Shown here: positions 1 through 64,000 of the stretch, in pieces
Position numbering within the stretch: the first letter of the stretch is position 1
How the letters are laid out: the number at the start of each line of letters is the position of its first letter
Virus record (IMG/VR): IMGVR_UViG_3300045988_057942
Direction: 5' to 3' (one strand)
DNA length: 64,000 nt
From: a virus
Notes under the pieces: model-generated
What the model was told of the DNA's origin: nothing
Seen by the model: the letters and a program-made list of their open reading frames with translations, nothing else
The model's database searches: none
Program-made: the position numbers and the translations under genes

Positions 1-257
1 AACTTGCTGAAACACTTCTTAAATATATTAAAGGACAACTTAATATTATTTATGAAGGTAGTGAACAAGTTCAGTATAGTGGTTCTATTACTCTTCCTGT
101 TGATGAAGAAGGAAAAATTCATGCTATAGTTAGTTGTGGAGATGCTCCTAAGTTTTATGTTGACCCTGAAACTGGTAAACTTTGGGAACAAAGAGAAGAA
201 GGTAAAGAATATAATGAAACTTATAGTCTTAGTAATGTTGATTATAATAATGAATAA
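1..257 (+). CDS. 3' end of an upstream gene (partial); hypothetical virion protein
   Basis: Open frame from the window edge to TAA at 255-257, with codon usage typical of the phage. The start lies outside the window. Confidence 0.4.
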   Translation, partial: LAETLLKYIKGQLNIIYEGSEQVQYSGSITLPVDEEGKIHAIVSCGDAPKFYVDPETGKLWEQREEGKEYNETYSLSNVDYNNE

Positions 258-269
258 CATGAATGTATT

Positions 270-294
270 CCATCCTCTACGGGGAGTCTACACT
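270..294 (+). repeat. GC-element copy (forward; CCATCCTCTACGGGGAGTCTACAC), intergenic
   Basis: Core consensus CCATCCTCYACGGGGRGT in about 28% GC DNA. Confidence 0.7.
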
Positions 295-320
295 AAGAAT
301 TTAGTAAACTTAAAGAATAT

Positions 321-2939
321 ATGGAAACAATAGAAAAAGAACTTGGTAAAGTTAGTCTTACTTGTAATGGTCAATGGAGTCCTGATAGACCTTACGATAG
401 ACTATGTATAGTTCATGATGGTTTCTATGCTAGCTATATTTCTCGTAAAGCTACTCCTGCTGGTATTCCATTACCTAATGAAGAATATTGGCAACCTATT
501 GCTAAACTTCGAGAAGATTTAGTTATTGATTATGAAACCTTTAAGAAAGAAATACTTGAACTTATTGCTGTTGTTCAAAGAGGGCTTAAAGCTGCTAGAA
601 TTGTAGTATCTACAATGGAAGATAGAGATGCTCTTACTTGGGAACAAATTGGAGTAGGTTGTGAAGTTTATGTTATTGAAACTAAAAAGAGTTATATACT
701 TGATGAAATAACTCCTGTTAATAATGCTAAGAAATGGCATCTTGAGGCTGATTCTGAAATTGGTTCTAAATTTGTAGAATCTTTTAGTGGTATGTTTCCA
801 AGAGCAATTGCAGAACGTGCTGTTGCTGATGAATTTGGTATTAATATACAAGATAATTATCTTCGTCGTAACGTAGTAGTTAATTATATGGCACAAGTAC
901 TTAAACAGTATTTTGAAGATAATGCTGTTCAAATACTTGAAGGTCAGATTACTCCTGATATGCTTAGTGAATCTGTTAAACAAATGTTTACTGCTTCTCA
1001 GATTACTAACGCTGCTGATGAAGAAGATTTAACTGTTGTTGATAATCTACTTAAATTTGCAGATAAAGACTATAATGTAAATGATTATAGTGGAAAGGCT
1101 CGTAAATATCTTCGTAAAAATATGATTAGTGGTGTTAATACTCTTACTCAAGATATGATTAACGAGCCTAATACTATTTATATACTTCAATATGATTATT
1201 GTTTAGCTGGACAAACTATTGAACTTCCAGATGATAGTATAATTCTTTGGAGAGGTGGTAGATTATATGATGGAGCTGTTAAACTAAATAAATGTAGACT
1301 TCTTAGTAATTATCGTCAGGAAGATATGTTTGATAAAGAAACTATATCTTTAGATGGTGATTGGGCTAAAGGTCAAATACTTTATCATCCTCTTGATTTA
1401 GGCGAAGATAATAAACAAGTTGAAATTACAGGTTGGGGTGGTTCTTATACCAATGATTTTTATTGGTTTTGGGATGGAGAAAAATGGGTAAGTATGGGTT
1501 TTGATTTATCTGTTTATCTTACTCGTGCTGAATTTGAAGCTTTCTTAGAGAAGTTAAGAGAAGAAATGGAAAAGTTCTATGCTTGGCTTCTTGAAGAACT
1601 TAGAAAGATTAATGAACATCTTGAACTTCATGACCAACAGATAAGTAATCTTCAACAAGAAGTTTCTAATATTAATACTAGAATAGATAATCTTATTACT
1701 GAATATAACGCTAAATTTACTGATATTTATAATAAGATTGGAGATTTAAATAGTAGTGTAGAAGGTAGTATTAATAATCTAGAACAATATATTAATAATA
1801 AGATTGAAGAGATTCTTAATAAGATAGACCAAAGTGGTGGTAACATAAGTAATGAGTATAAACAATATTTTGAAGATAATTATGTTTCTATGTTTAAGAA
1901 CATGATTAAAGCTGGTACTAATATTACTTTTGTTGAAAACTCTGATGGTACTATTACTATTAATGCTACAGGTGGTGGTTCTGGCGGCGGTGGATTAACC
2001 GAACAAGAAGTAAGAGATATTGTTAATTCTATGCTTAATAATTATTATACTAAGTCTGAAATTAATGATATTATTGCTGGTATTGAAGGCGGTGGAGGAA
2101 GTGGTGGAGATGGCACTCATAATGTTATGTCTACTACTCAACTCGGTGAAGCTAGAACAGGTAAATATCTTACTATGAGTAAGTTTGCTGATAGTGAAAC
2201 TAAACCTAGCAGACTTGATGTTGATTTTAATACTCTTTATACAGATATTAAAAATAAATTAGTAAATGATGGATTTGGCTCAGGCGGTAGTGGAGGAGGA
2301 ACAACAGGTGGAGTAACTGCTACTCAAGTACAAACTTGGATTGCTGCTGTTATGCCTATTGGTTCTATTATGCTTTGGGATACTACTACACCTCCAACAG
2401 GTTGGGAAATATATACTGCTGCTCAAGGACGATTTGTTATGGGTCATATAAGTGGTGGTATTAATATTTATAATAATCCTAAACAAAATACTCTTGATTG
2501 GAGTACTGTTCTTAAAAATGTAGGTGATACTTATGACCCTGCTACTCCTGGTTTAAATATTGGAGCTTACGGTTTTTATATTGGTGGTACTGATTTACCA
2601 TTACATCAACATGCAATTGCCGCTAGTTCTGGTAAATGCGGTGATGGTAATCATCATGTTGTAGTTCCTAGTAACTGGCGAGCAAATGATCATGGTAGAC
2701 CTTTGGATCAAGATTGTAGAAATACTTATCCTTATGGTACTACTAAAACTAATTATTGGGATTTAAATATTAATAAAAATACCAATTGGTATATGACTGG
2801 ACCTAATATTAGTAGAAATGGTGAAATGGTGTGGACACAAATTAGTACAGATAATTGGACAGGAGATTATCTTGCTATTAATAAACTATTACCTACTATT
2901 GCTTTACATTATATTAAACGTGTTTCTAATCCGTGGTAA
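321..2939 (+). CDS. tail fibre protein with C-terminal phage tail-collar domain
   Basis: 872 aa. N-terminal segment paralogous to ORF 9859 (beta-helix/pectate-lyase-like motif NTIYILQYDY..GQTIELP). Central coiled coil and Gly-rich linkers. C-terminus IGSIMLWDTTTPPTGWEI..GRFVMG..LPLHQH matches the phage tail-collar fibre motif (P.GW...GRF). Confidence 0.6.
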   Translation: METIEKELGKVSLTCNGQWSPDRPYDRLCIVHDGFYASYISRKATPAGIPLPNEEYWQPIAKLREDLVIDYETFKKEILELIAVVQRGLKAARIVVSTMEDRDALTWEQIGVGCEVYVIETKKSYILDEITPVNNAKKWHLEADSEIGSKFVESFSGMFPRAIAERAVADEFGINIQDNYLRRNVVVNYMAQVLKQYFEDNAVQILEGQITPDMLSESVKQMFTASQITNAADEEDLTVVDNLLKFADKDYNVNDYSGKARKYLRKNMISGVNTLTQDMINEPNTIYILQYDYCLAGQTIELPDDSIILWRGGRLYDGAVKLNKCRLLSNYRQEDMFDKETISLDGDWAKGQILYHPLDLGEDNKQVEITGWGGSYTNDFYWFWDGEKWVSMGFDLSVYLTRAEFEAFLEKLREEMEKFYAWLLEELRKINEHLELHDQQISNLQQEVSNINTRIDNLITEYNAKFTDIYNKIGDLNSSVEGSINNLEQYINNKIEEILNKIDQSGGNISNEYKQYFEDNYVSMFKNMIKAGTNITFVENSDGTITINATGGGSGGGGLTEQEVRDIVNSMLNNYYTKSEINDIIAGIEGGGGSGGDGTHNVMSTTQLGEARTGKYLTMSKFADSETKPSRLDVDFNTLYTDIKNKLVNDGFGSGGSGGGTTGGVTATQVQTWIAAVMPIGSIMLWDTTTPPTGWEIYTAAQGRFVMGHISGGINIYNNPKQNTLDWSTVLKNVGDTYDPATPGLNIGAYGFYIGGTDLPLHQHAIAASSGKCGDGNHHVVVPSNWRANDHGRPLDQDCRNTYPYGTTKTNYWDLNINKNTNWYMTGPNISRNGEMVWTQISTDNWTGDYLAINKLLPTIALHYIKRVSNPW

Positions 2940-5035
2940 TTATGGCTGAAGAAGAAAATGTTTTTGTTGGTACTAATTGTCAATCTTTTGACCCTAGTAA
3001 AGTTCAATGTGATAAAGAGGGCAATATGCCAATTCATATACTAGATAAGTATTGTGAAGAAAATGATACTAGATATAATATATATCCTTTGACTGTTATT
3101 CAAGCTATTTTTGATGGTGTAACTGGAACAAGATTAGATAGAATACTTGCCGCTTGTAATAGTATTTATTTAACTTGGGAAGGTACTTTTGCCGATACTG
3201 TTAATAAACTTGATAAAATTTATCGTCGTAAAGGATATATTATAACATATCGTGATGAAACTAATGTTAATTGGACTCAACGATATAATAGTGATGATAT
3301 TAGTGATGAAGCTTGGACTAATCCTGACAATTGGGAAGGATGGTCTTTTGATACTGTTATTAAAGATTTGTCTGAAGCTCTTGAAGAAATATTTATTAAT
3401 ATAGGTGATTATAAAGATTTTCTTGATGTTATTACTAGTTTTATTAACGAGTTTGTTATAAATGTATTTAACAATCTTAATAATTATCCTGAACTAGTTA
3501 ATATTATTAAGAATAGTACAGTTGAAAGTTTACCTATTATTGTTAAAGACATATTCAATAATATTAATGATTATCCTGAACTTAAGAATATATTTAATGA
3601 ATATGTTAAACAATGGACTGAAACTATCTTTAATAATATTTCTTCTTATCCTGCTCTTAGTCAATTTATTACTAATGCTATTAATTCTCATGTAGAAACT
3701 ACTATTAATAATATATTTAACAATATTAATAATTATCCTAACATTAAGAATCTTATTATTAATAATACTATTAACAAAGTAGTTGATATATTTAAGAATA
3801 TAGGTCAATATCCAGAATTACAAGAAACTATTCAGAATAATGTTAATGAACGAGTAGATTATATATTTAATAATATTAATAATTATCCTGAACTTATTGG
3901 TATCCTTTCTGATTTAGTTTGTAATTGTGTTCAGAATATATTTGCTAATATTAATAATTATCCTTCTCTTGTTACATGTATTAATAATGCTGTAAACAGT
4001 AGAACTGAATATATATTTAATAATATTGATAGATTTCCTATTCTTAAGAATCTTATTGAAACTAAAGTAGAATCTAGAGTTACTTATATATTTGAAAATA
4101 TTAATAGTTTTACTGAATTACTTAATGTTATTAAAGGTAATATAGAAGATATATTTGATAATATTGATGACCATACTAATCTTAAACTTGTAATTGAAAA
4201 TAAAGTTGAATCTACAGTTGAAAAGATTCTAACAAATATAGATGATTATCCTATCATTAAGGAAAAGATAACACAGTTTTGTAATGAAGCTATTGAAGCA
4301 AAAAGAGGTGTTGCTAATGGTATAGCTAGTCTTGATGGAGATGGTAAAGTTCCAGCAAGTCAATTACCAAGTTATGTTGATGATGTTCTTGAAGGATATT
4401 ATGTTGATGAAACTCATTTTGCTGAAAAGTATATAGAAGATGCTCCTGTATATTATACTCCTGAAAAAGGTAAGATTTATGTTGATATAAGTACAGATAC
4501 TGATTATAGTGGTAAGACTTATCGTTGGTCTGGAACTAAATATTCAGTTATATCTGAAACTTTAGCTTTAGGTGAAGTTACAGGTACTGCTTATGATGGT
4601 GGTAAAGGTAAGAAAACTACTGCGATAGTTAATAGTTTACCAAATACTGTTGTAGATACTTTAGAATTTGGTAAAGCATATACCGATTATGTACAATTAA
4701 AATACCATTATTATCGTAAAGAATTTGTAACTGGTCAAGATGACCATTATACGGCACAACCTCATGGTCATGTAGATATACCTATTGCTACTACTCAATT
4801 AGCAGGTGTTATGTCTGCTGCTGATAAAGTTAAACTTGATGAAACTTTACCTAATCAAATTACTGAACTTAGTAATAATGTTTATACTAAAGAAGAAATT
4901 AATAATAAGTTTGATAATGTACCAACAGTAGAAAATACTTATACTAAAGCGGAAGTTGATAAAGCTATTTCTGATGCTATTAAAGCTTTAATTCCTGCTG
5001 GTTATGAACTTGTTATTAAAAAGAAAACAACTTAA
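2933..5035 (+). CDS. tail fibre protein with internal 27-aa tandem repeats
   Basis: 700 aa. About 10 tandem ~27-aa repeats (IFNNINNYPELxN...). C-terminal GIASLDGDGKVPASQLPSYV is the widespread phage tail-fibre motif (LD..GK.P.SQLP). Confidence 0.55.
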   Translation: MVIMAEEENVFVGTNCQSFDPSKVQCDKEGNMPIHILDKYCEENDTRYNIYPLTVIQAIFDGVTGTRLDRILAACNSIYLTWEGTFADTVNKLDKIYRRKGYIITYRDETNVNWTQRYNSDDISDEAWTNPDNWEGWSFDTVIKDLSEALEEIFINIGDYKDFLDVITSFINEFVINVFNNLNNYPELVNIIKNSTVESLPIIVKDIFNNINDYPELKNIFNEYVKQWTETIFNNISSYPALSQFITNAINSHVETTINNIFNNINNYPNIKNLIINNTINKVVDIFKNIGQYPELQETIQNNVNERVDYIFNNINNYPELIGILSDLVCNCVQNIFANINNYPSLVTCINNAVNSRTEYIFNNIDRFPILKNLIETKVESRVTYIFENINSFTELLNVIKGNIEDIFDNIDDHTNLKLVIENKVESTVEKILTNIDDYPIIKEKITQFCNEAIEAKRGVANGIASLDGDGKVPASQLPSYVDDVLEGYYVDETHFAEKYIEDAPVYYTPEKGKIYVDISTDTDYSGKTYRWSGTKYSVISETLALGEVTGTAYDGGKGKKTTAIVNSLPNTVVDTLEFGKAYTDYVQLKYHYYRKEFVTGQDDHYTAQPHGHVDIPIATTQLAGVMSAADKVKLDETLPNQITELSNNVYTKEEINNKFDNVPTVENTYTKAEVDKAISDAIKALIPAGYELVIKKKTT
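3460..4270 (+). repeat. coding tandem repeat, ~81-bp unit x ~10 (27-aa NNINNYPEL repeats)
   Basis: Seen directly in the translation of ORF 2933-5035. Confidence 0.6.
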
Positions 5036-5042
5036 TATTAAT

Positions 5043-5080
5043 TATGGTGGTACTGAATAAGTACCACCATTTAAAGTTTA
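5043..5080 (+). terminator. terminator-like hairpin after the tail fibre gene
   Basis: ATGGTGGTACT-GAATA-AGTACCACCAT perfect 11-bp stem followed by TTTAAAGTTT. Confidence 0.45.
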
Positions 5081-5087
5081 TAAAGTT

Positions 5088-5885
5088 ATGCAAGATATTA
5101 ATCAACAATTATATGAAAGAAAAGATACTCCTGAAGGATTTATTCCTGTTTATGGTGTAGTTATAACTGTTCCTACTGGAATATATACTAGTGAGCAAAA
5201 AGAATTTACTTGTGATAAAACTTTTGATGAAGTAAAAGAAATACTATTAAAAGGCGGAAGTATTATTGCTGTTGATAACAATAATAGTAGAATTAATTTT
5301 GATAGAATTGTTATAGGCAGTAACGATATTAGTGCTACAATTACTTATTTTTCTAATGGTGGAATTAATAAAATCGATTTAAGTTGGGATAAAGGTATAG
5401 CTAGAGTTGGTGGTGAAGAAACAAAAAGTATTAATACTTTTGTAGCTATAAATAGTAATTCAATTATTAAATCTTATGATATTGGAAGTATTACTATATT
5501 ATTAACAAATAGTGGTAGTAAAGAAGAAGTATTAGCTGCTATTAATTCTATTTTTACTAATTTTGCTGGATTTGTTACAGCTATTGGTAAACCTAATTCT
5601 GTATTTCATAATGGTAAGTATGGTACATTTAATGTTAGATATACAGATAATATTATAATTATTCAATGGAGTAATGCTAATGCAATTCATCATGTTGCTT
5701 TATCAGAGGATGGTTCTTATGTTTATAATACTATTCAAATAGTTGACCAAACTCTTTATAGATTATCTGCTCTTACTATTGAGCCAATAGTTAATCCTAA
5801 AATATGGGTTGGTACTGCTACTCAATATGCAGCTATTGCACAAAAAGATAACAATACTACTTATATAGTTAAATCAGACGCTTAA
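5088..5885 (+). CDS. tail fibre-like protein
   Basis: 265 aa. C-terminal WVGTATQYAAIAQKDNNTTYIV is the conserved GT(A)TQY..I...D.NT.Y.V tail-fibre C-terminal motif, also present at the end of ORF 9859-11544. Preceded by a terminator-like hairpin at 5043-5080. Confidence 0.4.
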   Translation: MQDINQQLYERKDTPEGFIPVYGVVITVPTGIYTSEQKEFTCDKTFDEVKEILLKGGSIIAVDNNNSRINFDRIVIGSNDISATITYFSNGGINKIDLSWDKGIARVGGEETKSINTFVAINSNSIIKSYDIGSITILLTNSGSKEEVLAAINSIFTNFAGFVTAIGKPNSVFHNGKYGTFNVRYTDNIIIIQWSNANAIHHVALSEDGSYVYNTIQIVDQTLYRLSALTIEPIVNPKIWVGTATQYAAIAQKDNNTTYIVKSDA

Positions 5886-5888
5886 GTT

Positions 5889-8800
5889 ATGGCTATATAT
5901 CAAGGAGATATTGGAATACATGATATTAAACTTGGTAGTATAGATGTATTTGAAATATATCAAGGTTCTAAACTTGTTTATCCTGAGAATACTGAAGTTA
6001 CTGTTACGTTTAAATTGAATGTTTCCGGAACTGTTACTATTAATGGTTATACTCCTGTTATAAGTGAAAATAATACTAAATTTGTATTTACTATTCCTGT
6101 TAAGACTGATTATACTGCTAATATTACTGCTGAACATTATAAATCTCAAACTATTAGTGGTAACAGTGGTTATTTACCTATAACTCATAATGTAGAATTA
6201 GAATGGGAACAAGAATTTATATCTTATACTGTTACTTTTCCTACTGATGGAGTTAAAGTTTTATTTGATGGAATAGAAAAAGGAGTTATAACTAATGGTA
6301 AGTTAGTTGTATTAATTGATGATATAGAAGCTAAAGATAGTTATACTGTTACATTTGAAGGTAGTAAAGCTAGTACATATGATACTAGTGGATTAAAAGT
6401 AGTAGATAGTAGTATAGCTGCAACTGGTGGTAGTTATGATTTAAAACTTTCTACTAGTTCTGTTAAGACTGCTTATACACGAACTGACTATGCATCCTCC
6501 ACGGGGAGTATAACCAAGGGTTCTACTTATACTGGTTCTTGGATTGAAACTGTTGTTAATCTTACTGCTAGTTTTACTAGTTCTACTACTTTAGGTTCTA
6601 TAAGTAATAATGTACTAACTATTGCTAATAATGAATCTACTAATACTAAAAGTGGAACTTTAACTGTTATATTTACTTTAGAAAATAAACAAACTAAAGA
6701 AGTTAGTGCTGCTTTAAATCAAGCTGCTGGAGCTAAAGTTTATACTAATTGGGTATTAGATTTACAAACTGATGGAACTAGTGTTGAAGCTAAAGGTGGT
6801 ACTAGAACAGTTACAGCTAATATTGCTCGTAGAACTTATAAATGGAATAATACTGGTACTGTTTATAGTGAAACTGCTACTCCTACTCTTAGTATTAGTG
6901 GTAGTGCTAGTCTTAGTGGAAATCAAATAAAATTTACATCAAACGAGAGCGTTTCAGCCCGTTCTGCGGTACTTACTGCTAGTTATGTAGGATTATCCAA
7001 AACGATTACGATAACTCAATCAGCAGGCTCAAAAGTGTATTCAGCGTGGTCTGCATGGGCTGTTTCTATCTCGGCAAGTACGCAAACGATAGGCGCAAGT
7101 GGAGGAACATCAACAATAACTACTAGTGCTAGTCGTTCTAGAACTTGGACTTGGAATGGAGTTGGAACTACTCATACTGATACTGAAACAGGTACACCTA
7201 CACTTAGTGGTAGTGCTGGTGGATTTACTTTAAGTGGTAAAACTGTTACTGCTAGTAACAATACTACAACAAATAGTCGTAGTATAACTATTACTGCTAC
7301 TAGCAATAATGTTTCTAAGTCTATTACTATAACACAATCTGCTGGTGCTAAAGTTTATGGTAATTGGTCTGCTTGGACTGTTAATATTAGTGCTGATAAA
7401 ACTAGTATTGGAGCAACAGGTGGAACAGCTACTATATCAACTAGTGCTAGTAGAACTAGAAGTTATACATGGAATGGTGTTGCCGGTTCTGGTGGTACAG
7501 AAACTGGAAATGGTACTCCAACGTTAAGTAAAGTTAGTGGAAGTGGTAATTGGACTAGTCCTAAAGTTACTTATGGAAATAATACTAGCACAAGTGGTAA
7601 ATCAACTGTTATTCGTGCTACTATTGATTCAACTACTAAAGATATAACTATTAGCCAATCTGCTGGAGCTAAACAATATAGTACTTGGTCTGCATGGACA
7701 GTTAATATTTCTAATAGTGGAAATATTGCTGCTAGTGGAGGTAGTTCAAATATAACTACTTCTGCAAGTAGAACAAGAACTTGGACGTGGAACGGAGTTA
7801 ATGGAAGTGGTGGAACTGAAACAGGAACTGGAACTCCTACTCTTAGTAAAATTAGTGGTGCTGGTTCATTTGCTAGTAATAAAGTAACTTATGATAATAA
7901 TACTTCTACAAGTGCTAGAAGTACAGTTATTAGAGCTACAATGGATTCTGTAACTAAAGATACTACTGTAACTCAAAATGCTGGTTCTAAAACTTATAGT
8001 AGTTGGGGAGCATGGTCTATTAGTTTAAGTGCTAATGTAACAACTATTGCTGCTGCTGGTGGAAATGCTACATTATCTACTTCTGCTACTAGAAGTCGTA
8101 CTTGGCAATGGAATGGTACAGGAACAACTTATACTGAAAATGCTAGTGGTTCTCCAACATTAAGTAAAGTTAATGGTGCTGCTTCTTTAAGTGGTTCTAC
8201 TGTTAGTTATGGTAATAATACTTCTACTAGTTCTCGTAGTTCTGTATTTAGAGCAACAATAGATAGTACTACTAAAGATATAACTATTAGTCAATCTGCT
8301 GGGGCTAGAGTATATGGAAGTTGGTCTGGTTGGACTGTAAGTTGTAGTGCTAGTAATTATAAAGTTTGGGCAGGAGGTGATTCAGTAACTATTTATAGTA
8401 GTGCTTCAAGAAATAGAACTTGGACTTGGAATGGTGTTGCAGGTTCTGGTGGCACTGAGTCTGATAATGCTACTCCTACTATTTCTGTTACAAGTGGTGT
8501 TGGAGTTTTAAGTGGTAATACTTTAACTTTTAGTAATAACACATCTCCTGATGCTAGAACAACTCGAGTTACTGCTAATTATAACGGAGTTACTGATTAT
8601 TGTGATATTATGCAATATGGTGGTAATAAAGTTGCTGGAAGTTGGACATCTTGGCAAGTAACTATATCTGCTAGTCCTATGAATATTGCTGCTGCTGGCG
8701 GTAGTTCTACTATTACTTGTAATGCTGTTCGTACTAGAAATTATACTTGGAATGGGGTGGGTACTACTTATACTGAAACTGAAAATGGTAGTCCAACTTT

Positions 8801-9773
8801 AAGTAAATCTGGAGATGGTACATTAAGTGGTACTACTAGCGGTAGTAAACTTACTTATGGTAATAGAACTACTACAACAAGTAGAAGTACAACTGTTACT
8901 GCAACTTATAATGGAGTTAGTAAATCTATTAATATTACACAATCTGCTGGTAGTAAAATTACAGGCAAAATGACATATCATACTGATATTTATGATAGAA
9001 ATTCATCTAATTATACAGATTATACTAGTTATCCTGTAACACATGATATTGGAGGTGAACCTGTTATTTCTGGAGGTGATACAATTATTACTTATTGTAG
9101 ACTTCGTAAAACACAACCATGGACTTGGAATGGTGTTAGTGGTAGTGGCGGAACAGATACTACTTATGCTAGCGCAAAAGATGTAGCTATTGTAAGTCAA
9201 TCTAACTGTACAACTATTGTTAAAGATATAGGTAGTAATAATATGATTATGTTTAGTTCTGTTGTTCCCGCTAATTTAAGTAGTAGTGCTCGTACTTGGT
9301 ATTTTAATTGGAGATGGTTAGGTTCTAATAATACTACTATCCGAAATACACAAGCCGCAAATACTTTACGTGGTAGACTTGTTATTAAAAATGATTATTT
9401 TACTAGTCAAAATATTGCATTACCTATTTATTTAGATAGTGAAAATGTAGATTCAATATATAAAGGAGAAGCAAGTTATAATGATATTAAAAAAACTCCT
9501 ATTGGTGTTTATGTATATATTCCTACTAATATTTCTATAATGAACGCTGGTAAATTGCAATTTTGGTTTGAAAATAAAGATGGTGGTGGCAGTAAATATA
9601 CTTGTACTTTAAGTAAAGTTAGTACACCTTCAAATAGTGTTTTTGTATCTAATAATAATAATATTATTACTGTTACTGCTAATACAACTACTTCTTCATT
9701 TACTATATTATGTCAATTTACTATTACTTCTAATAGTACAATATTTAATGTAAGAGTTTTAATTGAACAATGA
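5889..9773 (+). CDS. BACON-repeat protein (S/T/G-rich, ~8 tandem BACON-like domains), virion surface protein
   Basis: 1294 aa. Repeated ~100-aa units ending ...ITITQSAG(A/S)KVY..WS.W.V.IS..., each with a W.WNG core. This resembles BACON domains as in the crAssphage BACON-domain protein. Confidence 0.55.
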   Translation: MAIYQGDIGIHDIKLGSIDVFEIYQGSKLVYPENTEVTVTFKLNVSGTVTINGYTPVISENNTKFVFTIPVKTDYTANITAEHYKSQTISGNSGYLPITHNVELEWEQEFISYTVTFPTDGVKVLFDGIEKGVITNGKLVVLIDDIEAKDSYTVTFEGSKASTYDTSGLKVVDSSIAATGGSYDLKLSTSSVKTAYTRTDYASSTGSITKGSTYTGSWIETVVNLTASFTSSTTLGSISNNVLTIANNESTNTKSGTLTVIFTLENKQTKEVSAALNQAAGAKVYTNWVLDLQTDGTSVEAKGGTRTVTANIARRTYKWNNTGTVYSETATPTLSISGSASLSGNQIKFTSNESVSARSAVLTASYVGLSKTITITQSAGSKVYSAWSAWAVSISASTQTIGASGGTSTITTSASRSRTWTWNGVGTTHTDTETGTPTLSGSAGGFTLSGKTVTASNNTTTNSRSITITATSNNVSKSITITQSAGAKVYGNWSAWTVNISADKTSIGATGGTATISTSASRTRSYTWNGVAGSGGTETGNGTPTLSKVSGSGNWTSPKVTYGNNTSTSGKSTVIRATIDSTTKDITISQSAGAKQYSTWSAWTVNISNSGNIAASGGSSNITTSASRTRTWTWNGVNGSGGTETGTGTPTLSKISGAGSFASNKVTYDNNTSTSARSTVIRATMDSVTKDTTVTQNAGSKTYSSWGAWSISLSANVTTIAAAGGNATLSTSATRSRTWQWNGTGTTYTENASGSPTLSKVNGAASLSGSTVSYGNNTSTSSRSSVFRATIDSTTKDITISQSAGARVYGSWSGWTVSCSASNYKVWAGGDSVTIYSSASRNRTWTWNGVAGSGGTESDNATPTISVTSGVGVLSGNTLTFSNNTSPDARTTRVTANYNGVTDYCDIMQYGGNKVAGSWTSWQVTISASPMNIAAAGGSSTITCNAVRTRNYTWNGVGTTYTETENGSPTLSKSGDGTLSGTTSGSKLTYGNRTTTTSRSTTVTATYNGVSKSINITQSAGSKITGKMTYHTDIYDRNSSNYTDYTSYPVTHDIGGEPVISGGDTIITYCRLRKTQPWTWNGVSGSGGTDTTYASAKDVAIVSQSNCTTIVKDIGSNNMIMFSSVVPANLSSSARTWYFNWRWLGSNNTTIRNTQAANTLRGRLVIKNDYFTSQNIALPIYLDSENVDSIYKGEASYNDIKKTPIGVYVYIPTNISIMNAGKLQFWFENKDGGGSKYTCTLSKVSTPSNSVFVSNNNNIITVTANTTTSSFTILCQFTITSNSTIFNVRVLIEQ
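6492..6512 (+). repeat. GC-element copy (forward), in-frame in BACON protein (..SSTGSI..)
   Basis: GCATCCTCCACGGGGAGTATA. Confidence 0.7.
6715..8960 (+). repeat. coding tandem repeats (~300-bp BACON-like units x ~8)
   Basis: Periodicity seen in the translation. One unit (6941-7130) uses GC-richer synonymous codons. Confidence 0.55.
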
Positions 9774-9858
9774 TAAGAATACTATTTAATATAACAATAT
9801 TACTAATACTTATATTGTTTATTTACTCATTAAAGTTATTTAAATTAATCACATAATT

Positions 9859-11544
9859 ATGAACAATAAACAACTATATGAAAAACTAGGTCAGAATAGT
9901 TATGATAAAGTATTTCCTATTACTTATCTTCAAAATATTCTTGACAAAGATACAAATAATGATTTAACTGTTGTTCTTTCTAGGTTTAATCATTTATGGA
10001 TTCCATATCAAGGAACTAGAGTTAATACTCGTAAAGCTGTTCCTGCTATTTTTAGACGTAATAGTCTTACTATAAGTTATTATGACGCAGAACATAATAT
10101 ATCTGTAACTGAAAGTTATATAGGTAGTAATATGCAAGCTGGTGTTGAAGCTAGTTGGGTTTCTGATGATAATTGGACTAAAATTCTTAGTGAAAAATAT
10201 CTTGAAGAATCTGGTGCTAAAATTCCTATTGCTGATGGTACTATTGATTGGGATATGCTTAACGAAGCTCTTAAGCAAATGATTGCTGCTGATGGTAAAG
10301 TTACTATTATTAATTATCCTGATGAAGAGGATATTACTCTTCGATTAACTCCTGGTTGTTGTAATGTAAATCGTCTTAGTCTTAAAGATAGACATTATGA
10401 GCCTGAATATAAAAGCGGTAAAGGATATAAAATAATTCGCAGGGTTTTACTCCCCGTGGAGGATGATGCTAGTAATGCAGAACAGCTTTTATTTGATGGT
10501 TTTCTTGATGATACTTATTGTGAACAATATGGCCAAATAATTCTTAATACTGATAAGTATGAAGTTATTAAAACAGATTTAGGTAATACTGCTGGTATTT
10601 ATTATGATACTTATCATAAATTATTTGTTCTTAGAGTTAAGACTGTTCATGATGGAATTGGTTTTTATAATTATTATACTAGATGGACGATTGTAGAATC
10701 TACTGATAGAGTTCATCCTCTACGGGGGGTCAACACTCCTGTTTATGGAAATAGTGAAGATTATAATATTTATAATACTTGTCTTTCTGATGAACGTCCA
10801 AGACTTGGTATTATATATGTTAATTCAGTAGATAATATTAAATATTATTTTAATGAAGAAAATCTAGTTCAAGTTAAGAATAATATTTATCTTAATTATA
10901 AAGCTGTTCTTACTCAAGATATGGTTAACGAAGAAAATACTCGTTATATTATTCGTTATGCTTTTGATTTAAGTGGTAAAACTATTACAATGCCTGCTGG
11001 ATGTGAACTTGTATTTGAAGGTGGTATTATTGAAAATGGTACTATTGATTTAAATAAATGTAAACTTACAGGTATGGTTGGTGAAGAATCTGAATATCTT
11101 CCTAATGTAACTTGTAGTAATTGGGCTGTTGGTCAAATTGAATATCGTAATGGAAAGATTTGTTATTGGAATGGTAATGAATGGAGAGTAATGGGAGATA
11201 CTTCTTCATTTGATAGTTATACTAAACAAGAAATTAATAACTTGCTTAAAAATTATTATACTAAATCTGAAACTTATAATAAAGAAGAAGTTAATAATTT
11301 GCTTAATGGATATGTTACTAATAGTACATTTAATAACTTTAAAGAAGAAATAAATCAAACTATTACTAATAGTGTTAATCTTGATAAGATTCAAAAAGCT
11401 ATTAATGATGGTTGTGGAGTTAATATGACTATGCCTAGTGCAAATAATAATAAACTTAGTCTTCCAATTTGGACAGGAACTGCTACCCAATATGCAACTA
11501 TTACCCCAGTTGCTGGAATGACTTATAATATTGTTGATGAATAA
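9859..11544 (+). CDS. tailspike/tail fibre-like protein (beta-helix-like domain)
   Basis: 561 aa. NTRYIIRYAFDLSGKTITMPAGCELVFEGGIIENGTIDLNKCKL is paralogous to ORF 321 and is typical of pectate-lyase-fold tailspikes. C-terminal LPIWTGTATQYATITPVAGMTYNIVDE is the fibre motif. Confidence 0.45.
   Translation: MNNKQLYEKLGQNSYDKVFPITYLQNILDKDTNNDLTVVLSRFNHLWIPYQGTRVNTRKAVPAIFRRNSLTISYYDAEHNISVTESYIGSNMQAGVEASWVSDDNWTKILSEKYLEESGAKIPIADGTIDWDMLNEALKQMIAADGKVTIINYPDEEDITLRLTPGCCNVNRLSLKDRHYEPEYKSGKGYKIIRRVLLPVEDDASNAEQLLFDGFLDDTYCEQYGQIILNTDKYEVIKTDLGNTAGIYYDTYHKLFVLRVKTVHDGIGFYNYYTRWTIVESTDRVHPLRGVNTPVYGNSEDYNIYNTCLSDERPRLGIIYVNSVDNIKYYFNEENLVQVKNNIYLNYKAVLTQDMVNEENTRYIIRYAFDLSGKTITMPAGCELVFEGGIIENGTIDLNKCKLTGMVGEESEYLPNVTCSNWAVGQIEYRNGKICYWNGNEWRVMGDTSSFDSYTKQEINNLLKNYYTKSETYNKEEVNNLLNGYVTNSTFNNFKEEINQTITNSVNLDKIQKAINDGCGVNMTMPSANNNKLSLPIWTGTATQYATITPVAGMTYNIVDE
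10449..10468 (-). repeat. GC-element copy (reverse), in-frame in ORF 9859 (..LPVEDD..)
   Basis: ACTCCCCGTGGAGGATGATG. Confidence 0.7.
10714..10736 (+). repeat. GC-element copy (forward), in-frame in ORF 9859 (..HPLRGVNT..)
   Basis: CATCCTCTACGGGGGGTCAACAC. Inverted partner of 10449. Confidence 0.7.
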
Positions 11545-12656
11545 TGAGTTTAACTCTTGGACGTGAAGGAGGAATTGCTCAACCTCTTAGAAAGAGAACA
11601 GTAGGTCAAACTAATATTGCTCATGTTTATGATGGTACTAATCATATTTGGCCTACTTCTGTTATTCATTTTAGTGATTTTACTAGTGTTCAACTTAGAT
11701 ATATTTGGGGTAAAAATGATGGTTCTGATTTGGATACTAAATCATATTATGTTAATTCTCCTATTGATAGTTTAAACTATTCATCTGTTGGTTTTTCTTG
11801 GAGTCAAAGACCTGGTGTTATACCTTATTTATATTGGGGTGGTGATAATGTAAATTCTGGTGCTGAATGTATTATGTTCAACATTGAATCTATGATTGAA
11901 TTAGAAGATAAAATGCCTGATATAATGAAGATGAATTTATGTGCTAATTGGTATGGTTCAAAAGGTATTGGAAATGTTACTATTGAATGTACTGCTTATA
12001 AAGGAGGAGTTATAGTTTGTGCTTGGCAATTAACAAATGTTGAAGATGATATTGATAAACGTGGAGAATTTTTATTTCCAACTTCTGATGGTAAAATAGA
12101 TATGCCTGATTATAGTAATGGAGGTTATAAAGAATGTTGGTATGGTGAAGTTGTTGAAGCTAGACCTATTGGTGGTGGTCAATCTATATATTTTAGAGTT
12201 AATCCTGTTGATGATAGTATTTTTGAACTTCCTAATATTAAAGTAATTCGTACTGGTAATGGAATGGTACATAAAGATGGTTATTGCTGGTATCAAAATA
12301 CTCCTAATACTAAGTATAAAGTATGGAATAATCAAATAAATCTAAGTGGATATATTAATACTCTTGGTTCTCCTAAGTTAAATATTGATAAAGATGATAC
12401 TTACGAATATACTTATATGACAGCTTTACTTAATTCAGATAATACTATTTATAATTCAGAATATAACAATAATTATAAATTTAATTATGGTTTTGTTGCA
12501 GGTAATTCTGAATTTAGAGGACAACAAGTTATTCAATGTAATGTTGCTAGTCAAACTGGTCCTGCTGATGATGGTAAGACTTCAATTGGTGAAATAAAAT
12601 ATACTAAACTTAACAAAATTGGTGAGTTGACAATATATAATCCTATTGAAAGTTAA
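11544..12656 (+). CDS. hypothetical virion protein
   Basis: 370 aa ORF in the structural operon, start overlapping the previous stop (ATGA). Confidence 0.4.
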   Translation: MSLTLGREGGIAQPLRKRTVGQTNIAHVYDGTNHIWPTSVIHFSDFTSVQLRYIWGKNDGSDLDTKSYYVNSPIDSLNYSSVGFSWSQRPGVIPYLYWGGDNVNSGAECIMFNIESMIELEDKMPDIMKMNLCANWYGSKGIGNVTIECTAYKGGVIVCAWQLTNVEDDIDKRGEFLFPTSDGKIDMPDYSNGGYKECWYGEVVEARPIGGGQSIYFRVNPVDDSIFELPNIKVIRTGNGMVHKDGYCWYQNTPNTKYKVWNNQINLSGYINTLGSPKLNIDKDDTYEYTYMTALLNSDNTIYNSEYNNNYKFNYGFVAGNSEFRGQQVIQCNVASQTGPADDGKTSIGEIKYTKLNKIGELTIYNPIES

Positions 12657-12705
12657 AATAATGTTAATTACCAAACAAAGATAACGGTTTAAGTGTTATA
12701 GATTA

Positions 12706-12741
12706 TGTAGTTCAAACTACAAGTATTAATCTATTTTTTTT
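12706..12741 (+). terminator. weak terminator-like hairpin + T-run after ORF 11544-12656
   Basis: TGTAGTT..AACTACA stem followed by a T8 run 10 nt downstream. Confidence 0.25.
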
Positions 12742-12761
12742 AACTTAAACCTTAATTTATT

Positions 12762-13523
12762 ATGCAAGTAATTGAAAAAGTGAAAGTTGTTCCAGAGGGC
12801 TATAATGGTGCTGGAATGAATTATGACGGTGGTAATCGTCGTGATGTAAACGGTAAAGCTAATGCAGGTTTAACTCTTGGTATTATCGGTACTGCACTTG
12901 GTGCTTGGGCTTTGTTTGGTAATCGTCGTTCTAGTGTATTAGGTGGCGCTGGTGGTGGAATGTTAGGTGATGGTTCTACTAATATTAACGTACTTGGTGC
13001 TACTGCTGGTAGTGGAAGCGGTGCTCCTACTGCTTTTCAAGCATGGGAAAAATCTTGTGAAGATACTTTAGCTCTTCAAGGTGGTCTTTATCAATGGGCT
13101 TTGACTCAACAGAATCAACGTTTTGAAGATAGAGAACGATTGAATAGTGAACTGTTTGGTGTTTATATTGATGGACGTAATCGTACTGATGCTCTTATTG
13201 AGAAAAATAACACTGACCATTTTAATCTTTACAAGTACACTCGTGACGCTGATGATGATATCCGTAAAGAAATATCTGAATTGAAAGCCGAATTAGCTGT
13301 TACTAAAGCTATTCGTCCTTATCAGGATAAACTTATCCAATGCGAAATGGAAAGAATGTTTACGGCTGGTATCAACTATACTAATCAAAAGACTTGCAAT
13401 GTTATTTATGGTGTAGTTACTCTTCCGAATGAACCTACTGTTACTGGTTTAGTTGGACGTAATGCTAACGGTTGTTTACCATGCGGTTTTACTCAAACTG
13501 CTAGTACAACTCCTGCTCAGTAA
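12762..13523 (+). CDS. hypothetical protein, Gly-rich N-terminus
   Basis: 253 aa ORF. Confidence 0.4.
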   Translation: MQVIEKVKVVPEGYNGAGMNYDGGNRRDVNGKANAGLTLGIIGTALGAWALFGNRRSSVLGGAGGGMLGDGSTNINVLGATAGSGSGAPTAFQAWEKSCEDTLALQGGLYQWALTQQNQRFEDRERLNSELFGVYIDGRNRTDALIEKNNTDHFNLYKYTRDADDDIRKEISELKAELAVTKAIRPYQDKLIQCEMERMFTAGINYTNQKTCNVIYGVVTLPNEPTVTGLVGRNANGCLPCGFTQTASTTPAQ

Positions 13524-13563
13524 TATTACTAAGTTTGATTAAGAACATAAAATTAGAATAGAT

Positions 13564-14079
13564 ATGATACCTGTTAATCAATTTATACTAGGTGGTAGTG
13601 ACCCTTTACTATACCCTGGTGAAAAAATGACTAATAGCATTGATGAACAAATTGCTTTTCTTCAAAGTCAAAAACAAGCAATTAATGAAGCTTATCGTCG
13701 TAATGCTATTCCTAATGCAAATAATGGTACAACTCAAAATCAGCAAGTTCCAACTCAAGGAATTTGGGACGCTATTGATGCTGAAATTGCACCACTTACA
13801 CAAGAACAACAAAATATGCTTCTTAGTAACCAAGATTATGTAAATAACTATAATGCTTTACAAAGTATGGTTCAAGCAGAAGTTCTTAATTTAGTTAGAG
13901 GAAAAATCGAAGCTAGTGCTGATGGCAAACATTTACTTGAAGAACAACTTAAACTTGTTAAGTTACTTAAAAGTAAAATTGTTGAAGTTACTAACAAAGA
14001 AATGGAATTGTTTAAAGCTTTTAAAGAAGCTAGTAAAACTAATCCTAATTTAACTTATGAAGAATTTTTAAAGAAGTAA
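13564..14079 (+). CDS. hypothetical protein
   Basis: 171 aa ORF. Confidence 0.4.
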   Translation: MIPVNQFILGGSDPLLYPGEKMTNSIDEQIAFLQSQKQAINEAYRRNAIPNANNGTTQNQQVPTQGIWDAIDAEIAPLTQEQQNMLLSNQDYVNNYNALQSMVQAEVLNLVRGKIEASADGKHLLEEQLKLVKLLKSKIVEVTNKEMELFKAFKEASKTNPNLTYEEFLKK

Positions 14080-14083
14080 TATT

Positions 14084-14470
14084 ATGGTTGAAATTGGTAA
14101 TGTTAAAGAGGTTATTAAAGATTATATTATTAAACAATTAGTATCTATGGGTGAAAGTTCTCCAGCTATAAGACTTTTAATTCCTTTAGCTAAAAGAGCA
14201 ATTACTAATAATATTAATAGTTTTGATAAGTTCTTGAAGCCTATTGCAGATAAAGATGGCATGATTGATATTGAAGGTATATTTGATGAAGAAATGGAAA
14301 TTATTAATAATATTGATAATTTTGATTTTGATATACCTTTTATTGGTGGCGGTAATATTTCTAAAGGTATTATATCTCTTGAAGTTCCTTATGTGAATAA
14401 AATTGTTGCTCTTAATCAAACTGATTTAGAAGTTTTAAAAGAATCATTAATCAGTTTAAAAACAAAGTAA
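14084..14470 (+). CDS. hypothetical protein
   Basis: 128 aa ORF, tightly packed (GTAATATTATG junction). Confidence 0.4.
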   Translation: MVEIGNVKEVIKDYIIKQLVSMGESSPAIRLLIPLAKRAITNNINSFDKFLKPIADKDGMIDIEGIFDEEMEIINNIDNFDFDIPFIGGGNISKGIISLEVPYVNKIVALNQTDLEVLKESLISLKTK

Positions 14471-14474
14471 TATT

Positions 14475-15050
14475 ATGAGAGAAATGCCTTACATTCAACC
14501 TTACCATGTTGGTAATCGTCGTGGCGGTAATCAAAATATTCTTGATGAATTTCGTGAATTTCTTGATGCACGTGGAGGACGAGGCGGTCGTGGTGGTAGA
14601 GGTGGCATGAGAAATCGTATTGGCTATGATACTTACGATACTTATGGTCGCTCTACTAATAAAAATGACCGAGAAGAAAAGATTTTAACTATGCTTATGA
14701 GCGGTGGATATAATGACGATGGCTATCATTTTAATGAGTATGAAGCTAAAGAAGTTGTAGAACAAATGTATCATGTTAAAGACAATAAGAAATATATTGG
14801 TGAAAAATATGATATGAATAAAGCTCATGAGATTTGTGAACGCTATAAAGAAGTATTACCTAATGATGTTGAACCTTGTGATGTTTATGTTGCAATTAAC
14901 GCTCAATATCATGATTATGCTAAATTATTTGAAGAATGGTTTGGTGGTAATATAGATAATAAAGTGTTTGAAAGTGCTATTACATTTTGGTTTAAAGATG
15001 TAGATTTTGATGGTGATAAAGTGTGGGAATATTTTCACATGAATAACTAA
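14475..15050 (+). CDS. hypothetical protein with RGG repeats
   Basis: 191 aa. Contains RGGRGGRGGRGG. Confidence 0.4.
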   Translation: MREMPYIQPYHVGNRRGGNQNILDEFREFLDARGGRGGRGGRGGMRNRIGYDTYDTYGRSTNKNDREEKILTMLMSGGYNDDGYHFNEYEAKEVVEQMYHVKDNKKYIGEKYDMNKAHEICERYKEVLPNDVEPCDVYVAINAQYHDYAKLFEEWFGGNIDNKVFESAITFWFKDVDFDGDKVWEYFHMNN

Positions 15051-15070
15051 TCATTATTGTAAAACTATAA

Positions 15071-15108
15071 AAGGGAATTATCTTCGGATAGTTCCCTTTT
15101 TTATTTAT
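15071..15108 (+). terminator. rho-independent terminator-like hairpin
   Basis: AAAGGGAATTATC-TTCG-GATAGTTCCCTTTTTTATTT: 12-bp stem, TTCG loop, T-run. Confidence 0.6.
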
Positions 15109-15120
15109 CTAAATTTTAGT

Positions 15121-15450
15121 ATGGACAAATTTATTGATGCAATTGTAGATGGAATCCTTAGTAATTTTGATTTTGGATTTATGTTTATTGTTAATGTTCT
15201 AACTTATATTATTATTAAAACTATTGATTATTTTAATGGTGATAATAAAGTTCCTACTTGGCAAAAAAGATGTGTATTAGTTATAAGTATTGCTGCTATG
15301 ATTGGTATTTATATTACAGCTGGTTATGATAATACTATTATGCTTGTTAATAGTGCTATTCTTGCTCCTGTGTTTTGGAGTTGGGTTGTTAGTCCTATTC
15401 TAAAGAAACTTGGAGTTGGTTATAAAGATATTGATAATACTATTGGTTAA
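15121..15450 (+). CDS. small membrane protein (3 predicted TM helices; holin-like?)
   Basis: 109 aa with three hydrophobic segments. The holin assignment is inference only. Confidence 0.3.
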   Translation: MDKFIDAIVDGILSNFDFGFMFIVNVLTYIIIKTIDYFNGDNKVPTWQKRCVLVISIAAMIGIYITAGYDNTIMLVNSAILAPVFWSWVVSPILKKLGVGYKDIDNTIG

Positions 15451-15469
15451 GATTGTGTGATGATTATTA

Positions 15470-15553
15470 GCTAGGTTTGACTGACTAATTCAAGCCTGCT
15501 CCATCCTCTACGGGGAGTATAGCTTGCCGAATTTGGCTAGTTTTAAGCCTAGC
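15470..15553 (+). repeat. intergenic GC-element copy flanked by imperfect inverted repeats (MITE-like unit / structured RNA)
   Basis: GCTAGGT...GCCTAGC outer 7-bp stem and CAAGC...GCTTG inner stem enclose the core CTCCATCCTCTACGGGGAGTATAGC (15499-15523). Confidence 0.5.
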
Positions 15554-15658
15554 TGATTAGTTATACACGATTGAATAAAAGTCTTACTGTAAGCCTAAAA
15601 AGTGGCTCTATGGACGTACATAAATATTTACAATATTAAAATTTAAAATAGTAAAGTT

Positions 15659-16000
15659 ATGAGAGTTATTAAGACTAAACATTTTCCTTTTGGTGGTTAT
15701 AAAGCTATTAATCTTTTTGGTATTGTATTTACTAAAGGAGAATTAAGTAATAGAGAACTTAATCATGAAGCTATTCATACAGAACAAATGAAAGAAATGT
15801 TATATATCTTTTTCTATATATGGTATGGTATTGAATATCTTATTATAAGACTATTTCATATTAAACAACATGATGCTTATAAAGATGTAAGTTTTGAAGA
15901 AGAAGCTCATATTAATGATGATAATCTTAATTATATTAGTGAACGTAAACATTATACTTGGACTAAATATCTAGGTATTAATAGTTCTAAAACTGCTTAA
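15659..16000 (+). CDS. small hypothetical protein with HEXXH motif (HEAIH) and a hydrophobic segment
   Basis: 113 aa with NHEAIHTEQ. A possible mini zinc-metallopeptidase, but this is weak. Confidence 0.3.
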   Translation: MRVIKTKHFPFGGYKAINLFGIVFTKGELSNRELNHEAIHTEQMKEMLYIFFYIWYGIEYLIIRLFHIKQHDAYKDVSFEEEAHINDDNLNYISERKHYTWTKYLGINSSKTA

Positions 16001-16051
16001 TTAAAAAATGTTAATAATATTGTTAAACTACTTGTTATTAATAATATAATT

Positions 16052-16059
16052 TATATTTG
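16052..16059 (+). promoter_or_regulatory. possible Bacteroidetes -7 promoter element TATATTTG (TAnnTTTG) upstream of ORF 16082
   Basis: Exact TAnnTTTG match ~22 nt upstream of the ATG. No strong -33 element. Confidence 0.2.
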
Positions 16060-16081
16060 TAACAAACTAAATTCTAAAGAT

Positions 16082-16597
16082 ATGGAAGATGATAAAAGAG
16101 TTAATTATAAGTTAGATGCTATTAATAAACTTATTAATAATCTTAAACTTAGTATTTCTGGTAATAAAGAACATGATGAGCTTGGAGAAAATAATGTTAT
16201 AGTTAATCTTGATGAGATTAGTCAAAAGATTACTGAATTACATGAAATGGTTAAAGCTGAATTTGATGAGTTTGAAAATCAACATAAAAGTGAATCAGAT
16301 GAAACTCAAACTCTTCTTAATAGTCGTTTTGATAAAGTTGATGCTAAATTAGATAGTATTAAAGCTGCTGTTGATAGTATGAAAACTACTATTGGTAATA
16401 AACTTGATACTGTTAATTCTACTATTAATAAAGCAAATACAGATATAGTTGCTGCGATTAATGCTATGAAAACTAGTAATGATACTAAAAACGATGCTAT
16501 AATTACTGCTCTTCAAGGACTTGTAACTAAAGTTAATCGAAATACTAGTAATATTAATTCTCTTAACGGTCGAGTTGATGCTCTAGAACAAGCTTAA
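16082..16597 (+). CDS. coiled-coil protein
   Basis: 171 aa, heptad-rich. Confidence 0.4.
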   Translation: MEDDKRVNYKLDAINKLINNLKLSISGNKEHDELGENNVIVNLDEISQKITELHEMVKAEFDEFENQHKSESDETQTLLNSRFDKVDAKLDSIKAAVDSMKTTIGNKLDTVNSTINKANTDIVAAINAMKTSNDTKNDAIITALQGLVTKVNRNTSNINSLNGRVDALEQA

Positions 16598-16598
16598 C

Positions 16599-18059
16599 AT
16601 GAATTTTAATTTAGTAGAAATGTATAATGGCTTGTTAAGATTTAATAAGCATATACTAAATGAACTTGCAGAAGGACTTAAACATCTACCTAATTTAGAT
16701 GGAGTATCTAAAGGAGATAGTTTAATTATTAATGAACAAGGTAATCCAGCTTGGGGTTCTGCTGCATTTATTCCTACTTTTGAAAATGCTGCTTATGGTA
16801 TTGAATGGACTAAAGATGATAATGATATAATCAGAATTGGTAATGCTAAATTTCATAGAGAACTTCCTATTCAAAATAGACTTAAAGGTTGTGTCTATAA
16901 TGAAAAGAAAATCAGTTATTTCCTTAATCCTACGGGTTGGGCTAAACCTCTTGAAAATGGTTTTGTTCCTCCTCTTGATGGAAGTGATGGCGATGTTGGG
17001 GTAAGAGTTCCAGAGTTTTATATGTGCGTTAAAGATACTGGTACTAAATATCAACTTTGGATAAGTGATTTTAATATTGATGGAACATTTACTAGAGTTC
17101 ATCCTTTTATTATAAGTCATACTAAAACTATGACTAGAACTAGAGAAGATGGTAAAGAAGAAGTATTTAGTGCTTGCATTAAACATGATAATACCAGATA
17201 TTTAGGAGGAAATAAAAGTTCTTCTGTTGTTGCTACTAAATTACAAGGTAGACCTAGAACTGGTATTAATTATGATAAAGCAAATGAATTTTGTGCTAAT
17301 CGCGGTGATTGGATTACAATGATTGATTATCTTGAATATTGTGCTTTACAGGCTCTTTGTTATATTGAGTATGCTAATTTTGATAATCAAGCTGCATTAA
17401 ATACTAATTTAACTAGTGAAGGATTTAAACAAGGAGGTCTTGGTGCTGGTGTTACAAATTTAAATTGGGATAGATGGGCAGCTTTTAATGGTAATAATCC
17501 TATTGTACAAACTTATTGGACTGCTGAACATAATATTGGTAATGGTAGTACAAATGGTGATCATTATGAACTAGGAAATTATAATGCAGATGGAAGTAAT
17601 TTAAATACTTATCCTGCTGTTTATCGTGGTATTCTAAATTTCTTTGGTGATATATGGACATTTGTTAGAGATGTAGCTATTATTAATAAAGATACAAATT
17701 ATAATAGTGTTTATCTTCTTAAAAAAGGTGTTAATCATTCTGATATTACAATAGATAATATTCAAGATAAATGTTATTTTATAGGTGACCAAGCTAATAC
17801 TAATAATTTTATTACTGAATTTGATTTTAGATTTGGTCCTTATTTTGTTCCTAATAAAGTTGGAACTAATAAAAAAGCTGACTATAATTGGAAAAGAGGT
17901 AATGATGGACAAGATACAGATAAAGCTGTTCGTGTGCTTCTGCTTGGCGGTGACGCTCTTAACGGTTCTGCGGCTGGCTCTGGTTACTTTGGTTCTCATT
18001 GGGTTCGGTCGGCTTCTGATGCTGGTGTCGGCTTCTTTACCACAGTTAAGCTTGATTAA
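16599..18059 (+). CDS. DGR target protein (receptor-binding/tail protein with C-terminal variable region, FGE/C-type-lectin-like fold)
   Basis: 486 aa. The 3' end (17934-18038) is the VR matching the downstream TR. NYDKANEFCANRGDWITMIDYLEYCALQA resembles the FGE-sulfatase/CLec fold of DGR targets. Confidence 0.7.
   Translation: MNFNLVEMYNGLLRFNKHILNELAEGLKHLPNLDGVSKGDSLIINEQGNPAWGSAAFIPTFENAAYGIEWTKDDNDIIRIGNAKFHRELPIQNRLKGCVYNEKKISYFLNPTGWAKPLENGFVPPLDGSDGDVGVRVPEFYMCVKDTGTKYQLWISDFNIDGTFTRVHPFIISHTKTMTRTREDGKEEVFSACIKHDNTRYLGGNKSSSVVATKLQGRPRTGINYDKANEFCANRGDWITMIDYLEYCALQALCYIEYANFDNQAALNTNLTSEGFKQGGLGAGVTNLNWDRWAAFNGNNPIVQTYWTAEHNIGNGSTNGDHYELGNYNADGSNLNTYPAVYRGILNFFGDIWTFVRDVAIINKDTNYNSVYLLKKGVNHSDITIDNIQDKCYFIGDQANTNNFITEFDFRFGPYFVPNKVGTNKKADYNWKRGNDGQDTDKAVRVLLLGGDALNGSAAGSGYFGSHWVRSASDAGVGFFTTVKLD
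17934..18038 (+). repeat. DGR variable repeat (VR), 105 bp
   Basis: Aligns base-for-base with TR 18204-18308. The 22 mismatches all fall at TR adenines. In-frame codons encode VLLLGGDALNGSAAGSGYFGSHWVRSASDAGVGFF. Confidence 0.85.
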
Positions 18060-18071
18060 ATAAGTCCACGT

Positions 18072-18149
18072 GGAACTGTTGCTAGGAGTAGTTGGTTAAT
18101 TAATTTGTTTTCTGTTTTTGTATTTCTCGATACTACTCCTGCAACAGTT
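18072..18149 (+). other. long inverted repeat/hairpin immediately downstream of VR (GGAACTGTTGCTAGGAGTAGT ... ACTACTCCTGCAACAGTT)
   Basis: ~19-bp stem with one bulge. Comparable to the hairpin/cruciform needed for DGR target recognition. It may also terminate the target gene. Confidence 0.5.
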
Positions 18150-18203
18150 TATTATAATAATATTAAAGGTTATATTTCTTAAGATGATTGACATTTAGAT
18201 ACA

Positions 18204-18308
18204 GTGCTTCTGCTTAGCAGTAACGCTAATAACAGTTCTAAAGCTAGCTCTAGTAACTTTAATTCTAATTGAGTTCAGTCAGATTCTAATGCTAATGTCG
18301 GCTTCTTT
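18204..18308 (+). repeat. DGR template repeat (TR), 105 bp, non-coding
   Basis: AAC/AAT-rich copy of the VR. 28 adenines, of which 22 are substituted in the VR. Contains an in-frame TGA, so it is not translated. Confidence 0.85.
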
Positions 18309-18458
18309 TATATAATTCCTAAAACTAATAAATATAAGATTAATATAAATATTATTTTGGGAAGTATAACCTTACCTCTTGGTAAAAGATAACGTTATTT
18401 AGAAACTAAAAGTGTTGGTAGTGATATTTACGAAGGCTCTTATATAAATTATATAAAT

Positions 18459-19409
18459 ATGAAAAGATATAGTGGTTTACATGATAAACTATGTACTATT
18501 GAAAATATTGAAGTTGCTGATGATAATGCAAGAAAGAATAAGAATAAGAAATATGGTATTAATAAACATGATAAAAATAGACAATATGAAAATGAAGATT
18601 TGGTAGATAAATTATTTAATCTTAAATATAAAACTTCTAAATATAGTCTATATAAAATATATGAACCAAAAGAACGTATTATTTATAGACTTCCTTATTA
18701 TCCAGATAGAATTGCTCATCATGCTATAATGAATGTTGTAAAAGATATTTGGACAAAAAGTTTTATTCATAATACATATAGTTGTATTGAAGGTAGAGGT
18801 ATTCATCTTTGTGCAAATAATCTTAAAAGAGATTTAAGAAAATATCCTAACGAAACTACATATTGTCTTAAATTAGATATTAGAAAATTTTATCCTAGTA
18901 TTCCTCATGATGGTCTTAAGAAATGTATTAGAAAGAAAATTAAAGATAAAGATTTTCTAATGATTCTTGATGAAATTATTGATTCTACTGATAATGTTCG
19001 TGATATTTCTTCTAAATTAACTAATAAGATTGGAATTGGAGTTCCTATTGGTAATTATCTATCTCAATACTTTGCTAATCTTTATCTTAGCGAACTTGAC
19101 CATTTATGTAAAGAAGAACTTAAATGTAAATTCTATTATCGTTATGCTGATGATATAGTTATTCTAAGTGATAATAAAGATTTTCTTCATAAAGTTCTTA
19201 TTTATATTAAATTATATGTTCATACTATTGGATTGAAAGTTAAAGATAATTATCAAATATATCCTGTTAATAGTAGAGGAATTAATTTTGTTGGTTATGT
19301 ATTTTATCATACTCATACTCTAATTAGAAAATCTATTAAGTATAAAATTATAAAACTAGTAAATAGTTATTTAAATAGAGAAATCGATAAAAAAAAGAAT
19401 TTAAAGTGA
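18459..19409 (+). CDS. DGR reverse transcriptase
   Basis: 316 aa. RT motifs LKLDIRKFYPSI, GVPIGNYLSQYFANLYL and YYRYADDIVIL (YxDD). Confidence 0.85.
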   Translation: MKRYSGLHDKLCTIENIEVADDNARKNKNKKYGINKHDKNRQYENEDLVDKLFNLKYKTSKYSLYKIYEPKERIIYRLPYYPDRIAHHAIMNVVKDIWTKSFIHNTYSCIEGRGIHLCANNLKRDLRKYPNETTYCLKLDIRKFYPSIPHDGLKKCIRKKIKDKDFLMILDEIIDSTDNVRDISSKLTNKIGIGVPIGNYLSQYFANLYLSELDHLCKEELKCKFYYRYADDIVILSDNKDFLHKVLIYIKLYVHTIGLKVKDNYQIYPVNSRGINFVGYVFYHTHTLIRKSIKYKIIKLVNSYLNREIDKKKNLK

Positions 19410-19411
19410 GA

Positions 19412-19756
19412 ATGTGTGCTTATTATGGATGGCTTAAACACGCTGATGCTAAAAATCTTCTTTATAAAATTCAAAGTCTTACAGGTGTCAGATATTCTAA
19501 TTGGAATGGTAAAAGAACTAATATTACTAAATATTATGGTAAATACGTTAGAATAATTCAAATTATTAATTATGCTAAGTATTTTAGAATTAATTTTATT
19601 AGAAATGGTGAAGCTTATTACGCTGATAGTAGAGATAAAACTCTATTTTATTCTATACATAGATTTAATCATTTTCCTATTAATTTTAAAATTATTAAAT
19701 ATGACTGGCGTATTTATGCTAAAAATAGAAAAGAAAAAGTTAAACTTAAAACATAA
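19412..19756 (+). CDS. small highly basic protein, possible DGR accessory (Avd-like) factor
   Basis: ~114 aa, K/R/Y-rich. Overlaps the RT stop. An Avd-like role is inferred from charge, size and location only. Confidence 0.3.
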   Translation: MCAYYGWLKHADAKNLLYKIQSLTGVRYSNWNGKRTNITKYYGKYVRIIQIINYAKYFRINFIRNGEAYYADSRDKTLFYSIHRFNHFPINFKIIKYDWRIYAKNRKEKVKLKT

Positions 19757-19762
19757 TATATT

Positions 19763-20044
19763 ATGACTAAAGATAAACTTAAAGATGATATTATTAGAAC
19801 TATATGCTGTTTAAATAGTGATATATCTAATAAAGATAGAAAATTATTAATTGAATTATTGAATTCTATTGTTGATTATACTAATAATACTGAACTTGAA
19901 CAAGATGTTAAAGTTATAACACAAAAACATAACGAATTAGCTGAAACAGTTAATGAACTTAAAACTAAAGTTGAAACATATTCTGATAAGATTAATGAAC
20001 TTGAACAAAGAGTTCGTCAATTAGAAAACGCAAGTCAATCTTAA
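19763..20044 (+). CDS. small coiled-coil protein
   Basis: 93 aa ORF. Confidence 0.35.
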   Translation: MTKDKLKDDIIRTICCLNSDISNKDRKLLIELLNSIVDYTNNTELEQDVKVITQKHNELAETVNELKTKVETYSDKINELEQRVRQLENASQS

Positions 20045-20045
20045 C

Positions 20046-20750
20046 ATGGCTAGTCTTAATCAATTAGTTAGTGAATTTGCTCATGCTGTTGGCAATCCTA
20101 ATAGTATTCCTCTTAGACGTAATCTTCGATATGCTATTCTTCATGGTCGTAATGAACTAATTCGTAAAAGTTATGAAAATCATAAATATGTTGATAAAGG
20201 TTTGCAACAACGTATTCGTGTTTCTATTATTAATGTTCCTGATGGTGACCTATATAATAGTCAAACTCTTGGGCTTCCTGCAATTAAACGTACTAAACAA
20301 GAAGTTCCAAAGCCAGTTAGACTTATTAATAACTTACCTTTCCAATCAATTAGAACTACCGGACATTCTGGGATAGAAATACCTTTTGCTAAAGAAGCTA
20401 GTGCTAAGTTTTATCATTATCTTGCAGGTATGTGTAATCTTCCTGTTTATGATTATATTAACGGTTATATTTATTTCTTTAGTAATAATAAAGATTGGTT
20501 TCAAAATATAGGTTCTATTATTATTGAATCTCCATTTGAAATTCCTTATCTTGTTCCTACCGAAACTGTTGAAAAAGCTAAAGATGTAAATTATGACCCT
20601 ATTGATGATGAAGCTAAATACGATGATGATGAATTTCTTATTCCTGAAGATATGATTGGGGCTCTTAAAGAAATTGTATTTAAACGTAATCTTATTGAAG
20701 TTCCTCGTCAAACAAATGAAACTCCTATTGATAATTTTGTAACTAGATAA
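20046..20750 (+). CDS. hypothetical protein
   Basis: 234 aa ORF. Confidence 0.4.
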   Translation: MASLNQLVSEFAHAVGNPNSIPLRRNLRYAILHGRNELIRKSYENHKYVDKGLQQRIRVSIINVPDGDLYNSQTLGLPAIKRTKQEVPKPVRLINNLPFQSIRTTGHSGIEIPFAKEASAKFYHYLAGMCNLPVYDYINGYIYFFSNNKDWFQNIGSIIIESPFEIPYLVPTETVEKAKDVNYDPIDDEAKYDDDEFLIPEDMIGALKEIVFKRNLIEVPRQTNETPIDNFVTR

Positions 20751-20753
20751 ATT

Positions 20754-21716
20754 ATGATTAAAGATATAGATATTAGTCATTATTATAAAAAGTTTATTGA
20801 AACTTCTAATGACGATATGGCAAAATATAATAAAGAACTTGAACTTATAAATAAGATGAAAGCTGATTGTCGTGCTTATATTAAAAGTAAAAATCAAGTT
20901 ATTAAAGATGATTTAAAAATAAATCTTAATGAATATGGGTTTCAATTTCTTAATGATAATGTTGAATTAATTAATAAGTTAGAACAATTAATTAATAATC
21001 GACTTAGTTATACAGTTGGAGAAAGACGTATTGTTCTTCTCCAACTTTTGCGTTATTGTAATTTAGCTAAAAAAGCAAACGATTATATTATTGCTCTTAA
21101 ACTTGCTACAAGACGTTCTGAATTAAGTCTTTCTGATTATAAAAAGTATATTCATAGATATTATAGTTATGGTGTTCATAAATGTGTTCTTGAAGGCTAT
21201 GCTTATCATTTTAAATATGAAATTGGTGACTTAGTTATTAATTTCTGGAGATATAGAGATAAACCTAGAGATACTTATGTTGATTGGAACGCTACTAGAC
21301 TTAAGAAACAAGAAATTATTGATGCTGGTCTTAAACCTTATGATAAAGAAGAAGCAGAGATATATAAAATTCGTGGACTTAAATATGATGGTATTCCTTA
21401 TGTAGTTTATAAAACTAATAAAGAGTTTTATGAAATACAACTTATTAATAATGGAACTCATAGTTATAGTGCTATTAAATTTAAGTATGCTAATTATATT
21501 AATAGAGAGCTTCGTGGTAAAGATGCTAAACAACTTAATTCTGAATGTAAAACTGTTGATGATATTTTTAATCTTAAATTAGGATTAAGAAGTAAACTTC
21601 TTGTTTATCTTGAACGAGAACCTAATGCTCCATTTAAATATATTAGAAATGTTAATCAACAAAAGTATGAACGTGGAGCACATAATAATGGTAATAAAAC
21701 TAGATATAAAAACTAA
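20754..21716 (+). CDS. hypothetical protein
   Basis: 320 aa ORF. Confidence 0.4.
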   Translation: MIKDIDISHYYKKFIETSNDDMAKYNKELELINKMKADCRAYIKSKNQVIKDDLKINLNEYGFQFLNDNVELINKLEQLINNRLSYTVGERRIVLLQLLRYCNLAKKANDYIIALKLATRRSELSLSDYKKYIHRYYSYGVHKCVLEGYAYHFKYEIGDLVINFWRYRDKPRDTYVDWNATRLKKQEIIDAGLKPYDKEEAEIYKIRGLKYDGIPYVVYKTNKEFYEIQLINNGTHSYSAIKFKYANYINRELRGKDAKQLNSECKTVDDIFNLKLGLRSKLLVYLEREPNAPFKYIRNVNQQKYERGAHNNGNKTRYKN

Positions 21717-21720
21717 TATT

Positions 21721-22617
21721 ATGGCAAATAATAAAACGATTACGATAGAACATATAATTGGTAAACTTGATAATGATTTCAATCCTGATGGAAGTGATTG
21801 GATTCCTAGAGTTCCTGCTTGGTGTGTTGATGCTATGAATGAACTTAAAGTTCTTCGTAAAGTTGATAAGAAAATGAAACTAACCGTCATTAATAAGATA
21901 GCTAAAAGTAAATGTTGTCTTATTGATGACGGTCTTAAAGTATATGATAGTAATGGTTGTGAAGTACCTAGAGCTGATACTAGTAAATATAGATGTGGTG
22001 ATACTGAATCTGCTCCATCCTCTACGGGGGGTCAAGCGGAGGACGAAAGTCCGGAGCGTGCTACTAATAAAGACTATCTTGGCATGCCCGATGATTGTTG
22101 TCCTAATGGTTCTAGAACTAGAGAAGTTATTGATACTGGTAAAGTAGGATGTAATCCTGTTGTTTATACAGTTCATAATAATACTGAATGTCCAAGATGT
22201 CAGCATGAAGTTCATTCTCATTGTCAGACCCCCCGTGGAGGATATGATAAGTCAAATCATAATTATATTCTTATTGGAGGTAATACTATTGAACTTAATT
22301 TTAATGATACTTGTATAACAGTTGTTTATAAAGATATTGAAACTCAATATAGTGATAATTATCATTGTGAGATTCCTGTTATACCTGCTAATGGTAAATT
22401 AATTCAAGGTCTTACTTATTATTGTATGGCTCGTATGCTTATGAGAGGATATAAACATCCTGTGTTTAATCTTTCTGCTAGTCAATATGGAACTAATCCT
22501 TTCTATCTATGGGAAAGTATGAAGAAAGATATTAAGACTAGTGTTTTGTTAGATGAACAAAGTGATGATGATAGTGGTTGGAATGAGTTCTTTTATAACT
22601 TTACTTTTCCTAAATAA
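21721..22617 (+). CDS. hypothetical protein carrying a Cys/His-rich segment bounded by two inverted GC elements
   Basis: Start taken at the ATG at 21721, right after the previous stop. The track ORF's 5' extension from 21601 overlaps the upstream gene. The segment 22013-22246 encodes CCPNG..C..CPRCQHEVHSHC. Confidence 0.4.
   Translation: MANNKTITIEHIIGKLDNDFNPDGSDWIPRVPAWCVDAMNELKVLRKVDKKMKLTVINKIAKSKCCLIDDGLKVYDSNGCEVPRADTSKYRCGDTESAPSSTGGQAEDESPERATNKDYLGMPDDCCPNGSRTREVIDTGKVGCNPVVYTVHNNTECPRCQHEVHSHCQTPRGGYDKSNHNYILIGGNTIELNFNDTCITVVYKDIETQYSDNYHCEIPVIPANGKLIQGLTYYCMARMLMRGYKHPVFNLSASQYGTNPFYLWESMKKDIKTSVLLDEQSDDDSGWNEFFYNFTFPK
22013..22058 (+). repeat. GC-element copy (forward) with GGACGAAAGTCC hairpin module
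   Basis: CTCCATCCTCTACGGGGGGTCAAGCGGAGGACGAAAGTCCGGAGCG. In-frame (APSSTGGQAEDESPERA). Confidence 0.7.
22227..22246 (-). repeat. GC-element copy (reverse), inverted partner of 22013
   Basis: GACCCCCCGTGGAGGATATG (..TPRGGYD..). Confidence 0.7.
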
Positions 22618-22619
22618 TT

Positions 22620-25600
22620 ATGAATATACAAAAGAAACTTAGTCTTAATAAACATCCGGGTGATTGTGTACCTTATTCATTAATTGCTGCTAAAAATGTT
22701 AAAGTGAGTAATGATGATAGGATGATTGTTAATGAAGAAGGGCTTGAAGATTGTAAAGCAATTGCCAATGCTATTCATGAAGATGGTATTAATAATTTTA
22801 AAATAGTTGGTGTTATTCCTACTAGTACTGAACTTATTTTATTTGTTATTAATGTAGATAATAATGAATCTTATATTTATAGATATAATGAAGAATCTTC
22901 TAGTTGTTATAGAGCAAACAGTAATTGGAAATATAACGGCGGTAAGATTAAAGGAACATATACATATAATGTTAAAAATCATCTTATAATTGCTGTTGCC
23001 GAAAGTGATGCTTCTGTTGATGTTCCTCTTAAAACTATTAATATTGATTTAGATTCTGGAAGTCCTGATACTGAAATGTCTATTATTCCTCAAGTAACTT
23101 TACCCACAGTTAGTAATTTAAATTATGTTAGTGGAGCTGCTTATAAAGGATTTTATTTTATGTTTATTAGATATAAAATAGATAAGACTAATTATACTAA
23201 ATGGTATAGTATTGGATTTCCTATTTTTAATGATGTTATAATTCCACAAGTTATTAATAAAGTTTGTTTTCGTAAAGAGTTTGTTTATGATCCTAAAGAT
23301 GACCCTAATGGATATTGCTATGGAAATAGTGATTCTTTTAGTGATTCTAAAGATATATGTAATCAAACTTTTGAAGTAAGTATTACTGGTGGTCGTTCAG
23401 GACTTTATCAATTAGGACTTATTATATGTAAAAAAGATAGTACGCAAGCTTTTAGAACTGATGATTTAAATAGTAATATTTTTAAGTTTAGTAGAGATGT
23501 ACTTGTGGAATATAATATAGCAGATTTAACTACTGATTATTATAATTATTATAATGTTGGTAACATTATTAATTATAAAAATAGAATATATATTGCTAAT
23601 TATGATGAAAAAAGTGATAATGATAATAGAACTTTGAGTGATGGTAAAACATTAGAAGAATCTGTTAATGATATTGTTATTAAACTTAGAAATAAATCTG
23701 TTAATGCTTATTATAACAGTTATAATGTTGTACATGCAGTTAGTGAAAAAGGACCTTATTTTAAAATGGCTAGTCTTGGATTTACTGGAACTGTAGATTA
23801 TGAAATAGCTGATTATACTAAACTATTTAATAATAATCAATATCCTTTTCGTACTTTTAAAACTCTTCTTAATGAAACTGTTATTCAAGGTATTGCTGCT
23901 CATGAATATTTAAAAGTTAATTATAATACTGTAATAAAAGTAGGTTCTAAAGGCGGAGCTAATATTAAAGAATATTTAGCATGTAATTGTTTTATTATTC
24001 CTACTAGTTATAAGTATGAAAATAATATATCTAGTTATAGTTTACCTAGTGAAGTTAAAATTGTTTGTTATACTTATAATGGTGTTGGATTTACAGAAGA
24101 TGCTGTATTTACTAGCGGAGTTATAATATTTGGAACTGCTCAATTTGATATTGATAATTGTAAAATGAGAATTACTCATAGTGTAATTGATCCTTCTTAT
24201 GATTTTAATGAACGTAAAAAGAATGATACTCTTATTCCTGGAGAAGTATATAATTTCTTTATTCATTTTGTTGATAAGTATGGTGATGCTAGTAGAGGAT
24301 ATAAATTATCTAATAAAGATAAATATATAAATGATGTTATAAATGATAATTCTCATTGTACTATAATAACTGTTGATTGGATTAATGGTACTGCTGGTAC
24401 TATTCCTTATTGGGTTGTAATTAGTGGAACTATTCCAATATCTAGTATTAGTTCTAATGTTAAACAATATATTGCTGATAGTAAAATTGTAGTTTATACT
24501 GCTGAACCTATTAATAATCCTTTAACTAATATTTTACTTAATAGTGCTGGCGAATTAGAAGCAACTAATAGAGATGATTTATATACTCTTATTTCTAATT
24601 ATTTTATAGACTATCAAGATAAAGATAAATATAATGATTTATATGTTTATCAAGTTATAAATAGTGGTAGCTATACTCCAACTAGTAATCAAATTATTTA
24701 TGGCAATTATGATAATGAAGCTAAATTTGGTTATTATGAAAATATTAATGGTGATGAACTATTTAGAATACCAGATTTAATATTTAAATCTGAATCTATT
24801 GGCGGAGAACATACTAGAGGTTTTGTATATAATATGAATGATACCTTTAATAAGTTCTATATTAATGTTAATATTGATAATAATCTTTGGAATAAAATAA
24901 AAGAATTAGGTTATGTTGGTTGGTTTGTTAGTTATGAAAAAGTAGAACCTATTACTAGATATACAGGATTATTAACTAGAAAAGATTTTGCTAATATAGC
25001 TAGTAATGTTACATGGCAAGAATCTAATTATGCTGCTAAGCCAGGTTTTGTTTCTAATAATTATACTAGTGATAAATGTTATCTATATAGTGGTAGATTT
25101 GACATTGATGATACTATTAAATATGATTTTAATATAATTCGTATTGATGGTAAATGTACATTTGAACCGTTTAGAGAAAAATCTGATGTTGTTGATATGG
25201 TTGTTAATACTACTTATCCATATAGTTATAATATGCCTGTTATAGGAGTAATAAGTAGAAATGTATATAAACCTATTAATAATTATAAATTAGTAGTAGC
25301 TGATAGTATCGCAGATGATAGAGCTGGAAAAGGTACAGCATTAGAAATGGATGATTATAAAGAACTTTCTTTAGATGCTGAAACTATGTTTCTTGCTACT
25401 GTTCTTAATTGTACTAGAAATATTTATATTAATAAAGAAAAAGAACTTATAAGACTTAATGATGTTCGTTATTCTAGTGGAACATATTCTATTGAACATG
25501 GATATAATGGTAGAATGACATATGATGGAGTATTAGTATATAATGATAATAGAGTTATTATGAATGAAGGAGATTATAGATTATATTCACCTGATAATAC

Positions 25601-27131
25601 TCCTTATTATTATATTGATGATACACATCCTTGTTGGTTTGATAAACCTTTTGTTGAATATATTCAATTTCCTCTTTATAGCGATAAGTTCTTTGAAAGT
25701 AAATGTTTTAATAATGAACCTAGTAAAATAGCATTTAGTATTAAAGAAGAAACTGATACAAAAAGTGTTGCATTTGGTACGTTTGTAGAACCTAAAAATA
25801 GTGTTGATTTATTTAAAGACCCTATTGGTAATGTTGACCAATTTGTTCCTAAGTTATTAACTCAATATCGTAATGATATTATTAATATTACTCGTTTTGA
25901 TAAAACTATAAGACGTAGTAATATTATTCAAGATGAAAGTGAAGTTAATGCTTGGAGAGTATTTCCTATTGAAGGTTATAAAAATATTACTGAAAATAAA
26001 GGAATAATTACTAATCTTGTTGGTATTGGATATTACTTATTAGTACATACTCAACATAGTATGTTTATGTTTGATATTAGTGCTGCACTTAAAACTAGAG
26101 ATGAAAATGTACAACTTTATCAACCTGATGCTTTTGAAGTTGATTATAAAGAAGTCTTTACTAGCGATAAAGGATATGGTGGATTGCAAGATGATTTAGC
26201 ATATATAGTTGGAGAATTTGGTTATATATTCTATAATAATGATTTTCATGCTCTTTATCAATTTGATGATGGACAACTTAAATTAATGTATGAAGATATA
26301 AAGTTATGGTTAGATAAGTATCGTCCTAATAATGTTAGATTTGCTCATGATAAATATAATAATCGTATTTTAATTAAGTTTGATTATACATATAATAATA
26401 TAAATCCTGTTAGCAAAGCTATTATTGAAGAAGTTCATAATGAAGTAATAAGTTTTAATTATAAAGTTGGTAACTTTATTAGTTTACATGATTATTACTT
26501 TAATAATGCTTGGTCAACTAAAACTAAATGTTATTTTCAAACTGAACATAATAATGATAGACTTAATTGTCCTCTTCATGTGTTTACTAATGAATATAAT
26601 TATGGTAGATTTAATACTCATATGGGAGATGATAGTAATAGTCTTTATATGATTTCAAGACAAGAAGTTGGTGAAGAACCAGAACTTGTTTATAATAGTT
26701 ATATTGATATTATTATTAATGAATCTTATGAACTTATTAAGTTTCTTGAATTTATTAAATATAAAGTACGCAAAATATATATTCCTTTCTATAGTGATAA
26801 TACTAATAATCCTATAGATTTAAGAGAACATCCTTATGCTGGAGATATACTTCGTATATTTAATGAAGATAATGATACTGATGATATTGATATTAATATT
26901 GATAAACTTAATAAGTTTAATGCTTATAAAAAACCTTGGTATGAACTAACTCAATATAACTTTAATTATTTTCGTAATACTATTAATAAACATCCTAATT
27001 CTCCAAGTGATAAACTTCGTAGAGTTTATGGTAATTATTTTATAGTTCGTTTCATATTTAATAATACAGATAATAAGCGCATTGAATTTGAAAGTCTTGA
27101 ATGTGCTCAAACCCAATTTAGAAAATTATGA
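22620..27131 (+). CDS. large virion protein (1503 aa)
   Basis: Long ORF in the structural operon. No motif recognised. Confidence 0.45.
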   Translation: MNIQKKLSLNKHPGDCVPYSLIAAKNVKVSNDDRMIVNEEGLEDCKAIANAIHEDGINNFKIVGVIPTSTELILFVINVDNNESYIYRYNEESSSCYRANSNWKYNGGKIKGTYTYNVKNHLIIAVAESDASVDVPLKTINIDLDSGSPDTEMSIIPQVTLPTVSNLNYVSGAAYKGFYFMFIRYKIDKTNYTKWYSIGFPIFNDVIIPQVINKVCFRKEFVYDPKDDPNGYCYGNSDSFSDSKDICNQTFEVSITGGRSGLYQLGLIICKKDSTQAFRTDDLNSNIFKFSRDVLVEYNIADLTTDYYNYYNVGNIINYKNRIYIANYDEKSDNDNRTLSDGKTLEESVNDIVIKLRNKSVNAYYNSYNVVHAVSEKGPYFKMASLGFTGTVDYEIADYTKLFNNNQYPFRTFKTLLNETVIQGIAAHEYLKVNYNTVIKVGSKGGANIKEYLACNCFIIPTSYKYENNISSYSLPSEVKIVCYTYNGVGFTEDAVFTSGVIIFGTAQFDIDNCKMRITHSVIDPSYDFNERKKNDTLIPGEVYNFFIHFVDKYGDASRGYKLSNKDKYINDVINDNSHCTIITVDWINGTAGTIPYWVVISGTIPISSISSNVKQYIADSKIVVYTAEPINNPLTNILLNSAGELEATNRDDLYTLISNYFIDYQDKDKYNDLYVYQVINSGSYTPTSNQIIYGNYDNEAKFGYYENINGDELFRIPDLIFKSESIGGEHTRGFVYNMNDTFNKFYINVNIDNNLWNKIKELGYVGWFVSYEKVEPITRYTGLLTRKDFANIASNVTWQESNYAAKPGFVSNNYTSDKCYLYSGRFDIDDTIKYDFNIIRIDGKCTFEPFREKSDVVDMVVNTTYPYSYNMPVIGVISRNVYKPINNYKLVVADSIADDRAGKGTALEMDDYKELSLDAETMFLATVLNCTRNIYINKEKELIRLNDVRYSSGTYSIEHGYNGRMTYDGVLVYNDNRVIMNEGDYRLYSPDNTPYYYIDDTHPCWFDKPFVEYIQFPLYSDKFFESKCFNNEPSKIAFSIKEETDTKSVAFGTFVEPKNSVDLFKDPIGNVDQFVPKLLTQYRNDIINITRFDKTIRRSNIIQDESEVNAWRVFPIEGYKNITENKGIITNLVGIGYYLLVHTQHSMFMFDISAALKTRDENVQLYQPDAFEVDYKEVFTSDKGYGGLQDDLAYIVGEFGYIFYNNDFHALYQFDDGQLKLMYEDIKLWLDKYRPNNVRFAHDKYNNRILIKFDYTYNNINPVSKAIIEEVHNEVISFNYKVGNFISLHDYYFNNAWSTKTKCYFQTEHNNDRLNCPLHVFTNEYNYGRFNTHMGDDSNSLYMISRQEVGEEPELVYNSYIDIIINESYELIKFLEFIKYKVRKIYIPFYSDNTNNPIDLREHPYAGDILRIFNEDNDTDDIDINIDKLNKFNAYKKPWYELTQYNFNYFRNTINKHPNSPSDKLRRVYGNYFIVRFIFNNTDNKRIEFESLECAQTQFRKL

Positions 27132-27922
27132 TACAGTACAAAGATAGACAAAGACAAAAAGCATTTATTGGTGCTATTATTGGTGCTGCTGCTAGTATAG
27201 CTGGTGGTATAATTAAAGGTAATAAACAAAAGAAAGCTCAAGAAAAGGCTCAAGCAGAAGCTCAAGCTGCACAAGACCATAAAGATGCTTTACAAAATGC
27301 TCAAGCTTTAACTAGTGCTTATTCTAATCAAGATTATGTTAATCAATATAATGATAAACTTACCCTTAAATGTGGTGGAAGAATTAGACGTAAAGCTAAT
27401 TTTGGTACAGAACTTGTTCAAGCTCTTCCTGGTTTGGGAAGTCTTGCAAGTTCTGTTACTGGTGTAGAAGGACTTGATAAATTAGGTGCTACTATAGGGC
27501 AAGGCATTAATGCTAATCAACAAATTAATGAAAATAAACGTATTGCTCAAGAAGCTGAGAAACGTAAGCAACTTCAATCAGGTCAACAACAACTTAATAT
27601 TACTTCTAATGCAATGACTAATCCAATGACTATGTATCAACGTTCTAGCTTTATTAATAAATATAAATGCGGTGGACGTAGAAAAGCTTGGATTGGTGCT
27701 GCCATTGGAGCTGCTGGAAGTCTAATTGGTGGTATGCTTGGAAACAAAGGTAAAGAACCTATTCAAGTTAAACAAGACGAACAATCTGTTTATAGTGCTC
27801 CTAAAACTGGTCTTGAACGTCCTGAATGGATTACTAATGGTATTAATCAACAGTCTGTTATGCCTCCATCGGTTTACAGAGATAGACTGAAAACATATCG
27901 GTATGGCGGACGTAGACGTTAA
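27128..27922 (+). CDS. hypothetical protein with internal duplication (Gly-zipper-like AxIGAxIGAA segments)
   Basis: 264 aa. Two copies of KA(F/W)IGA.IGAA.S..GG and (C/Y)GGRR. Confidence 0.4.
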   Translation: MIQYKDRQRQKAFIGAIIGAAASIAGGIIKGNKQKKAQEKAQAEAQAAQDHKDALQNAQALTSAYSNQDYVNQYNDKLTLKCGGRIRRKANFGTELVQALPGLGSLASSVTGVEGLDKLGATIGQGINANQQINENKRIAQEAEKRKQLQSGQQQLNITSNAMTNPMTMYQRSSFINKYKCGGRRKAWIGAAIGAAGSLIGGMLGNKGKEPIQVKQDEQSVYSAPKTGLERPEWITNGINQQSVMPPSVYRDRLKTYRYGGRRR

Positions 27923-28043
27923 TCTTTTGCCCTCTGTTGGATTATTACATATAAGTATGAACTATTAATCGAATTATATGTTATCGTTCAACAGAGAGCC
28001 TTAAAATCAATAAAATATTAATTTCTCATTATATTATATAACA
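27921..28043 (+). promoter_or_regulatory. conserved upstream element copy 1 (putative promoter + leader) before ORF 28044
   Basis: Shares CTTTTGCC...ATTAATC...GCCTTAAAAT...TTCTCATTATATTATA with the - strand copies at 54120-54248 and 60045-60172. Confidence 0.45.
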
Positions 28044-30290
28044 ATGCCTAGAAAAAATAAAACTATTCATATAAGTGACATGCCTAGTGAATTTAAAGGT
28101 ACAGTTACTAAAGATGGCAGATTTATTAAAAGTGGTATTCCTCCACTTGGTGGAGTTTATGATAAAGTAGCTAAAACTACCGGATTAATAAGACTTGGTA
28201 ATGAATTTCTTTATAATGGTATTAATAATTTAATACCTAGAAATGATAGAGAACAATTAATGGATAATACTGCCGGTAGACTTGTTGATTATGTTAAGAA
28301 TTTTAATAAAGAATCTTTTCCTAATGATGAAGACCTTGGACCAACTTTTCCATTTAATATTATTCAAACTCCTAGAACTAATGGAAGAAATATCCCACAA
28401 AAACAATATGCTACTGGTGGAAAAGTTCCTAATGTAGTTGATGGTGGTATTGCTCATCCTCTTGGTAATAATTTCTTTTATATGAATGGAAGAAAACATA
28501 GTCAAGGTGGTATTGATATTGGTCCTAGTGATAAAACTGGTATTGAAGTAGAAGATGGTGAAATTGTAGAAACTAATGGTGATGAACTTAAAGTTTATTC
28601 TGCTCAACCAATTATTAACGGAGTTAGTCCTGCTAAATTAGTTATGGGTGGAGCTAATCCTAATAAAGTATTTAAAGCTCAAGAAGATTTTAAAGATAGA
28701 AATAAAATTAATGATGATGGTACTATAAAAGCTATGGGTGGTTTAAGCAGAGATAAAGATTATGGTTCTAAAAAGAAACCTTATCCTAGTGTAGCTAAAA
28801 AAGATTTTGCTGGAGGACATAGAAGTTATCCTATTCCTACTAAAGCTGATGCTATTGATGCTTTAAGATTAGCTGGATTACATGGAAGAAGTGATGTTAA
28901 AGCTAAAGTCTATAATAAATATCCTGAACTTAGAAAGAAAGGTAGTAATGGATTGATTGTTAGTATTAGTGGTAATGTTAAGAATGGATTACTTCATTCT
29001 CCATCCTCTACGGGGGGTCGGCACGACAAACTTAGGGATGGTGGAAAACGTATTAATCGTCATGGTAGAACTTGGGAATATGATGAAGATAACGGATATT
29101 ATATTCCAATAACTGATAGAACTATTACTAGAACAAGTTCATATCCTATTGATAAATCTGCTAGAGGTGAAACTGTTTCTGGTTCTGAATATACATTTAG
29201 AAATGGAAGATGGCATAAAAATAAATCTAATACTTCTAATGATAATCCTACTAAAAATTCTGAAGTAGATAATGGAAATCGTCGTCCTCAATATTATGCA
29301 GAACGCGAACTTCCCTTATTTGATGATGGACCTGCTATTACTAGCGGTCTTGTTAGAGCTGGTTGGAGTCATAGTAATAATAAAAATATAACTGTTGATA
29401 ATACTAATATTCCAAATTTGCCTGCTACTAAATCTAAAGGGAATACCCCCCGTAGAGGAAGGAATAAGTCAAGTCAATCAGTTCAATCTAGTTCTACTAA
29501 AACTCCTCCTACTGCTACTTATAATCGTAATCTTCCTACTATAGAAGCTAGTATTCCTACTACTTTACCTGTTTCTACTAGTACTCCTGCTAAACAATCT
29601 AGTCAATCTGATGGTAAAGGTCAAGGTAAATTTAAAAACATTACTACTGCTGATTGGATAGGTCTTGGTAGTAATATTGCTGGAGGATTAGGTAGTTATT
29701 TTGCAAGTAAACGAGCTATTAATAAAATGAGAGGTCCTGGCAGACCTACTCTTATTAGTGCTAATAAACTTAAAACTAAATATAATATTAATCCTCAACT
29801 TGATAGAATTAGAGAAGATAAATTTGAAGCTTATCGTGATATTGATTCTAATACTGCTAGTAGTCGTGTAGGTTTAGCTCGTAAACAAAGAGTTCGTAAT
29901 GCTGCTGGTCAAGCTGTTAATCAACTTTATGGTGAAAAAGAAAATATTGAAACTAATCTTATTAATCAAGATAGACGTAATCAACAAAGTGTACGTCAAT
30001 TTAATGCTCAACAATACAATCAATATATAGATAGAAAAACAGCATTTGATAATGGTATTAGAGAAGCTAAACTTACTAATGTAAATAATTTATTTACTGG
30101 AATTAATGCTGGTATTCAAGATATGATTAGTAGATATGAAAATCGTAAAGCTTTAAATAATACTATTGGTGCTATGAGAGCATCTGCTCCTAATGTTGAT
30201 GATAGAATAATGAGAGATGCTGGAGTTGATTATGATGAATTTATTATTCGTAAACGTAGAAAACTTGGAGGAAAACAATCATGCCGATAA
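28044..30290 (+). CDS. large virion/ejection protein (748 aa)
   Basis: ORF. Contains an inverted pair of GC elements (28999, 29444) bounding a basic low-complexity segment. Confidence 0.45.
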   Translation: MPRKNKTIHISDMPSEFKGTVTKDGRFIKSGIPPLGGVYDKVAKTTGLIRLGNEFLYNGINNLIPRNDREQLMDNTAGRLVDYVKNFNKESFPNDEDLGPTFPFNIIQTPRTNGRNIPQKQYATGGKVPNVVDGGIAHPLGNNFFYMNGRKHSQGGIDIGPSDKTGIEVEDGEIVETNGDELKVYSAQPIINGVSPAKLVMGGANPNKVFKAQEDFKDRNKINDDGTIKAMGGLSRDKDYGSKKKPYPSVAKKDFAGGHRSYPIPTKADAIDALRLAGLHGRSDVKAKVYNKYPELRKKGSNGLIVSISGNVKNGLLHSPSSTGGRHDKLRDGGKRINRHGRTWEYDEDNGYYIPITDRTITRTSSYPIDKSARGETVSGSEYTFRNGRWHKNKSNTSNDNPTKNSEVDNGNRRPQYYAERELPLFDDGPAITSGLVRAGWSHSNNKNITVDNTNIPNLPATKSKGNTPRRGRNKSSQSVQSSSTKTPPTATYNRNLPTIEASIPTTLPVSTSTPAKQSSQSDGKGQGKFKNITTADWIGLGSNIAGGLGSYFASKRAINKMRGPGRPTLISANKLKTKYNINPQLDRIREDKFEAYRDIDSNTASSRVGLARKQRVRNAAGQAVNQLYGEKENIETNLINQDRRNQQSVRQFNAQQYNQYIDRKTAFDNGIREAKLTNVNNLFTGINAGIQDMISRYENRKALNNTIGAMRASAPNVDDRIMRDAGVDYDEFIIRKRRKLGGKQSCR
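28999..29027 (+). repeat. GC-element copy (forward), in-frame in ORF 28044
   Basis: CTCCATCCTCTACGGGGGGTCGGCACGAC (SPSSTGGRHD). Confidence 0.7.
29444..29465 (-). repeat. GC-element copy (reverse, variant), in-frame in ORF 28044
   Basis: TACCCCCCGTAGAGGAAGGAAT (NTPRRGRN). Confidence 0.6.
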
Positions 30291-32851
30291 ACTTTTATAC
30301 TCCTACTTTTAGACAACAAGTTAATCCTATTGACTTAAATGTTTTAGCTAAAACTTATAATACTCTTGAACAAGGACATCAACAAGCTATTCAAACTAAA
30401 TCTCAAATTGATGCTCAACTTGCTCAATTAGATTTAAATGAAGCTGAAGATGCTTGGCGTCAAGAACAACTTAATAAAATTCGAAATGCTCTTACAGAGA
30501 ATATGCAATATGGAAATGCTTATTCTAGTCTTGATGATATAGTTGGTACTTATGGAGATATAACTTCTAGTCCTGGAATGATTGGTCGTTTACGTGCTCA
30601 ACAAGATTATAAGACTTATATGAATAATCTTGATAAACGTAATGATTTATCCGAAGATTATAAAAATTATTATCGTGCTGTTAATAAATATAACTATCAA
30701 GATATAACTGATAAGAATGGTAATGTTGTTGGTGGAACTAAATGGACTCCTACAGATAGAGAAGTTTCTGAAGTTCCTATGAATCAAATACTCAATCAAG
30801 CATTACAATGGGCTGCTAAAGAACAAGGTGGTAGTAGTCAAACTAGATGGCTTGATGCTAGTGGTAAAGTTACTGATGATATTACTAAATCAGTTACAGG
30901 AGAAATTTATTCTCATAGTAAAGGTCAATGGCAAAGATTAAGTAAAGCTAAACTTGCTGAAGCTGTTAAAGCTGTTATAGAAAATACTCCTGGTGCTAAA
31001 GCTAGTCTTGACCAAGATTATAAGATTGCTAAATGGAAGTATGACCAAAATGGAAGTAATCCTGATATAACAGATAAAAATGGTATTCTTCTTACTCCTG
31101 AACAATATCTTGCTAAACGTATTGACCCTTTCTATAATGCTGCTACTTTTTATAATCAAACTAGTGATACTACATATGGTGCTGCATGGAAAGCTCAATT
31201 AGCATTAGCTCAGAAAACTGCTGCTAATAATACTCAAAGAAAACAAGCTATTGATAATTTAACTTATAAAGGTACTCCTGTTCGTATTGATAATTTTATG
31301 CCTGCACAAGCTCAAGCTGAAATTACTACTAATAGACAATCAATAGCTGGACTTCTTACTAAATATAATCCTGATATTAATATTGATTTAAGTACTGCTG
31401 ATACAGATGTTATTAGAAATAGTATTATGAGTAATATTAGCAATCCTACTGATAGAGCATATGCGCTTAGTTATCTTAATGATATTATTGATAATCAAGA
31501 ATATATTAATAATCTTAAAGTTGGTAAATCCGAAGATAATATTTATGGATTTGATACTTATAATGCTATTATTAGTTTAAGTGATTTACCTTCTAATAAA
31601 TATTCTAAGACATATAGTAAATATGTTAATCAGATATTTGGAGATAGTTCTGCTATTAGACAATACTTTAATAATGACGATGTATATAATTCATTTATTA
31701 GTGCTTTAGGTGGAGAGAAAAAAGCGGCTAGTCTTGGTATAAGATTTGGTTCTGATGGTAATGGTTATAGATATGCTGAATTACCTAAAGATTATCATAA
31801 ATCTATTTATAGTTTTGGTAAAGCTGTTAAAGAAGCTGAAGATACTAGAAATCCTTTAAATGCTTTTCTTAATTCTGCTAAGACTAGATTTTTTGGTTAC
31901 GGTGATAAATTTGTTCGAGTTGACTCTAATGGTGAAGAACATCATGCTGGATTGCCAACAGGTAATAAAGAACCTTATATTGGTTTAGTTAATTATGTTG
32001 ATTCTCTTAAATCTAAAAATGATGCTGTTCTTGATGGTGGCAAAATAACTTCTTCTACTATTGGTATTAGCGCTTTAACTCCTGAATTAGCTGAAATTAA
32101 TTTTATGATGAATGCTAATCCTGAGAAAGCTAGTCAACTTTCTGCTTATAAGAAGAATAAAGAAGAACAAGCTATGATGGCTATTCGTAGTGGCATTGAT
32201 TTAACTCAAGGTGAAGCTTATATTACTAGTGAAAATGGAATATTTGAGCCTATGACTTCTGAGGATAGAAAAGCTTATACAGCTTATCTTAGAAGCGCTA
32301 AAGAAAATGAGATTACTCCTACTATTGTTCGTGACCCAAAAACTGGGGATGTTGGAGTTCAAATTAATATTGCAGGTTACTATGATACAGAAGGTAAACT
32401 TAAAAGAGAACCTATTACTTTACTTGTAGGTAGTGGTGCTATTGATAGTTCTATTATTCAATCTTGGAATCAAGATACTAGTTGGAGAGCTGCCGGTAAA
32501 GTAGAAAATTATTATAATGCTAATAGACCTATTTCTCTTACTAATAATGCTGCATTTACTGGAATTGATAAATTTAAATTAGTACCTAATGGTGGAGGTT
32601 TTAATTTAATTAATTCTACTAATAATCAAACTATTGGTTTAGTAAGTAAAGAAAATGCTGTTGATATTGTAGATAATTTATCTCAATGGGAACAAACTGT
32701 AACTGCTGTTAAAGCTGGTATGGCAGTAGATGAAAATGCTGTTAAAGCTATTCAACAAAATGTTGCTACTAAACTTGCTCAACTTAGTGGTAGTTCAGAC
32801 CCTTATGTTATTCAATATTACTACGATGAATTAACTAATAATCTATATTAA
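30281..32851 (+). CDS. large virion/ejection protein (856 aa)
   Basis: ORF in the operon. Confidence 0.45.
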   Translation: MPINFYTPTFRQQVNPIDLNVLAKTYNTLEQGHQQAIQTKSQIDAQLAQLDLNEAEDAWRQEQLNKIRNALTENMQYGNAYSSLDDIVGTYGDITSSPGMIGRLRAQQDYKTYMNNLDKRNDLSEDYKNYYRAVNKYNYQDITDKNGNVVGGTKWTPTDREVSEVPMNQILNQALQWAAKEQGGSSQTRWLDASGKVTDDITKSVTGEIYSHSKGQWQRLSKAKLAEAVKAVIENTPGAKASLDQDYKIAKWKYDQNGSNPDITDKNGILLTPEQYLAKRIDPFYNAATFYNQTSDTTYGAAWKAQLALAQKTAANNTQRKQAIDNLTYKGTPVRIDNFMPAQAQAEITTNRQSIAGLLTKYNPDINIDLSTADTDVIRNSIMSNISNPTDRAYALSYLNDIIDNQEYINNLKVGKSEDNIYGFDTYNAIISLSDLPSNKYSKTYSKYVNQIFGDSSAIRQYFNNDDVYNSFISALGGEKKAASLGIRFGSDGNGYRYAELPKDYHKSIYSFGKAVKEAEDTRNPLNAFLNSAKTRFFGYGDKFVRVDSNGEEHHAGLPTGNKEPYIGLVNYVDSLKSKNDAVLDGGKITSSTIGISALTPELAEINFMMNANPEKASQLSAYKKNKEEQAMMAIRSGIDLTQGEAYITSENGIFEPMTSEDRKAYTAYLRSAKENEITPTIVRDPKTGDVGVQINIAGYYDTEGKLKREPITLLVGSGAIDSSIIQSWNQDTSWRAAGKVENYYNANRPISLTNNAAFTGIDKFKLVPNGGGFNLINSTNNQTIGLVSKENAVDIVDNLSQWEQTVTAVKAGMAVDENAVKAIQQNVATKLAQLSGSSDPYVIQYYYDELTNNLY

Positions 32852-32852
32852 T

Positions 32853-35800
32853 ATGGATGTATTAAAGTTTCTACAAGGTGGTAATCAAACACCTAATCCT
32901 AAATATAATCCTAAAACTAAAAAGGGGGCTATACAGCCTCCTACTTTAGTTGATTACAACCCTGGCACTTCTATTAGTGACCGGGGTCGTGGTCGTTTAT
33001 TTGGTCGTATTGCTGAACAATCATATAATCTTAATCAATATAATATAGATAAATATGCTCCTTATGATGTTTATGTTAATCCTGTTGATGACCATGAAAA
33101 ACTTGATAAAGAACGTGCTGTTAATCAAAGTAATTGGGAACAAGGATTAAGAATGATTGGACAGATTGGTAATGAGATTACTGTTGGTACAGCTATTGGT
33201 TTTGCTGATTTAGCTGATGCTTTCTATAATATGGTTAGTAATAGTCCTAATGATTATCAATCTGAAATAAGTTCTGAACTTGAATCTTTAAAAGAATCTA
33301 TTAATGAACGTTTAGCTATATATAGAGAAAATCCTAATGCTGCTTTTGATATTGGAGATTTTGCTTGGTGGGCTAGCAATGCTCCTAGTATAGCTAGTTC
33401 GTTAACTCTTATGGTTCCTAGTACAGGTCTTGCTAAAGGTGTTTCTTTATTAGGTAAAAGTATAAAGTTTAATAAATTAGCTAATAAAATGGCTAATGCT
33501 ATTAATATGACTCAAAAGAGTAGAGCCATTACTGGTAGAATAGCAGAAGCTACTGCTATTGGAGTTCCTTCTCGTTATCTTGAAAATTATCAAGAAGCTA
33601 GACAAACTTATAATGATATTGAAGATTATTCTAAAACTCAACTTGCTAATATGAATGATAAACAAAGGGAAGAGTTTTATAATAATAATCCTAAATATAG
33701 AGATATGTCTGATGAAGAAGTAGCTAAAGATATTGCTAAAAATAGTGCTGATGTTACTTTTGCTGAAGATTGGGCTAATGTTCTTTTTGATGTATGGCAA
33801 GTTTATAGTTTAAAGAACTTATGGAAAAATGCTTTAAGTGGTAATACAACTAGTTCTAGACTTAGAAATTTAAATACTGCATTTAATAGTAATATTGATG
33901 ATGCCGCTGCAATTACTAATGCTTTAAGTAATAAAACTACTAAACAAGCAATTACTAGTACATTAAAAGATATAGGTGATGATATACTTCATGGAGTAAG
34001 AGCGGAATGGACAGAAGGTGTTGAAGAAGCTATTAACTATATAGCTAGTCAAGATGGTATGTATAATGGTAAAAAAGTATTTGATAAAGATATTCCTCAA
34101 CAAACTATTAAAGATTATCTTCAAGACCCTATGTTATGGGAACAAGCATTTTGGGGTGCTCTTGGTGGTATCACTTTTAGTAGTGTTATGAATAAAGCTG
34201 GAGAATTTATTAATAAACGTCTTGATAAAGATTGGACTTCTGCTGAAAAACAAAGAGAAAATGAAATTCTTGGTCGTACTGCTACTTTTCAAGCATATCA
34301 AGAAAGACTTAATAGTATAGCTAATGGTAAAAATCCATTTATAACTATTACTGATGAAAATGGTCAACAGGTTAATCCAGATATTATTACTGGTACTGAA
34401 GAAGAACTTCGTAATATAGCTGAAAAAGAATATATGGATAATATTATTATTAATTCTATGAACGCTGGTAATTTAGGACTTCTTGAAAGTTCTATTAATA
34501 GTAAAGAATTTAATGATAGTATTACTAATAAACTTGGATTACAACAACAAGATAGTATTGAACTTATTAATAGATTTAAAACTGAAATTAATAATATTAA
34601 AAATGAATATAATACTACTTTAAATAAAGTTAATAGACTTGGTGGTGGATTTGAAGTTGGTCGTATTATAGCTACTCAAATGGTTCATGCTCGTAATCGT
34701 CAAGAAAATTATAATAATCTTCTTAATTGGGCTAATAATGTTTTAAATCAAGATATTACAAATAATCATATTGAAGATGTTGATATTACTTCTGCTAAAA
34801 ATGGTATATATCAACATATTCTTGATAGTATTCAAAGAGATATTAAAACTATTCAAGATAATGCTGCAATTAATGATTCAGTTAAACAAGAACGTATTGC
34901 TCAATTAAATGAACGTCTAGATGCTATTAATAAACTTTATACTCCTATTGATATTGAAAATAAAAATGATATTCAATCAGCTATTCAACTTCAAAAACAA
35001 TATAATGAAGTATTTAAAGATTTAGCAGAAGTTGTTAATGCTGAAATTAATGTTGAAGTTAATAAAAATCAACTTAATTTATCTGATGATAATATTAAAT
35101 CTCGTATAACTTATCTTAATAACTTCTTTGATAATAGTCGTAAAAAGATTGTTAATAAAGCTATGGACGATTTACGTAATGCTTATAAACAATATGGTAA
35201 AGAATATGTTAATTCTGTTATTAAAGATGCTAATAATGGTAATAAACCCAATATAGATAAAGTTATTAGAGATGCTTATGCTGCACTTGATTTAAGTTCT
35301 AAAGGTAATGAACATCTTAAAAATACAATAGAACAATTAGCTGAAATTGCAAAGATTGAAAATGATGTTAATAATACTCCTAAAGAGGAAGAAGTTGCTC
35401 CTGTTAATCCTGATGTTAATGAAGTTAATGAAACTGATGTAGATGATACTAACTCATCTCCATCCTCCACGGGGAGTATAGCGGAGCGAAGCGAAGCGGT
35501 TCTTAGTGAGCCTACTAATACTGAACAACTTCAATCTCAAACTGAACAACCAATTTCTCAAGAACCTATTAGTACTCCTAAGCCTGAAGTTAATAATACT
35601 CTTCCAGATGATGATTTTGAACGTGGTCAAATAGGTACTGATTTAGTTTATGAAAGTATTGCTGATTTAGAAGATTCTTTAGGACATGAATCTACTAGTA
35701 GTGATTTACTTAATGCTAGACAATCTTTTATTGATAAACTTAGTCAAGCTGGATTTGAACAAACAGAAGCTGCTGATATAGTTAATAATATTATTGATGG

Positions 35801-38726
35801 TCTTACAGGAGGTAGTTTATATAGTTCTGTTCAAGATGATAGCACTAGACGTTTATTACTTAATGCTACTTATGCTACTGTTACAGGTAATGAACGCAAT
35901 ATAGAAGCTATTATGGATGATTTTGCTAATAGTGTTGATAGTGAAGGTAATACTAGAGGTAAAATTGTTAATGGTAAAGTCTATCTTAGTATTGGTCAAT
36001 TAGTTGAATATATAGATGGTATTACAGGAAATAAAATTATTAAAAATTATTTGTTTAATCAAATAAAAAACTATCTTTACGCAAGCACTAATAATCAAGG
36101 TAAATATCGTGCTACTGATGAATCAACTATTAAGAAACTTAATGCTAAACAATTTGTTCAATATGTAGATGGTATTACTAAAGAACGTCTTGAAAGACTT
36201 CAAGTTGAACATACTAATAATGTTAATCTTAAGTATATAGTAGAGAATGAAAATGTTAAAGCATTTACTAGTATTAAGCAAGGTGATTATTTAGAAGCTG
36301 TATATAATATTAAACTTAAACGTATTGATATTTTTGCTAAAGATACAATTATTGGTTATATAGGAGTTCCAAATATTGATAAGTTTGGTAATTATGATAT
36401 GGTTAACCAAGGTTGGAAATATAATATTCATGCTGAAAATGGTCAAGTTATTTCTCCACTTAAAGACGCTTTAATTAGTATTCTTGATGGTGATAGATTT
36501 GATGAAGAATTTATTGGTCATTTATATGAACTTGCTGTTAAAGAAGAAGTTACACAAGAAGAACTTGTTAATCTATTTAAAGAATTTGAAACTAAATATC
36601 CTGATATAGTTAGAGATTTTACTACTCCTGTTGCAAGTTTTGATTTAGCTGGACATCTTGTTAATCTTACTAAATATATATTTAATCAACCTTATGAAAA
36701 CAGTCATGAAGCTAGTATTAATCGTTGGTTTAATAATCTTCTTAATAGTTATGACCAAGCTATTACAATAGTTAAAGGTGACTTTAAAGGTAAAGTTAAA
36801 GCTGTTAATGTTAAATATGGAGTTCTTAATACTATTGATGATGCTAATGGCGAATGGAATGATGTACAAGAAACAGTAGTTAATTATAGCGAAGATGTTA
36901 ATAAACTTGGTGTAGTTGTACAAGGTCAAGTATATCTTAATGGAGAAAGCAAACCTACTATTATTGAAAATCTTACTACTAATGGTATGCCTGTTATTAG
37001 TATTCCAAGTAGTGACGGTACTTCTTTATATGCTTTTTGTAAACAAGTTCCATTAAATAGTAATCTACTTAAAGGTGATGCTCGACGTATTACTAATTCT
37101 ATTAAGAATGAAGTTAATAATCTTTGTAGAGATTATATTAGTGGTAAAATAAGTTTTGGTGAACTTAAACAAAGTCTTGGAGATATATTTGGAAATAATA
37201 AACTTATTAACGGAGATAGAAATACTGGACTTCAAATTAGTATTAATCCTACTAATATAGGTTTTTATGTTAAAGGTGCACATTTTAATGGTAAGGATTA
37301 TGCTTTTACTATTAATTCTGATGCTGGTAATTATAAACGTAATATTATTATTAATTCTCCTTATGTTGTTAATAGTGCTTTTAAAATAGGTAAAAGTTAT
37401 GGAATTAATGCTAGTACTATTGATGAATTAGATAATGCTCTTCGTCCTGTTATTGATGAAATGTTTAACTATGCTCAATTTGCTATTAGTAAAGATTTTA
37501 TTAATGATAGTACAAAAACTAATAATAAAACTAATAAATATATTTATCGCGAAAATGGTAAAACTATTATAAATATTGATGGTGAAACTTATTCTTATAA
37601 TAGTTATCAAGATTTTATTATTAGTAATGGTTTAATTAGAACTAAGTTAGCTAATACCAATACAGATGATACTGCTGGCAATTGGAAAGTTGATATACAT
37701 TCCCATCTTGATATTGCTTATGAGTTAGAGGGTAGACCCCCCGTGGAGGATGGAGTTATACCTGAACAGCTATCTGAGTTTATGCTAGATGATACAGTTA
37801 ATGCTATCAATATTAATTCTTTTGAATCTGCTTTAACTGCTAATAATCTTACTAGAGGTCTTAAAAAATACTTTGCTAATGACCAAACTGCTATTGATTA
37901 TATCGATGCTCTTCAAAAACTTAATATATTACCAAAAAATGTTCAAGTAGTTGATAGTCTTATAGATAACAATGGCAATCAAGTTAATGCTGTTTATCAT
38001 CGTAGTACTGATACTATTGAACTTAATAGTTCTTCTATTGCTGGTCAAAGAGTTTATAGAGTTGTTAATATTATAGTTCATGAAAGTTTACATAGACAAC
38101 TTTATACTAAGTATAATACCGAACAAGCAATCGCTTTAGTTAAACCTATTTATGATAAGTTTAAGACTTGGCTTGATACTCAAGATGATTCTACTAAAGA
38201 AAGACTTAAGCCATATCTATTTGAAAGTTTTGATACTGCCGAAGCTTTAGAAGAATTCCTTGTTGAAAGTATTACTAGTAATGCTCTTATGACTGCTCTT
38301 AATGAAATAAAAGATGACAATAGAAAAACTAGTAAACGTAAGACTCTGTTTAGTAGACTTCTTGAAGTTATTGCTGATATGCTTGGTATCAAGATTAATG
38401 AAAATAGTTTATTAGCTTCTGCTAGAGATGCTTATAAAGCTATTAAAAAGATGTCTATTGAAACTAATCAAGAAGCTACTCAAGGTACTTTTAAATTTGA
38501 AGAACCTGTTATCAATACTGAACAAACTGAAAATCCTAACGAAGATATAAGTCAAGAATATAATTATAATAATGATAATCTTAATGATGGACTTGATATG
38601 TTTAGTAGTATTGATGATGATATAGTGCTGAATATGGCTGAATTGACTAGCCGTTTGCCAATAGCACAACAGTCCGAATTTGCCACTTTGCTTGACACAG
38701 GACGCATCAGTTTTAGCTGTATGTAG
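32853..38726 (+). CDS. very large virion/ejection protein (1957 aa) with HEXXH motif
   Basis: HESLH at nt 38079-38093 followed by NTEQAIA. A zincin-like peptidase domain is possible. The C-terminal 85 nt are GC-richer than the rest. Confidence 0.45.
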   Translation: MDVLKFLQGGNQTPNPKYNPKTKKGAIQPPTLVDYNPGTSISDRGRGRLFGRIAEQSYNLNQYNIDKYAPYDVYVNPVDDHEKLDKERAVNQSNWEQGLRMIGQIGNEITVGTAIGFADLADAFYNMVSNSPNDYQSEISSELESLKESINERLAIYRENPNAAFDIGDFAWWASNAPSIASSLTLMVPSTGLAKGVSLLGKSIKFNKLANKMANAINMTQKSRAITGRIAEATAIGVPSRYLENYQEARQTYNDIEDYSKTQLANMNDKQREEFYNNNPKYRDMSDEEVAKDIAKNSADVTFAEDWANVLFDVWQVYSLKNLWKNALSGNTTSSRLRNLNTAFNSNIDDAAAITNALSNKTTKQAITSTLKDIGDDILHGVRAEWTEGVEEAINYIASQDGMYNGKKVFDKDIPQQTIKDYLQDPMLWEQAFWGALGGITFSSVMNKAGEFINKRLDKDWTSAEKQRENEILGRTATFQAYQERLNSIANGKNPFITITDENGQQVNPDIITGTEEELRNIAEKEYMDNIIINSMNAGNLGLLESSINSKEFNDSITNKLGLQQQDSIELINRFKTEINNIKNEYNTTLNKVNRLGGGFEVGRIIATQMVHARNRQENYNNLLNWANNVLNQDITNNHIEDVDITSAKNGIYQHILDSIQRDIKTIQDNAAINDSVKQERIAQLNERLDAINKLYTPIDIENKNDIQSAIQLQKQYNEVFKDLAEVVNAEINVEVNKNQLNLSDDNIKSRITYLNNFFDNSRKKIVNKAMDDLRNAYKQYGKEYVNSVIKDANNGNKPNIDKVIRDAYAALDLSSKGNEHLKNTIEQLAEIAKIENDVNNTPKEEEVAPVNPDVNEVNETDVDDTNSSPSSTGSIAERSEAVLSEPTNTEQLQSQTEQPISQEPISTPKPEVNNTLPDDDFERGQIGTDLVYESIADLEDSLGHESTSSDLLNARQSFIDKLSQAGFEQTEAADIVNNIIDGLTGGSLYSSVQDDSTRRLLLNATYATVTGNERNIEAIMDDFANSVDSEGNTRGKIVNGKVYLSIGQLVEYIDGITGNKIIKNYLFNQIKNYLYASTNNQGKYRATDESTIKKLNAKQFVQYVDGITKERLERLQVEHTNNVNLKYIVENENVKAFTSIKQGDYLEAVYNIKLKRIDIFAKDTIIGYIGVPNIDKFGNYDMVNQGWKYNIHAENGQVISPLKDALISILDGDRFDEEFIGHLYELAVKEEVTQEELVNLFKEFETKYPDIVRDFTTPVASFDLAGHLVNLTKYIFNQPYENSHEASINRWFNNLLNSYDQAITIVKGDFKGKVKAVNVKYGVLNTIDDANGEWNDVQETVVNYSEDVNKLGVVVQGQVYLNGESKPTIIENLTTNGMPVISIPSSDGTSLYAFCKQVPLNSNLLKGDARRITNSIKNEVNNLCRDYISGKISFGELKQSLGDIFGNNKLINGDRNTGLQISINPTNIGFYVKGAHFNGKDYAFTINSDAGNYKRNIIINSPYVVNSAFKIGKSYGINASTIDELDNALRPVIDEMFNYAQFAISKDFINDSTKTNNKTNKYIYRENGKTIINIDGETYSYNSYQDFIISNGLIRTKLANTNTDDTAGNWKVDIHSHLDIAYELEGRPPVEDGVIPEQLSEFMLDDTVNAININSFESALTANNLTRGLKKYFANDQTAIDYIDALQKLNILPKNVQVVDSLIDNNGNQVNAVYHRSTDTIELNSSSIAGQRVYRVVNIIVHESLHRQLYTKYNTEQAIALVKPIYDKFKTWLDTQDDSTKERLKPYLFESFDTAEALEEFLVESITSNALMTALNEIKDDNRKTSKRKTLFSRLLEVIADMLGIKINENSLLASARDAYKAIKKMSIETNQEATQGTFKFEEPVINTEQTENPNEDISQEYNYNNDNLNDGLDMFSSIDDDIVLNMAELTSRLPIAQQSEFATLLDTGRISFSCM
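35458..35499 (+). repeat. GC-element copy (forward) with GCGAAGC mini-hairpin module
   Basis: CTCCATCCTCCACGGGGAGTATAGCGGAGCGAAGCGAAGCGG (SPSSTGSIAERSEAV). Confidence 0.7.
37735..37755 (-). repeat. GC-element copy (reverse), in-frame in ORF 32853
   Basis: GACCCCCCGTGGAGGATGGAG (RPPVEDG). Confidence 0.7.
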
Positions 38727-38772
38727 AATTAATCGAGCAAATATAAAAGTTGCTTAAAACGAAAGAAAACAG

Positions 38773-38819
38773 CCTCTATGACGATGTAATTAAATTTTAC
38801 TTTACATTAGTCATAGAGG
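38773..38819 (+). terminator. hairpin CCTCTATGAC-(27 nt)-GTCATAGAGG between the giant ORFs
   Basis: 10-bp perfect stem. No strong T-run. Role uncertain. Confidence 0.25.
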
Positions 38820-38856
38820 TATTACTATTAATGAATTTAAACTTAAATATAAACTT

Positions 38857-41800
38857 ATGAGTTGTGGAAATATTAAACTTGTAGGATATAATAATCTTAA
38901 TAATGTTATTATTAAAGAACATGGTTCTAATAATGCAGATTATTATAGTCTTATAGCTATGGTTGAAGACCCAATCTTTAAGAAGATTGTAGCTGATAAA
39001 GGTATTAATGTTAAAACTTCTGGAAGACAAGCTTATAATGCTCTTCTTGAAGCTAGAGCTATTAAACTCCGTAATATGGATGATATAGCTTCTGTTGCTG
39101 AAAAAGAAGAACGTGGTTTGTTTAGTACAATTAAAGCTAGAGATACAGCTATTACTTATATGGCTGATATTATGAATAAACTTAGTTTTAATTTTCTATA
39201 TAATGGTGCTCCATTAAATTTTAATGAAATTAAAAAACGTACTAATGAAACTGTTATTAATGCTGGACTTAAACGTGCTAAGAAATTAGCTGGAAGTGAT
39301 GAAACTAGAAATAATGAACTTAATAGTTTTATTAATAATCCAAATCCTGCTATTAAAATTAACGGTCTTGGTGCATTTCTTCGTAAATACGGTAATGCTC
39401 AAGATTTTAATTATGGGGCATTACTGCGTTCTCTAACTAATACTGAATTTAATGAAGCTCTTTTTAATAATAAGAATGTTGCTAAACTTATTAAAAGAGA
39501 TGAATTATATCAAACTACTGATTATGAAGAATTAGGCGGATATCTTGATGAAACTTTTACTGAAGGTGATGAAAATAGTATAGATGATGGTATTGATTTA
39601 ATGACTCAACTTTGGAATTTAAGTATTGGTGAAGTTAAAGATTTTAATAAACACGTAGAAGAAATTATTAAATATCATCTTGCAAGTTTACCTAAACTTA
39701 CTGCTGCTTCTCAACTTGATAATGGAAGTTATCCTTTTGATACTAATAATGAATTAGGAGTTGTTACTTTTTCTGATGCTAATTATTTATCTAAAATATT
39801 ATATGCTAGTGCTGATACTAGTAATGTAGATAATTTTATAGCTAGTCTTAAACGTATATCTGAAACTATTCCAAATTGTGAATGTTTAATTCAATTACAT
39901 GATTTACTTAGCAAAAATAAAGTATTTGCTAATAAGTATATGATGGTATTTAATAAACCTATTATATCTAAAATTGAAACTTATATTCAAACTGATTCTA
40001 ATGGTAATAGTTATGTTCGTGCTCGTGTAACTAATCCTAATACTGATTCTCGTACTATTTTACAGAATACTTTTTATAATAATGTTAAAAATAATATTAT
40101 TACTAATCGTGTTCCTAGTGCTCGTGAAAAGTTTCGTATATATGATAGATATAAAAATACTCCTCATGCTAATCTTTATTTATATGATGCTTTTAAAGAA
40201 ATATTTCCAGATATTAATCAAGCTAGTTTTAATTTAGCTATTGCTAAAATTGGACGTATTGCTATGGCTAATAATCTTATTAACTTTGCTAATGTTATTA
40301 ATCGTACAGTTGAAAATTATAATAAATATGTAGAAGCACTTAAAAAGGATAAAAGAACTAAAATGCCTGATAGTTTTATTAATAGAGGTGATACTTCTAT
40401 TATATATCAAATGGCTGATGTTTTTAAAGATATTATTTATATTCCTGTTGAACTTAATTCTCGTAATCCTGAAGGTAATTTAAGTTCTGATGTTATTAAT
40501 AGAAGTTTTATTACTAATATTGCTAAAATTATTAATGATGATAAATCTACTGTTGAAGAGCAAAATGCTATGGTTGAAGCTTATGCTAAACAAAAGTTTG
40601 CTAGTCATCAATATGATTATAGTAATTTACTTCTTGAACATAGAGATAGTAATGGTAATATAATTAATTATGGATTATTTAGAAGAGTTGGAAATGGAAC
40701 TCCTAAACTTACCGAATATGCTCGTAGTATGTTTAAAACTTCTCTTCTTAATGGTATTAGCGAATTAGATAATAACAATAATGACTTATATCGTAGTATG
40801 AGTGATGGTGATTATTTAATTACTGCTATGGGATTATTTATGACTGATATTAATAATTCTGAAACTCCTACTGCTAATTATTTACTTCCCATACCTAGTG
40901 ATGCTCCTAAAAACTTTACTATTACTGCTCCTAGATATAGTCTTGCTGGATTACGTAGTCAACTAGAAGATGGAACTAAAATTATAAATAGAGAACATCC
41001 ATTATTTAAACAGTATTATAATATAGTTATTCAAGAACTTACTAATATGGCTCAAGCTGTTAATGTAATGTTTAAAACTAATGCTAATGGTAATCCTATT
41101 TTAACTAATGGAGATTTTGAATTTAGTGATACTTATAATAATAAACCTGAACATTTTTATAATCAATACCATAAAGATGGAAAAGATAATGTATTTACTA
41201 CTAAAGATGGACATAAAGTTTTAGCTGGTAGAGTATTTAGTTTTAAACGTTTAGCTAGTAAAATTACTCCTAATAGTAATGGAGCATTTAATGAACTAAT
41301 TGGGTATGGTAAGACTATTGACATCCTCTACGGGGGGTCTACACGTGGACTTAGCTATGTTAATAATCAAGTAGTTCTTAATGCAGAACAACGTATTGCT
41401 CTTGAAGATGCTGTTGCTGATTGGTTAAATGAATATATAACTAATGGTTATAAAGAACTTAAAAATAAATATGGTACATTTATTGATGATAGGATTAATA
41501 ATGAATCTTTAGCTGAGTTTCTTGTTAATGACTATCTTGTTAGAGATAGTATGTACGATATGTATGGCGGCGACCAAAGTTTTTATAAAAATGGTCAAGC
41601 TATTCTAAAACGTATTAAAGAAGTACAAGCTAGTGGTAATCCTTTTGGTAATACAGACTTTACTAAAAATGATTTAGATATAGCTACTAATTTATATGAT
41701 GTAACAATTAATGGTAATGCTATTACTGTCCCTTATACAGTTAATGGAGTTGTTAAACGTAAAAAAGTAGTTCTACAAGATAAATTTAGAGGTGTTACTA

Positions 41801-44800
41801 TTTATAATACTTTTAAATCTTCTGATAAAGTTGTTATTGATAGACTTGATGACCAACTTAAAAAAGCTGGACTTGATAAAAAAGACAGAGAACGAATATT
41901 AGAACCATTTAAAGGAGGAGTTAATGCTAATGATGCTCAATCTTATATTACTCTTGAAGAATGGATTCGTCGTATTACTGCTGCTGGTGAATTAGATAAA
42001 TATGCTGGACTTATTCAAAGTCTTACAGATGACACTCCTATTGATAAAATTGATTGGAATAAATTTGCTAATAAAGTTCAAATTCAAAAGAATTTCTATT
42101 ATGATTTATATTATGATACTACTGTTGGTATTGAAGTTCCTAGACAAGTAAAGAATGCTGAGTTTGTTCTTATTCCTAAACTTATTAAAGGAACAGAACT
42201 TGAAAAAGTTTATAATATAATGACTAATAGAGGTATTCATCAGCTTAATACTGTTGAAACTGTTAAAGTTGCACAACATAACAGAATGACACTTTGGAAT
42301 AACGATGGGGTTCTAACTGATAAAGCTCTTAAAGAATTTGATGATAATGTATTTGATAATTCTGAATTGTTTAGTTATAATTATCTTTATCGTCAACAAG
42401 AAGTTCCTCAGCATATGGTTGATGCTAGTAATAAAGCTGCTATTCAGATTATGAAAAAAATGCTTGATAATCTTCCTAATAAACCTGAACTTAATGACCT
42501 TAAAAATAAAGTATTTAATAATTATGTAGCTAATATTAGAAATAGTTTTGAAAAAACTTGTGCTGAACTTGGTATTGGATTAGATGATAATGGTCATATT
42601 GATTTAAATTCTAATGGTACTATTAAAAATCTTAATCGTTTTGTATTTTTTGATAGATTTAAAGAAAATGCTCAACAACAAGGAGTTGAGAAAGCTTTTC
42701 TTGAATTTTTTGATTTAGATAGTGCTGGATTTAATAATCTTCCTTTATTCTTATCTAATATTAATAGTAAACTAGAAAGTATTGCTAATAGTTATTTTAA
42801 TACTAATATTACTAGACAACTTATTAGTGGTTGGCACGCTGCTCAGTTATCTGATTTTGGATTTAAAGTTGATAAACAAACTCAAACAGATAGTAAACTT
42901 CAATATAAGAAAATTGGAGAAGTTGATGGCACTCCTGTTTATTATACTGAAATTAAACTTCCTAGATGGAGTAGTAAACTTAAAGGATTAAATATTGAAC
43001 AAGTTCCTGATAGCTTACGTACTATGATTGGTTATCGTATTCCTACTGAAGGTAAGCAATCTATATGTATTATGTATGTTAAAGAGTTTCTTCCTGATGC
43101 TTATGGTAGTACTGTTGTTGTTCCTGATGAATGGGTTACTCAAACTGGTTCTGACTTTGACGTTGATAGTGTTTATGGTATGTCTAAAACATTTAATCTT
43201 GTTAAAGGTGTTCCAACTGAAATTACTCATGCTAGATATACTAAAGATGAAGTAGGATATATTAATTATGTTAAAGATAATGTAGATAAAGCTAGTCGTA
43301 AGATTCTTGGTAAGACTTATAATAAACAAGGTAATATTAGAGCTTCTTTAAAAAATAGTGAAGATGCTATTAATGCTACTCTTGAAGGTTATAATGGCAA
43401 TCTTAAAGTTGTTGAAAAAATTGCTAATGATGGTGGACTTAAGTCTTACGAATCATACTTGAAACTCCCCGTGGAGGATACAAGTAGTCAAGCTGCTAGA
43501 ACTAATGCTATTATTCAATCATTTATTGATATACTTAATAATCCTGCTGCATTTGAAGAAAATACTACTACTTCTAATTTTGAAAATGTCAAAGAAGCTA
43601 ATGAAACTTATGCAGAAATAGTTGGCGCTAATAAAACAACTGTTGCTCCTAGTGATTTCTTTACTCAACTTGATTGGTTTGATGCTGCTACTTCTGGTAT
43701 TAAACTTAAAGGTATCAGTGTTAATAGAGATACTTTTATGAGTATTGGAAATGTTACTAAAGCTAATCATAGCGAAGGTATTAAAGTTATGTACACTACT
43801 GATGTGATTAGTGAGCAAGAAGCTGTTAATAGATATGGTAAAGAAAATGTTGAAACTATTGGTAATAAACATATTCGTATTACTCATAAGAATTTTGGTT
43901 GGTCTGGAGATGATAAGAATGTTGATGGTTATTTGATTAATCCTTATAGTTCTCAGACTACTGCTCATATTCTTGATGTTATGAAAGAGGGAGCTATACA
44001 TAATGAAAATACTTATACATTTAATGCTTTCAAAACTATTGTTGACTTTGGAAGTAATTATGATACTGCTATTGGATTTATGTGGCAACCTGCTATTGAT
44101 ATATTAGTTCGTAAATGGAAAGAAACTAATAGTGTTCTTGCAGAAGGTACTAAAAATCCGCTTACTGAAGCTATTAGAGAAGTTGCTCATAATCTTGGTT
44201 TTGGTGAAAAAGTTAATTTTGCTGGACGTAAAAAGCTAATTGATATTATTAATGAAAGTTATGGTGAAACTTTCAAGAAATTATTCAATTTAAGCGTTTC
44301 TGAGGCATTTTCATCACCCAACCTTATATTTTCATCAGACGCATATAAATCTCGTCTTAGAGGGGAAATGAATGGGGTTCAGCAGGCTTTATTTGACCTT
44401 TATGTTCTAGCACAATTCAATCGGTTAAACTCAATCGGACAGGATATAAGTAATAATCTTAATATTCTTAGTGCTGATAAATATGGTGCTAAACAAAGTT
44501 TTTATGCTAGTGATAAAGTATTTAGAGATGCTAGAACTGTTATTGAAAATAGTAATATTTATGCTCCATCCTCTACGGGGGGTCAAACCTTGTTGTTAGA
44601 GAGTGTATTTCCTGATATTAGTGGTGGTATAGATGCGTTTATTAAATCAGATATATCTAAAAGTAGTTATCCTAGTTTAGCTGCATTTTTACAAATGAGT
44701 ACTGCTCTTAGTGTTAAAGCTACTCAACAAGTATTTGAAACTGCTAATCCTGTATTTATTGATTATGTATATAGAATAGCGGAATGGACTAAAGGTGGAA

Positions 44801-47800
44801 TAATGACTGAAAAGTTATATAATGACTATAAAGATTATCTTATTAATAAACTAGAAGTAGGTAATAATGGTAGTTCTTATCTTAATTTACCTGTTACTGT
44901 TGTTAATGGAGATTTTGTTCATCCTAAATATATTAAAGAATATGGTACTGGACAATCTAGAGCTTTAGAAGTTGGTAGAGTTAGTGGTACATTAGTTAAT
45001 ATTAAAACTGATGATGTTGTAGTTAAAAATATATTTGAACCTACACAAACTGAAATTGATGTATTTGCTAGACTTACACCTGCTCAAAAAGTTGATTGGA
45101 TTAAACGTAATTTTAGTCAAGACGGTAGTATATTTGCACATATTGAAATAGTTGCTAATGATGAAAGAAATAATCGTCGTAATGTAAATATTCAATATAT
45201 TAATTATATACAAGGTGATATTACTAATGATGAAGCCCATAGATTGTTTGATAGAGCTTGGAATCATCCTAATCCTCTTATTAAACTTGCAGCTCTTGAT
45301 TTAGTTAAATATGCTTTTATTGTTGAAGGTCATAAATTTAGAACTAGAAATATTAGTAGACTTATAAGTAATACTCCCCTTAGAGGATTGAGCGATAATG
45401 GAATAGCTATTGGAGATATAGCTATGAAAGGCATTAATAACTATGGTTTTATTGATAAAGATAATGTTGAAGATATAATTGGTTTTATTCGTAAAAATTA
45501 TAATAGTTTTAATTGTCCTAGTTATACATTTAAAAGACTTACTAATAATAAAATTAATTATAGTCTAAAAAGAAGTGGTATTATTACTTTTAATGGTCAA
45601 GAAAATCTTGATAATGTAGGAATAATAAGAAATGGAGATGCTGTTAATGTTATTAGAATTAATAAAAATTTATATATTAAAGGAACTTATGATGGAACTT
45701 TAGCTTATTATCCTATTGATAGACTTGAATCATTTGAAACTTATAATAGTATTGAGCCTAGTATTATAGCTAATAATAATATTCATAAACCGTTAGCTGT
45801 TCTTCTTTATGAAGGTCTTACTCAACAAGAAAAACGAGATAAATTTATTGATGGTATTAAAGACAATATTAATGAAGCTATAAATAAAGGTTATAAAGAA
45901 GTTCCTGAACTATATGGTAAATATATATCTGATGAGTATTTCCAACCTTTTATGAATACTCCTTTTGAGAATAATACTATATATACTATTAATGATAAAT
46001 TTTATCTTAACATTAATGGAACTACTGCTATTAATTTAAGCGATGATTTACAGCAATATAAAGCTAAATATCCTAATATTGAAGATAGTAAACTTGGATT
46101 ATTTATTGAAATTAATGAAAATGAAATAGATAGAGTTACAAGTAATACTGATAGATATAGTAGTGTTGATGACCAAACTCCTATTGGTAGATTTGCTAAA
46201 AATGCAAGTTTAATTATTTCAAGAGCTGTTCGTCATGGTCAACCTGCTGCTCAAAATGTATTAAACGCTCTTAATAATGCTGAAATTAATTATCTTGATA
46301 GTAGTAGTCTTTCTGATAATTCTGAATTTTCATTATCAGTTATAGCTAATTATATAGATGTTGAAGCTAATAATATTCTTAATGATATTAATCGTTTTAT
46401 TAAAATTGATGGTATCGATAAACCTATTAACGATAAAGATGTTATTGGTAAAGTTCTTAAAGATGAACAACTTCAAAATCGTTTCTTAGATGTTATTCTT
46501 AGTGCTAATACATTTAAGAATAAATACAAACTTATTAGCGAAATTGATATTGATAGTACAAATCTTGATGATAAAACTAAAGAGAATATTAGAAAGATTC
46601 AGAAACTAGTTAATCAAGTTGATTCTAATACTACTGTACATTCTGCTAGAAAAGATTGGTTTGAAAGATGGATTCAATTACGCACTACTAATCCTAATTA
46701 TATAAGTGGTCTTATGAAAGAATTTGATGCTTATGGTGATACTGGATTTATGGATTATTGGATACAAGATATTCGTGCTAATCGTAACTTTGTATTGCAG
46801 AATATACTTAAAGATGTAATGGGTACTGTTGAAGAAGGTCGTCTTAACGGTATTAAAGAAGCTAATGACTTTAGAAATTATCTTAAAGAACTTAAATCTA
46901 GAGCTACTAAAGATGGTAAATCTGTTAGTCTTGATAGTATAATTGATGATGATGGTAGATTAATTCAACCTAATAATCCTATTTGGGAAGAAAAGATAAA
47001 GAAATATAGAGATGCTGCTATTGAAGCTGAACAAAAATTTGGTATAAATAGTGTTGAACATCTTATTGCTTTATCTAATAAAGCTAAATTTATTGATATG
47101 ACTACTATTCATCAGCTTAAACCAATCACTGTTCAAGATGAAGATGGCAATGATGTTACTATTGAATATTCTACTTATATTATAAATCTTGAAAGAAGTT
47201 TATTAGGTCTTAAAAAAGGAGATGATGGTATTCCTAAAGAATTTGCTGAATATAAAAGACTTAATGGTAGAATACGAGATATTCTAAGCCAAGCTACTGA
47301 TAATGTTACTACACAAAGTCAAGATGAAGAACTTGGACGTATCTATGCTCAAATGGATAGCCTTACTAGTCTTTATGATGAAGATGGTAATAAAAAGATT
47401 GGTCATGATTTAAATGTAGCTGAAAGACTTCGTGCTTATCAAACTAATATTCGTAAAGTAAAAGAAATGTTCTATGATAAGCAAGCTAAAGAAGGATTTG
47501 ATTCTAAACTTAAAGAACAACTTTCTATTATTAGTAAATATGAAAGTCAACGTGATGCTAATGGTAATCTTCTTATTAGTATGGAAGAACTTATGAAAGT
47601 TCCTGAATATCGTGAAGCTAAAGAATGGATTCGTAAGAATACTAGATATATTCTTGATATTAAAGATATAGAAGATTTAAATTGGGCATTTGAAGAACTT
47701 AAAGACGCTAATAAAGGTAATAGTGTTCTTAATCTTGCTATTAGAGAATTTCAAGCTAAAGATGAATTTAACGTAGTTGATGGACGTAAAATACCGGAAG

Positions 47801-50800
47801 AACGTGCCGCTCTCATAAAAGCTGAAACAGTTAGAAAATATAAATATACTAAAGGTAATGGTATACCTTATGTTGGTATTATTCGTTCTGCTGAAGATGA
47901 ATTAAGAATTTATCGTGCTGATTTCTATAATTATCTTACAGGTAATAAATCTAAGAGCGAAGAAGAAATTAATGTAGGAGAAGCTATTAATAAAATACTT
48001 GAAAAATATTTTGATAATGCTACTAGAACTCTTAATACTGCTGATATTAGTCAAGAAGATTTAGAACAACTCAAGACTGGTTTTGAAGTATTTAATGAAA
48101 TTACTAGAGGAGAAAAGAGTGTTGATAAAGCTAAAGCAAAACGTGTTGCTGAATTTATTGAAAGTGAATGTGATGTTACTTATAATTGGAAGCAATATGA
48201 ACTTGATAAAAATAGAGCTTTTGCTAAAGGTAAAAAGTATTATGATAAATGGCTAGAAGTATTTAGTGAACAAGTTGAAGAAAATGGAACTATTGCAGAA
48301 AGACCTAATCGAACTATTTATGGTATTATTAAACCTAAAGATTTAGATAAATGGACTGATATTGATAAAACTGCTGCAATTAATATTCTTCAAAAAAGAA
48401 CTAGAGAAACTACTACTCAATATTATTATATAAAAGAAAAAGAAGTTCTTGATAAATATGGTATTGATAGTCCAGAATATAAACAATGGTATAGAGATAA
48501 TCATTATTTTGACCCATATACTCGTACTATTAAACCTATTCGTATTTGGACTACTATGCAAATGATTAAAGATGATGGTTCAGCTGTTGTTGGTAATTAT
48601 GAACCACGTATTAATCAAATGCATATTACTCCTAAAGAAGAACTTATTAATCCAGAATATAGTAGTTTTGTTAATAAGTATAAAGTAGGAACAGGATATG
48701 ATAATCCTAATTATACTAATCTTAATGAGTATCAACTTGAACTTATGAATAAAGTAAATGAACTTATGAAAAAGTATTGTTTTACTAATAGTAATAAGCG
48801 ATATGTTGATATGGGTTATCTTCCAGCTTTGCCTAAATCTAAAGATATGACTGTTAAAGATTATTTTGAACAAGCTCTTAGTTTTCTTGGTTGGACAGCC
48901 AATGTTCCTAATAATACTAGTTGGAGAAATAATGAAGATTTAACTTTTGATAAAGATTATGATATTCCTAATCCTAGATTAGTTCAGTTAGTTAATAAAG
49001 ATACTCAACAGTTGCCTACTATACCTAAATTTAAAGAGCCTAATGAAAGTGATGAAGAATTTAGTAAACGTAAAGCTGCTGCAATTAAAGCTAGAGATGA
49101 AATTATTGAAAAGAATAATAAAATTCATAATGATATTCTTAATCGTAATTGGGAAGAAGTATTTAATAGTTTCTTAATTGAAAGTAATAGATATAATGCT
49201 ATTAAAACAGTTAAAAATCTTCTTTATACTGCTGACCAAATTATTACTAGTAATACTGCTTACGATATAAATTATAAAGGTAGTATAAGTGAAAATAGAG
49301 AAGCTAGTGCTGGTGGTGAAATTGAATATAAACAAGAAAAACAAACTAGAACTAGTGAACATCTTAGAAGTTTTATTCGTCGTCTTGTATTTGAACAATA
49401 TAAAGATAATAAAATTCCTAATCTAGTTAAACTTGGTTCTCTTGCTCAAAACATTGCTGGTAGTAAATATATGATGATGAACATTACTGGTGGTATTGCT
49501 AACGTTCTTACTGGTTCTAGTAATATATTTATGGAACGAGCTGCTGGTGAATATATTAATCTTAAAGATTGGGAAGCTGGTAAATCTGAATGGATTAAAG
49601 GAACTGTTAGTTATATGGCTAATATGTATAGTGAAAATAGTAGTACTCTTCAAGATGCGATTATTAAACTTAGTCATGTAGTTGATTTTGATAGAGTAAC
49701 TGAAGTTAGTACTGCTGAAGGTCTTAAAGAAAATATTCGTAGAGTTCGTGGATTACTATTTAGTCCTCAATCTGTTGGTGAACATTATATGCAAAATGTT
49801 ATGCTATTTGCTATGCTTAAATCTCATAGACTTGTTGATAATGGTAGAGGTGGTTATGATATAATGAGTAAAGAAATGTATCATCGTAAAGCTGAACAAG
49901 ATGCTCTTATGTCTGTAATAAATACTCCCCGTGGAGGAGAGAACCAAGCTCTACTTGAACAATTCAATAAGTTCATGGATGAAGCTAAAGCTGATAATAA
50001 AAAACGAGCTAAATATAATCTATTTAAAGCTAATCCTATATTTGATTTTGTTAAGACTTATCTTAATGAAGAACAACAAAGAGAATATATAGCTAAACGT
50101 AAAGAACTTATTAAGAATATTGATAAAGAGTTTGCTAAACTTCCAGATATTTATAATCAGTTTGAACTTAAAGATGGAATTGCTCAAATAAAATCTGATA
50201 GTAAACTTACTCTTAAAGAATATGCTAAATTTATTGATAAAGTTCGTGAAGTAAATAAGAAAGTTCATGGTGTTTATGATAAACTTGGTTCTGCTAATAT
50301 AGAACAACATTGGTGGGGTGGTACGGTTATGCAATATCATAAACATCTTTATCCTGGTTTTAAGAAACGTTATCGTTGGAACGGTTATTATAATGAAACT
50401 CTAGGTACTATTGAAAAAGGTAGTTATACTAGTCTTTATGATTATTTGACTATTCCATTTAAAGAAACTAACGTAGGAGAAATTAATAATGTAAGTGATG
50501 TTCTTAAAGCATTCCAAACTTATGGTAAGAATTTACTTTCATTTGCTGTTAATTTCAAACTTAATTATGAACTTCTTCCTGAACATGAAAAAGCAAATAT
50601 TAGACGTAATTTAGGTGATTTACTTTATGTAGGTGCTGCTATTATTGGAGCAATTGCTATAACTGGTATTGGAGGTGATGACGATGAAAGTATTATGTAT
50701 AATCTTATGCTTTATCATGCTGACCGTCTTGCTTCTGAAGCTGCATCATTTACTCCATTTGGAGCTTATGCTGAAGGTAAAAAGCTATGGTCTAGTCCTG

Positions 50801-51069
50801 TTGCTATTGGACAAACTATTAATGACTTACTTGGTACTACTGCTATGGCTGCTAGATTTCTTATTGAAGAAGACTTTACTGAGGAATATACTACTGGTAG
50901 ATATAAAGGTATGAATAAGTTTGAAGTTATGGCTGTTCGTAATATACCTGTTGTTCGTAGTATTAATCGAGTTCTTGATTTACCAAATAATAATAGTTAT
51001 TATAAACTTGATGAAAATATACTTAGTATTATACCTTATAAAGATATAGCTAAAGATATATTTGAATAA
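38857..51069 (+). CDS. giant protein (4070 aa), putative virion-packaged RNA polymerase-like protein
   Basis: DFDVD (D-x-D-x-D) at nt 43154-43168 (residue ~1432) in the context VVPDEWVTQTGSDFDVDSVYGM, as in crAss-like gp66-type RNAPs. Contains 4 GC elements plus one degenerate copy. Confidence 0.45.
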   Translation: MSCGNIKLVGYNNLNNVIIKEHGSNNADYYSLIAMVEDPIFKKIVADKGINVKTSGRQAYNALLEARAIKLRNMDDIASVAEKEERGLFSTIKARDTAITYMADIMNKLSFNFLYNGAPLNFNEIKKRTNETVINAGLKRAKKLAGSDETRNNELNSFINNPNPAIKINGLGAFLRKYGNAQDFNYGALLRSLTNTEFNEALFNNKNVAKLIKRDELYQTTDYEELGGYLDETFTEGDENSIDDGIDLMTQLWNLSIGEVKDFNKHVEEIIKYHLASLPKLTAASQLDNGSYPFDTNNELGVVTFSDANYLSKILYASADTSNVDNFIASLKRISETIPNCECLIQLHDLLSKNKVFANKYMMVFNKPIISKIETYIQTDSNGNSYVRARVTNPNTDSRTILQNTFYNNVKNNIITNRVPSAREKFRIYDRYKNTPHANLYLYDAFKEIFPDINQASFNLAIAKIGRIAMANNLINFANVINRTVENYNKYVEALKKDKRTKMPDSFINRGDTSIIYQMADVFKDIIYIPVELNSRNPEGNLSSDVINRSFITNIAKIINDDKSTVEEQNAMVEAYAKQKFASHQYDYSNLLLEHRDSNGNIINYGLFRRVGNGTPKLTEYARSMFKTSLLNGISELDNNNNDLYRSMSDGDYLITAMGLFMTDINNSETPTANYLLPIPSDAPKNFTITAPRYSLAGLRSQLEDGTKIINREHPLFKQYYNIVIQELTNMAQAVNVMFKTNANGNPILTNGDFEFSDTYNNKPEHFYNQYHKDGKDNVFTTKDGHKVLAGRVFSFKRLASKITPNSNGAFNELIGYGKTIDILYGGSTRGLSYVNNQVVLNAEQRIALEDAVADWLNEYITNGYKELKNKYGTFIDDRINNESLAEFLVNDYLVRDSMYDMYGGDQSFYKNGQAILKRIKEVQASGNPFGNTDFTKNDLDIATNLYDVTINGNAITVPYTVNGVVKRKKVVLQDKFRGVTIYNTFKSSDKVVIDRLDDQLKKAGLDKKDRERILEPFKGGVNANDAQSYITLEEWIRRITAAGELDKYAGLIQSLTDDTPIDKIDWNKFANKVQIQKNFYYDLYYDTTVGIEVPRQVKNAEFVLIPKLIKGTELEKVYNIMTNRGIHQLNTVETVKVAQHNRMTLWNNDGVLTDKALKEFDDNVFDNSELFSYNYLYRQQEVPQHMVDASNKAAIQIMKKMLDNLPNKPELNDLKNKVFNNYVANIRNSFEKTCAELGIGLDDNGHIDLNSNGTIKNLNRFVFFDRFKENAQQQGVEKAFLEFFDLDSAGFNNLPLFLSNINSKLESIANSYFNTNITRQLISGWHAAQLSDFGFKVDKQTQTDSKLQYKKIGEVDGTPVYYTEIKLPRWSSKLKGLNIEQVPDSLRTMIGYRIPTEGKQSICIMYVKEFLPDAYGSTVVVPDEWVTQTGSDFDVDSVYGMSKTFNLVKGVPTEITHARYTKDEVGYINYVKDNVDKASRKILGKTYNKQGNIRASLKNSEDAINATLEGYNGNLKVVEKIANDGGLKSYESYLKLPVEDTSSQAARTNAIIQSFIDILNNPAAFEENTTTSNFENVKEANETYAEIVGANKTTVAPSDFFTQLDWFDAATSGIKLKGISVNRDTFMSIGNVTKANHSEGIKVMYTTDVISEQEAVNRYGKENVETIGNKHIRITHKNFGWSGDDKNVDGYLINPYSSQTTAHILDVMKEGAIHNENTYTFNAFKTIVDFGSNYDTAIGFMWQPAIDILVRKWKETNSVLAEGTKNPLTEAIREVAHNLGFGEKVNFAGRKKLIDIINESYGETFKKLFNLSVSEAFSSPNLIFSSDAYKSRLRGEMNGVQQALFDLYVLAQFNRLNSIGQDISNNLNILSADKYGAKQSFYASDKVFRDARTVIENSNIYAPSSTGGQTLLLESVFPDISGGIDAFIKSDISKSSYPSLAAFLQMSTALSVKATQQVFETANPVFIDYVYRIAEWTKGGIMTEKLYNDYKDYLINKLEVGNNGSSYLNLPVTVVNGDFVHPKYIKEYGTGQSRALEVGRVSGTLVNIKTDDVVVKNIFEPTQTEIDVFARLTPAQKVDWIKRNFSQDGSIFAHIEIVANDERNNRRNVNIQYINYIQGDITNDEAHRLFDRAWNHPNPLIKLAALDLVKYAFIVEGHKFRTRNISRLISNTPLRGLSDNGIAIGDIAMKGINNYGFIDKDNVEDIIGFIRKNYNSFNCPSYTFKRLTNNKINYSLKRSGIITFNGQENLDNVGIIRNGDAVNVIRINKNLYIKGTYDGTLAYYPIDRLESFETYNSIEPSIIANNNIHKPLAVLLYEGLTQQEKRDKFIDGIKDNINEAINKGYKEVPELYGKYISDEYFQPFMNTPFENNTIYTINDKFYLNINGTTAINLSDDLQQYKAKYPNIEDSKLGLFIEINENEIDRVTSNTDRYSSVDDQTPIGRFAKNASLIISRAVRHGQPAAQNVLNALNNAEINYLDSSSLSDNSEFSLSVIANYIDVEANNILNDINRFIKIDGIDKPINDKDVIGKVLKDEQLQNRFLDVILSANTFKNKYKLISEIDIDSTNLDDKTKENIRKIQKLVNQVDSNTTVHSARKDWFERWIQLRTTNPNYISGLMKEFDAYGDTGFMDYWIQDIRANRNFVLQNILKDVMGTVEEGRLNGIKEANDFRNYLKELKSRATKDGKSVSLDSIIDDDGRLIQPNNPIWEEKIKKYRDAAIEAEQKFGINSVEHLIALSNKAKFIDMTTIHQLKPITVQDEDGNDVTIEYSTYIINLERSLLGLKKGDDGIPKEFAEYKRLNGRIRDILSQATDNVTTQSQDEELGRIYAQMDSLTSLYDEDGNKKIGHDLNVAERLRAYQTNIRKVKEMFYDKQAKEGFDSKLKEQLSIISKYESQRDANGNLLISMEELMKVPEYREAKEWIRKNTRYILDIKDIEDLNWAFEELKDANKGNSVLNLAIREFQAKDEFNVVDGRKIPEERAALIKAETVRKYKYTKGNGIPYVGIIRSAEDELRIYRADFYNYLTGNKSKSEEEINVGEAINKILEKYFDNATRTLNTADISQEDLEQLKTGFEVFNEITRGEKSVDKAKAKRVAEFIESECDVTYNWKQYELDKNRAFAKGKKYYDKWLEVFSEQVEENGTIAERPNRTIYGIIKPKDLDKWTDIDKTAAINILQKRTRETTTQYYYIKEKEVLDKYGIDSPEYKQWYRDNHYFDPYTRTIKPIRIWTTMQMIKDDGSAVVGNYEPRINQMHITPKEELINPEYSSFVNKYKVGTGYDNPNYTNLNEYQLELMNKVNELMKKYCFTNSNKRYVDMGYLPALPKSKDMTVKDYFEQALSFLGWTANVPNNTSWRNNEDLTFDKDYDIPNPRLVQLVNKDTQQLPTIPKFKEPNESDEEFSKRKAAAIKARDEIIEKNNKIHNDILNRNWEEVFNSFLIESNRYNAIKTVKNLLYTADQIITSNTAYDINYKGSISENREASAGGEIEYKQEKQTRTSEHLRSFIRRLVFEQYKDNKIPNLVKLGSLAQNIAGSKYMMMNITGGIANVLTGSSNIFMERAAGEYINLKDWEAGKSEWIKGTVSYMANMYSENSSTLQDAIIKLSHVVDFDRVTEVSTAEGLKENIRRVRGLLFSPQSVGEHYMQNVMLFAMLKSHRLVDNGRGGYDIMSKEMYHRKAEQDALMSVINTPRGGENQALLEQFNKFMDEAKADNKKRAKYNLFKANPIFDFVKTYLNEEQQREYIAKRKELIKNIDKEFAKLPDIYNQFELKDGIAQIKSDSKLTLKEYAKFIDKVREVNKKVHGVYDKLGSANIEQHWWGGTVMQYHKHLYPGFKKRYRWNGYYNETLGTIEKGSYTSLYDYLTIPFKETNVGEINNVSDVLKAFQTYGKNLLSFAVNFKLNYELLPEHEKANIRRNLGDLLYVGAAIIGAIAITGIGGDDDESIMYNLMLYHADRLASEAASFTPFGAYAEGKKLWSSPVAIGQTINDLLGTTAMAARFLIEEDFTEEYTTGRYKGMNKFEVMAVRNIPVVRSINRVLDLPNNNSYYKLDENILSIIPYKDIAKDIFE
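41320..41348 (+). repeat. GC-element copy (forward), in-frame in 4070-aa ORF (..ILYGGSTRG..)
   Basis: GACATCCTCTACGGGGGGTCTACACGTGG. Confidence 0.7.
43465..43485 (-). repeat. GC-element copy (reverse), in-frame in 4070-aa ORF (..LPVEDT..)
   Basis: ACTCCCCGTGGAGGATACAAG. Confidence 0.7.
44563..44589 (+). repeat. GC-element copy (forward), in-frame in 4070-aa ORF (..APSSTGGQT..)
   Basis: GCTCCATCCTCTACGGGGGGTCAAACC. Confidence 0.7.
45374..45395 (-). repeat. degenerate GC-element relic
   Basis: ACTCCCCTTAGAGGATTGAGCG, about 4 mismatches to the core. Confidence 0.35.
49925..49945 (-). repeat. GC-element copy (reverse, 3-nt shorter variant), in 4070-aa ORF (..TPRGGEN..)
   Basis: ACTCCCCGTGGAGGAGAGAAC. 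Confidence 0.6.
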
Positions 51070-51095
51070 GCTGGACTTGAACCTAGTAAAAAATA

Positions 51096-51132
51096 AGGGC
51101 TTGCCTATGGTATCACTACCTAGACAAGCCCT
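51096..51132. terminator. bidirectional rho-independent terminator
   Basis: AGGGCTTGCCTA...TAGACAAGCCCT hairpin with A-run before and T-run after. It sits between the convergent genes ending at 51069 (+) and 51154 (-). Confidence 0.6.
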
Positions 51133-51153
51133 ATTTGTTTTAACATTAATAAC

Positions 51154-51708
51154 TCAATCATCAAGAATAATACGTTTTTTATCATCAAGAAAACCAACCA
51201 TACCATCATATTTATCATGATAAATCTTAATAAAATCAGTCATACTACCTCTAAATATATAATTATGATTAACAACATAAGTAGATTTTTTAGTAGTATT
51301 AATAATTACTTGTTCGTTATAAAGTTCATTTAAAGCAATATAAAAAGTTTTTGAATCAATATGAGCATAATTCGTTATATCACTTTCAGTAAAAGTAATT
51401 TTATTACTACACCATTTAATATTATTACAAATATAACTAATAATAGCAATACTACCTTTATTAAGTTTAATAAGTTTAGAACTTAATTCATTACCAAATG
51501 TAACATATTCACGATTAGTAATAGTTTTCTTTGTAAGTTTAAAAACAGTATTAAGTGTTGCTAGACTATCAGTAATTTCTCTATCCTCTGTTGTAACTTC
51601 AATATTATACACAGTAGGAGCAATATTTTTAGCAACTTCATTAGCTCTTTTAGAATATATATCTCTAACCTTTTTAAGAGCTTTACTATCAAATGTAACT
51701 CTAGTCAT
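51154..51708 (-). CDS. winged-helix DNA-binding protein, RepL-like (replication initiator or regulator)
   Basis: 184 aa. HTH followed by the wing STYVVNHNYIFRGS, which resembles the (Y.NP..iFkGs) motif of RepL-like wHTH proteins. Inference. Confidence 0.35.
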   Translation of the reverse strand: MTRVTFDSKALKKVRDIYSKRANEVAKNIAPTVYNIEVTTEDREITDSLATLNTVFKLTKKTITNREYVTFGNELSSKLIKLNKGSIAIISYICNNIKWCSNKITFTESDITNYAHIDSKTFYIALNELYNEQVIINTTKKSTYVVNHNYIFRGSMTDFIKIYHDKYDGMVGFLDDKKRIILDD

Positions 51709-51857
51709 AAAAACAATATTATTTAGATTATCAGTATGACAAATATAAATATTATGTAGGAAAAAACGGAATGATTAATGTTAAAAAAGTGTAACTATCT
51801 TCCAATTTTCGGAAGTAAATATTTTTGTAATTAATTGATAATCAAGATATTACAAGC

Positions 51858-51885
51858 GTTCTTCTATCTATATAGATAGAAGAAC
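51858..51885. promoter_or_regulatory. perfect 28-bp palindrome GTTCTTCTATCTATATAGATAGAAGAAC upstream of gene 51154-51708
   Basis: Perfect dyad symmetry, seen directly. Candidate operator or origin element at the junction between modules. Confidence 0.5.
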
Positions 51886-51917
51886 AGATAGAATCAATAT
51901 TTACTATTAGCAATATC

Positions 51918-52100
51918 TTAATTAAAACCATCATCATTATTACCAATAACACACATAAGAATAACAAAAACTATAATACCAATAACAAATAGTTTTCCAC
52001 TATACTTATCCATAGCTTCACTATCACTAATATTATTAGCAACTGCCAATAGTTTAACACCACCAAATATAATTCCAAGAAGAACAATAAATGCAACCAT
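51918..52100 (-). CDS. small membrane protein
   Basis: 60 aa, hydrophobic. Confidence 0.35.
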   Translation of the reverse strand: MVAFIVLLGIIFGGVKLLAVANNISDSEAMDKYSGKLFVIGIIVFVILMCVIGNNDDGFN

Positions 52101-52138
52101 AATTATAATATATTTAAGTTTAACAATAAGATAAAAAT

Positions 52139-52178
52139 AAACCTCAGTAGTAAGACTAGCTTATCTACCGAGGTTTCA
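52139..52178 (-). terminator. rho-independent terminator-like hairpin (minus strand)
   Basis: AAACCTCGGTAG...CTACTGAGGTTT followed by ATTTTTAT on the - strand. Confidence 0.45.
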
Positions 52179-52213
52179 GTCATGCCAACGACTATAAGTT
52201 TAAGGATTAGTAG

Positions 52214-52261
52214 AACGCTCCGCTTCGCTACGCTCAACTCCCCGTGGAGGATGGAATAGAC
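52214..52261 (-). repeat. GC-element copy (reverse) with GCGAAGC-containing extension, intergenic
   Basis: GAACGCTCCGCTTCGCTACGCTCAACTCCCCGTGGAGGATGGAATAGAC. Confidence 0.7.
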
Positions 52262-52328
52262 TAGTATTCATTCAATCAATATAATCATTATTATTAATAA
52301 CTATACTAATATTACTAGCATAACTACT

Positions 52329-52383
52329 ATTCCATCCTCTACGGGGAGTATAGCGAAGAGTGCGTAGCACTCGTAGCGGTTCC
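52329..52383 (+). repeat. GC-element copy (forward) with GAGTGCGTAGCACTC hairpin extension, intergenic. Inverted partner of 52214.
   Basis: ATTCCATCCTCTACGGGGAGTATAGCGAAGAGTGCGTAGCACTCGTAGCGGTTCC. Confidence 0.7.
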
Positions 52384-52466
52384 AAGCTAATCATTAAATT
52401 TAATAAAGCCAGCTCTATTAGAGCCAGCTTTACGTATAACATATAAACCATTAGCATTAATACTAT

Positions 52467-52916
52467 TTACTTCTTTAGTCCATATTTAGCCCATTGAAGA
52501 ACAAATCCAAGACCTTCCCAAATTTTATCTTCAGCTTTAATTCGAGCGTAATTAGCACCAACATTTAAATCAAAGTTTTCAGGTTTTACACAAGCTGCTT
52601 GACCATGAACTTCAAATCCAGTAAGACAAGTAAGAGTAGTATTAGTTGTTTTAGTACCAACTTTTACATTTTCAATACCTTTAATAAATCTTTTAATATC
52701 ATTTTCTTTAAGAACATCTCCAGCAGGGTCTTCAAGTTTATAATAAGCTTTCTCAAACTCTTTAGCAGGACTCCAAGATTTATATCCATCTGGATAAGTT
52801 ACTTCATAACCCATATCGTCAGGATGAGCATTACCAATTTTATAACCTGCACTCAAAGCCATAGAAGCTCTCATAGGAGTAGCTTCAATCATTTTAACTC
52901 CAATAAATTTAGCCAT
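52467..52916 (-). CDS. hypothetical protein
   Basis: 149 aa ORF. Confidence 0.45.
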   Translation of the reverse strand: MAKFIGVKMIEATPMRASMALSAGYKIGNAHPDDMGYEVTYPDGYKSWSPAKEFEKAYYKLEDPAGDVLKENDIKRFIKGIENVKVGTKTTNTTLTCLTGFEVHGQAACVKPENFDLNVGANYARIKAEDKIWEGLGFVLQWAKYGLKK

Positions 52917-52935
52917 AATTTTAAAATTTAATTAT

Positions 52936-53085
52936 TTATTTAATAGTAGTAGTAATTATTACAAATCTATCATCTACCGGTTCAACATCAATAGCCTGAA
53001 ATTCTTTATATTCAGTATCTTCAACTAAAACAAGTTTATCTTCATCAAATTGTTGAAGTTTATCTATAAGTTCTTTAACTGTCAT
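52936..53085 (-). CDS. small acidic protein (49 aa), paralogue of the adjacent small ORF
   Basis: MTVKELIDKLQQFDEDKLVLVEDTEYKEFQAIDVEPVDDRFVIITTTIK. Not in the ORF track because it is under 60 aa. Confidence 0.3.
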   Translation of the reverse strand: MTVKELIDKLQQFDEDKLVLVEDTEYKEFQAIDVEPVDDRFVIITTTIK

Positions 53086-53100
53086 AGCTTTAAAATTTAA

Positions 53101-53247
53101 TTAATCACTAACTATTATAACTTCTCCACAATTATTACTATAATCACATACTTCATCAATAGAATTAATATCACCATTATAATCAATATATACTATTGAT
53201 CCTTCATCGCAAGTTTTAAGCATTTCTATAAGTTCTTTAACTGTCGT
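53101..53247 (-). other. second copy of the small acidic ORF, with ATG replaced by ACG (pseudogene or non-AUG start)
   Basis: TTVKELIEMLKTCDEGSIVYIDYNGDINSIDEVCDYSNNCGEVIIVSD. Same frame organisation as its neighbour, but ACG is at the start position. Confidence 0.2.
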
Positions 53248-53250
53248 AGT

Positions 53251-53529
53251 TTATTCTTTTTCAAGTTTGTTAATAATATCTTTAATATAATCACTAGGAA
53301 AACTACCTTCAAGTCGAGCTAATTCTTTTCTTTTATAATCATTATCGACTTTAGTAATAACAGTAGTAGGAAATTTAGTAATTTCTTTTCTTAGAATATC
53401 ATCTAGATTTGTATTACGAATATTAAGAGTAATATCACAATTAGCTTCATTAATAGCATCAGTTATATTTTTAATTGCTATTTTACAAGCATCACAACCA
53501 TCTCTAGTAAAACAATCAATACGTATCAT
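53251..53529 (-). CDS. glutaredoxin/NrdH-like redoxin
   Basis: 92 aa. CDAC (CxxC) near the N-terminus, FPTTVITKVDN, thioredoxin-fold pattern. Confidence 0.5.
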   Translation of the reverse strand: MIRIDCFTRDGCDACKIAIKNITDAINEANCDITLNIRNTNLDDILRKEITKFPTTVITKVDNDYKRKELARLEGSFPSDYIKDIINKLEKE

Positions 53530-54119
53530 AACACAATAGCATTATTTTTAACAGCTTCTTTAATAGTATTAGGAACTCTAAGAAGAGTATTCTTAATCAT
53601 TTCAGTAGTAAGACTATCAGAATATACATAAGTAGCATAAGTTCTCCAACTATCTTTAATCACAATAGCAAACTTATTCGGATTATCAATATTAGTTTGA
53701 ATATATTCTACTTTAGTATTCTGATATTTCCACATCCAAGCAATAGCATCAGCACATTTAGCACGAGTTATACAATCATGTTCATCAATAAACGCTTCAA
53801 CAAATATATTATTTGTTTGTCTTGTAGGTTCATCTCCAGTAAGATAATTAATATCATTACGAAGTTCTTCCCAAGTAACAGAATTACTATATCGTTTATA
53901 TTCTGTATCATCTCGATATATAATACAAGTAGGATATTCAGTAATATTCTTACCAGCAACAGCCTTTTCAAGTATCATATCTTCAAGAATAAGATGGTCA
54001 GGAAGATTTTTAAAATTACATTGAACATTAGTACCAAATAAAGCTATATCAATAGCTTCTCGCATAGCTTCTGTTTTATCTTTATCAGCACTTTTATAAT
54101 AAAATTCAATTTTAACCAT
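53526..54119 (-). CDS. hypothetical protein (N-terminal thioredoxin-like fold without CxxC?)
   Basis: 197 aa. First gene after conserved upstream element copy 2. Confidence 0.4.
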   Translation of the reverse strand: MVKIEFYYKSADKDKTEAMREAIDIALFGTNVQCNFKNLPDHLILEDMILEKAVAGKNITEYPTCIIYRDDTEYKRYSNSVTWEELRNDINYLTGDEPTRQTNNIFVEAFIDEHDCITRAKCADAIAWMWKYQNTKVEYIQTNIDNPNKFAIVIKDSWRTYATYVYSDSLTTEMIKNTLLRVPNTIKEAVKNNAIVL

Positions 54120-54248
54120 AGTATTCGTATAATATAATGAGAATTTATAAAATTAGCTATTTTAAAGCCCTACATTGAATGATATTCATATCGTGATAGA
54201 TTAATCACAATGATAATTAAAATTCAATATAAGGCAAAAGAATTATAT
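54120..54248 (-). promoter_or_regulatory. conserved upstream element copy 2 (putative promoter + leader)
   Basis: The reverse complement aligns with the 27921-28043 and 60045-60172 copies. Ends ...TTCTCATTATATTATACGAATACT-ATG. Confidence 0.45.
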
Positions 54249-54254
54249 CTATGA

Positions 54255-54518
54255 CTATTCTAACAGCTTGCGAAGATACCTCCGAAAAGTGTAATCACTT
54301 TGTAAACCACGTAGAACATAACCATTACAGTAAGCAGCAGGAGCATCACTAATACCAATACTACGCGCTTCTTGTCTACCAGTATCAGTATATAGATTAT
54401 GCCTAATAAGATTAAACCTACCGGCAAACTCAGGTAGAGCAAGAGCTTTGTGAAGCCTTTCTTCAAAAAGTTTACTAACATTACAATCAGGTAAATAAAA
54501 CAAGATTAACTTTTTCAT
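54255..54518 (-). CDS. glutaredoxin-like/thioredoxin-fold protein (monothiol?)
   Basis: 87 aa. LILFYLPDC...SDAPAAYCNGYVLRG. Its GC content is clearly higher than the surrounding DNA. Confidence 0.3.
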   Translation of the reverse strand: MKKLILFYLPDCNVSKLFEERLHKALALPEFAGRFNLIRHNLYTDTGRQEARSIGISDAPAAYCNGYVLRGLQSDYTFRRYLRKLLE

Positions 54519-54832
54519 AGATAAACTTCATTACCTTCAACTTTAGCATCACTAAAATGACTTTTAAAACTTTCAACACTTCTACACCATAAAGGTTCAA
54601 GTCCATTAAGTTTATAAATAACAGCAGGAATCCATTCACCTGTATCTGGATGTTTCATTTTAGTAATACTAATAATTATATATTCATTAGACGTTTTATT
54701 ATGAATATAACGAGCACCAACTTTAAGCTTTAGCTGCGCCGCCTGTTCCTTTTCCAAATCCTTTGTTTCCACGTTCAGTTTCACCAAGTTCTTCAATAGA
54801 ATTAACTTCTTTCCAAGTAATACGTTGAGCAC
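54515..54832 (-). CDS. DUF1653-like protein
   Basis: YIHNKTSNEYII...KHPDTGEWIPAVIYKLNG..LWCRSVESF matches the DUF1653 pattern. The 5' end overlaps the dUTPase gene, so the true start is uncertain. Confidence 0.35.
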   Translation of the reverse strand: MLNVLLGKKLILLKNLVKLNVETKDLEKEQAAQLKLKVGARYIHNKTSNEYIIISITKMKHPDTGEWIPAVIYKLNGLEPLWCRSVESFKSHFSDAKVEGNEVYL

Positions 54833-55391
54833 TATTAATAATTAATTGTGCACATCTATCTTCTCCATTACAATCATAAGGAGGAATAGAAACTTTAGCA
54901 AGAATATTAGTCATTGTAGTTCTAACACTATTAAGTTTAAGTCTAGAATTACCTACCATACTATCAGGTAAATGCATATGTTGTCTAAGTTTATCAACTA
55001 CTTCAACAAGGTCAGATACAGCATGAATTAAATCTCTAGAAGTACGATTCTTAAAAATAATAAGAAGTTCTCCACGATAACCCCAATCAAGAGTACCAGG
55101 TGTATTTGGCATATAAAAATCAGATTTAGTAAGATTACTTCTAGGACGGAGAGCCATTTCGTTAGGATTACCATCATCATCATTACCAATAGCAAATGCT
55201 AAACCAGTATGATATATAAATCTATCTTTAGTATTATCATATTCACAGTGTATAGGATAAATATCCATACAAGCATCACCTTCTTTACCATAAACAGGTA
55301 AAATAGGTTGAACATTACAATACTGTTCTACATCTACAACATCTCCACTAAGAAGTTGAATTTCTTTTAGCTTAAATACTTTTATTTCCAT
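54723..55391 (-). CDS. dut: dUTPase
   Basis: All five trimeric dUTPase motifs: GDACMDI, RPRSNL, GTLDWGYRGEL, RCAQLII, RGNKGFGKGTGG. Confidence 0.75.
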   Translation of the reverse strand: MEIKVFKLKEIQLLSGDVVDVEQYCNVQPILPVYGKEGDACMDIYPIHCEYDNTKDRFIYHTGLAFAIGNDDDGNPNEMALRPRSNLTKSDFYMPNTPGTLDWGYRGELLIIFKNRTSRDLIHAVSDLVEVVDKLRQHMHLPDSMVGNSRLKLNSVRTTMTNILAKVSIPPYDCNGEDRCAQLIINSAQRITWKEVNSIEELGETERGNKGFGKGTGGAAKA

Positions 55392-55410
55392 ATATAATTA
55401 AATTATTAAA

Positions 55411-56472
55411 TTAAAGAGCTTCTGCAAGTGCAAAAGCATTTTCTATTTTTCTTGATTTATCACCATAACAAATACTATCAAATCGCTTAGTACCTTCAAT
55501 ATTATCTATATTAGAATAATATCCACTAACAGCATTAACAGCTCCCCAAGCAGTACCTAAAATATCTCTTTGACCAGGACCATCAAAATAATAATTATAA
55601 GTATCAGAAATAACATTCATTTTTCTACTACTTATTTTACTATCAGATAAAGCTAAACCATTACGATAAGCAATATCTTTAATAGTATGACCTGTATCTT
55701 TTAGACGTTGAATTTCATCACTAGTAAGAAGATTTTCTCCAATAAATTGAATTACATCTTCATCAGTAACTTTAATATTAGCAAGTAAATTACAATATTG
55801 ACCAAATTCTTCAGATTTAATTTTACTAATTCCAAGTATTTCTTGTGCAACAGAAATCTTATTATGAACACTAGTTGTATGTCGAAAACTAACATAATTA
55901 CTACTAGTACGAATAGCAGCATTAAGAGTATTTTGACAAATAACTCTAATAGGAGTAAATAAAATCTTAACTCCGCCACTACCATCATGAGTATTAGTAA
56001 ATACTAGATAATTTTCAACAGGGTCACCTTTAACAAGAATATTATTAGGAAGTTTAGCACTTACAAATATTCTCTCACCATTTCCCCAAAATCCAGCAGT
56101 TTGCCAAATAGCAGAATTTTTACCAATAGCATCATCAAAGAAATTAAAAGCATCATTGTTTTGTACAATAGTATATTTACTTTTAACAACACCTAAAGGA
56201 ATATTGTAATCAGTACGATAGGTAGCAAAGGCGTTATCACACTTACGATAAATGTCAGTACCAAAAACATGAGCGCCTTCTTTTTGTTCTTTAATAATTT
56301 TATCAAGTTCTTCATCAGTTCCAGTAAGTTTAATAGGCATTTTACCAACTAGTTCACATTTAGCTACATTAAAATTAAGTCCAGCTTTAAGCATAACTTC
56401 TTTAGCAGTAGAACAATCTGATACATCAATAGCACCAGAATAAGCCCAAGGTTTACCTTTAACTTTATACAT
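55411..56472 (-). CDS. DUF932-family protein (phage/plasmid-like protein)
   Basis: 353 aa. FTNTHDGSGGVKILFTPIRVICQNTL resembles the DUF932 signature (NSHDGSSA..RLVCSNG). Confidence 0.4.
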   Translation of the reverse strand: MYKVKGKPWAYSGAIDVSDCSTAKEVMLKAGLNFNVAKCELVGKMPIKLTGTDEELDKIIKEQKEGAHVFGTDIYRKCDNAFATYRTDYNIPLGVVKSKYTIVQNNDAFNFFDDAIGKNSAIWQTAGFWGNGERIFVSAKLPNNILVKGDPVENYLVFTNTHDGSGGVKILFTPIRVICQNTLNAAIRTSSNYVSFRHTTSVHNKISVAQEILGISKIKSEEFGQYCNLLANIKVTDEDVIQFIGENLLTSDEIQRLKDTGHTIKDIAYRNGLALSDSKISSRKMNVISDTYNYYFDGPGQRDILGTAWGAVNAVSGYYSNIDNIEGTKRFDSICYGDKSRKIENAFALAEAL

Positions 56473-56594
56473 TAATTATAAGTTTTAATATATTCAATAA
56501 TACGTTCAATATCTCTAATAGCTTGACTGTTAGTAACTCCATAGGTATCTATATACCATTTAATTACTTCTCTTACTTTATCTTCTAGTTCCAT
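56472..56594 (-). CDS. small protein (40 aa)
   Basis: The track ORF 56472-56654 extends through the GC element. The internal ATG at 56594 is the more likely start. Confidence 0.25.
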   Translation of the reverse strand: MELEDKVREVIKWYIDTYGVTNSQAIRDIERIIEYIKTYN

Positions 56595-56617
56595 AATTAA
56601 CAAGATTAGTAGTGTTG

Positions 56618-56664
56618 ACTCCCCGTAGAGGATGGAATGCACATCATCCTCCACGGGGAGTATA
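56618..56664. repeat. two GC-element copies in head-to-head arrangement forming a ~45-bp near-perfect palindrome, intergenic
   Basis: ACTCCCCGTAGAGGATGG-aatgcacat-CATCCTCCACGGGGAGT. Confidence 0.7.
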
Positions 56665-56670
56665 ATTTAG

Positions 56671-57453
56671 CTATTTAATAATAAGACTAGTATTTTCGAC
56701 AAACTTAGCAATACTAATATCTCTACCATTGTTAAGAATATTTTTCATAGTAGTTTTATTAACAGAACTACTTCTAGTCATTTCATGTTGATGATTAAAG
56801 AAAGTATTAATCAAATCAAAATTAGCTTTATTAGCTAAATCACCGATAGGTTTTTCAATTTCAAATTTAACTTTAATACAATCTAAATCATCAAGAGTAA
56901 AATAACCTCCAGTTTCTTCTTTAAGTTTAGCAGATTGCTCAGGATAATTTATAGCAAATTTAGCATTAATATTATCAAGCATAATTTCTCTATTAAACGA
57001 TTCAACATCATCATTAATTAAATCATTATCCCAAAGAGTTTTAAAATGGTCTAATACTAAATCTATAAATATTTGATTAAGACTTTCATCTACTTCAACA
57101 CATTTACTATTTCTAGTATAAAGTTTACTATCAATCAAATCAATAGACCTATTACCAGATTCACCTAAATTGCCATAAGTAATAACAGCATCAAGCATAA
57201 CACTTTTAAGTCTATTAGCATGATTCTCTTTAGTTTTACGAAGAACAGCTAATCGTTGCTCTTCTTTTTTACAAGATTCAGCTTCAAGATTAAGTACAGT
57301 ATATGCTTTACGATAACTATCAAGTTTGGATTTAAGACTTTCTTGTGTAATAGCGAGGCGTTCTTCAAGTTCAGGAGTTAATTCACCTCCATTTTCTTCT
57401 AACTCAAGAAATATATCCTCAAGTTCAGCAGTAATATTATAAATATTTGCCAT
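56671..57453 (-). CDS. Gp157-like (Sipho_Gp157 family) protein
   Basis: N-terminal MANIYNITAELEDIFLELEE..ELTPELEERL...NLEAE..KEEQRLAVLRKTKENHANRLKS matches the Gp157 N-terminal pattern. Confidence 0.35.
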   Translation of the reverse strand: MANIYNITAELEDIFLELEENGGELTPELEERLAITQESLKSKLDSYRKAYTVLNLEAESCKKEEQRLAVLRKTKENHANRLKSVMLDAVITYGNLGESGNRSIDLIDSKLYTRNSKCVEVDESLNQIFIDLVLDHFKTLWDNDLINDDVESFNREIMLDNINAKFAINYPEQSAKLKEETGGYFTLDDLDCIKVKFEIEKPIGDLANKANFDLINTFFNHQHEMTRSSSVNKTTMKNILNNGRDISIAKFVENTSLIIK

Positions 57454-57704
57454 TATTTTCTACGTTTAGGTATATTATAAGCAGAACGATAATAAGGATT
57501 TAAATAACCAAATAAATGAGTATAATCACTAGCAGTCATTTTACCTGTATTAGTTCTATATTTATAAATAGCTTCAGTATATTTCTTCCATAGTTTTTTA
57601 CTTAAACCAAGATTACCAACAAATCCACCATTTTCAAATACAATAGCTTCTGTATTTTTAGTAGTTCTAAAACGGTTATTAAAACCATAAAATCTTCTTC
57701 TCAT
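57453..57704 (-). CDS. small basic protein
   Basis: 83 aa ORF. Confidence 0.35.
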   Translation of the reverse strand: MRRRFYGFNNRFRTTKNTEAIVFENGGFVGNLGLSKKLWKKYTEAIYKYRTNTGKMTASDYTHLFGYLNPYYRSAYNIPKRRK

Positions 57705-57731
57705 AACTTTAATATTTAAATAGTTAATAAT

Positions 57732-58013
57732 TTATTTATTATTTCTCATTTCTTCATCTTTAACTACTTTAAGAACAACAATATTACATAAAAGACCATA
57801 ACAAAGATAATTGTTAAATACACAATTAGGACAAGTTTCAATATGTTTATTTTTAACATATTTACATAGAAATGTTACTTCTTTATCATCTTTAATTCTA
57901 ATTGTAGTATAAAGAAATTCTTCACCATCATTTAAATCATCAGTGAAATTAGTACCACTATAATTTTCAATATGAAAGTGTTTAAGTTTATCAATCTCTG
58001 AAGTCATATCCAA
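57732..58013 (-). CDS. small Cys-containing protein
   Basis: 93 aa. CPNC..C..C. Confidence 0.35.
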   Translation of the reverse strand: MDMTSEIDKLKHFHIENYSGTNFTDDLNDGEEFLYTTIRIKDDKEVTFLCKYVKNKHIETCPNCVFNNYLCYGLLCNIVVLKVVKDEEMRNNK

Positions 58014-58857
58014 GTTCCATTAAATTATTTCTAATCATACCAGCTATAATAATACAATTAGGATGAGGAGTACCAGTAGTACCATAATAACGTAAATCAA
58101 TAATATGACGCCATTCATTAATAGAATATGTATAGACACATCTAGTAGCAGTATCAAGAGGAAGAACGCCACGAGCATCTTGACGATGCATACCAAATTC
58201 ATCAATAAGAGCTTTATAATTAAAAAAACTATCATTACAAGAATTAATATAATGATATGCTTTTTGATGTTCTATATTATCATCAATCCAATCAGCAAAT
58301 AAAGGCTCTTCATTAAAATGTGTAGCAATTTCATCACTCATCCAATGAGGTCTACAAATCGTTCCATCTTCATAAACATAACGAGTTGATTTTTCAGCAA
58401 TATTATTAGGACTAACACGATTTAATTCACGAGAAGTACTAATTTGTGTATCAACACAAAAAGTATATCTCATCATATTAAATCCTATTTCAGTATTACA
58501 AAAATCTTCAATAGGAACAATATATTTAGATAGATAACCAAATTGTGTTTTATGGTCTAAAACCCAATTACCATTAACAGTTATATAATAAACATGTTTT
58601 TTATAATCATAACTAAAACCAATAGTATTAGCATAATTAATAATAATAGTTTCTAAAGTTTTATCACTATCATTAGCAATCATATAATAAGTTCCATGAC
58701 GAAACATACTCCAATGTTCATCATTAATAAGTCGTTTAATAGTAGCTTCATCATTACCACTTTCTCTACCATAACAAACTCTTGCGCATCTAGCAACATG
58801 AGCTTTAGAATCATTTCCTTGTTGCCAAAGTTCAACTTTAGGTTCAATTATTTTCAT
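57991..58857 (-). CDS. thyX: flavin-dependent thymidylate synthase ThyX
   Basis: AHVARCARVCYG N-terminus. RVSPNNIAEKSTRY is a ThyX-like R..S.N.E.S.RY signature. C-terminal WRHIIDLR. Confidence 0.55.
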   Translation of the reverse strand: MKIIEPKVELWQQGNDSKAHVARCARVCYGRESGNDEATIKRLINDEHWSMFRHGTYYMIANDSDKTLETIIINYANTIGFSYDYKKHVYYITVNGNWVLDHKTQFGYLSKYIVPIEDFCNTEIGFNMMRYTFCVDTQISTSRELNRVSPNNIAEKSTRYVYEDGTICRPHWMSDEIATHFNEEPLFADWIDDNIEHQKAYHYINSCNDSFFNYKALIDEFGMHRQDARGVLPLDTATRCVYTYSINEWRHIIDLRYYGTTGTPHPNCIIIAGMIRNNLMELGYDFRD

Positions 58858-59227
58858 CTTCTTGATTATTATAAAAATCTTTAACTACATTTCCAAATAT
58901 ACTATAAAAATGTTCTTTAGGTATAATATTAATAGGCTGTATAGAATCAAGCTCTTTAAAAAATTCTTTAAGACCTTTATTTCTAATCCATAAAGTATCA
59001 TAAGTAGCAGTTATATAATTATCTTTATCCATGTCACAAGCTATAAAGCAAGTTTCACTATCAAGCTTATCTATACATTCTTTACATACAATAGCCTCAG
59101 CTATTTGTTTACTCTTACTAGCATCTTCTTCAACAGAATTTCCAAGTGGAGTATAACCAATAATTTTACCACAACATATACAAACTCTAGCAAGAGCATT
59201 TATACCAAAAATAGGATGTAATTTCAT
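58844..59227 (-). CDS. Cys-rich (zinc-ribbon-like) protein
   Basis: 127 aa with CICCGK...CKEC..C..C. Confidence 0.35.
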   Translation of the reverse strand: MKLHPIFGINALARVCICCGKIIGYTPLGNSVEEDASKSKQIAEAIVCKECIDKLDSETCFIACDMDKDNYITATYDTLWIRNKGLKEFFKELDSIQPINIIPKEHFYSIFGNVVKDFYNNQEDENN

Positions 59228-59970
59228 ACCATATAATCAGTTACAAATTTAAGAACTTTATAGAAAAGACCAACAAGAGTACCAGTATTATCAATAACAT
59301 AATCATCTTTATTAATTGTTATTTGTTCACTTTCGTGACTTTCATGATTATCATTACTAGATTTTCTATCTACTCTAATTATCATTCCTCCACAATCTTT
59401 AATAGCTTTACATTCATCATTATCAAATCTAGCATCAGCTATAATACATTGTCCTTTACTATTTCTTATATCAAATGCTTTATTCATAGTATAACGAATA
59501 AAAGCTTCTCTCCAAAAATGATTTCTAATAATGTTAGTACCATAATATTGAAGAAGAACTCTAATTTTAATACTAACATTATTATTATATAAAACAAGAT
59601 ATGAGGATAAGTCATTATATTTTAATATAGCATCATTACATTTATCCACAACATAAGTAGCATCTTTAATATTAGTAGAAACAATACCAGTTTTAAAATT
59701 ATAATAATTTTCTTCTTTAACATCTTGTCTATCTAGAAGTTTACGGTCAATACCACAAAATTCAGATATATCATCTTTAAGTTTATCAGCAAAATGAATA
59801 ATTATTTCATCATTTTCGATAAAATCATTTTTATGATAAAGAAGCCAAGTATCATAACTAGCTTTCATAATACCATCATGAAGGATATAACTAATCATAG
59901 AAGCAACTGTATCTTTACCACTTCCTTTAAATCCTTTAATACCAACAATAGTAACTTTATTAATACTCAT
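59224..59970 (-). CDS. deoxynucleoside monophosphate kinase (T4 gp1-like)
   Basis: Walker A GIKGFKGSGKDT in the MSINKVTIVGIKGFKGSGKDT context, as in T4 dNMP kinase (GVKRSGKDT). Start moved to the ATG at 59970. The track's 5' extension runs into the conserved upstream element. Confidence 0.5.
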   Translation of the reverse strand: MSINKVTIVGIKGFKGSGKDTVASMISYILHDGIMKASYDTWLLYHKNDFIENDEIIIHFADKLKDDISEFCGIDRKLLDRQDVKEENYYNFKTGIVSTNIKDATYVVDKCNDAILKYNDLSSYLVLYNNNVSIKIRVLLQYYGTNIIRNHFWREAFIRYTMNKAFDIRNSKGQCIIADARFDNDECKAIKDCGGMIIRVDRKSSNDNHESHESEQITINKDDYVIDNTGTLVGLFYKVLKFVTDYMV

Positions 59971-60044
59971 AATAATTTGTTTTTGTTTATCAAGACAAAT
60001 ATAAAAATATAATAGGAATTTACTAGTAATAATGATGCTGAATT

Positions 60045-60172
60045 TAATGTTAAATATCATGGTGAGAATGACGCATTTTAAGGCTTGCCATGACACGCAA
60101 ATCTTATCGTGATAGATTAATCATTCTGATATATAAAATTGAATACAGGCAAAAAGAATCATGTCTACGAGC
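60045..60172 (-). promoter_or_regulatory. conserved upstream element copy 3 (putative promoter + leader)
   Basis: The reverse complement shares TTTTGCC..ATTCAATTTTA..TGATTAATCTATCACGATA..GCCTTAAAATG..ATTCTCA with copies 1 and 2. Confidence 0.45.
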
Positions 60173-60244
60173 GTATCATATACAATTTTACACCCATGTA
60201 AAACAGAAAAGCCTAGCACACTATCTTATGTACTAGGCTTCACC

Positions 60245-60628
60245 TTATTCAATATCTATATGATAAATAATACAAAAACTATTACGTTCTTCTACAAACT
60301 TAACATTAATATTAAAATCATCTTTAGACATAACAAAAGCATTACGCAATCTTGTATCGAGAAGTCTAATAACTATATTAGGAATATATAACTTAAATCC
60401 AGTATTAGCATCTCGAATAATAGGAACACTATTATTAATTCTATTATCATTATACAAAATCACATAAAGTTCATTACTTTTAGTTATATCATTATATCTA
60501 ACAGCAAAATTATAACTTTTAGCATCATAATCAGTAAATAGAATAATAGATTTATAATAACAACTAAAATAAGATTTAGTTCTATCAAAATTATTATTCT
60601 TAATTACATTATAATCTAGTATCTCCAT
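60245..60628 (-). CDS. hypothetical protein
   Basis: 127 aa ORF. Confidence 0.4.
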   Translation of the reverse strand: MEILDYNVIKNNNFDRTKSYFSCYYKSIILFTDYDAKSYNFAVRYNDITKSNELYVILYNDNRINNSVPIIRDANTGFKLYIPNIVIRLLDTRLRNAFVMSKDDFNINVKFVEERNSFCIIYHIDIE

Positions 60629-61835
60629 TTATAACAACAGTTTTAATATGAAATGGAACTCTAGAAACACCACTCCGTTCACCATATTCTATATGAACAG
60701 TTCTACCAATATAAGATTGAGAATCAAATAAAACTTCTTGCTGAACAATATGACTAGTGCTTAAACGAGTTTCAAACTTTTCATTATTAATATCATTTTT
60801 ACAAAGAAGAATAGGTAAATCACGTTTCTTTTCTTTATAAATATCAAGAATGATAAAATCTCCCTCAGCAGAATCTTTAAACTTCTCCATATAATTAGCT
60901 CTACGTCTACCATATTGATAATCAGTTTCAGCATTACGAAGTATAAGACCTTCAAATCCTAAATTAATAAAATGATTTCTAGCGTCAATAGCTTCATTAT
61001 CATTAGTAATATATCCACTAGGAAGAATAATCAATCGTTCTTTATTATTATAATGTTCTTTAATATTATTAAAGCAAGTAGGAAGCTTAATATGATAACG
61101 ATATGTATTTCTATGAGCTTGATTACCTTCCATCATAATATCATAACACCAAAACTGAAGAAGTTTATTTTCAACACAATTAGCATCTTTAACAAAATGA
61201 TTAATTTGATTAACAGTATAACCGGGAAGATAAACTTCACCATCAAGTGCTGCAAATCCATTAATCATATCGTCGATAATATTTGTATTAATAGTAGCAA
61301 GCAGATAATCTTCAAGATAGCCAAGAGTATGCCAAGTAAGACCTTCACGACTTTGGAAACGAAGCCTAACAGGTTTAAACATATCATTTTGAGTATAAGC
61401 AGTAACAATACAACGCAGACCATTAATCTTATACTGACCATACATACAACTGACTTTTTTCCAAACATTACCATTATACGTTTTAGCAAGCATTGGAAGT
61501 AAAAGATTACTGTTTCCATTACTAAGGTCTTTAGGTAGATAAGTATTTAGAAAATTAAATAGAGTATCATTATCTCCATCCTCCACGGGGGGTAAACCCT
61601 GCATATCACAAAGTTCATTAAGATATGTATATCCTTGTTTAATCTTATCATTATATCTACTTTCAAGTTCTTTTTGACCATCTTTTTGAGTAACAGCATA
61701 AACTTCTTTACGAATATTACCTCGAACAAGACCATAAAAAACAGTGATACTATTAGTACCACTGTCAAGTTCAGCCCACCAAACAGTAGGCACACCATTA
61801 TTATTTCTACGATAAAGTTTATTCATTATGTTCAC
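60609..61835 (-). CDS. ATP-dependent DNA ligase-like nucleotidyltransferase (motif I variant KINGLR)
   Basis: Motif I KINGLR (KxDGxR with D replaced by N), motif III AALDGEVYL, IV FWCYDIM, V EGLILRN, then KFK. Confidence 0.5.
   Translation of the reverse strand: MNIMNKLYRRNNNGVPTVWWAELDSGTNSITVFYGLVRGNIRKEVYAVTQKDGQKELESRYNDKIKQGYTYLNELCDMQGLPPVEDGDNDTLFNFLNTYLPKDLSNGNSNLLLPMLAKTYNGNVWKKVSCMYGQYKINGLRCIVTAYTQNDMFKPVRLRFQSREGLTWHTLGYLEDYLLATINTNIIDDMINGFAALDGEVYLPGYTVNQINHFVKDANCVENKLLQFWCYDIMMEGNQAHRNTYRYHIKLPTCFNNIKEHYNNKERLIILPSGYITNDNEAIDARNHFINLGFEGLILRNAETDYQYGRRRANYMEKFKDSAEGDFIILDIYKEKKRDLPILLCKNDINNEKFETRLSTSHIVQQEVLFDSQSYIGRTVHIEYGERSGVSRVPFHIKTVVINGDTRL
61574..61599 (+). repeat. 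GC-element copy inside the ligase gene (read from the - strand as GLPPVEDGD)
   Basis: CTCCATCCTCCACGGGGGGTAAACCC. Confidence 0.7.
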
Positions 61836-62379
61836 TTATTTTTAAACCATTAAATGCAAAACTAACAGCTTTACCACCTAGAAGTTTAGCTTTACGCTGA
61901 GCAATCGTTTCCTTTTTAGGCTTAATAGCCTTTGCAATACCGGTGCTAACATCAATGGGTTTACCTGTAAAGACATCTTTTGATTGATTAACTCTGCTAG
62001 CACTTCTAGTGCGTTTCCTTGGTTCTTTACTATAATATCGTACTGGGTTTCTTCTCTCGAAATCAAGATTTTTTTCATGTATATCAATAATTCTTTTAAT
62101 AATACTATTACGATAATCAATATAACTTTGAGCTTTTTCTGGATGATGTTCTAGAACAAGATAAAGTTTATCAAGAATATATTCAATACTAGAAAGAGTA
62201 ATACGATAACCATAATTAATAGTTTGTCTAGGACGAGAACCATCAGGATAAATAGTAGTACAATCTAAATCTTTAATATAAGATTCAATTGCATCAGCCA
62301 TTGTAGATTTATCAATAGCATAATTAATATATCTAATATCTCTATCATCTAGCTTTTCTTCATATCCTTTTATTATCAT
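61819..62379 (-). CDS. hypothetical protein with basic C-terminus
   Basis: 186 aa ORF. Confidence 0.4.
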   Translation of the reverse strand: MIIKGYEEKLDDRDIRYINYAIDKSTMADAIESYIKDLDCTTIYPDGSRPRQTINYGYRITLSSIEYILDKLYLVLEHHPEKAQSYIDYRNSIIKRIIDIHEKNLDFERRNPVRYYSKEPRKRTRSASRVNQSKDVFTGKPIDVSTGIAKAIKPKKETIAQRKAKLLGGKAVSFAFNGLKISEHNE

Positions 62380-62804
62380 AGATTTTCTTTCTTACATTTA
62401 TAAATAATAATACGAGTTGGTTTACCTATAAGACAATGATTATATTTAAACCATTCAATAATATCAAATGTAGGATAAGTTTTAGCTATTCCTTCAACAA
62501 GAGCATAACCTTCTTGATAATTAAAATTACTATGAATAGTTCCACCATTATCAGTATCAAGTAGGCTAAACTTTTTGATATATTCAACGTCATCATTAGA
62601 AGATAGATTAATTTCTCCATAACAATAAATATCTTTTTTATCAATACGTTTACCATCTACATTAATACATTCCCATTTATCAAGATTTTGTTCATCCTCT
62701 TCAGTAATTGGACGCATAACAGTATATGTAACACCAGCTAGACTTTTAGTATGGCAAAGTATTACTTTCTTCCGTATCCCAAGTAAATTCAGTTTCTTCT
62801 CCAT
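62376..62804 (-). CDS. hypothetical protein
   Basis: 142 aa ORF. Confidence 0.4.
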   Translation of the reverse strand: MEKKLNLLGIRKKVILCHTKSLAGVTYTVMRPITEEDEQNLDKWECINVDGKRIDKKDIYCYGEINLSSNDDVEYIKKFSLLDTDNGGTIHSNFNYQEGYALVEGIAKTYPTFDIIEWFKYNHCLIGKPTRIIIYKCKKENL

Positions 62805-63957
62805 AATTATCTTCTATATATTTAACAACTTGTTGAGTTAATTCATTAATAACATTTGTAGAATAACTACTTCTCAATTCGGCAAAATCTTTAACACCAA
62901 GTTCTTTAGGAATAATAATAGGTATAATATCATAATCATTCTTAAGAATTATAGCTTCCATAAGACCAGTTCTATCATTATCCATAAGGCTAATAAGAAA
63001 ACCATTCCGATTAAGTTTACTACGAAGCCAATCATATTCAATTTGACGAAGTTTATAAGTTTCATGTGGAATATTCACAACACCAATAGCCTTAGACTCA
63101 AGGGTAGACCCCCCGTAGAGGATGGAATGATTAATACTTTTTAGATAACATTCAAGACTTAATCTATCTTTAGTAGATTTAGTTATAATAATAACGTCAT
63201 AATTATCTAATTCAAGATTAATAACTCCTTCAATAGTATTACTATTAGTTATAAACTTAACTTCAGTTTTCTTATTCCTATTTGGAAAATACAGTTTAAC
63301 ATTAACTATTCCTCTTTTATCTTGCCCAAGAACGTAACCATAACATAAATCTGTTTTATTTTTATCATAAAAATATTTAGGAATAGGATTAGTTGAACGA
63401 TTAATATAAAATTGGTCAACAGGATAAACAAAATGAGTATTAAGAAAATTAAGATTAACACCAAATTGTCCCCAATACTTAGCATCTAAATTATTCCACG
63501 GACGAGTAACAAGTTCAATAATAGGTTTATGATTACGTACATTACTAATAGCCCTAGCAATATTATAATCGTTGTTTTCATCTTTATCTTGTCCATAAAT
63601 AATATTTCTAAAAGTATAAGCAATATGTTTAAGAACAAATAGAAATTGACTTTTAATAGAAATATCAATTTGCTTATGAACAATTTCAGAGAGTACAGTT
63701 GCAGCAGCATCTATACAATCTCCCCACCAATATCCAGCAAAATCTCTTCCTTTAAGTTTATTCCTATTATCATATCTAAAACCAAAACTAGGATGAGTAT
63801 CTTCACGAAAAGGACTAGATATAAATTCTCCTGTATCTATACAATGTTGTATATCTTCAACACTAATTCCAGTATAAGTGCTAAAAATAGTAATTTGACT
63901 AACTTTAGAGAAAATATAATCTTTAGTTAAAATAGTATTACTAATATTTCTTTTCAT
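62746..63957 (-). CDS. DnaG-like primase (TOPRIM) with degenerate zinc-binding domain
   Basis: SPFREDTHPSFGF is like the DnaG zinc-binding-domain motif CPFH.E.TPSF but has Ser in place of Cys. TOPRIM-like VIIITKSTKD and LMDNDRTG. Confidence 0.4.
   Translation of the reverse strand: MKRNISNTILTKDYIFSKVSQITIFSTYTGISVEDIQHCIDTGEFISSPFREDTHPSFGFRYDNRNKLKGRDFAGYWWGDCIDAAATVLSEIVHKQIDISIKSQFLFVLKHIAYTFRNIIYGQDKDENNDYNIARAISNVRNHKPIIELVTRPWNNLDAKYWGQFGVNLNFLNTHFVYPVDQFYINRSTNPIPKYFYDKNKTDLCYGYVLGQDKRGIVNVKLYFPNRNKKTEVKFITNSNTIEGVINLELDNYDVIIITKSTKDRLSLECYLKSINHSILYGGSTLESKAIGVVNIPHETYKLRQIEYDWLRSKLNRNGFLISLMDNDRTGLMEAIILKNDYDIIPIIIPKELGVKDFAELRSSYSTNVINELTQQVVKYIEDNYGEETEFTWDTEESNTLPY
63107..63129 (-). 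repeat. GC-element copy inside the primase gene (read as HSILYGGSTLE)
   Basis: GACCCCCCGTAGAGGATGGAATG. Confidence 0.7.
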
Positions 63958-64000
63958 AATATTTCTAATTTGACCTTTATCGTGAACATATAAAAAAAGA

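Follow-up and report, generated by a model that had tools for sequence, protein, structure and literature searches.

The stretch of DNA analysed here, 64 kb in length and called the window below, carries a diversity-generating retroelement (DGR) whose features all lie on the + strand. A tail-protein target gene with a VR at its 3' end is followed by an inverted repeat, the template repeat (TR), a structured spacer RNA and the gene of a reverse transcriptase (RT). The cassette is placed between the tail needle gene and a downstream conserved ORF, as it is in crAssphage LMMB, to which the window is about 96% identical. In a comparison with the GenBank record of LMMB (MT006214), the window shows 96.5% nucleotide identity across 10 kb, and the gene order is shared. 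The ORF coordinates given in the original prediction (16599, 18459-19409 and the end at 19756) are all right. Its interpretation of the last of these ORFs requires correction, as described below.

The target gene and the VR/TR repeat pair

The target gene (16599..18059) encodes a protein of 486 aa, which is named 'tail-collar fiber protein' in GenBank and is a homolog of p-crAssphage gp54. A sequence comparison with the PDB detected no similarity to any chain, and only the fold search was informative: it assigns a C-type-lectin/FGE-type fold to the C-terminal half of the protein, in agreement with the fold expected for the target C-terminus in the original prediction. TaqVP, the variable protein of a Thermus aquaticus DGR (PDB 5vf4), offers a structural comparison. 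The crAssphage target has an extra N-terminal region (about residues 1-220) and, unlike TaqVP, it is part of a phage tail module.

A repeat search recovered the predicted 105-bp repeat at the same coordinates, as two copies of 105 nt each with a spacing of 270 nt and an identity of 79%. The upstream copy, VR (17934..18038), corresponds to target codons 446-480, starts in the frame of the 486-aa ORF (16599-18059) and ends 21 nt ahead of the stop codon. The downstream copy (18204..18308) is intergenic and non-coding and contains 28 adenines. Its conceptual translation, with peptides VLLLSSNANNSSKASSSNFNSN and VQSDSNANVGFF on either side of the stop, is AAY-rich and has the in-frame TGA, confirming that this copy is the template repeat. 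A base-by-base count of the differences also agrees with what had been claimed: VR and TR differ at 22 positions and every one of them (22/22) is a TR adenine, so that 22 of the 28 adenines are hit and non-A mismatches amount to zero. The changes are A>G in 16 cases, A>C in four and A>T in two. The hypergeometric probability of this placement on TR adenines is 1.5e-17. A search of both strands of the 64-kb window for other copies that match the TR at the non-A positions, as a VR would, found none.

The repeat ends in 13 nt that VR and TR share, and divergence begins immediately after them. This A-free 3' block (TGTCGGCTTCTTT, 18026..18038, with its TR copy at 18296-18308) is relatively G+C-rich and stands at the position of the IMH. 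IMH and IMH* are likewise given as identical in the crAssphage DGR by Morozova et al. (2020, Viruses 12:573, PMC7290462).

Variation among relatives and the scaffold adenines

The original prediction expected variation of the VR at codons matching TR adenines, and this is what is seen across 13 genomes and 95 distinct VR peptides. In the 13 genomes the TR is nearly invariant, being identical in 9 of 11 relatives, while the VRs differ almost only at TR-A columns. VR and TR of the 12 relatives show 20-25 mismatches at A and 0-3 elsewhere. In two relatives (L006 and L010), TR-specific non-A substitutions recur in the VR of the same genome, that is, they have undergone co-conversion. Ten positions of the VR peptides have an entropy of 2.3-3.5 bits, and they correspond exactly to eight AAY, one AAA and one GAT codons of the TR.

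Seven TR adenines fall in scaffold codons, one of them being the stop codon, and at these sites the VR always has G. For a functional protein each of the seven must turn into G, which is awkward for a simple model of full-length rewriting. According to our computation, the fold would survive in only about one of every 1000 full rewrites, the scaffold being broken in about 99.9%. One possibility is that these adenines, including that of the stop codon, make most rewrites lethal and in this way lead to the frequent loss of RT in crAssphage populations. We considered non-A mismatches between VR and TR as a clock for RT inactivation and discarded it: they number 0-2 in genomes with intact RTs and 0-3 in those with broken RTs, and the two groups are not clearly separated. 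Since the counts overlap, the recency of activity is not fixed by them.

The reverse transcriptase and its broken frame

The N-terminal ORF of the RT (18459..19409, 316 aa) comprises the fingers, the palm and most of the thumb, and ends in a premature TGA resulting from a frameshift. It carries the DGR-clade motifs YADD and IGNYLSQ ([LIV]GxxxSQ) and matches PHROG 1423. The match to Pfam RVT_1 (E 3e-18) bears out the RT with YADD that had been predicted at this place. Its best relative in the PDB is the RT of the Bordetella DGR (8ub7, E 2e-39), well ahead of the RTs of group II introns and retrons, and the alignment passes through the frameshift junction to reach query residue 339. The rest of the protein (19397..19756) continues in the -1 frame with the end of the thumb (CAYYGWLKHADAKNLL), a conserved beta domain of ~85 aa (about 19490-19700) and a basic tail. 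This is the C-terminal quarter of the RT, which appears as an ORF of 116 aa (19406-19756) when called from the GTG at 19406. LMMB and six more relatives have a single RT ORF of 431 aa. The extra C-terminal beta domain of ~85 aa is conserved in the clade to which this RT belongs (400-430 aa), and it is possibly OB-like.

The frame is broken at a run of eight adenines (A8, 19389..19396), which represents a +2 insertion with respect to the 6 nt found in 11 relatives, where the site reads AAAAAA, AGAAAA, AAGAAA or AAAAGA, always in frame. The resulting ORFs of 316 and 116 aa replace one of 431 aa. No other indel in the ~58 kb aligned to LMMB clearly breaks an ORF. Because the RT goes out of frame at the A8 run, this is not an intact cassette, and the description of the DGR as "complete" has to be withdrawn.

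We infer that the frameshift is real, and we hold it to be probably a genuine mutation and not an error. The most likely explanation is a real, recent and inactivating mutation of a kind common in the crAssphage population. Stops interrupt the RT in two relatives (L008 and L010) and a frameshift in a third (L011), and deletion chimeras affecting the RT also occur; Morozova et al. (PMC7290462) put incomplete cassettes at 73%. As for the present activity state, a VR free of non-A mismatches fits a rewrite shortly before the A8 mutation, and it would equally fit an RT that is intact and active.

A homopolymer error of sequencing or assembly, in which case the phage would have an intact RT of 431-432 aa and a fully functional DGR, is the next explanation to be weighed. 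We give it a minor but appreciable chance. It would account for the fact that all 11 relatives (11/11) are in frame at the run and that non-A mismatches are missing from the VR, which is what an active element should show, and it agrees with the finding that the exact truncated 316-aa allele has no recorded counterpart among other public assemblies. However, the ~58 kb aligned to LMMB contain a single other homopolymer indel, which is intergenic, and no other gene is broken; therefore, the assembly is not prone to errors of this kind. Besides, a +2 change is less usual than one of +/-1, and lesions that inactivate the RT are common in the crAssphage population.

Alternatively, the A8 run could be a recoding site, at which -1 frameshifting or transcriptional slippage would yield little full-length RT and thus throttle a costly mutator. 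The zero-frame phasing of the run is exactly A_AAA_AAG, the slippery heptamer of E. coli dnaX, and a -1 shift restores the sequence ...EIDKKKEFKVRMCAYYGW..., one Lys longer than in the relatives. Runs of at least eight A's are prone to RNA-polymerase slippage. A low dose of RT could be advantageous, given that the scaffold would be lost in about 99.9% of full rewrites. Nevertheless, we consider recoding improbable: the A8 allele occurs in the window alone among 12 genomes and is unrecorded elsewhere, so it is not conserved, and no stimulatory RNA structure was found downstream of the run (z +0.16).

It is still less credible that the DGR is complete and that ORF 19406-19756 encodes an Avd-type accessory protein, basic and distinct from the RT, as originally predicted. 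The ORF is indeed basic, comes after the RT and has roughly the length of Avd. However, one 431-aa RT spans both ORFs in LMMB and the six other relatives, the 8ub7 alignment crosses the junction, and the predicted model of this part is a beta domain and not the helical bundle of Avd. We thus rule out the ORF as Avd. It gave the impression of an accessory protein because the frameshift put the C-terminus of the RT into a second ORF.

Scans against Pfam, NCBIfam and PHROG found no Avd-like ORF among the neighbouring ORFs. A 93-aa ORF (19763-20044) was considered as an Avd candidate and rejected, with weak matches of coiled-coil type only. Its homolog gp53, 69% identical, is present in the DGR-less reference, and the ORF is therefore placed outside the cassette. 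In three loci of the wider clade (L019, L020 and L023), ORFs of 124-125 aa overlap the 3' end of the RT; they have no Avd signature and are unrelated to the ORFs of the window. Avd is present in most, not all, DGRs and is not obligatory for membership.

Structured elements, known relatives and a proposed mechanism

An inverted repeat (18074..18149) lies 3' of the target stop codon and begins 36 nt after the VR. Its arms (18074-18091 and 18133-18149) form 17 bp with a 1-nt bulge and enclose a loop of 41 nt in the centroid of the DNA fold. It is kept in 12 of 12 relatives, including the DGR-less reference, and the pair C18082-G18141 is changed to T-A in four of them (L003, L004, L008 and L018), a compensatory change. 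Given this conservation and the one compensatory pair, some structural role is likely. Guo et al. (2011) define the target hairpin of DGRs by a GC-rich stem of 7-10 bp and a 4-nt GRNA loop, situated 4-34 bp downstream of the VR. The "hairpin" of the original prediction is thus a real and conserved inverted repeat, but its 41-nt loop and its offset of 36 nt miss the canonical definition. Downstream of the VR we found no hairpin with a GRNA loop, only a 10-nt palindrome (TCCACGTGGA) besides the long inverted repeat, and a scan for a canonical intrinsic terminator in this region gave no terminator-like site.

Two elements can be distinguished in the spacer RNA between TR and RT. An AU-rich stem-loop (18316..18363) is weakly predicted 8 nt after the TR in the centroid of the RNA fold, the weakness being due to an overall z-score of only -1.2; A>G changes in its 5' arm in four relatives (L006, L009, L010 and L011) retain G-U pairing. 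The second element (18368..18456) resembles RT-17 RNA (Rfam RF03020), a motif family located beside reverse transcriptase genes. The window has in common with it the conserved CCUUnCCUCUUGGnAAAA hairpin and UGUUGGUAG...CGAA core: the P1 hairpin lies in 18370-18387, and the UGUUGGUAG core at 18413-18421 is followed by GAA. The match runs over the full model (1-95 of 95) and ends 3 nt ahead of the RT ATG. It scores 29.8 bits, short of the 40.4 bits of the gathering score, and has an E of 7e-4 in a local search. At the homologous site of L012 the score is 41.1 bits, above the gathering score, and eight further loci (L009, L010, L013, L014, L015, L017, L022 and L023) give 27-36 bits at the same position; the placement is common to nine other loci. 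P1 covaries from G-C to A-U. In the outer stem, which has about 3 AU-rich bp in crAssphage, the covarying arms read AGCUG/CGGCU, AACCG/CGGUU, AGGG/CCCU, AGGA/UCCU and GGGG/CUCU. What is observed is therefore a full-length match beside an RT gene, with covariation, which in the window itself does not reach the curated threshold. Alignment of the spacers by MAFFT followed by RNAalifold gave the first hairpin only, and a motif-anchored analysis was needed for the other stems. The name of the RT-17 motif did not turn up in the literature that was searched. The loci of the wider clade share the layout of the cassette, as judged by an automatic VR/TR call that is crude and imprecise.

Taken together, we have little doubt that the locus is the already known, Avd-less DGR of genus-I crAssphage (Alphacrassvirinae, Carjivirus), and that ORF 19406-19756 is the C-terminus of its RT. 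The novelty implied in the original prediction does not hold, because the DGR of crAssphage LMMB has been in print since 2020: Morozova et al. (PMC7290462) describe a TG-VR-TR-RT arrangement that lacks avd, with 35 codons and 28 adenines. The two elements share the 486-aa tail-collar-fiber target, the 105-nt VR and TR, the 28 TR adenines, the gene order and the lack of avd, and their TRs are identical base for base. They differ in that the RT of LMMB is one ORF of 431 aa whereas that of the window is split by the A8 insertion, and in the mismatches between VR and TR, which are 22 at A and none elsewhere in the window and 21 and 2, respectively, in LMMB. The sections of that paper on which we rely leave undescribed the C-terminal domain of the RT, the RT-17-like RNA, the seven scaffold adenines, and the inverted repeat together with the compensatory change in it.

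The locus has the marks of a DGR in its mismatches confined to TR adenines, an RT of the DGR clade, a 3' VR paired with a non-coding TR, the population signature and the C-type-lectin fold; it lacks an intact RT ORF, an Avd and the canonical target hairpin. An ordinary duplication whose copies drifted apart by point mutation, without any activity of a retroelement, would explain that the repeat exists and nothing more, and it is refuted by mismatches that fall exclusively on the A of one copy, by the same asymmetry in 12 further genomes that share one TR and differ in their VRs, and by the DGR-type RT that adjoins the repeat pair.

The mechanism that we infer follows the homology with the DGR of Bordetella phage. 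The RT would bind the TR-spacer RNA and, during reverse transcription, misincorporate opposite template adenines. The cDNA would then replace the VR, recoding ten surface codons of the C-type-lectin-fold domain at the tip of the tail protein, and the receptor specificity would change as a result. In the window, the +2 insertion in the A-run detaches the last ~115 residues of the RT, that is, the end of the thumb and the clade-specific beta domain, as a second ORF.

Compared with the DGR of Bordetella phage BPP-1 (Mtd, Avd, bRT and TR-Sp RNA), the order is TG-TR-RT without Avd instead of TG-avd-TR-RT, and the RT has an additional C-terminal domain of ~85 aa. The GC-rich target hairpin of BPP-1, with 8 bp and a GAAA loop, is absent and the 17-bp inverted repeat with its 41-nt loop is found instead, while the TR differs by its in-frame stop and by adenines that fall in scaffold codons. 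It is conceivable, and we propose it only tentatively, that the C-terminal beta domain and the RT-17-type spacer RNA are a built-in replacement for Avd, giving self-sufficient single-protein DGR RTs. A DGR RT that works as a single protein, with a compact partner RNA, would also be attractive for tools of targeted in vivo mutagenesis.

DGRs have by now been described from several crAss-like families and, as a discovery, this locus matters little. Its annotation is corrected in that there is no accessory gene and the RT is split; the cassette should therefore be listed as doubtful or as recently inactivated, and not as complete. The C-terminal domain of the RT, the RT-17-like RNA and the scaffold adenines could be of interest to DGR specialists because they bear on how a DGR functions without Avd. 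Among other crAss-like phages, the DGRs of, for example, epsilon crAssE-Sib (PMC11054128) are alike in their target-VR-TR-RT cassettes, in a receptor-binding protein similar to TaqVP/TvpA and in RT genes that are frequently fragmented or deleted inside one genus. The epsilon RT has the motif GxxxSP (PMC11054128), whereas the RT of the window has the canonical GxxxSQ (IGNYLSQ).

The repeat pair of a known crAssphage cassette

The window carries a 105-nt repeat in two copies on the plus strand, at 17934-18038 and 18204-18308, at a spacing of 270 nt. Base-by-base comparison revealed 22 mismatches (A>G 16, A>C 4, A>T 2), all of them at the 28 adenines of the downstream copy and none at a non-A base over the 105 nt compared. 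The probability of 22 mismatches all landing on the 28 A columns is 1.5e-17. The upstream copy, or variable repeat (VR), comprises codons 446-480 of the target, a 486-aa tail-collar fiber protein ORF (16599-18059). The downstream copy, or template repeat (TR), is AAY-rich with a TGA in frame, and is followed on the same strand by a YADD-containing reverse transcriptase (RT) ORF at 18459-19409, which matches Pfam RVT_1. No further VR-like copies of the TR were found within the 64-kb window. Repeat comparison, ORFs and Pfam agree with the original prediction on the repeat positions, the confinement of mismatches to TR adenines, the TGA-bearing TR and the YADD ORF. Its interpretation, a diversity-generating retroelement (DGR) diversifying a tail protein with a CLec fold, is right in kind.

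This DGR is already known. By megablast against phage records, the relatives of 14000-24000 are those of prototypical crAssphage (Carjivirus), at 95-97% identity; crAssphage LMMB (MT006214) covers 100% of this region at 96.5% identity and is annotated there as "tail-collar fiber protein" and then "reverse transcriptase". The same cassette was described by Morozova et al. (2020, PMC7290462), with a 486-aa target, 35 VR codons, 28 TR adenines, the architecture TG-VR(IMH)-TR(IMH*)-RT without avd, and a lineage 3 RT. What was noticed here is thus a correct rediscovery. The same authors counted 15 complete cassettes among 91 genus-I genomes and incomplete ones in 73%; DGRs have since been reported from several further crAss-like families, with RTs often fragmented there too.

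Evidence of DGR activity was obtained by comparing the window with 12 related loci (13 VRs; 11 TR-bearing relatives). Nine of the 11 TR-bearing relatives share the window's TR exactly, whereas no two of the 13 VRs are alike. Against its own TR, each VR is changed at 20-25 adenine columns and at 0-3 columns of other bases. In two relatives, L006 and L010, private non-A substitutions of the TR recur in the VR of the same genome, direct evidence of TR-to-VR transfer after the substitutions arose. Among 95 distinct VR peptides, taken from target homologs in the protein database, ten positions (452, 454, 455, 458, 463, 465, 467, 472, 474 and 476) reach 2.3-3.5 bits of entropy, and they coincide exactly with eight AAY codons, one AAA and one GAT of the TR; A-free codons stay at or below 1.5 bits. 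The expected confinement of hypervariability to codons matching TR adenines was borne out, both in the 13 genomes and in the 95 peptides.

A reverse transcriptase split between two frames

The cassette had been called complete, with a basic accessory ORF at 19406-19756. Neither claim held. The LMMB RT is a single 431-aa CDS, reading ...NSYLNREIDRKEFKVRMCAYYGWLKHADAKNLL..., and in the window the same residues are divided between frame 0 (ending in EIDKKKNLK and a stop) and frame -1 (KKEFKVRMCAYYGW...), because of an A8 run at 19389-19396. This site is 6 nt long in every one of the 11 relatives examined (AAAAAA, AGAAAA, AAGAAA or AAAAGA), which keep the frame. The joined RT aligns with the solved Bordetella phage DGR RT 8ub7 (E 2e-39) over query residues 2-339, so that the alignment crosses the junction (residue ~313) into ORF 19406-19756. 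Used alone as query in an exhaustive HMMER search of 1.84 billion proteins, this extension retrieved only 67 cluster representatives, and those short matches that were inspected proved to be pieces of the RT or deletion chimeras, such as a target N-terminus fused to an RT C-terminus. Neither the extension nor the neighbouring ORFs match Avd (accessory variability determinant) in Pfam, PHROGs or NCBIfam. The cassette is without an accessory gene, and ORF 19406-19756 is the end of the RT. The 3' end of the RT is overlapped in the wider clade by a conserved ORF of 124-125 aa (L019 4696-5070, L020 4699-5076, L023 4699-5076), which has neither a Pfam match nor an Avd signature and lacks an equivalent in the window.

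We think that the frameshift at the A8 run is probably a real mutation. Over ~58 kb aligned with LMMB, the window shows 22 indels, 12 of which are multiples of three; the remainder consists of two pairs that restore the frame and of indels lying between genes or in doubtful short ORFs. This leaves the RT as the only gene that is clearly broken in the aligned sequence. The less favoured explanation, an assembly error in a really intact RT, seems rather unlikely. It would fit both the absence of the exact truncated RT allele from all other assemblies and the zero non-A mismatches in the window VR. However, the only other homopolymer indel against LMMB over those ~58 kb is an intergenic T-run, one base longer at 12734, and RT-inactivating lesions are common in the crAssphage population: three of the 11 TR-bearing relatives have stop codons (L008 at ~4470, TGG>TGA; L010 after aa 151) or an early frameshift (L011 after aa 47), and deletion chimeras occur in public assemblies. 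A functional recoding site is very improbable. The zero-frame phasing A_AAA_AAG would let a -1 slip restore the RT with one extra Lys, but the A8 allele lacks conservation and the run is not followed by a stimulatory structure.

The VR/TR pairs of L008, L010 and L011 remain DGR-like despite their lesions. The chimeric ORFs of the public assemblies (proteins P0367, P0368, P0369 and P0383) join the RT C-terminal domain straight to residues of the target gene, to the stem-loop region or to the N-terminus of the RT; they represent several independent deletions, each keeping the RT 3' end.

Scaffold adenines and RNA elements

For seven TR adenines, the corresponding VR codon is near-invariant among the 95 VRs and differs from the TR in what it encodes: Ser (AGC or AGT) becomes Gly at 450, 451, 456, 460 and 462, TGA (stop) becomes Trp at 468, and CAG (Gln) becomes Arg at 470. 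Of the 91 scaffold sites in the 13 genomes, 90 are G; the 21 free adenine sites have 37% G, 30% A, 18% C and 15% T. Were the VR rewritten in full at each event, the scaffold would be restored in only ~0.37^7, roughly 1 in 1000, and a TGA copied faithfully gives a nonsense codon in the VR. A distant relative (L013; 3089-3195 and 3248-3354) has the same kind of scaffold A>G positions, so this is a lineage trait, departing from the usual DGR rule that TR adenines lie in AAY codons. It is tempting to speculate that scaffold adenines may help to explain why the RT is lost so often.

The hairpin of the original prediction survives in part, as a conserved inverted repeat 3' of the target stop codon (arms 18074-18091 and 18133-18149; 17 bp plus a bulge, 41-nt loop). 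It is kept in all relatives, and the pair C18082-G18141 is T-A in four genomes, a compensatory change. A structural role is likely. However, the repeat departs from the canonical DGR target hairpin, defined by a 7-10 bp GC-rich stem and a 4-nt GRNA loop at 4-34 bp from the VR (Guo et al. 2011), and nine-nucleotide inverted repeats are common in the AT-rich window (89 instances). As the DGR hairpin it would be a candidate at most.

The TR-RT spacer is 150 nt long. A long AU-rich stem-loop, weakly supported (region z -1.2), starts 8 nt past the TR (18316-18363), at the same position as the Avd-binding stem-loop of Avd-containing DGRs; A>G changes in relatives preserve its pairing. Further on, 18368-18456 matches the Rfam RT-17 RNA over its full length with 29.8 bits, under the gathering score of 40.4. 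The low score in crAssphage is due to an outer stem of only ~3 AU-rich pairs. Nine other loci have the element directly upstream of the RT, one of them above threshold (L012, 41.1 bits). Its outer stem covaries (AGCUG/CGGCU, AACCG/CGGUU, AGGG/CCCU, AGGA/UCCU, GGGG/CUCU), a G-C pair of its first hairpin is exchanged for A-U, and in L020 a long hairpin is inserted at the variable position. In the Bordetella element, an RNA segment 3' of the TR is bound by bRT-Avd and serves to prime cDNA synthesis. Positionally, the RT-17-like RNA corresponds to this segment, and it may function likewise. Tentatively, the conserved C-terminal domain of the RT and this RNA could together substitute for Avd.

Cassette boundaries and neighbours

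Boundaries were drawn by comparing positions 4423-4680 of the p-crAssphage reference (BK010471) with 18039-19760 of the window. The reference retains the target, VR, inverted repeat and last ~20 nt of the RT ORF, but ~18160-19735 (~1.58 kb) is missing, a stretch comprising the TR, the spacer and almost the entire RT. The reference has thus become DGR-less by deletion of an ancestral cassette, which left an orphan VR. The 93-aa ORF at 19763-20044 was rejected as a cassette member, as the DGR-less reference has a homolog with 69% identity.

Next to it, ORF 20046-20750 matches Pfam PF25702, "CrAss_Ring_2, phage tail ring protein 2" (E 5e-57); its GenBank label in relatives, "IHF subunit / histone-like protein", looks outdated. 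On the other side of the target, a 191-aa ORF (14475-15050) has an N-terminal RGG-repeat stretch and a C-terminal DUF7841 domain (E 1e-37). An unrelated phage contig (L022) contains group I intron matches at 6370-6602 and 6799-6878 (57.4 and 36.2 bits), a few kb downstream of a related DGR.

Follow-up and report, generated by a model that had tools for sequence, protein, structure and literature searches.

Head-to-head copies of a dispersed DNA signal in the crAssphage genome

Carjivirus communis, the prototypical crAssphage, is the most abundant phage of the human gut, yet its origins, the promoters for its virion RNA polymerase and its mode of persistence are still unsettled. Within a 64,000-nucleotide stretch of viral DNA (IMG/VR record IMGVR_UViG_3300045988_057942; this whole stretch is referred to as the window), an earlier note drew attention to three places where copies of a short GC-rich element are arranged as inverted repeats, and proposed that they could be cruciform-forming sites, bidirectional terminators, origins or intact MITEs with ~50-bp TIRs. 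We therefore asked whether these arrangements are real, whether they are mobile elements, and what they might do. The window is a strain of C. communis about 93% identical to the reference genome BK010471. We find that the arrangements are head-to-head or solo copies of a signal that crAssphage and its relatives keep at about 30 evenly spaced places, mostly inside genes; a start site for replication or priming is our best guess for its function.

Three inverted arrangements of a GC-rich element

All three arrangements exist as described, and the observation of the earlier note is thus confirmed. The composite at 52214-52383 contains two opposed cores, each with a GC extension, around a 67-nt spacer. 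Its features and surroundings, and the other two arrangements, are as follows.

52195..52402: full extent of the imperfect palindrome (about 208 bp), including a weaker outer 16-nt inverted repeat, 52195-52210 / 52387-52402.
52214..52237 (-): left-arm GC extension, reading GAGCGTAGCGAAGCGGAGCGTTC on the - strand, three overlapping GCGNAGC mini-hairpin heptamers (minimal form of the extension module AGCGNAG-[C-GAA-G]-CGNAGCG).
52238..52259 (+): left core CTCCCCGTGGAGGATGG (52238-52254) plus AATAG, the inner part of the inverted repeat; invariant among 14 strain variants except at the R position.
52260..52326: 67-nt AT-rich spacer (17.9% GC), single copy in the genome and more variable among strains than the arms.
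52327..52348 (-): right core (CTCCCCGTAGAGGATGG on the - strand, 52332-52348) plus CTATT.
52349..52383 (+): right-arm extension TATAGCGAAG-AGTGC-GTA-GCACT-CGTAGCGGTTC, with hairpin arms 52353-52363 / 52367-52377 and a GTA triloop.
52139..52176 (-): separate intrinsic-terminator-like hairpin (12-nt arms, 14-nt loop) followed on the - strand by a T-run, between the composite and the gp42 start.
51918..52100 (-): gp42 orthologue (60 aa), the first gene downstream of the composite; its translation reads as hydrophobic by inspection alone.
51154..51708 (-): RepL-type replication initiator (orthologue of KP06_gp43), the next-but-one gene downstream of the composite.
56618..56661: head-to-head pair of cores (56619-56635 + and 56644-56660 -), between the Gam-like gene (56671-57453) and the gp32/DUF932 genes.
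15466..15557: single core (15501-15517, -) followed on the + strand by a small hairpin (GCC-GAATTT-GGC), inside weak 13-nt outer arms.

The best inverted repeat in the composite is 52228-52259 / 52327-52358, with 32-nt arms that are 88% complementary and 67 nt between them. The spacer falls within the lowest 5% of 67-nt windows for GC content. As single-stranded DNA the unit folds at -38 kcal/mol with z = -8.0. The GC hairpin extensions claimed for both arms are only half right: the right one (52353-52377) is a genuine 11-bp imperfect stem with a GTA loop (-6.7 kcal/mol, z = -2.5), while the left one does not fold significantly on its own (z = +0.7).

The palindrome at 56618-56634 / 56645-56661 has 17-nt arms that are 94% complementary, with a 10-nt loop (z about -6.5 to -7); in most other strains the right copy is less perfect. 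At the 15.5-kb site the outer arms, 15466-15478 / 15545-15557, are 85% complementary, but the fold is weak (z = -2.8 on + and -0.9 on -), and the arms are not maintained in divergent strains, where the changes are not compensatory. This site is orthologous to a head-to-head pair in Delmidovirus cr11_1 (37848/37886, next to the zincin protease gene). The earlier note placed all three sites between early-region genes or between operons; however, the 15.5-kb site lies in the structural (late) gene block, between the gp57 and gp56 (zincin protease) orthologues. All three sites can form hairpins or cruciforms.

The core is dispersed through the genome, mostly inside genes

The core, CCCCGTRGAGGA, occurs 22 times in the window, against 0.03 expected, which excludes chance, and 32 times in the reference genome. 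Beyond the copies above, the window holds the following.

270..286 (-): solo core, intergenic, 35 nt upstream of the gene starting at 321.
6492..6508 (-): solo core inside the BACON-domain gene (5889-9773).
10450..10729: intragenic convergent pair (10450-10466 + and 10713-10729 -) in the tail gene 9859-11544.
22015..22245: intragenic divergent pair in the gp50 orthologue; copy 22015-22031 (-) has the extension 22032-22061 (GGAC-GAAA-GTCC hairpin), and the second copy is 22229-22245 (+). Both are kept in cr11_1.
29001..29462: intragenic divergent pair (29001-29017 - and 29446-29462 +) in gene 28044-30290.
35460..35502 (-): intragenic long-form copy in the gp45 orthologue, core 35460-35476 plus extension 35477-35502, which holds three GCGNAGC heptamers.
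37737..37753 (+): solo intragenic core (gp45 orthologue).
41321..41337 (-): solo intragenic core in the 4070-aa RNAP gene; crAss002 has a motif at the same codon position.
43465..43481 (+): solo intragenic core in the RNAP gene, orthologous to a copy in cr11_1.
44566..44582 (-): solo intragenic core in the RNAP gene.
45374..45390 (+): degenerate intragenic copy (CTCCCCTTAGAGGATTG) in the RNAP gene.
49925..49941 (+): intragenic copy in the RNAP gene; the motif-bearing 7 codons are absent from the cr11_1 homologue.
61576..61592 (-): intragenic core in the DNA ligase gene, orthologous to a copy in cr11_1.
63109..63125 (+): intragenic core in the primase gene, orthologous in cr11_1 and crAss002, each with its own consensus and partly in another reading frame.

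Sixteen of the 22 window copies lie inside ORFs, in five frame/orientation combinations. Between the window and BK010471 the core shows 0/242 mismatches, against 7.4-7.8% in the flanks. Within-species conservation was measured only on this unbiased comparison, because the IMG/VR loci had been retrieved by the motif itself. Of 16 mappable sites, 8 are orthologous in cr11_1, with reading-frame switches (primase ILYGG versus PLRG; gp50 TPRGG versus PVED), and the primase site is also kept in crAss002. Rudgehvirus carries a copy within its primase gene too, matched at the level of the gene rather than of the codon. The five frames and the frame switches between orthologues exclude a peptide motif.

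Each of four Intestiviridae genomes has its own version of the motif, with 28-32 copies each and 0-1 in shuffled sequences. Sites are evenly spaced in all four (gap CV 0.46-0.59, P <= 0.003), and among close pairs 21 are inverted and 2 direct (P = 7e-5). A pair lies in the divergent strand-switch region in three of the four genomes, and a pair lies 0.4-1.3 kb inside the replication-gene block, next to the convergent switch, in all four; three of the latter are convergent, while the Rudgehvirus pair is divergent. The composites are therefore functional dyads of a genome-wide cis signal, the mechanism of which is inferred.

Some copies carry a second module on the G-rich strand, a mini-hairpin. 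In other strains the right arm of the composite carries the compensatory variants AGTAC-GAA-GTACT and GCAC-GTA-GTGC, five different stems with GAA, GTA or GAAA loops occur at paralogous copies, and 7 of the window's 9 GCGNAGC heptamers sit in these extensions. In the reference, only 7 of the 33 copies at <=3 mismatches carry this stronger module, as judged by reading their flanks, and the core hairpin itself is short (4-5 bp with G-T wobbles).

The composite does not behave as a mobile element

A GC-rich repeat with inverted-repeat architecture in a 29%-GC genome could be a selfish miniature element (MITE, REPIN or GC-cluster-like), with the 170-bp composite as an intact non-autonomous transposon and solo cores as remnants. 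In keeping with this, the composite has terminal inverted repeats, the core contains a GT[AG]G tetranucleotide as in REP, the motif-bearing codons are missing from homologues at a few sites (for example the 7 codons at 49925), and one strain carries, at the 52.3-kb arm, the extension allele otherwise found at another locus, suggesting exchange between copies. However, the whole unit is single-copy: the spacer has one full-length match in the window and one in the reference genome, and all other matches are short AT-rich chance hits. There is no target-site duplication, as the sequences outside the arms are themselves inverted (TTAAGGATTAG / CTAATCATTAA) and not direct repeats. There is no empty site, as all 15 instances from independent assemblies (14 distinct sequences counting the window) carry the unit, and pairs occupy the syntenic place in other genera. 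Moreover, copies are orthologous across genera and subfamilies, the core is far better conserved than neutral flanks, and even spacing is not expected of insertions. No transposase or RAYT is named in the gene tables read. The MITE reading therefore fails, and mobile elements of this kind are largely refuted and very unlikely.

A scan of 185,579 species genomes for the 18-mer found only crAss contigs mis-binned into MAGs or assemblies, plus isolated single hits in unrelated genomes that we take to be chance, which rules against a host-derived element. It also counts against Chi-like or other nuclease- or translocase-modulating polar sequences that protect or orient the genome, a reading suggested by an asymmetric motif on both strands with even coverage of the genome, whose inverted pairs would act in both directions. 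At 12-17 nt the core is much longer than known Chi sites (5-8 nt), it shows no polarity relative to the genome arms, the phage encodes a Gam-like nuclease inhibitor, and the Firmicute-type Chi words AGCGG and GAAGCGG found in the extensions are not enriched genome-wide. This reading is also very unlikely. Some strain comparisons seemed to switch from identical to divergent at the motif, as at a recombination breakpoint or hotspot, but a systematic test found no excess of left/right divergence asymmetry at motif sites (0.041 versus 0.042 background).

Transcript ends and protein-binding sites as possible rival readings

The intergenic pairs and long-form copies could act in RNA as bidirectional terminators or 3'-end stabilising hairpins, the role REP/BIME elements play in enterobacteria, with the intragenic copies having another function or none. 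Intergenic pairs are convergent 9:1, so either transcript ends with the G-rich copy followed by its hairpin module; pairs sit at operon boundaries near both strand switches; and the sense (-) strand RNA across 52120-52392 folds at -110 kcal/mol (z = -10). Intergenic solo copies put the G-rich strand on the sense strand 8:3, which is not significant (P = 0.23). Against this, about 70% of copies are intragenic, in both orientations and just as conserved, and terminators there would be harmful. No T-run follows either arm of the composite, while the separate canonical hairpin with a T-run lies about 40 nt further on. GNA triloops are a DNA rather than an RNA stability motif (PMC13037366). A scan for sigma-70 promoters and terminators gave counts equal to the shuffles, flagging as a terminator only TCCTCCACGGGGA with a weak tail at 56647-56659. 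No Rfam 15 family matched at the gathering threshold in the whole window, with only sub-threshold generic hairpin hits at the composite. Termination is thus possible for the intergenic pairs only and, as an overall explanation, is unlikely.

Alternatively, the sites could be bound as double-stranded DNA by a phage-encoded architectural, partition or regulatory protein, with head-to-head pairs as high-affinity dimer sites; the nearest precedents are the dispersed centromere sites of phage-plasmid N15 and intragenic parS sites. The absence of orientation bias, the even spacing and the concerted, lineage-specific change of the consensus at orthologous sites fit this view, and C. communis is reported to live as a phage-plasmid (PMC10983915). 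However, the unit site is asymmetric and most copies are solo, unlike palindromic ParB, SopB or Noc sites, and pair spacings from 14 to about 450 bp are incompatible with one fixed dimer geometry. No ParA/ParB is named in the gene tables of the five phage records read, and the eight window proteins scanned gave none. The hairpin module with compensatory changes points to a single-stranded form, and the same architecture occurs in crAss002 and Rudgehvirus, which have not been described as plasmids. We consider this reading doubtful.

An origin-like reading of the 52.2-kb composite

Origin is our preferred, though tentative, reading of the composite at 52214-52383, which corresponds to about 28.1 kb in BK010471, inferred from sequence and context alone. 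Two strand-specific signals, each a G-rich strand core plus mini-hairpin module, lie on opposite strands around an AT-rich spacer, about 0.5 kb upstream of RepL. The only other pair of similar build in the reference genome (95743/95861 in BK010471, convergent cores about 100 bp apart, a GC extension on one arm only) lies about 260 bp upstream of the second RepL, where OriFinder and Nanopore coverage placed an origin (PMC10983915). These published predictions lie at the other RepL and not at this composite. Pairs also occur in phages without a RepL homologue (crAss002 and Rudgehvirus), which argues against RepL dependence, and their spacers range from 14 to about 120 bp and are not always AT-rich. 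Short matches between the spacers of the two RepL-associated composites, including TTGATT-like repeats, are no better than AT-rich chance matches elsewhere.

Discussion

In summary, the interpretation offered in the earlier note is partly supported: its anatomy is right, its MITE reading fails, and origin and, for intergenic pairs, terminator functions remain possible. Our analysis establishes that the three arrangements are copies of one short, strand-asymmetric DNA signal, with the core CCCCGTRGAGGA and, in this species, the fuller form GGTWKA-CYCCCCGTRGAGGATGGA. CrAssphage and other Intestiviridae keep about 30 copies per genome, every 3.7-4.3 kb on both strands, and purifying selection acts on the DNA and not on the encoded protein. 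Close copies are almost always inverted and in intergenic regions face each other, so each strand carries one copy; some copies add a small hairpin capped by GAA, GTA or GAAA, of the mini-hairpin DNA class. The consensus differs between phage lineages even at orthologous sites, a pattern that implies a co-evolving reader encoded by the phage. What the signal does is, by contrast, our inference, including any priming, RNA initiation or origin activity. We tentatively favour a signal read on unwound, single-stranded DNA, where the G-rich strand would fold into small hairpins that stay free of SSB and at which an RNA-synthesising enzyme would start, the candidates being the phage DnaG-type primase or the ssDNA-preferring virion RNA polymerase. 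The phage primase is gp21, and its SSBs are gp02 and gp20. Solo copies would serve as dispersed priming or loading sites, and a head-to-head pair would provide one start on each strand. The composite would then be an origin-like module, with two opposed signals and hairpin modules clamping an easily melted spacer upstream of gp42-RepL, able to extrude as a cruciform under supercoiling.

This model has support in the literature, where the same mini-hairpin class marks the G4 primase origin, RSF1010 ssiA and N4 vRNAP promoters (PMC13037366; PMC4496689), and where the crAss-like virion RNAP transcribes ssDNA well and dsDNA poorly, from promoters that are unknown (bioRxiv 10.1101/2020.03.07.982082). 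However, there is no orientation bias relative to gene direction, and hence to presumed fork direction (42:31 for solo copies), which a pure lagging-strand priming signal read from a single origin would be expected to show. Genic pairs are mostly divergent and intergenic pairs convergent (Fisher P = 0.0075), which the model does not explain, and no early-promoter motif was found for the phi14:2 virion RNAP (bioRxiv 10.1101/2020.03.07.982082). A bolder and less likely possibility is that crAss-like phages carry a previously unrecognised genome-architecture code, an evenly spaced, strand-asymmetric signal written through coding sequence regardless of reading frame and co-evolving with a phage-encoded reader, each family having its own word. 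Intestiviridae use CCCC(N)GTARAGGA, and crAss001 has 27 dispersed copies of CTCCAGAAG, which would be such a word only if that 9-mer is a DNA-level signal. The reader would be an ssDNA-initiating enzyme, either the primase or the QDE-1-like virion RNAP, and the head-to-head composites would be the long-sought replication origins or early start sites of this phage.

Literature searches found no paper holding the motif string and nothing on crAss repeats, and the Crassvirales papers returned do not deal with this motif. A roughly 12-nt signal kept at about 30 evenly spaced sites, through coding sequence and across genera, is a concrete handle on an unknown core process, as it defines sequences with which to probe for the reading protein, positions to examine in nascent-strand or transcript-end maps, and synonymous sites for mutation in the cultured, plaque-forming relatives crAss002, which infects B. 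xylanisolvens, and Rudgehvirus jaberico, which infects B. cellulosilyticus; the host of C. communis is Phocaeicola vulgatus. It also warns annotators that short conserved peptides such as PSSTGG, PPVEDG, ILYGG and TPRGG in unrelated crAss proteins are by-products of a DNA signal, and the lineage-specific words could serve as taxonomic markers.

Relation to known systems

Among the closest parallels are RSF1010 oriV ssiA/ssiB, to which the proposed module is analogous, and G4-type single-strand initiation signals. These are short structured signals that work on one strand of unwound DNA, contain a GNA or GNNA mini-hairpin (PMC13037366), and are read directly by a primase without a helicase loader. 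In RSF1010 two of them sit on opposite strands as arms of a palindrome next to an AT-rich segment. Those signals occur once or twice per replicon, at the origin, whereas here about 30 copies are spread evenly, 70% of them inside genes and without orientation bias; the conserved core sequence is unrelated, and priming is here only inferred.

N4 virion RNA polymerase promoters share a GC-rich heptamer mini-hairpin (GCGGAGC in N4; GCGGAGC, GCGAAGC and GCGTAGC here) that extrudes from supercoiled DNA and is read in single-stranded form by a virion-delivered RNAP, and crAss-like phages also deliver an RNAP that prefers ssDNA. However, N4 has three promoters, all in the early region and in one orientation, the crAss RNAP is a two-barrel enzyme unrelated to the T7-like N4 enzyme, and only a minority of copies here carry the mini-hairpin module.

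REP, BIME and REPIN elements of bacteria are likewise short GC-rich repeats that occur singly or as inverted doublets with a variable spacer, form hairpins, contain GT[AG]G and lie between genes at operon ends. REPs are extragenic, are themselves imperfect palindromes, are mobilised by RAYT transposases and are not positionally conserved between genera, whereas here the unit is not a palindrome, most copies are intragenic and orthologous across genera, and no RAYT is named in the gene tables read.

Intragenic parS and dispersed centromere sites, such as the N15 SopB sites, are also DNA-level conserved sites embedded in coding sequence and dispersed on a replicon that can live as a plasmid. Those sites are palindromic, few in number (4-10) and bound by ParB or SopB dimers, whereas here the site is asymmetric, about 30 copies cover the whole genome, and no Par proteins are evident in the records read.

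Finally, Rickettsia palindromic elements and yeast mitochondrial GC clusters are GC-rich short repeats in an AT-rich genome that can sit in frame inside protein-coding genes. Those are selfish insertions with presence/absence polymorphism and no selection on their sequence, whereas the crAssphage core is under strong purifying selection, is evenly spaced and is retained at orthologous sites even across reading-frame changes.

Identity of the sequence and context of the three arrangements

The sequence is 27-34% GC, with genes on the + strand running to 51069 and ending in a 4070-aa ORF, and genes on the - strand running from 51154 onward. Megablast shows that it is a strain of the prototypical crAssphage, Carjivirus communis, 93-95% identical to BK010471, MW067003 and others, with an overall divergence from BK010471 of 6.8%. 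One difference from the reference is in the dUTPase gene, which in this strain is a single 669-nt ORF (54723-55391), while the reference gene (5077-6761) is 1685 nt because of a group I intron encoding an HNH endonuclease; this strain therefore appears to lack the intron. In the reference annotation the arrangements are placed as follows.

52.2-kb composite: between gp41 (N4 gp49-like) and gp42, which is followed by gp43, a RepL-type initiator
56.6-kb palindrome: between gp31 (Gam-like) and gp32/gp33 (DUF932)
15.5-kb site: between gp57 and gp56 (zincin protease), in the structural block

The earlier note had described a pair of opposed GC elements with hairpin extensions around an AT-rich spacer (52214-52383), a near-perfect palindrome (56618-56664) and a core inside a unit flanked by inverted repeats (15470-15553), and on re-examination this observation was confirmed for all three. 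The 52.2-kb composite has 32-nt arms that are 88% complementary around a 67-nt spacer of 17.9% GC, within the lowest 5% of windows, and an outer 16-nt inverted repeat extends the palindrome to about 208 bp. It folds far better than shuffled sequences, both as DNA (z = -8) and as the sense RNA (z = -10). The right extension is a real hairpin, AGTGC-GTA-GCACT, within an 11-bp imperfect stem, whereas the left extension does not fold significantly on its own and is composed of three overlapping GCGNAGC heptamers. About 40 nt downstream of the composite, and just upstream of the gp42 start, lies a canonical terminator-like hairpin with 12-nt arms and a T-run (52139-52176, - strand), suggesting that gp42-RepL is a separate transcription unit. 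The 56.6-kb palindrome has 17-nt arms and a 10-nt loop, and is near-perfect in this lineage only. The 15.5-kb unit is the weakest of the three: its 13-nt outer arms give a modest z-score on one strand, and no compensatory changes appear in divergent strains.

The element is a selected DNA motif

We found that the pattern CTCCCCGTRGAGGATGG (up to 3 mismatches; Y at position 2 in the consensus) has 22 matches in the window against 0.03 expected. Sixteen of these lie inside ORFs, in five frame/orientation combinations, where they encode LPVED/PPVEDG, TPRGG, PSSTGG, ILYGG or HPLRG, indicating that the element is not a peptide motif. In the unbiased comparison with BK010471, core positions 3-14 apart from the R position show 0 mismatches in 242 sites, while the flanks differ at 7.4-7.8%. 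The 12-mer CCCCGTRGAGGA occurs 31 times exactly in the 97-kb reference genome and never in shuffles.

To ask whether the element derives from a host, one genome per bacterial and archaeal species was scanned for the 18-mer. It was found only in crAss contigs mis-binned into metagenome-assembled genomes, plus isolated single hits in unrelated genomes that we take to be chance, and it is therefore not a host element. The mis-binned or contaminating sequences are near-complete crAssphage contigs of 89-98 kb, deposited inside MAGs or assemblies labelled Clostridia, Mycoplasma, "bacterium" and Chitinophaga silvisoli.

Conservation beyond the species

Each of four Intestiviridae genomes carries 28-32 copies of a lineage-specific version of the motif.

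Table. Lineage-specific versions of the motif in four Intestiviridae genomes (genome; consensus; copies).
C. communis; GGTWKA-CYCCCCGTRGAGGATGGA; 32
Delmidovirus cr11_1; GAGA-CCCCCCGTAGAGGAW; 30
Rudgehvirus jaberico; TGTAAnnTCCCCTGTARAGGAG; 28
crAss002 (another subfamily); TTCCCCCRTARAGGAG; 28

Of 16 intragenic C. communis sites that could be mapped onto cr11_1 through the protein alignment, 8 have the motif at the same place, although the flanking proteins are only 35-60% identical. At two of these orthologous sites the motif is read in a different frame in the two phages: ILYGG versus PLRG in the primase (63109-63125) and TPRGG versus PVED in the gp50 orthologue (22229-22245). Small indels surround these sites, and the DNA word has been kept while the local protein sequence was re-framed. 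The primase site is also kept in crAss002, with that phage's own consensus; in Rudgehvirus a copy is located to the primase gene, but not to a codon position. Orthologous sites whose sequence changes in concert within each lineage argue for a co-evolving trans-acting reader, and against independent relics of a transposon.

The Intestiviridae motif is lacking from crAss001 (family Steigviridae; NC_049977.1). However, this genome has 27 copies of the 9-mer CTCCAGAAG (about 0.4 expected) on both strands, for example at 1580, 6485, 8022 and 99095, with a mean spacing of 3.8 kb and a gap CV of 0.70 (P = 0.04), raising the possibility that dispersed words are general in Crassvirales. In addition, AGCGG occurs once in 100 kb of crAss001 against about 58 expected from base composition, a strong avoidance that is not seen in the four Intestiviridae genomes.

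Genome-wide arrangement

Clusters of sites are much more evenly spaced than random in all four genomes (mean gap 3.7-4.3 kb, CV 0.46-0.59, P <= 0.003). Copies within 500 bp of each other are inverted 21 times and direct twice (P = 7e-5), while orientation relative to gene direction is unbiased (42:31). Across the four genomes intergenic pairs are convergent, with the GGATGG ends facing (9:1), but genic pairs are divergent (8:3; Fisher P = 0.0075), a contrast that no explanation considered here accounts for. The convergent orientation of the intergenic pairs, together with a tendency for the G-rich strand to be the sense strand, supports an alternative in which the repeats are terminators or RNA-stabilising hairpins. 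This could hold for the intergenic pairs only and is contradicted by the intragenic majority of copies; we consider it possible but doubtful.

Pairs recur in or near both strand switches, as listed here.

Divergent switch region: C. communis 95743/95861
Divergent switch region: cr11_1 11909/12037
Divergent switch region: Rudgehvirus 85901/86014
Replication-gene block, 0.4-1.3 kb inside, next to the convergent switch: C. communis 28075/28169 (the 52.2-kb composite)
Same location: cr11_1 77220/77251
Same location: crAss002 64741/64775
Same location: Rudgehvirus 55426/55522, which is divergent

The solo copy at 15.5 kb corresponds to a head-to-head pair in cr11_1. The composites are thus conserved dyads with free spacer length (14 to about 120 bp), rather than a fixed 170-bp element. 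In BK010471, two direct repeats of about 27 bp (TTTATACCATACATGGAATAGATTTCG) lie at about 96010-96090, between the divergent-region motif pair and the start codon of RepL gp88; these may be iterons or operators.

The extension module

On the G-rich strand some copies continue as AGCGNAG-[stem-GAA/GTA/GAAA-stem]-CGNAGCG. We count 7 of the 33 reference copies at up to 3 mismatches, read from their flanks, and 4-5 of the 22 in the window. The central stem differs between loci (none, AGC/GCT, GAC/GTC, GCAC/GTGC and AGTGC/GCACT), and within the 52.3-kb locus it changes by compensation to AGTAC-GAA-GTACT and GCAC-GTA-GTGC. One strain (IMG/VR 3300003506_000001) carries, at the right arm of the composite (window 52349-52383), the extension allele AGCGTAG-GCAC-GTA-GTGC-CGAAGCG that is otherwise found at another locus (BK010471 93665), suggesting occasional sequence exchange between copies. 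Seven of the nine GCGNAGC heptamers in the window lie in these extensions, and crAss002 copies carry similar GCTCCGC-type extensions.

Interpretation and comparison with known systems

The interpretation offered in the earlier note is partly supported. Its suggestion of a MITE is rejected, because there is no target-site duplication, the unit is single-copy, there is no empty site, positions are orthologous, spacing is even and purifying selection is strong. While the arrangements, their conservation and their distribution are established by the sequence comparisons, nothing that we could compute shows what the signal does, and any function is inferred. We tentatively favour a signal that works on unwound DNA as a start site for an RNA-synthesising enzyme, the candidates being the phage DnaG-type primase and the virion RNAP; in phi14:2 that RNAP transcribes ssDNA but barely dsDNA, and it has no known promoter. 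On this view the 52.2-kb composite would be origin-like, with opposed signals and hairpin modules around an 18%-GC spacer, upstream of gp42-RepL, and a pair of similar build lies upstream of the other RepL, where OriFinder and coverage data placed an origin. Against this view, there is no strand bias, the core hairpin is weak, pairs occur in phages without RepL, and no published origin call falls at this site. Alternatively, the copies could be double-stranded binding sites for a partition, architectural or regulatory protein, which we regard as about as doubtful as the terminator model, whereas Chi-like sequences and selfish elements are both very unlikely.

No paper in the library searched contains the motif string, and literature searches returned nothing on crAss repeats or dispersed motifs, the Crassvirales papers recovered not dealing with this motif. 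The phage-plasmid study of C. communis (PMC10983915) discusses the RepL genes, origins and GC skew, but a term search of its text turned up nothing on these repeats. The composites are the intergenic face of a family-wide, evenly spaced, frame-independent DNA signal that appears to be undescribed. The loop class of its extension module is the "mini-hairpin DNA" of the G4 primase origin, RSF1010 ssiA and the N4 virion-RNAP promoters (PMC13037366; PMC4496689).
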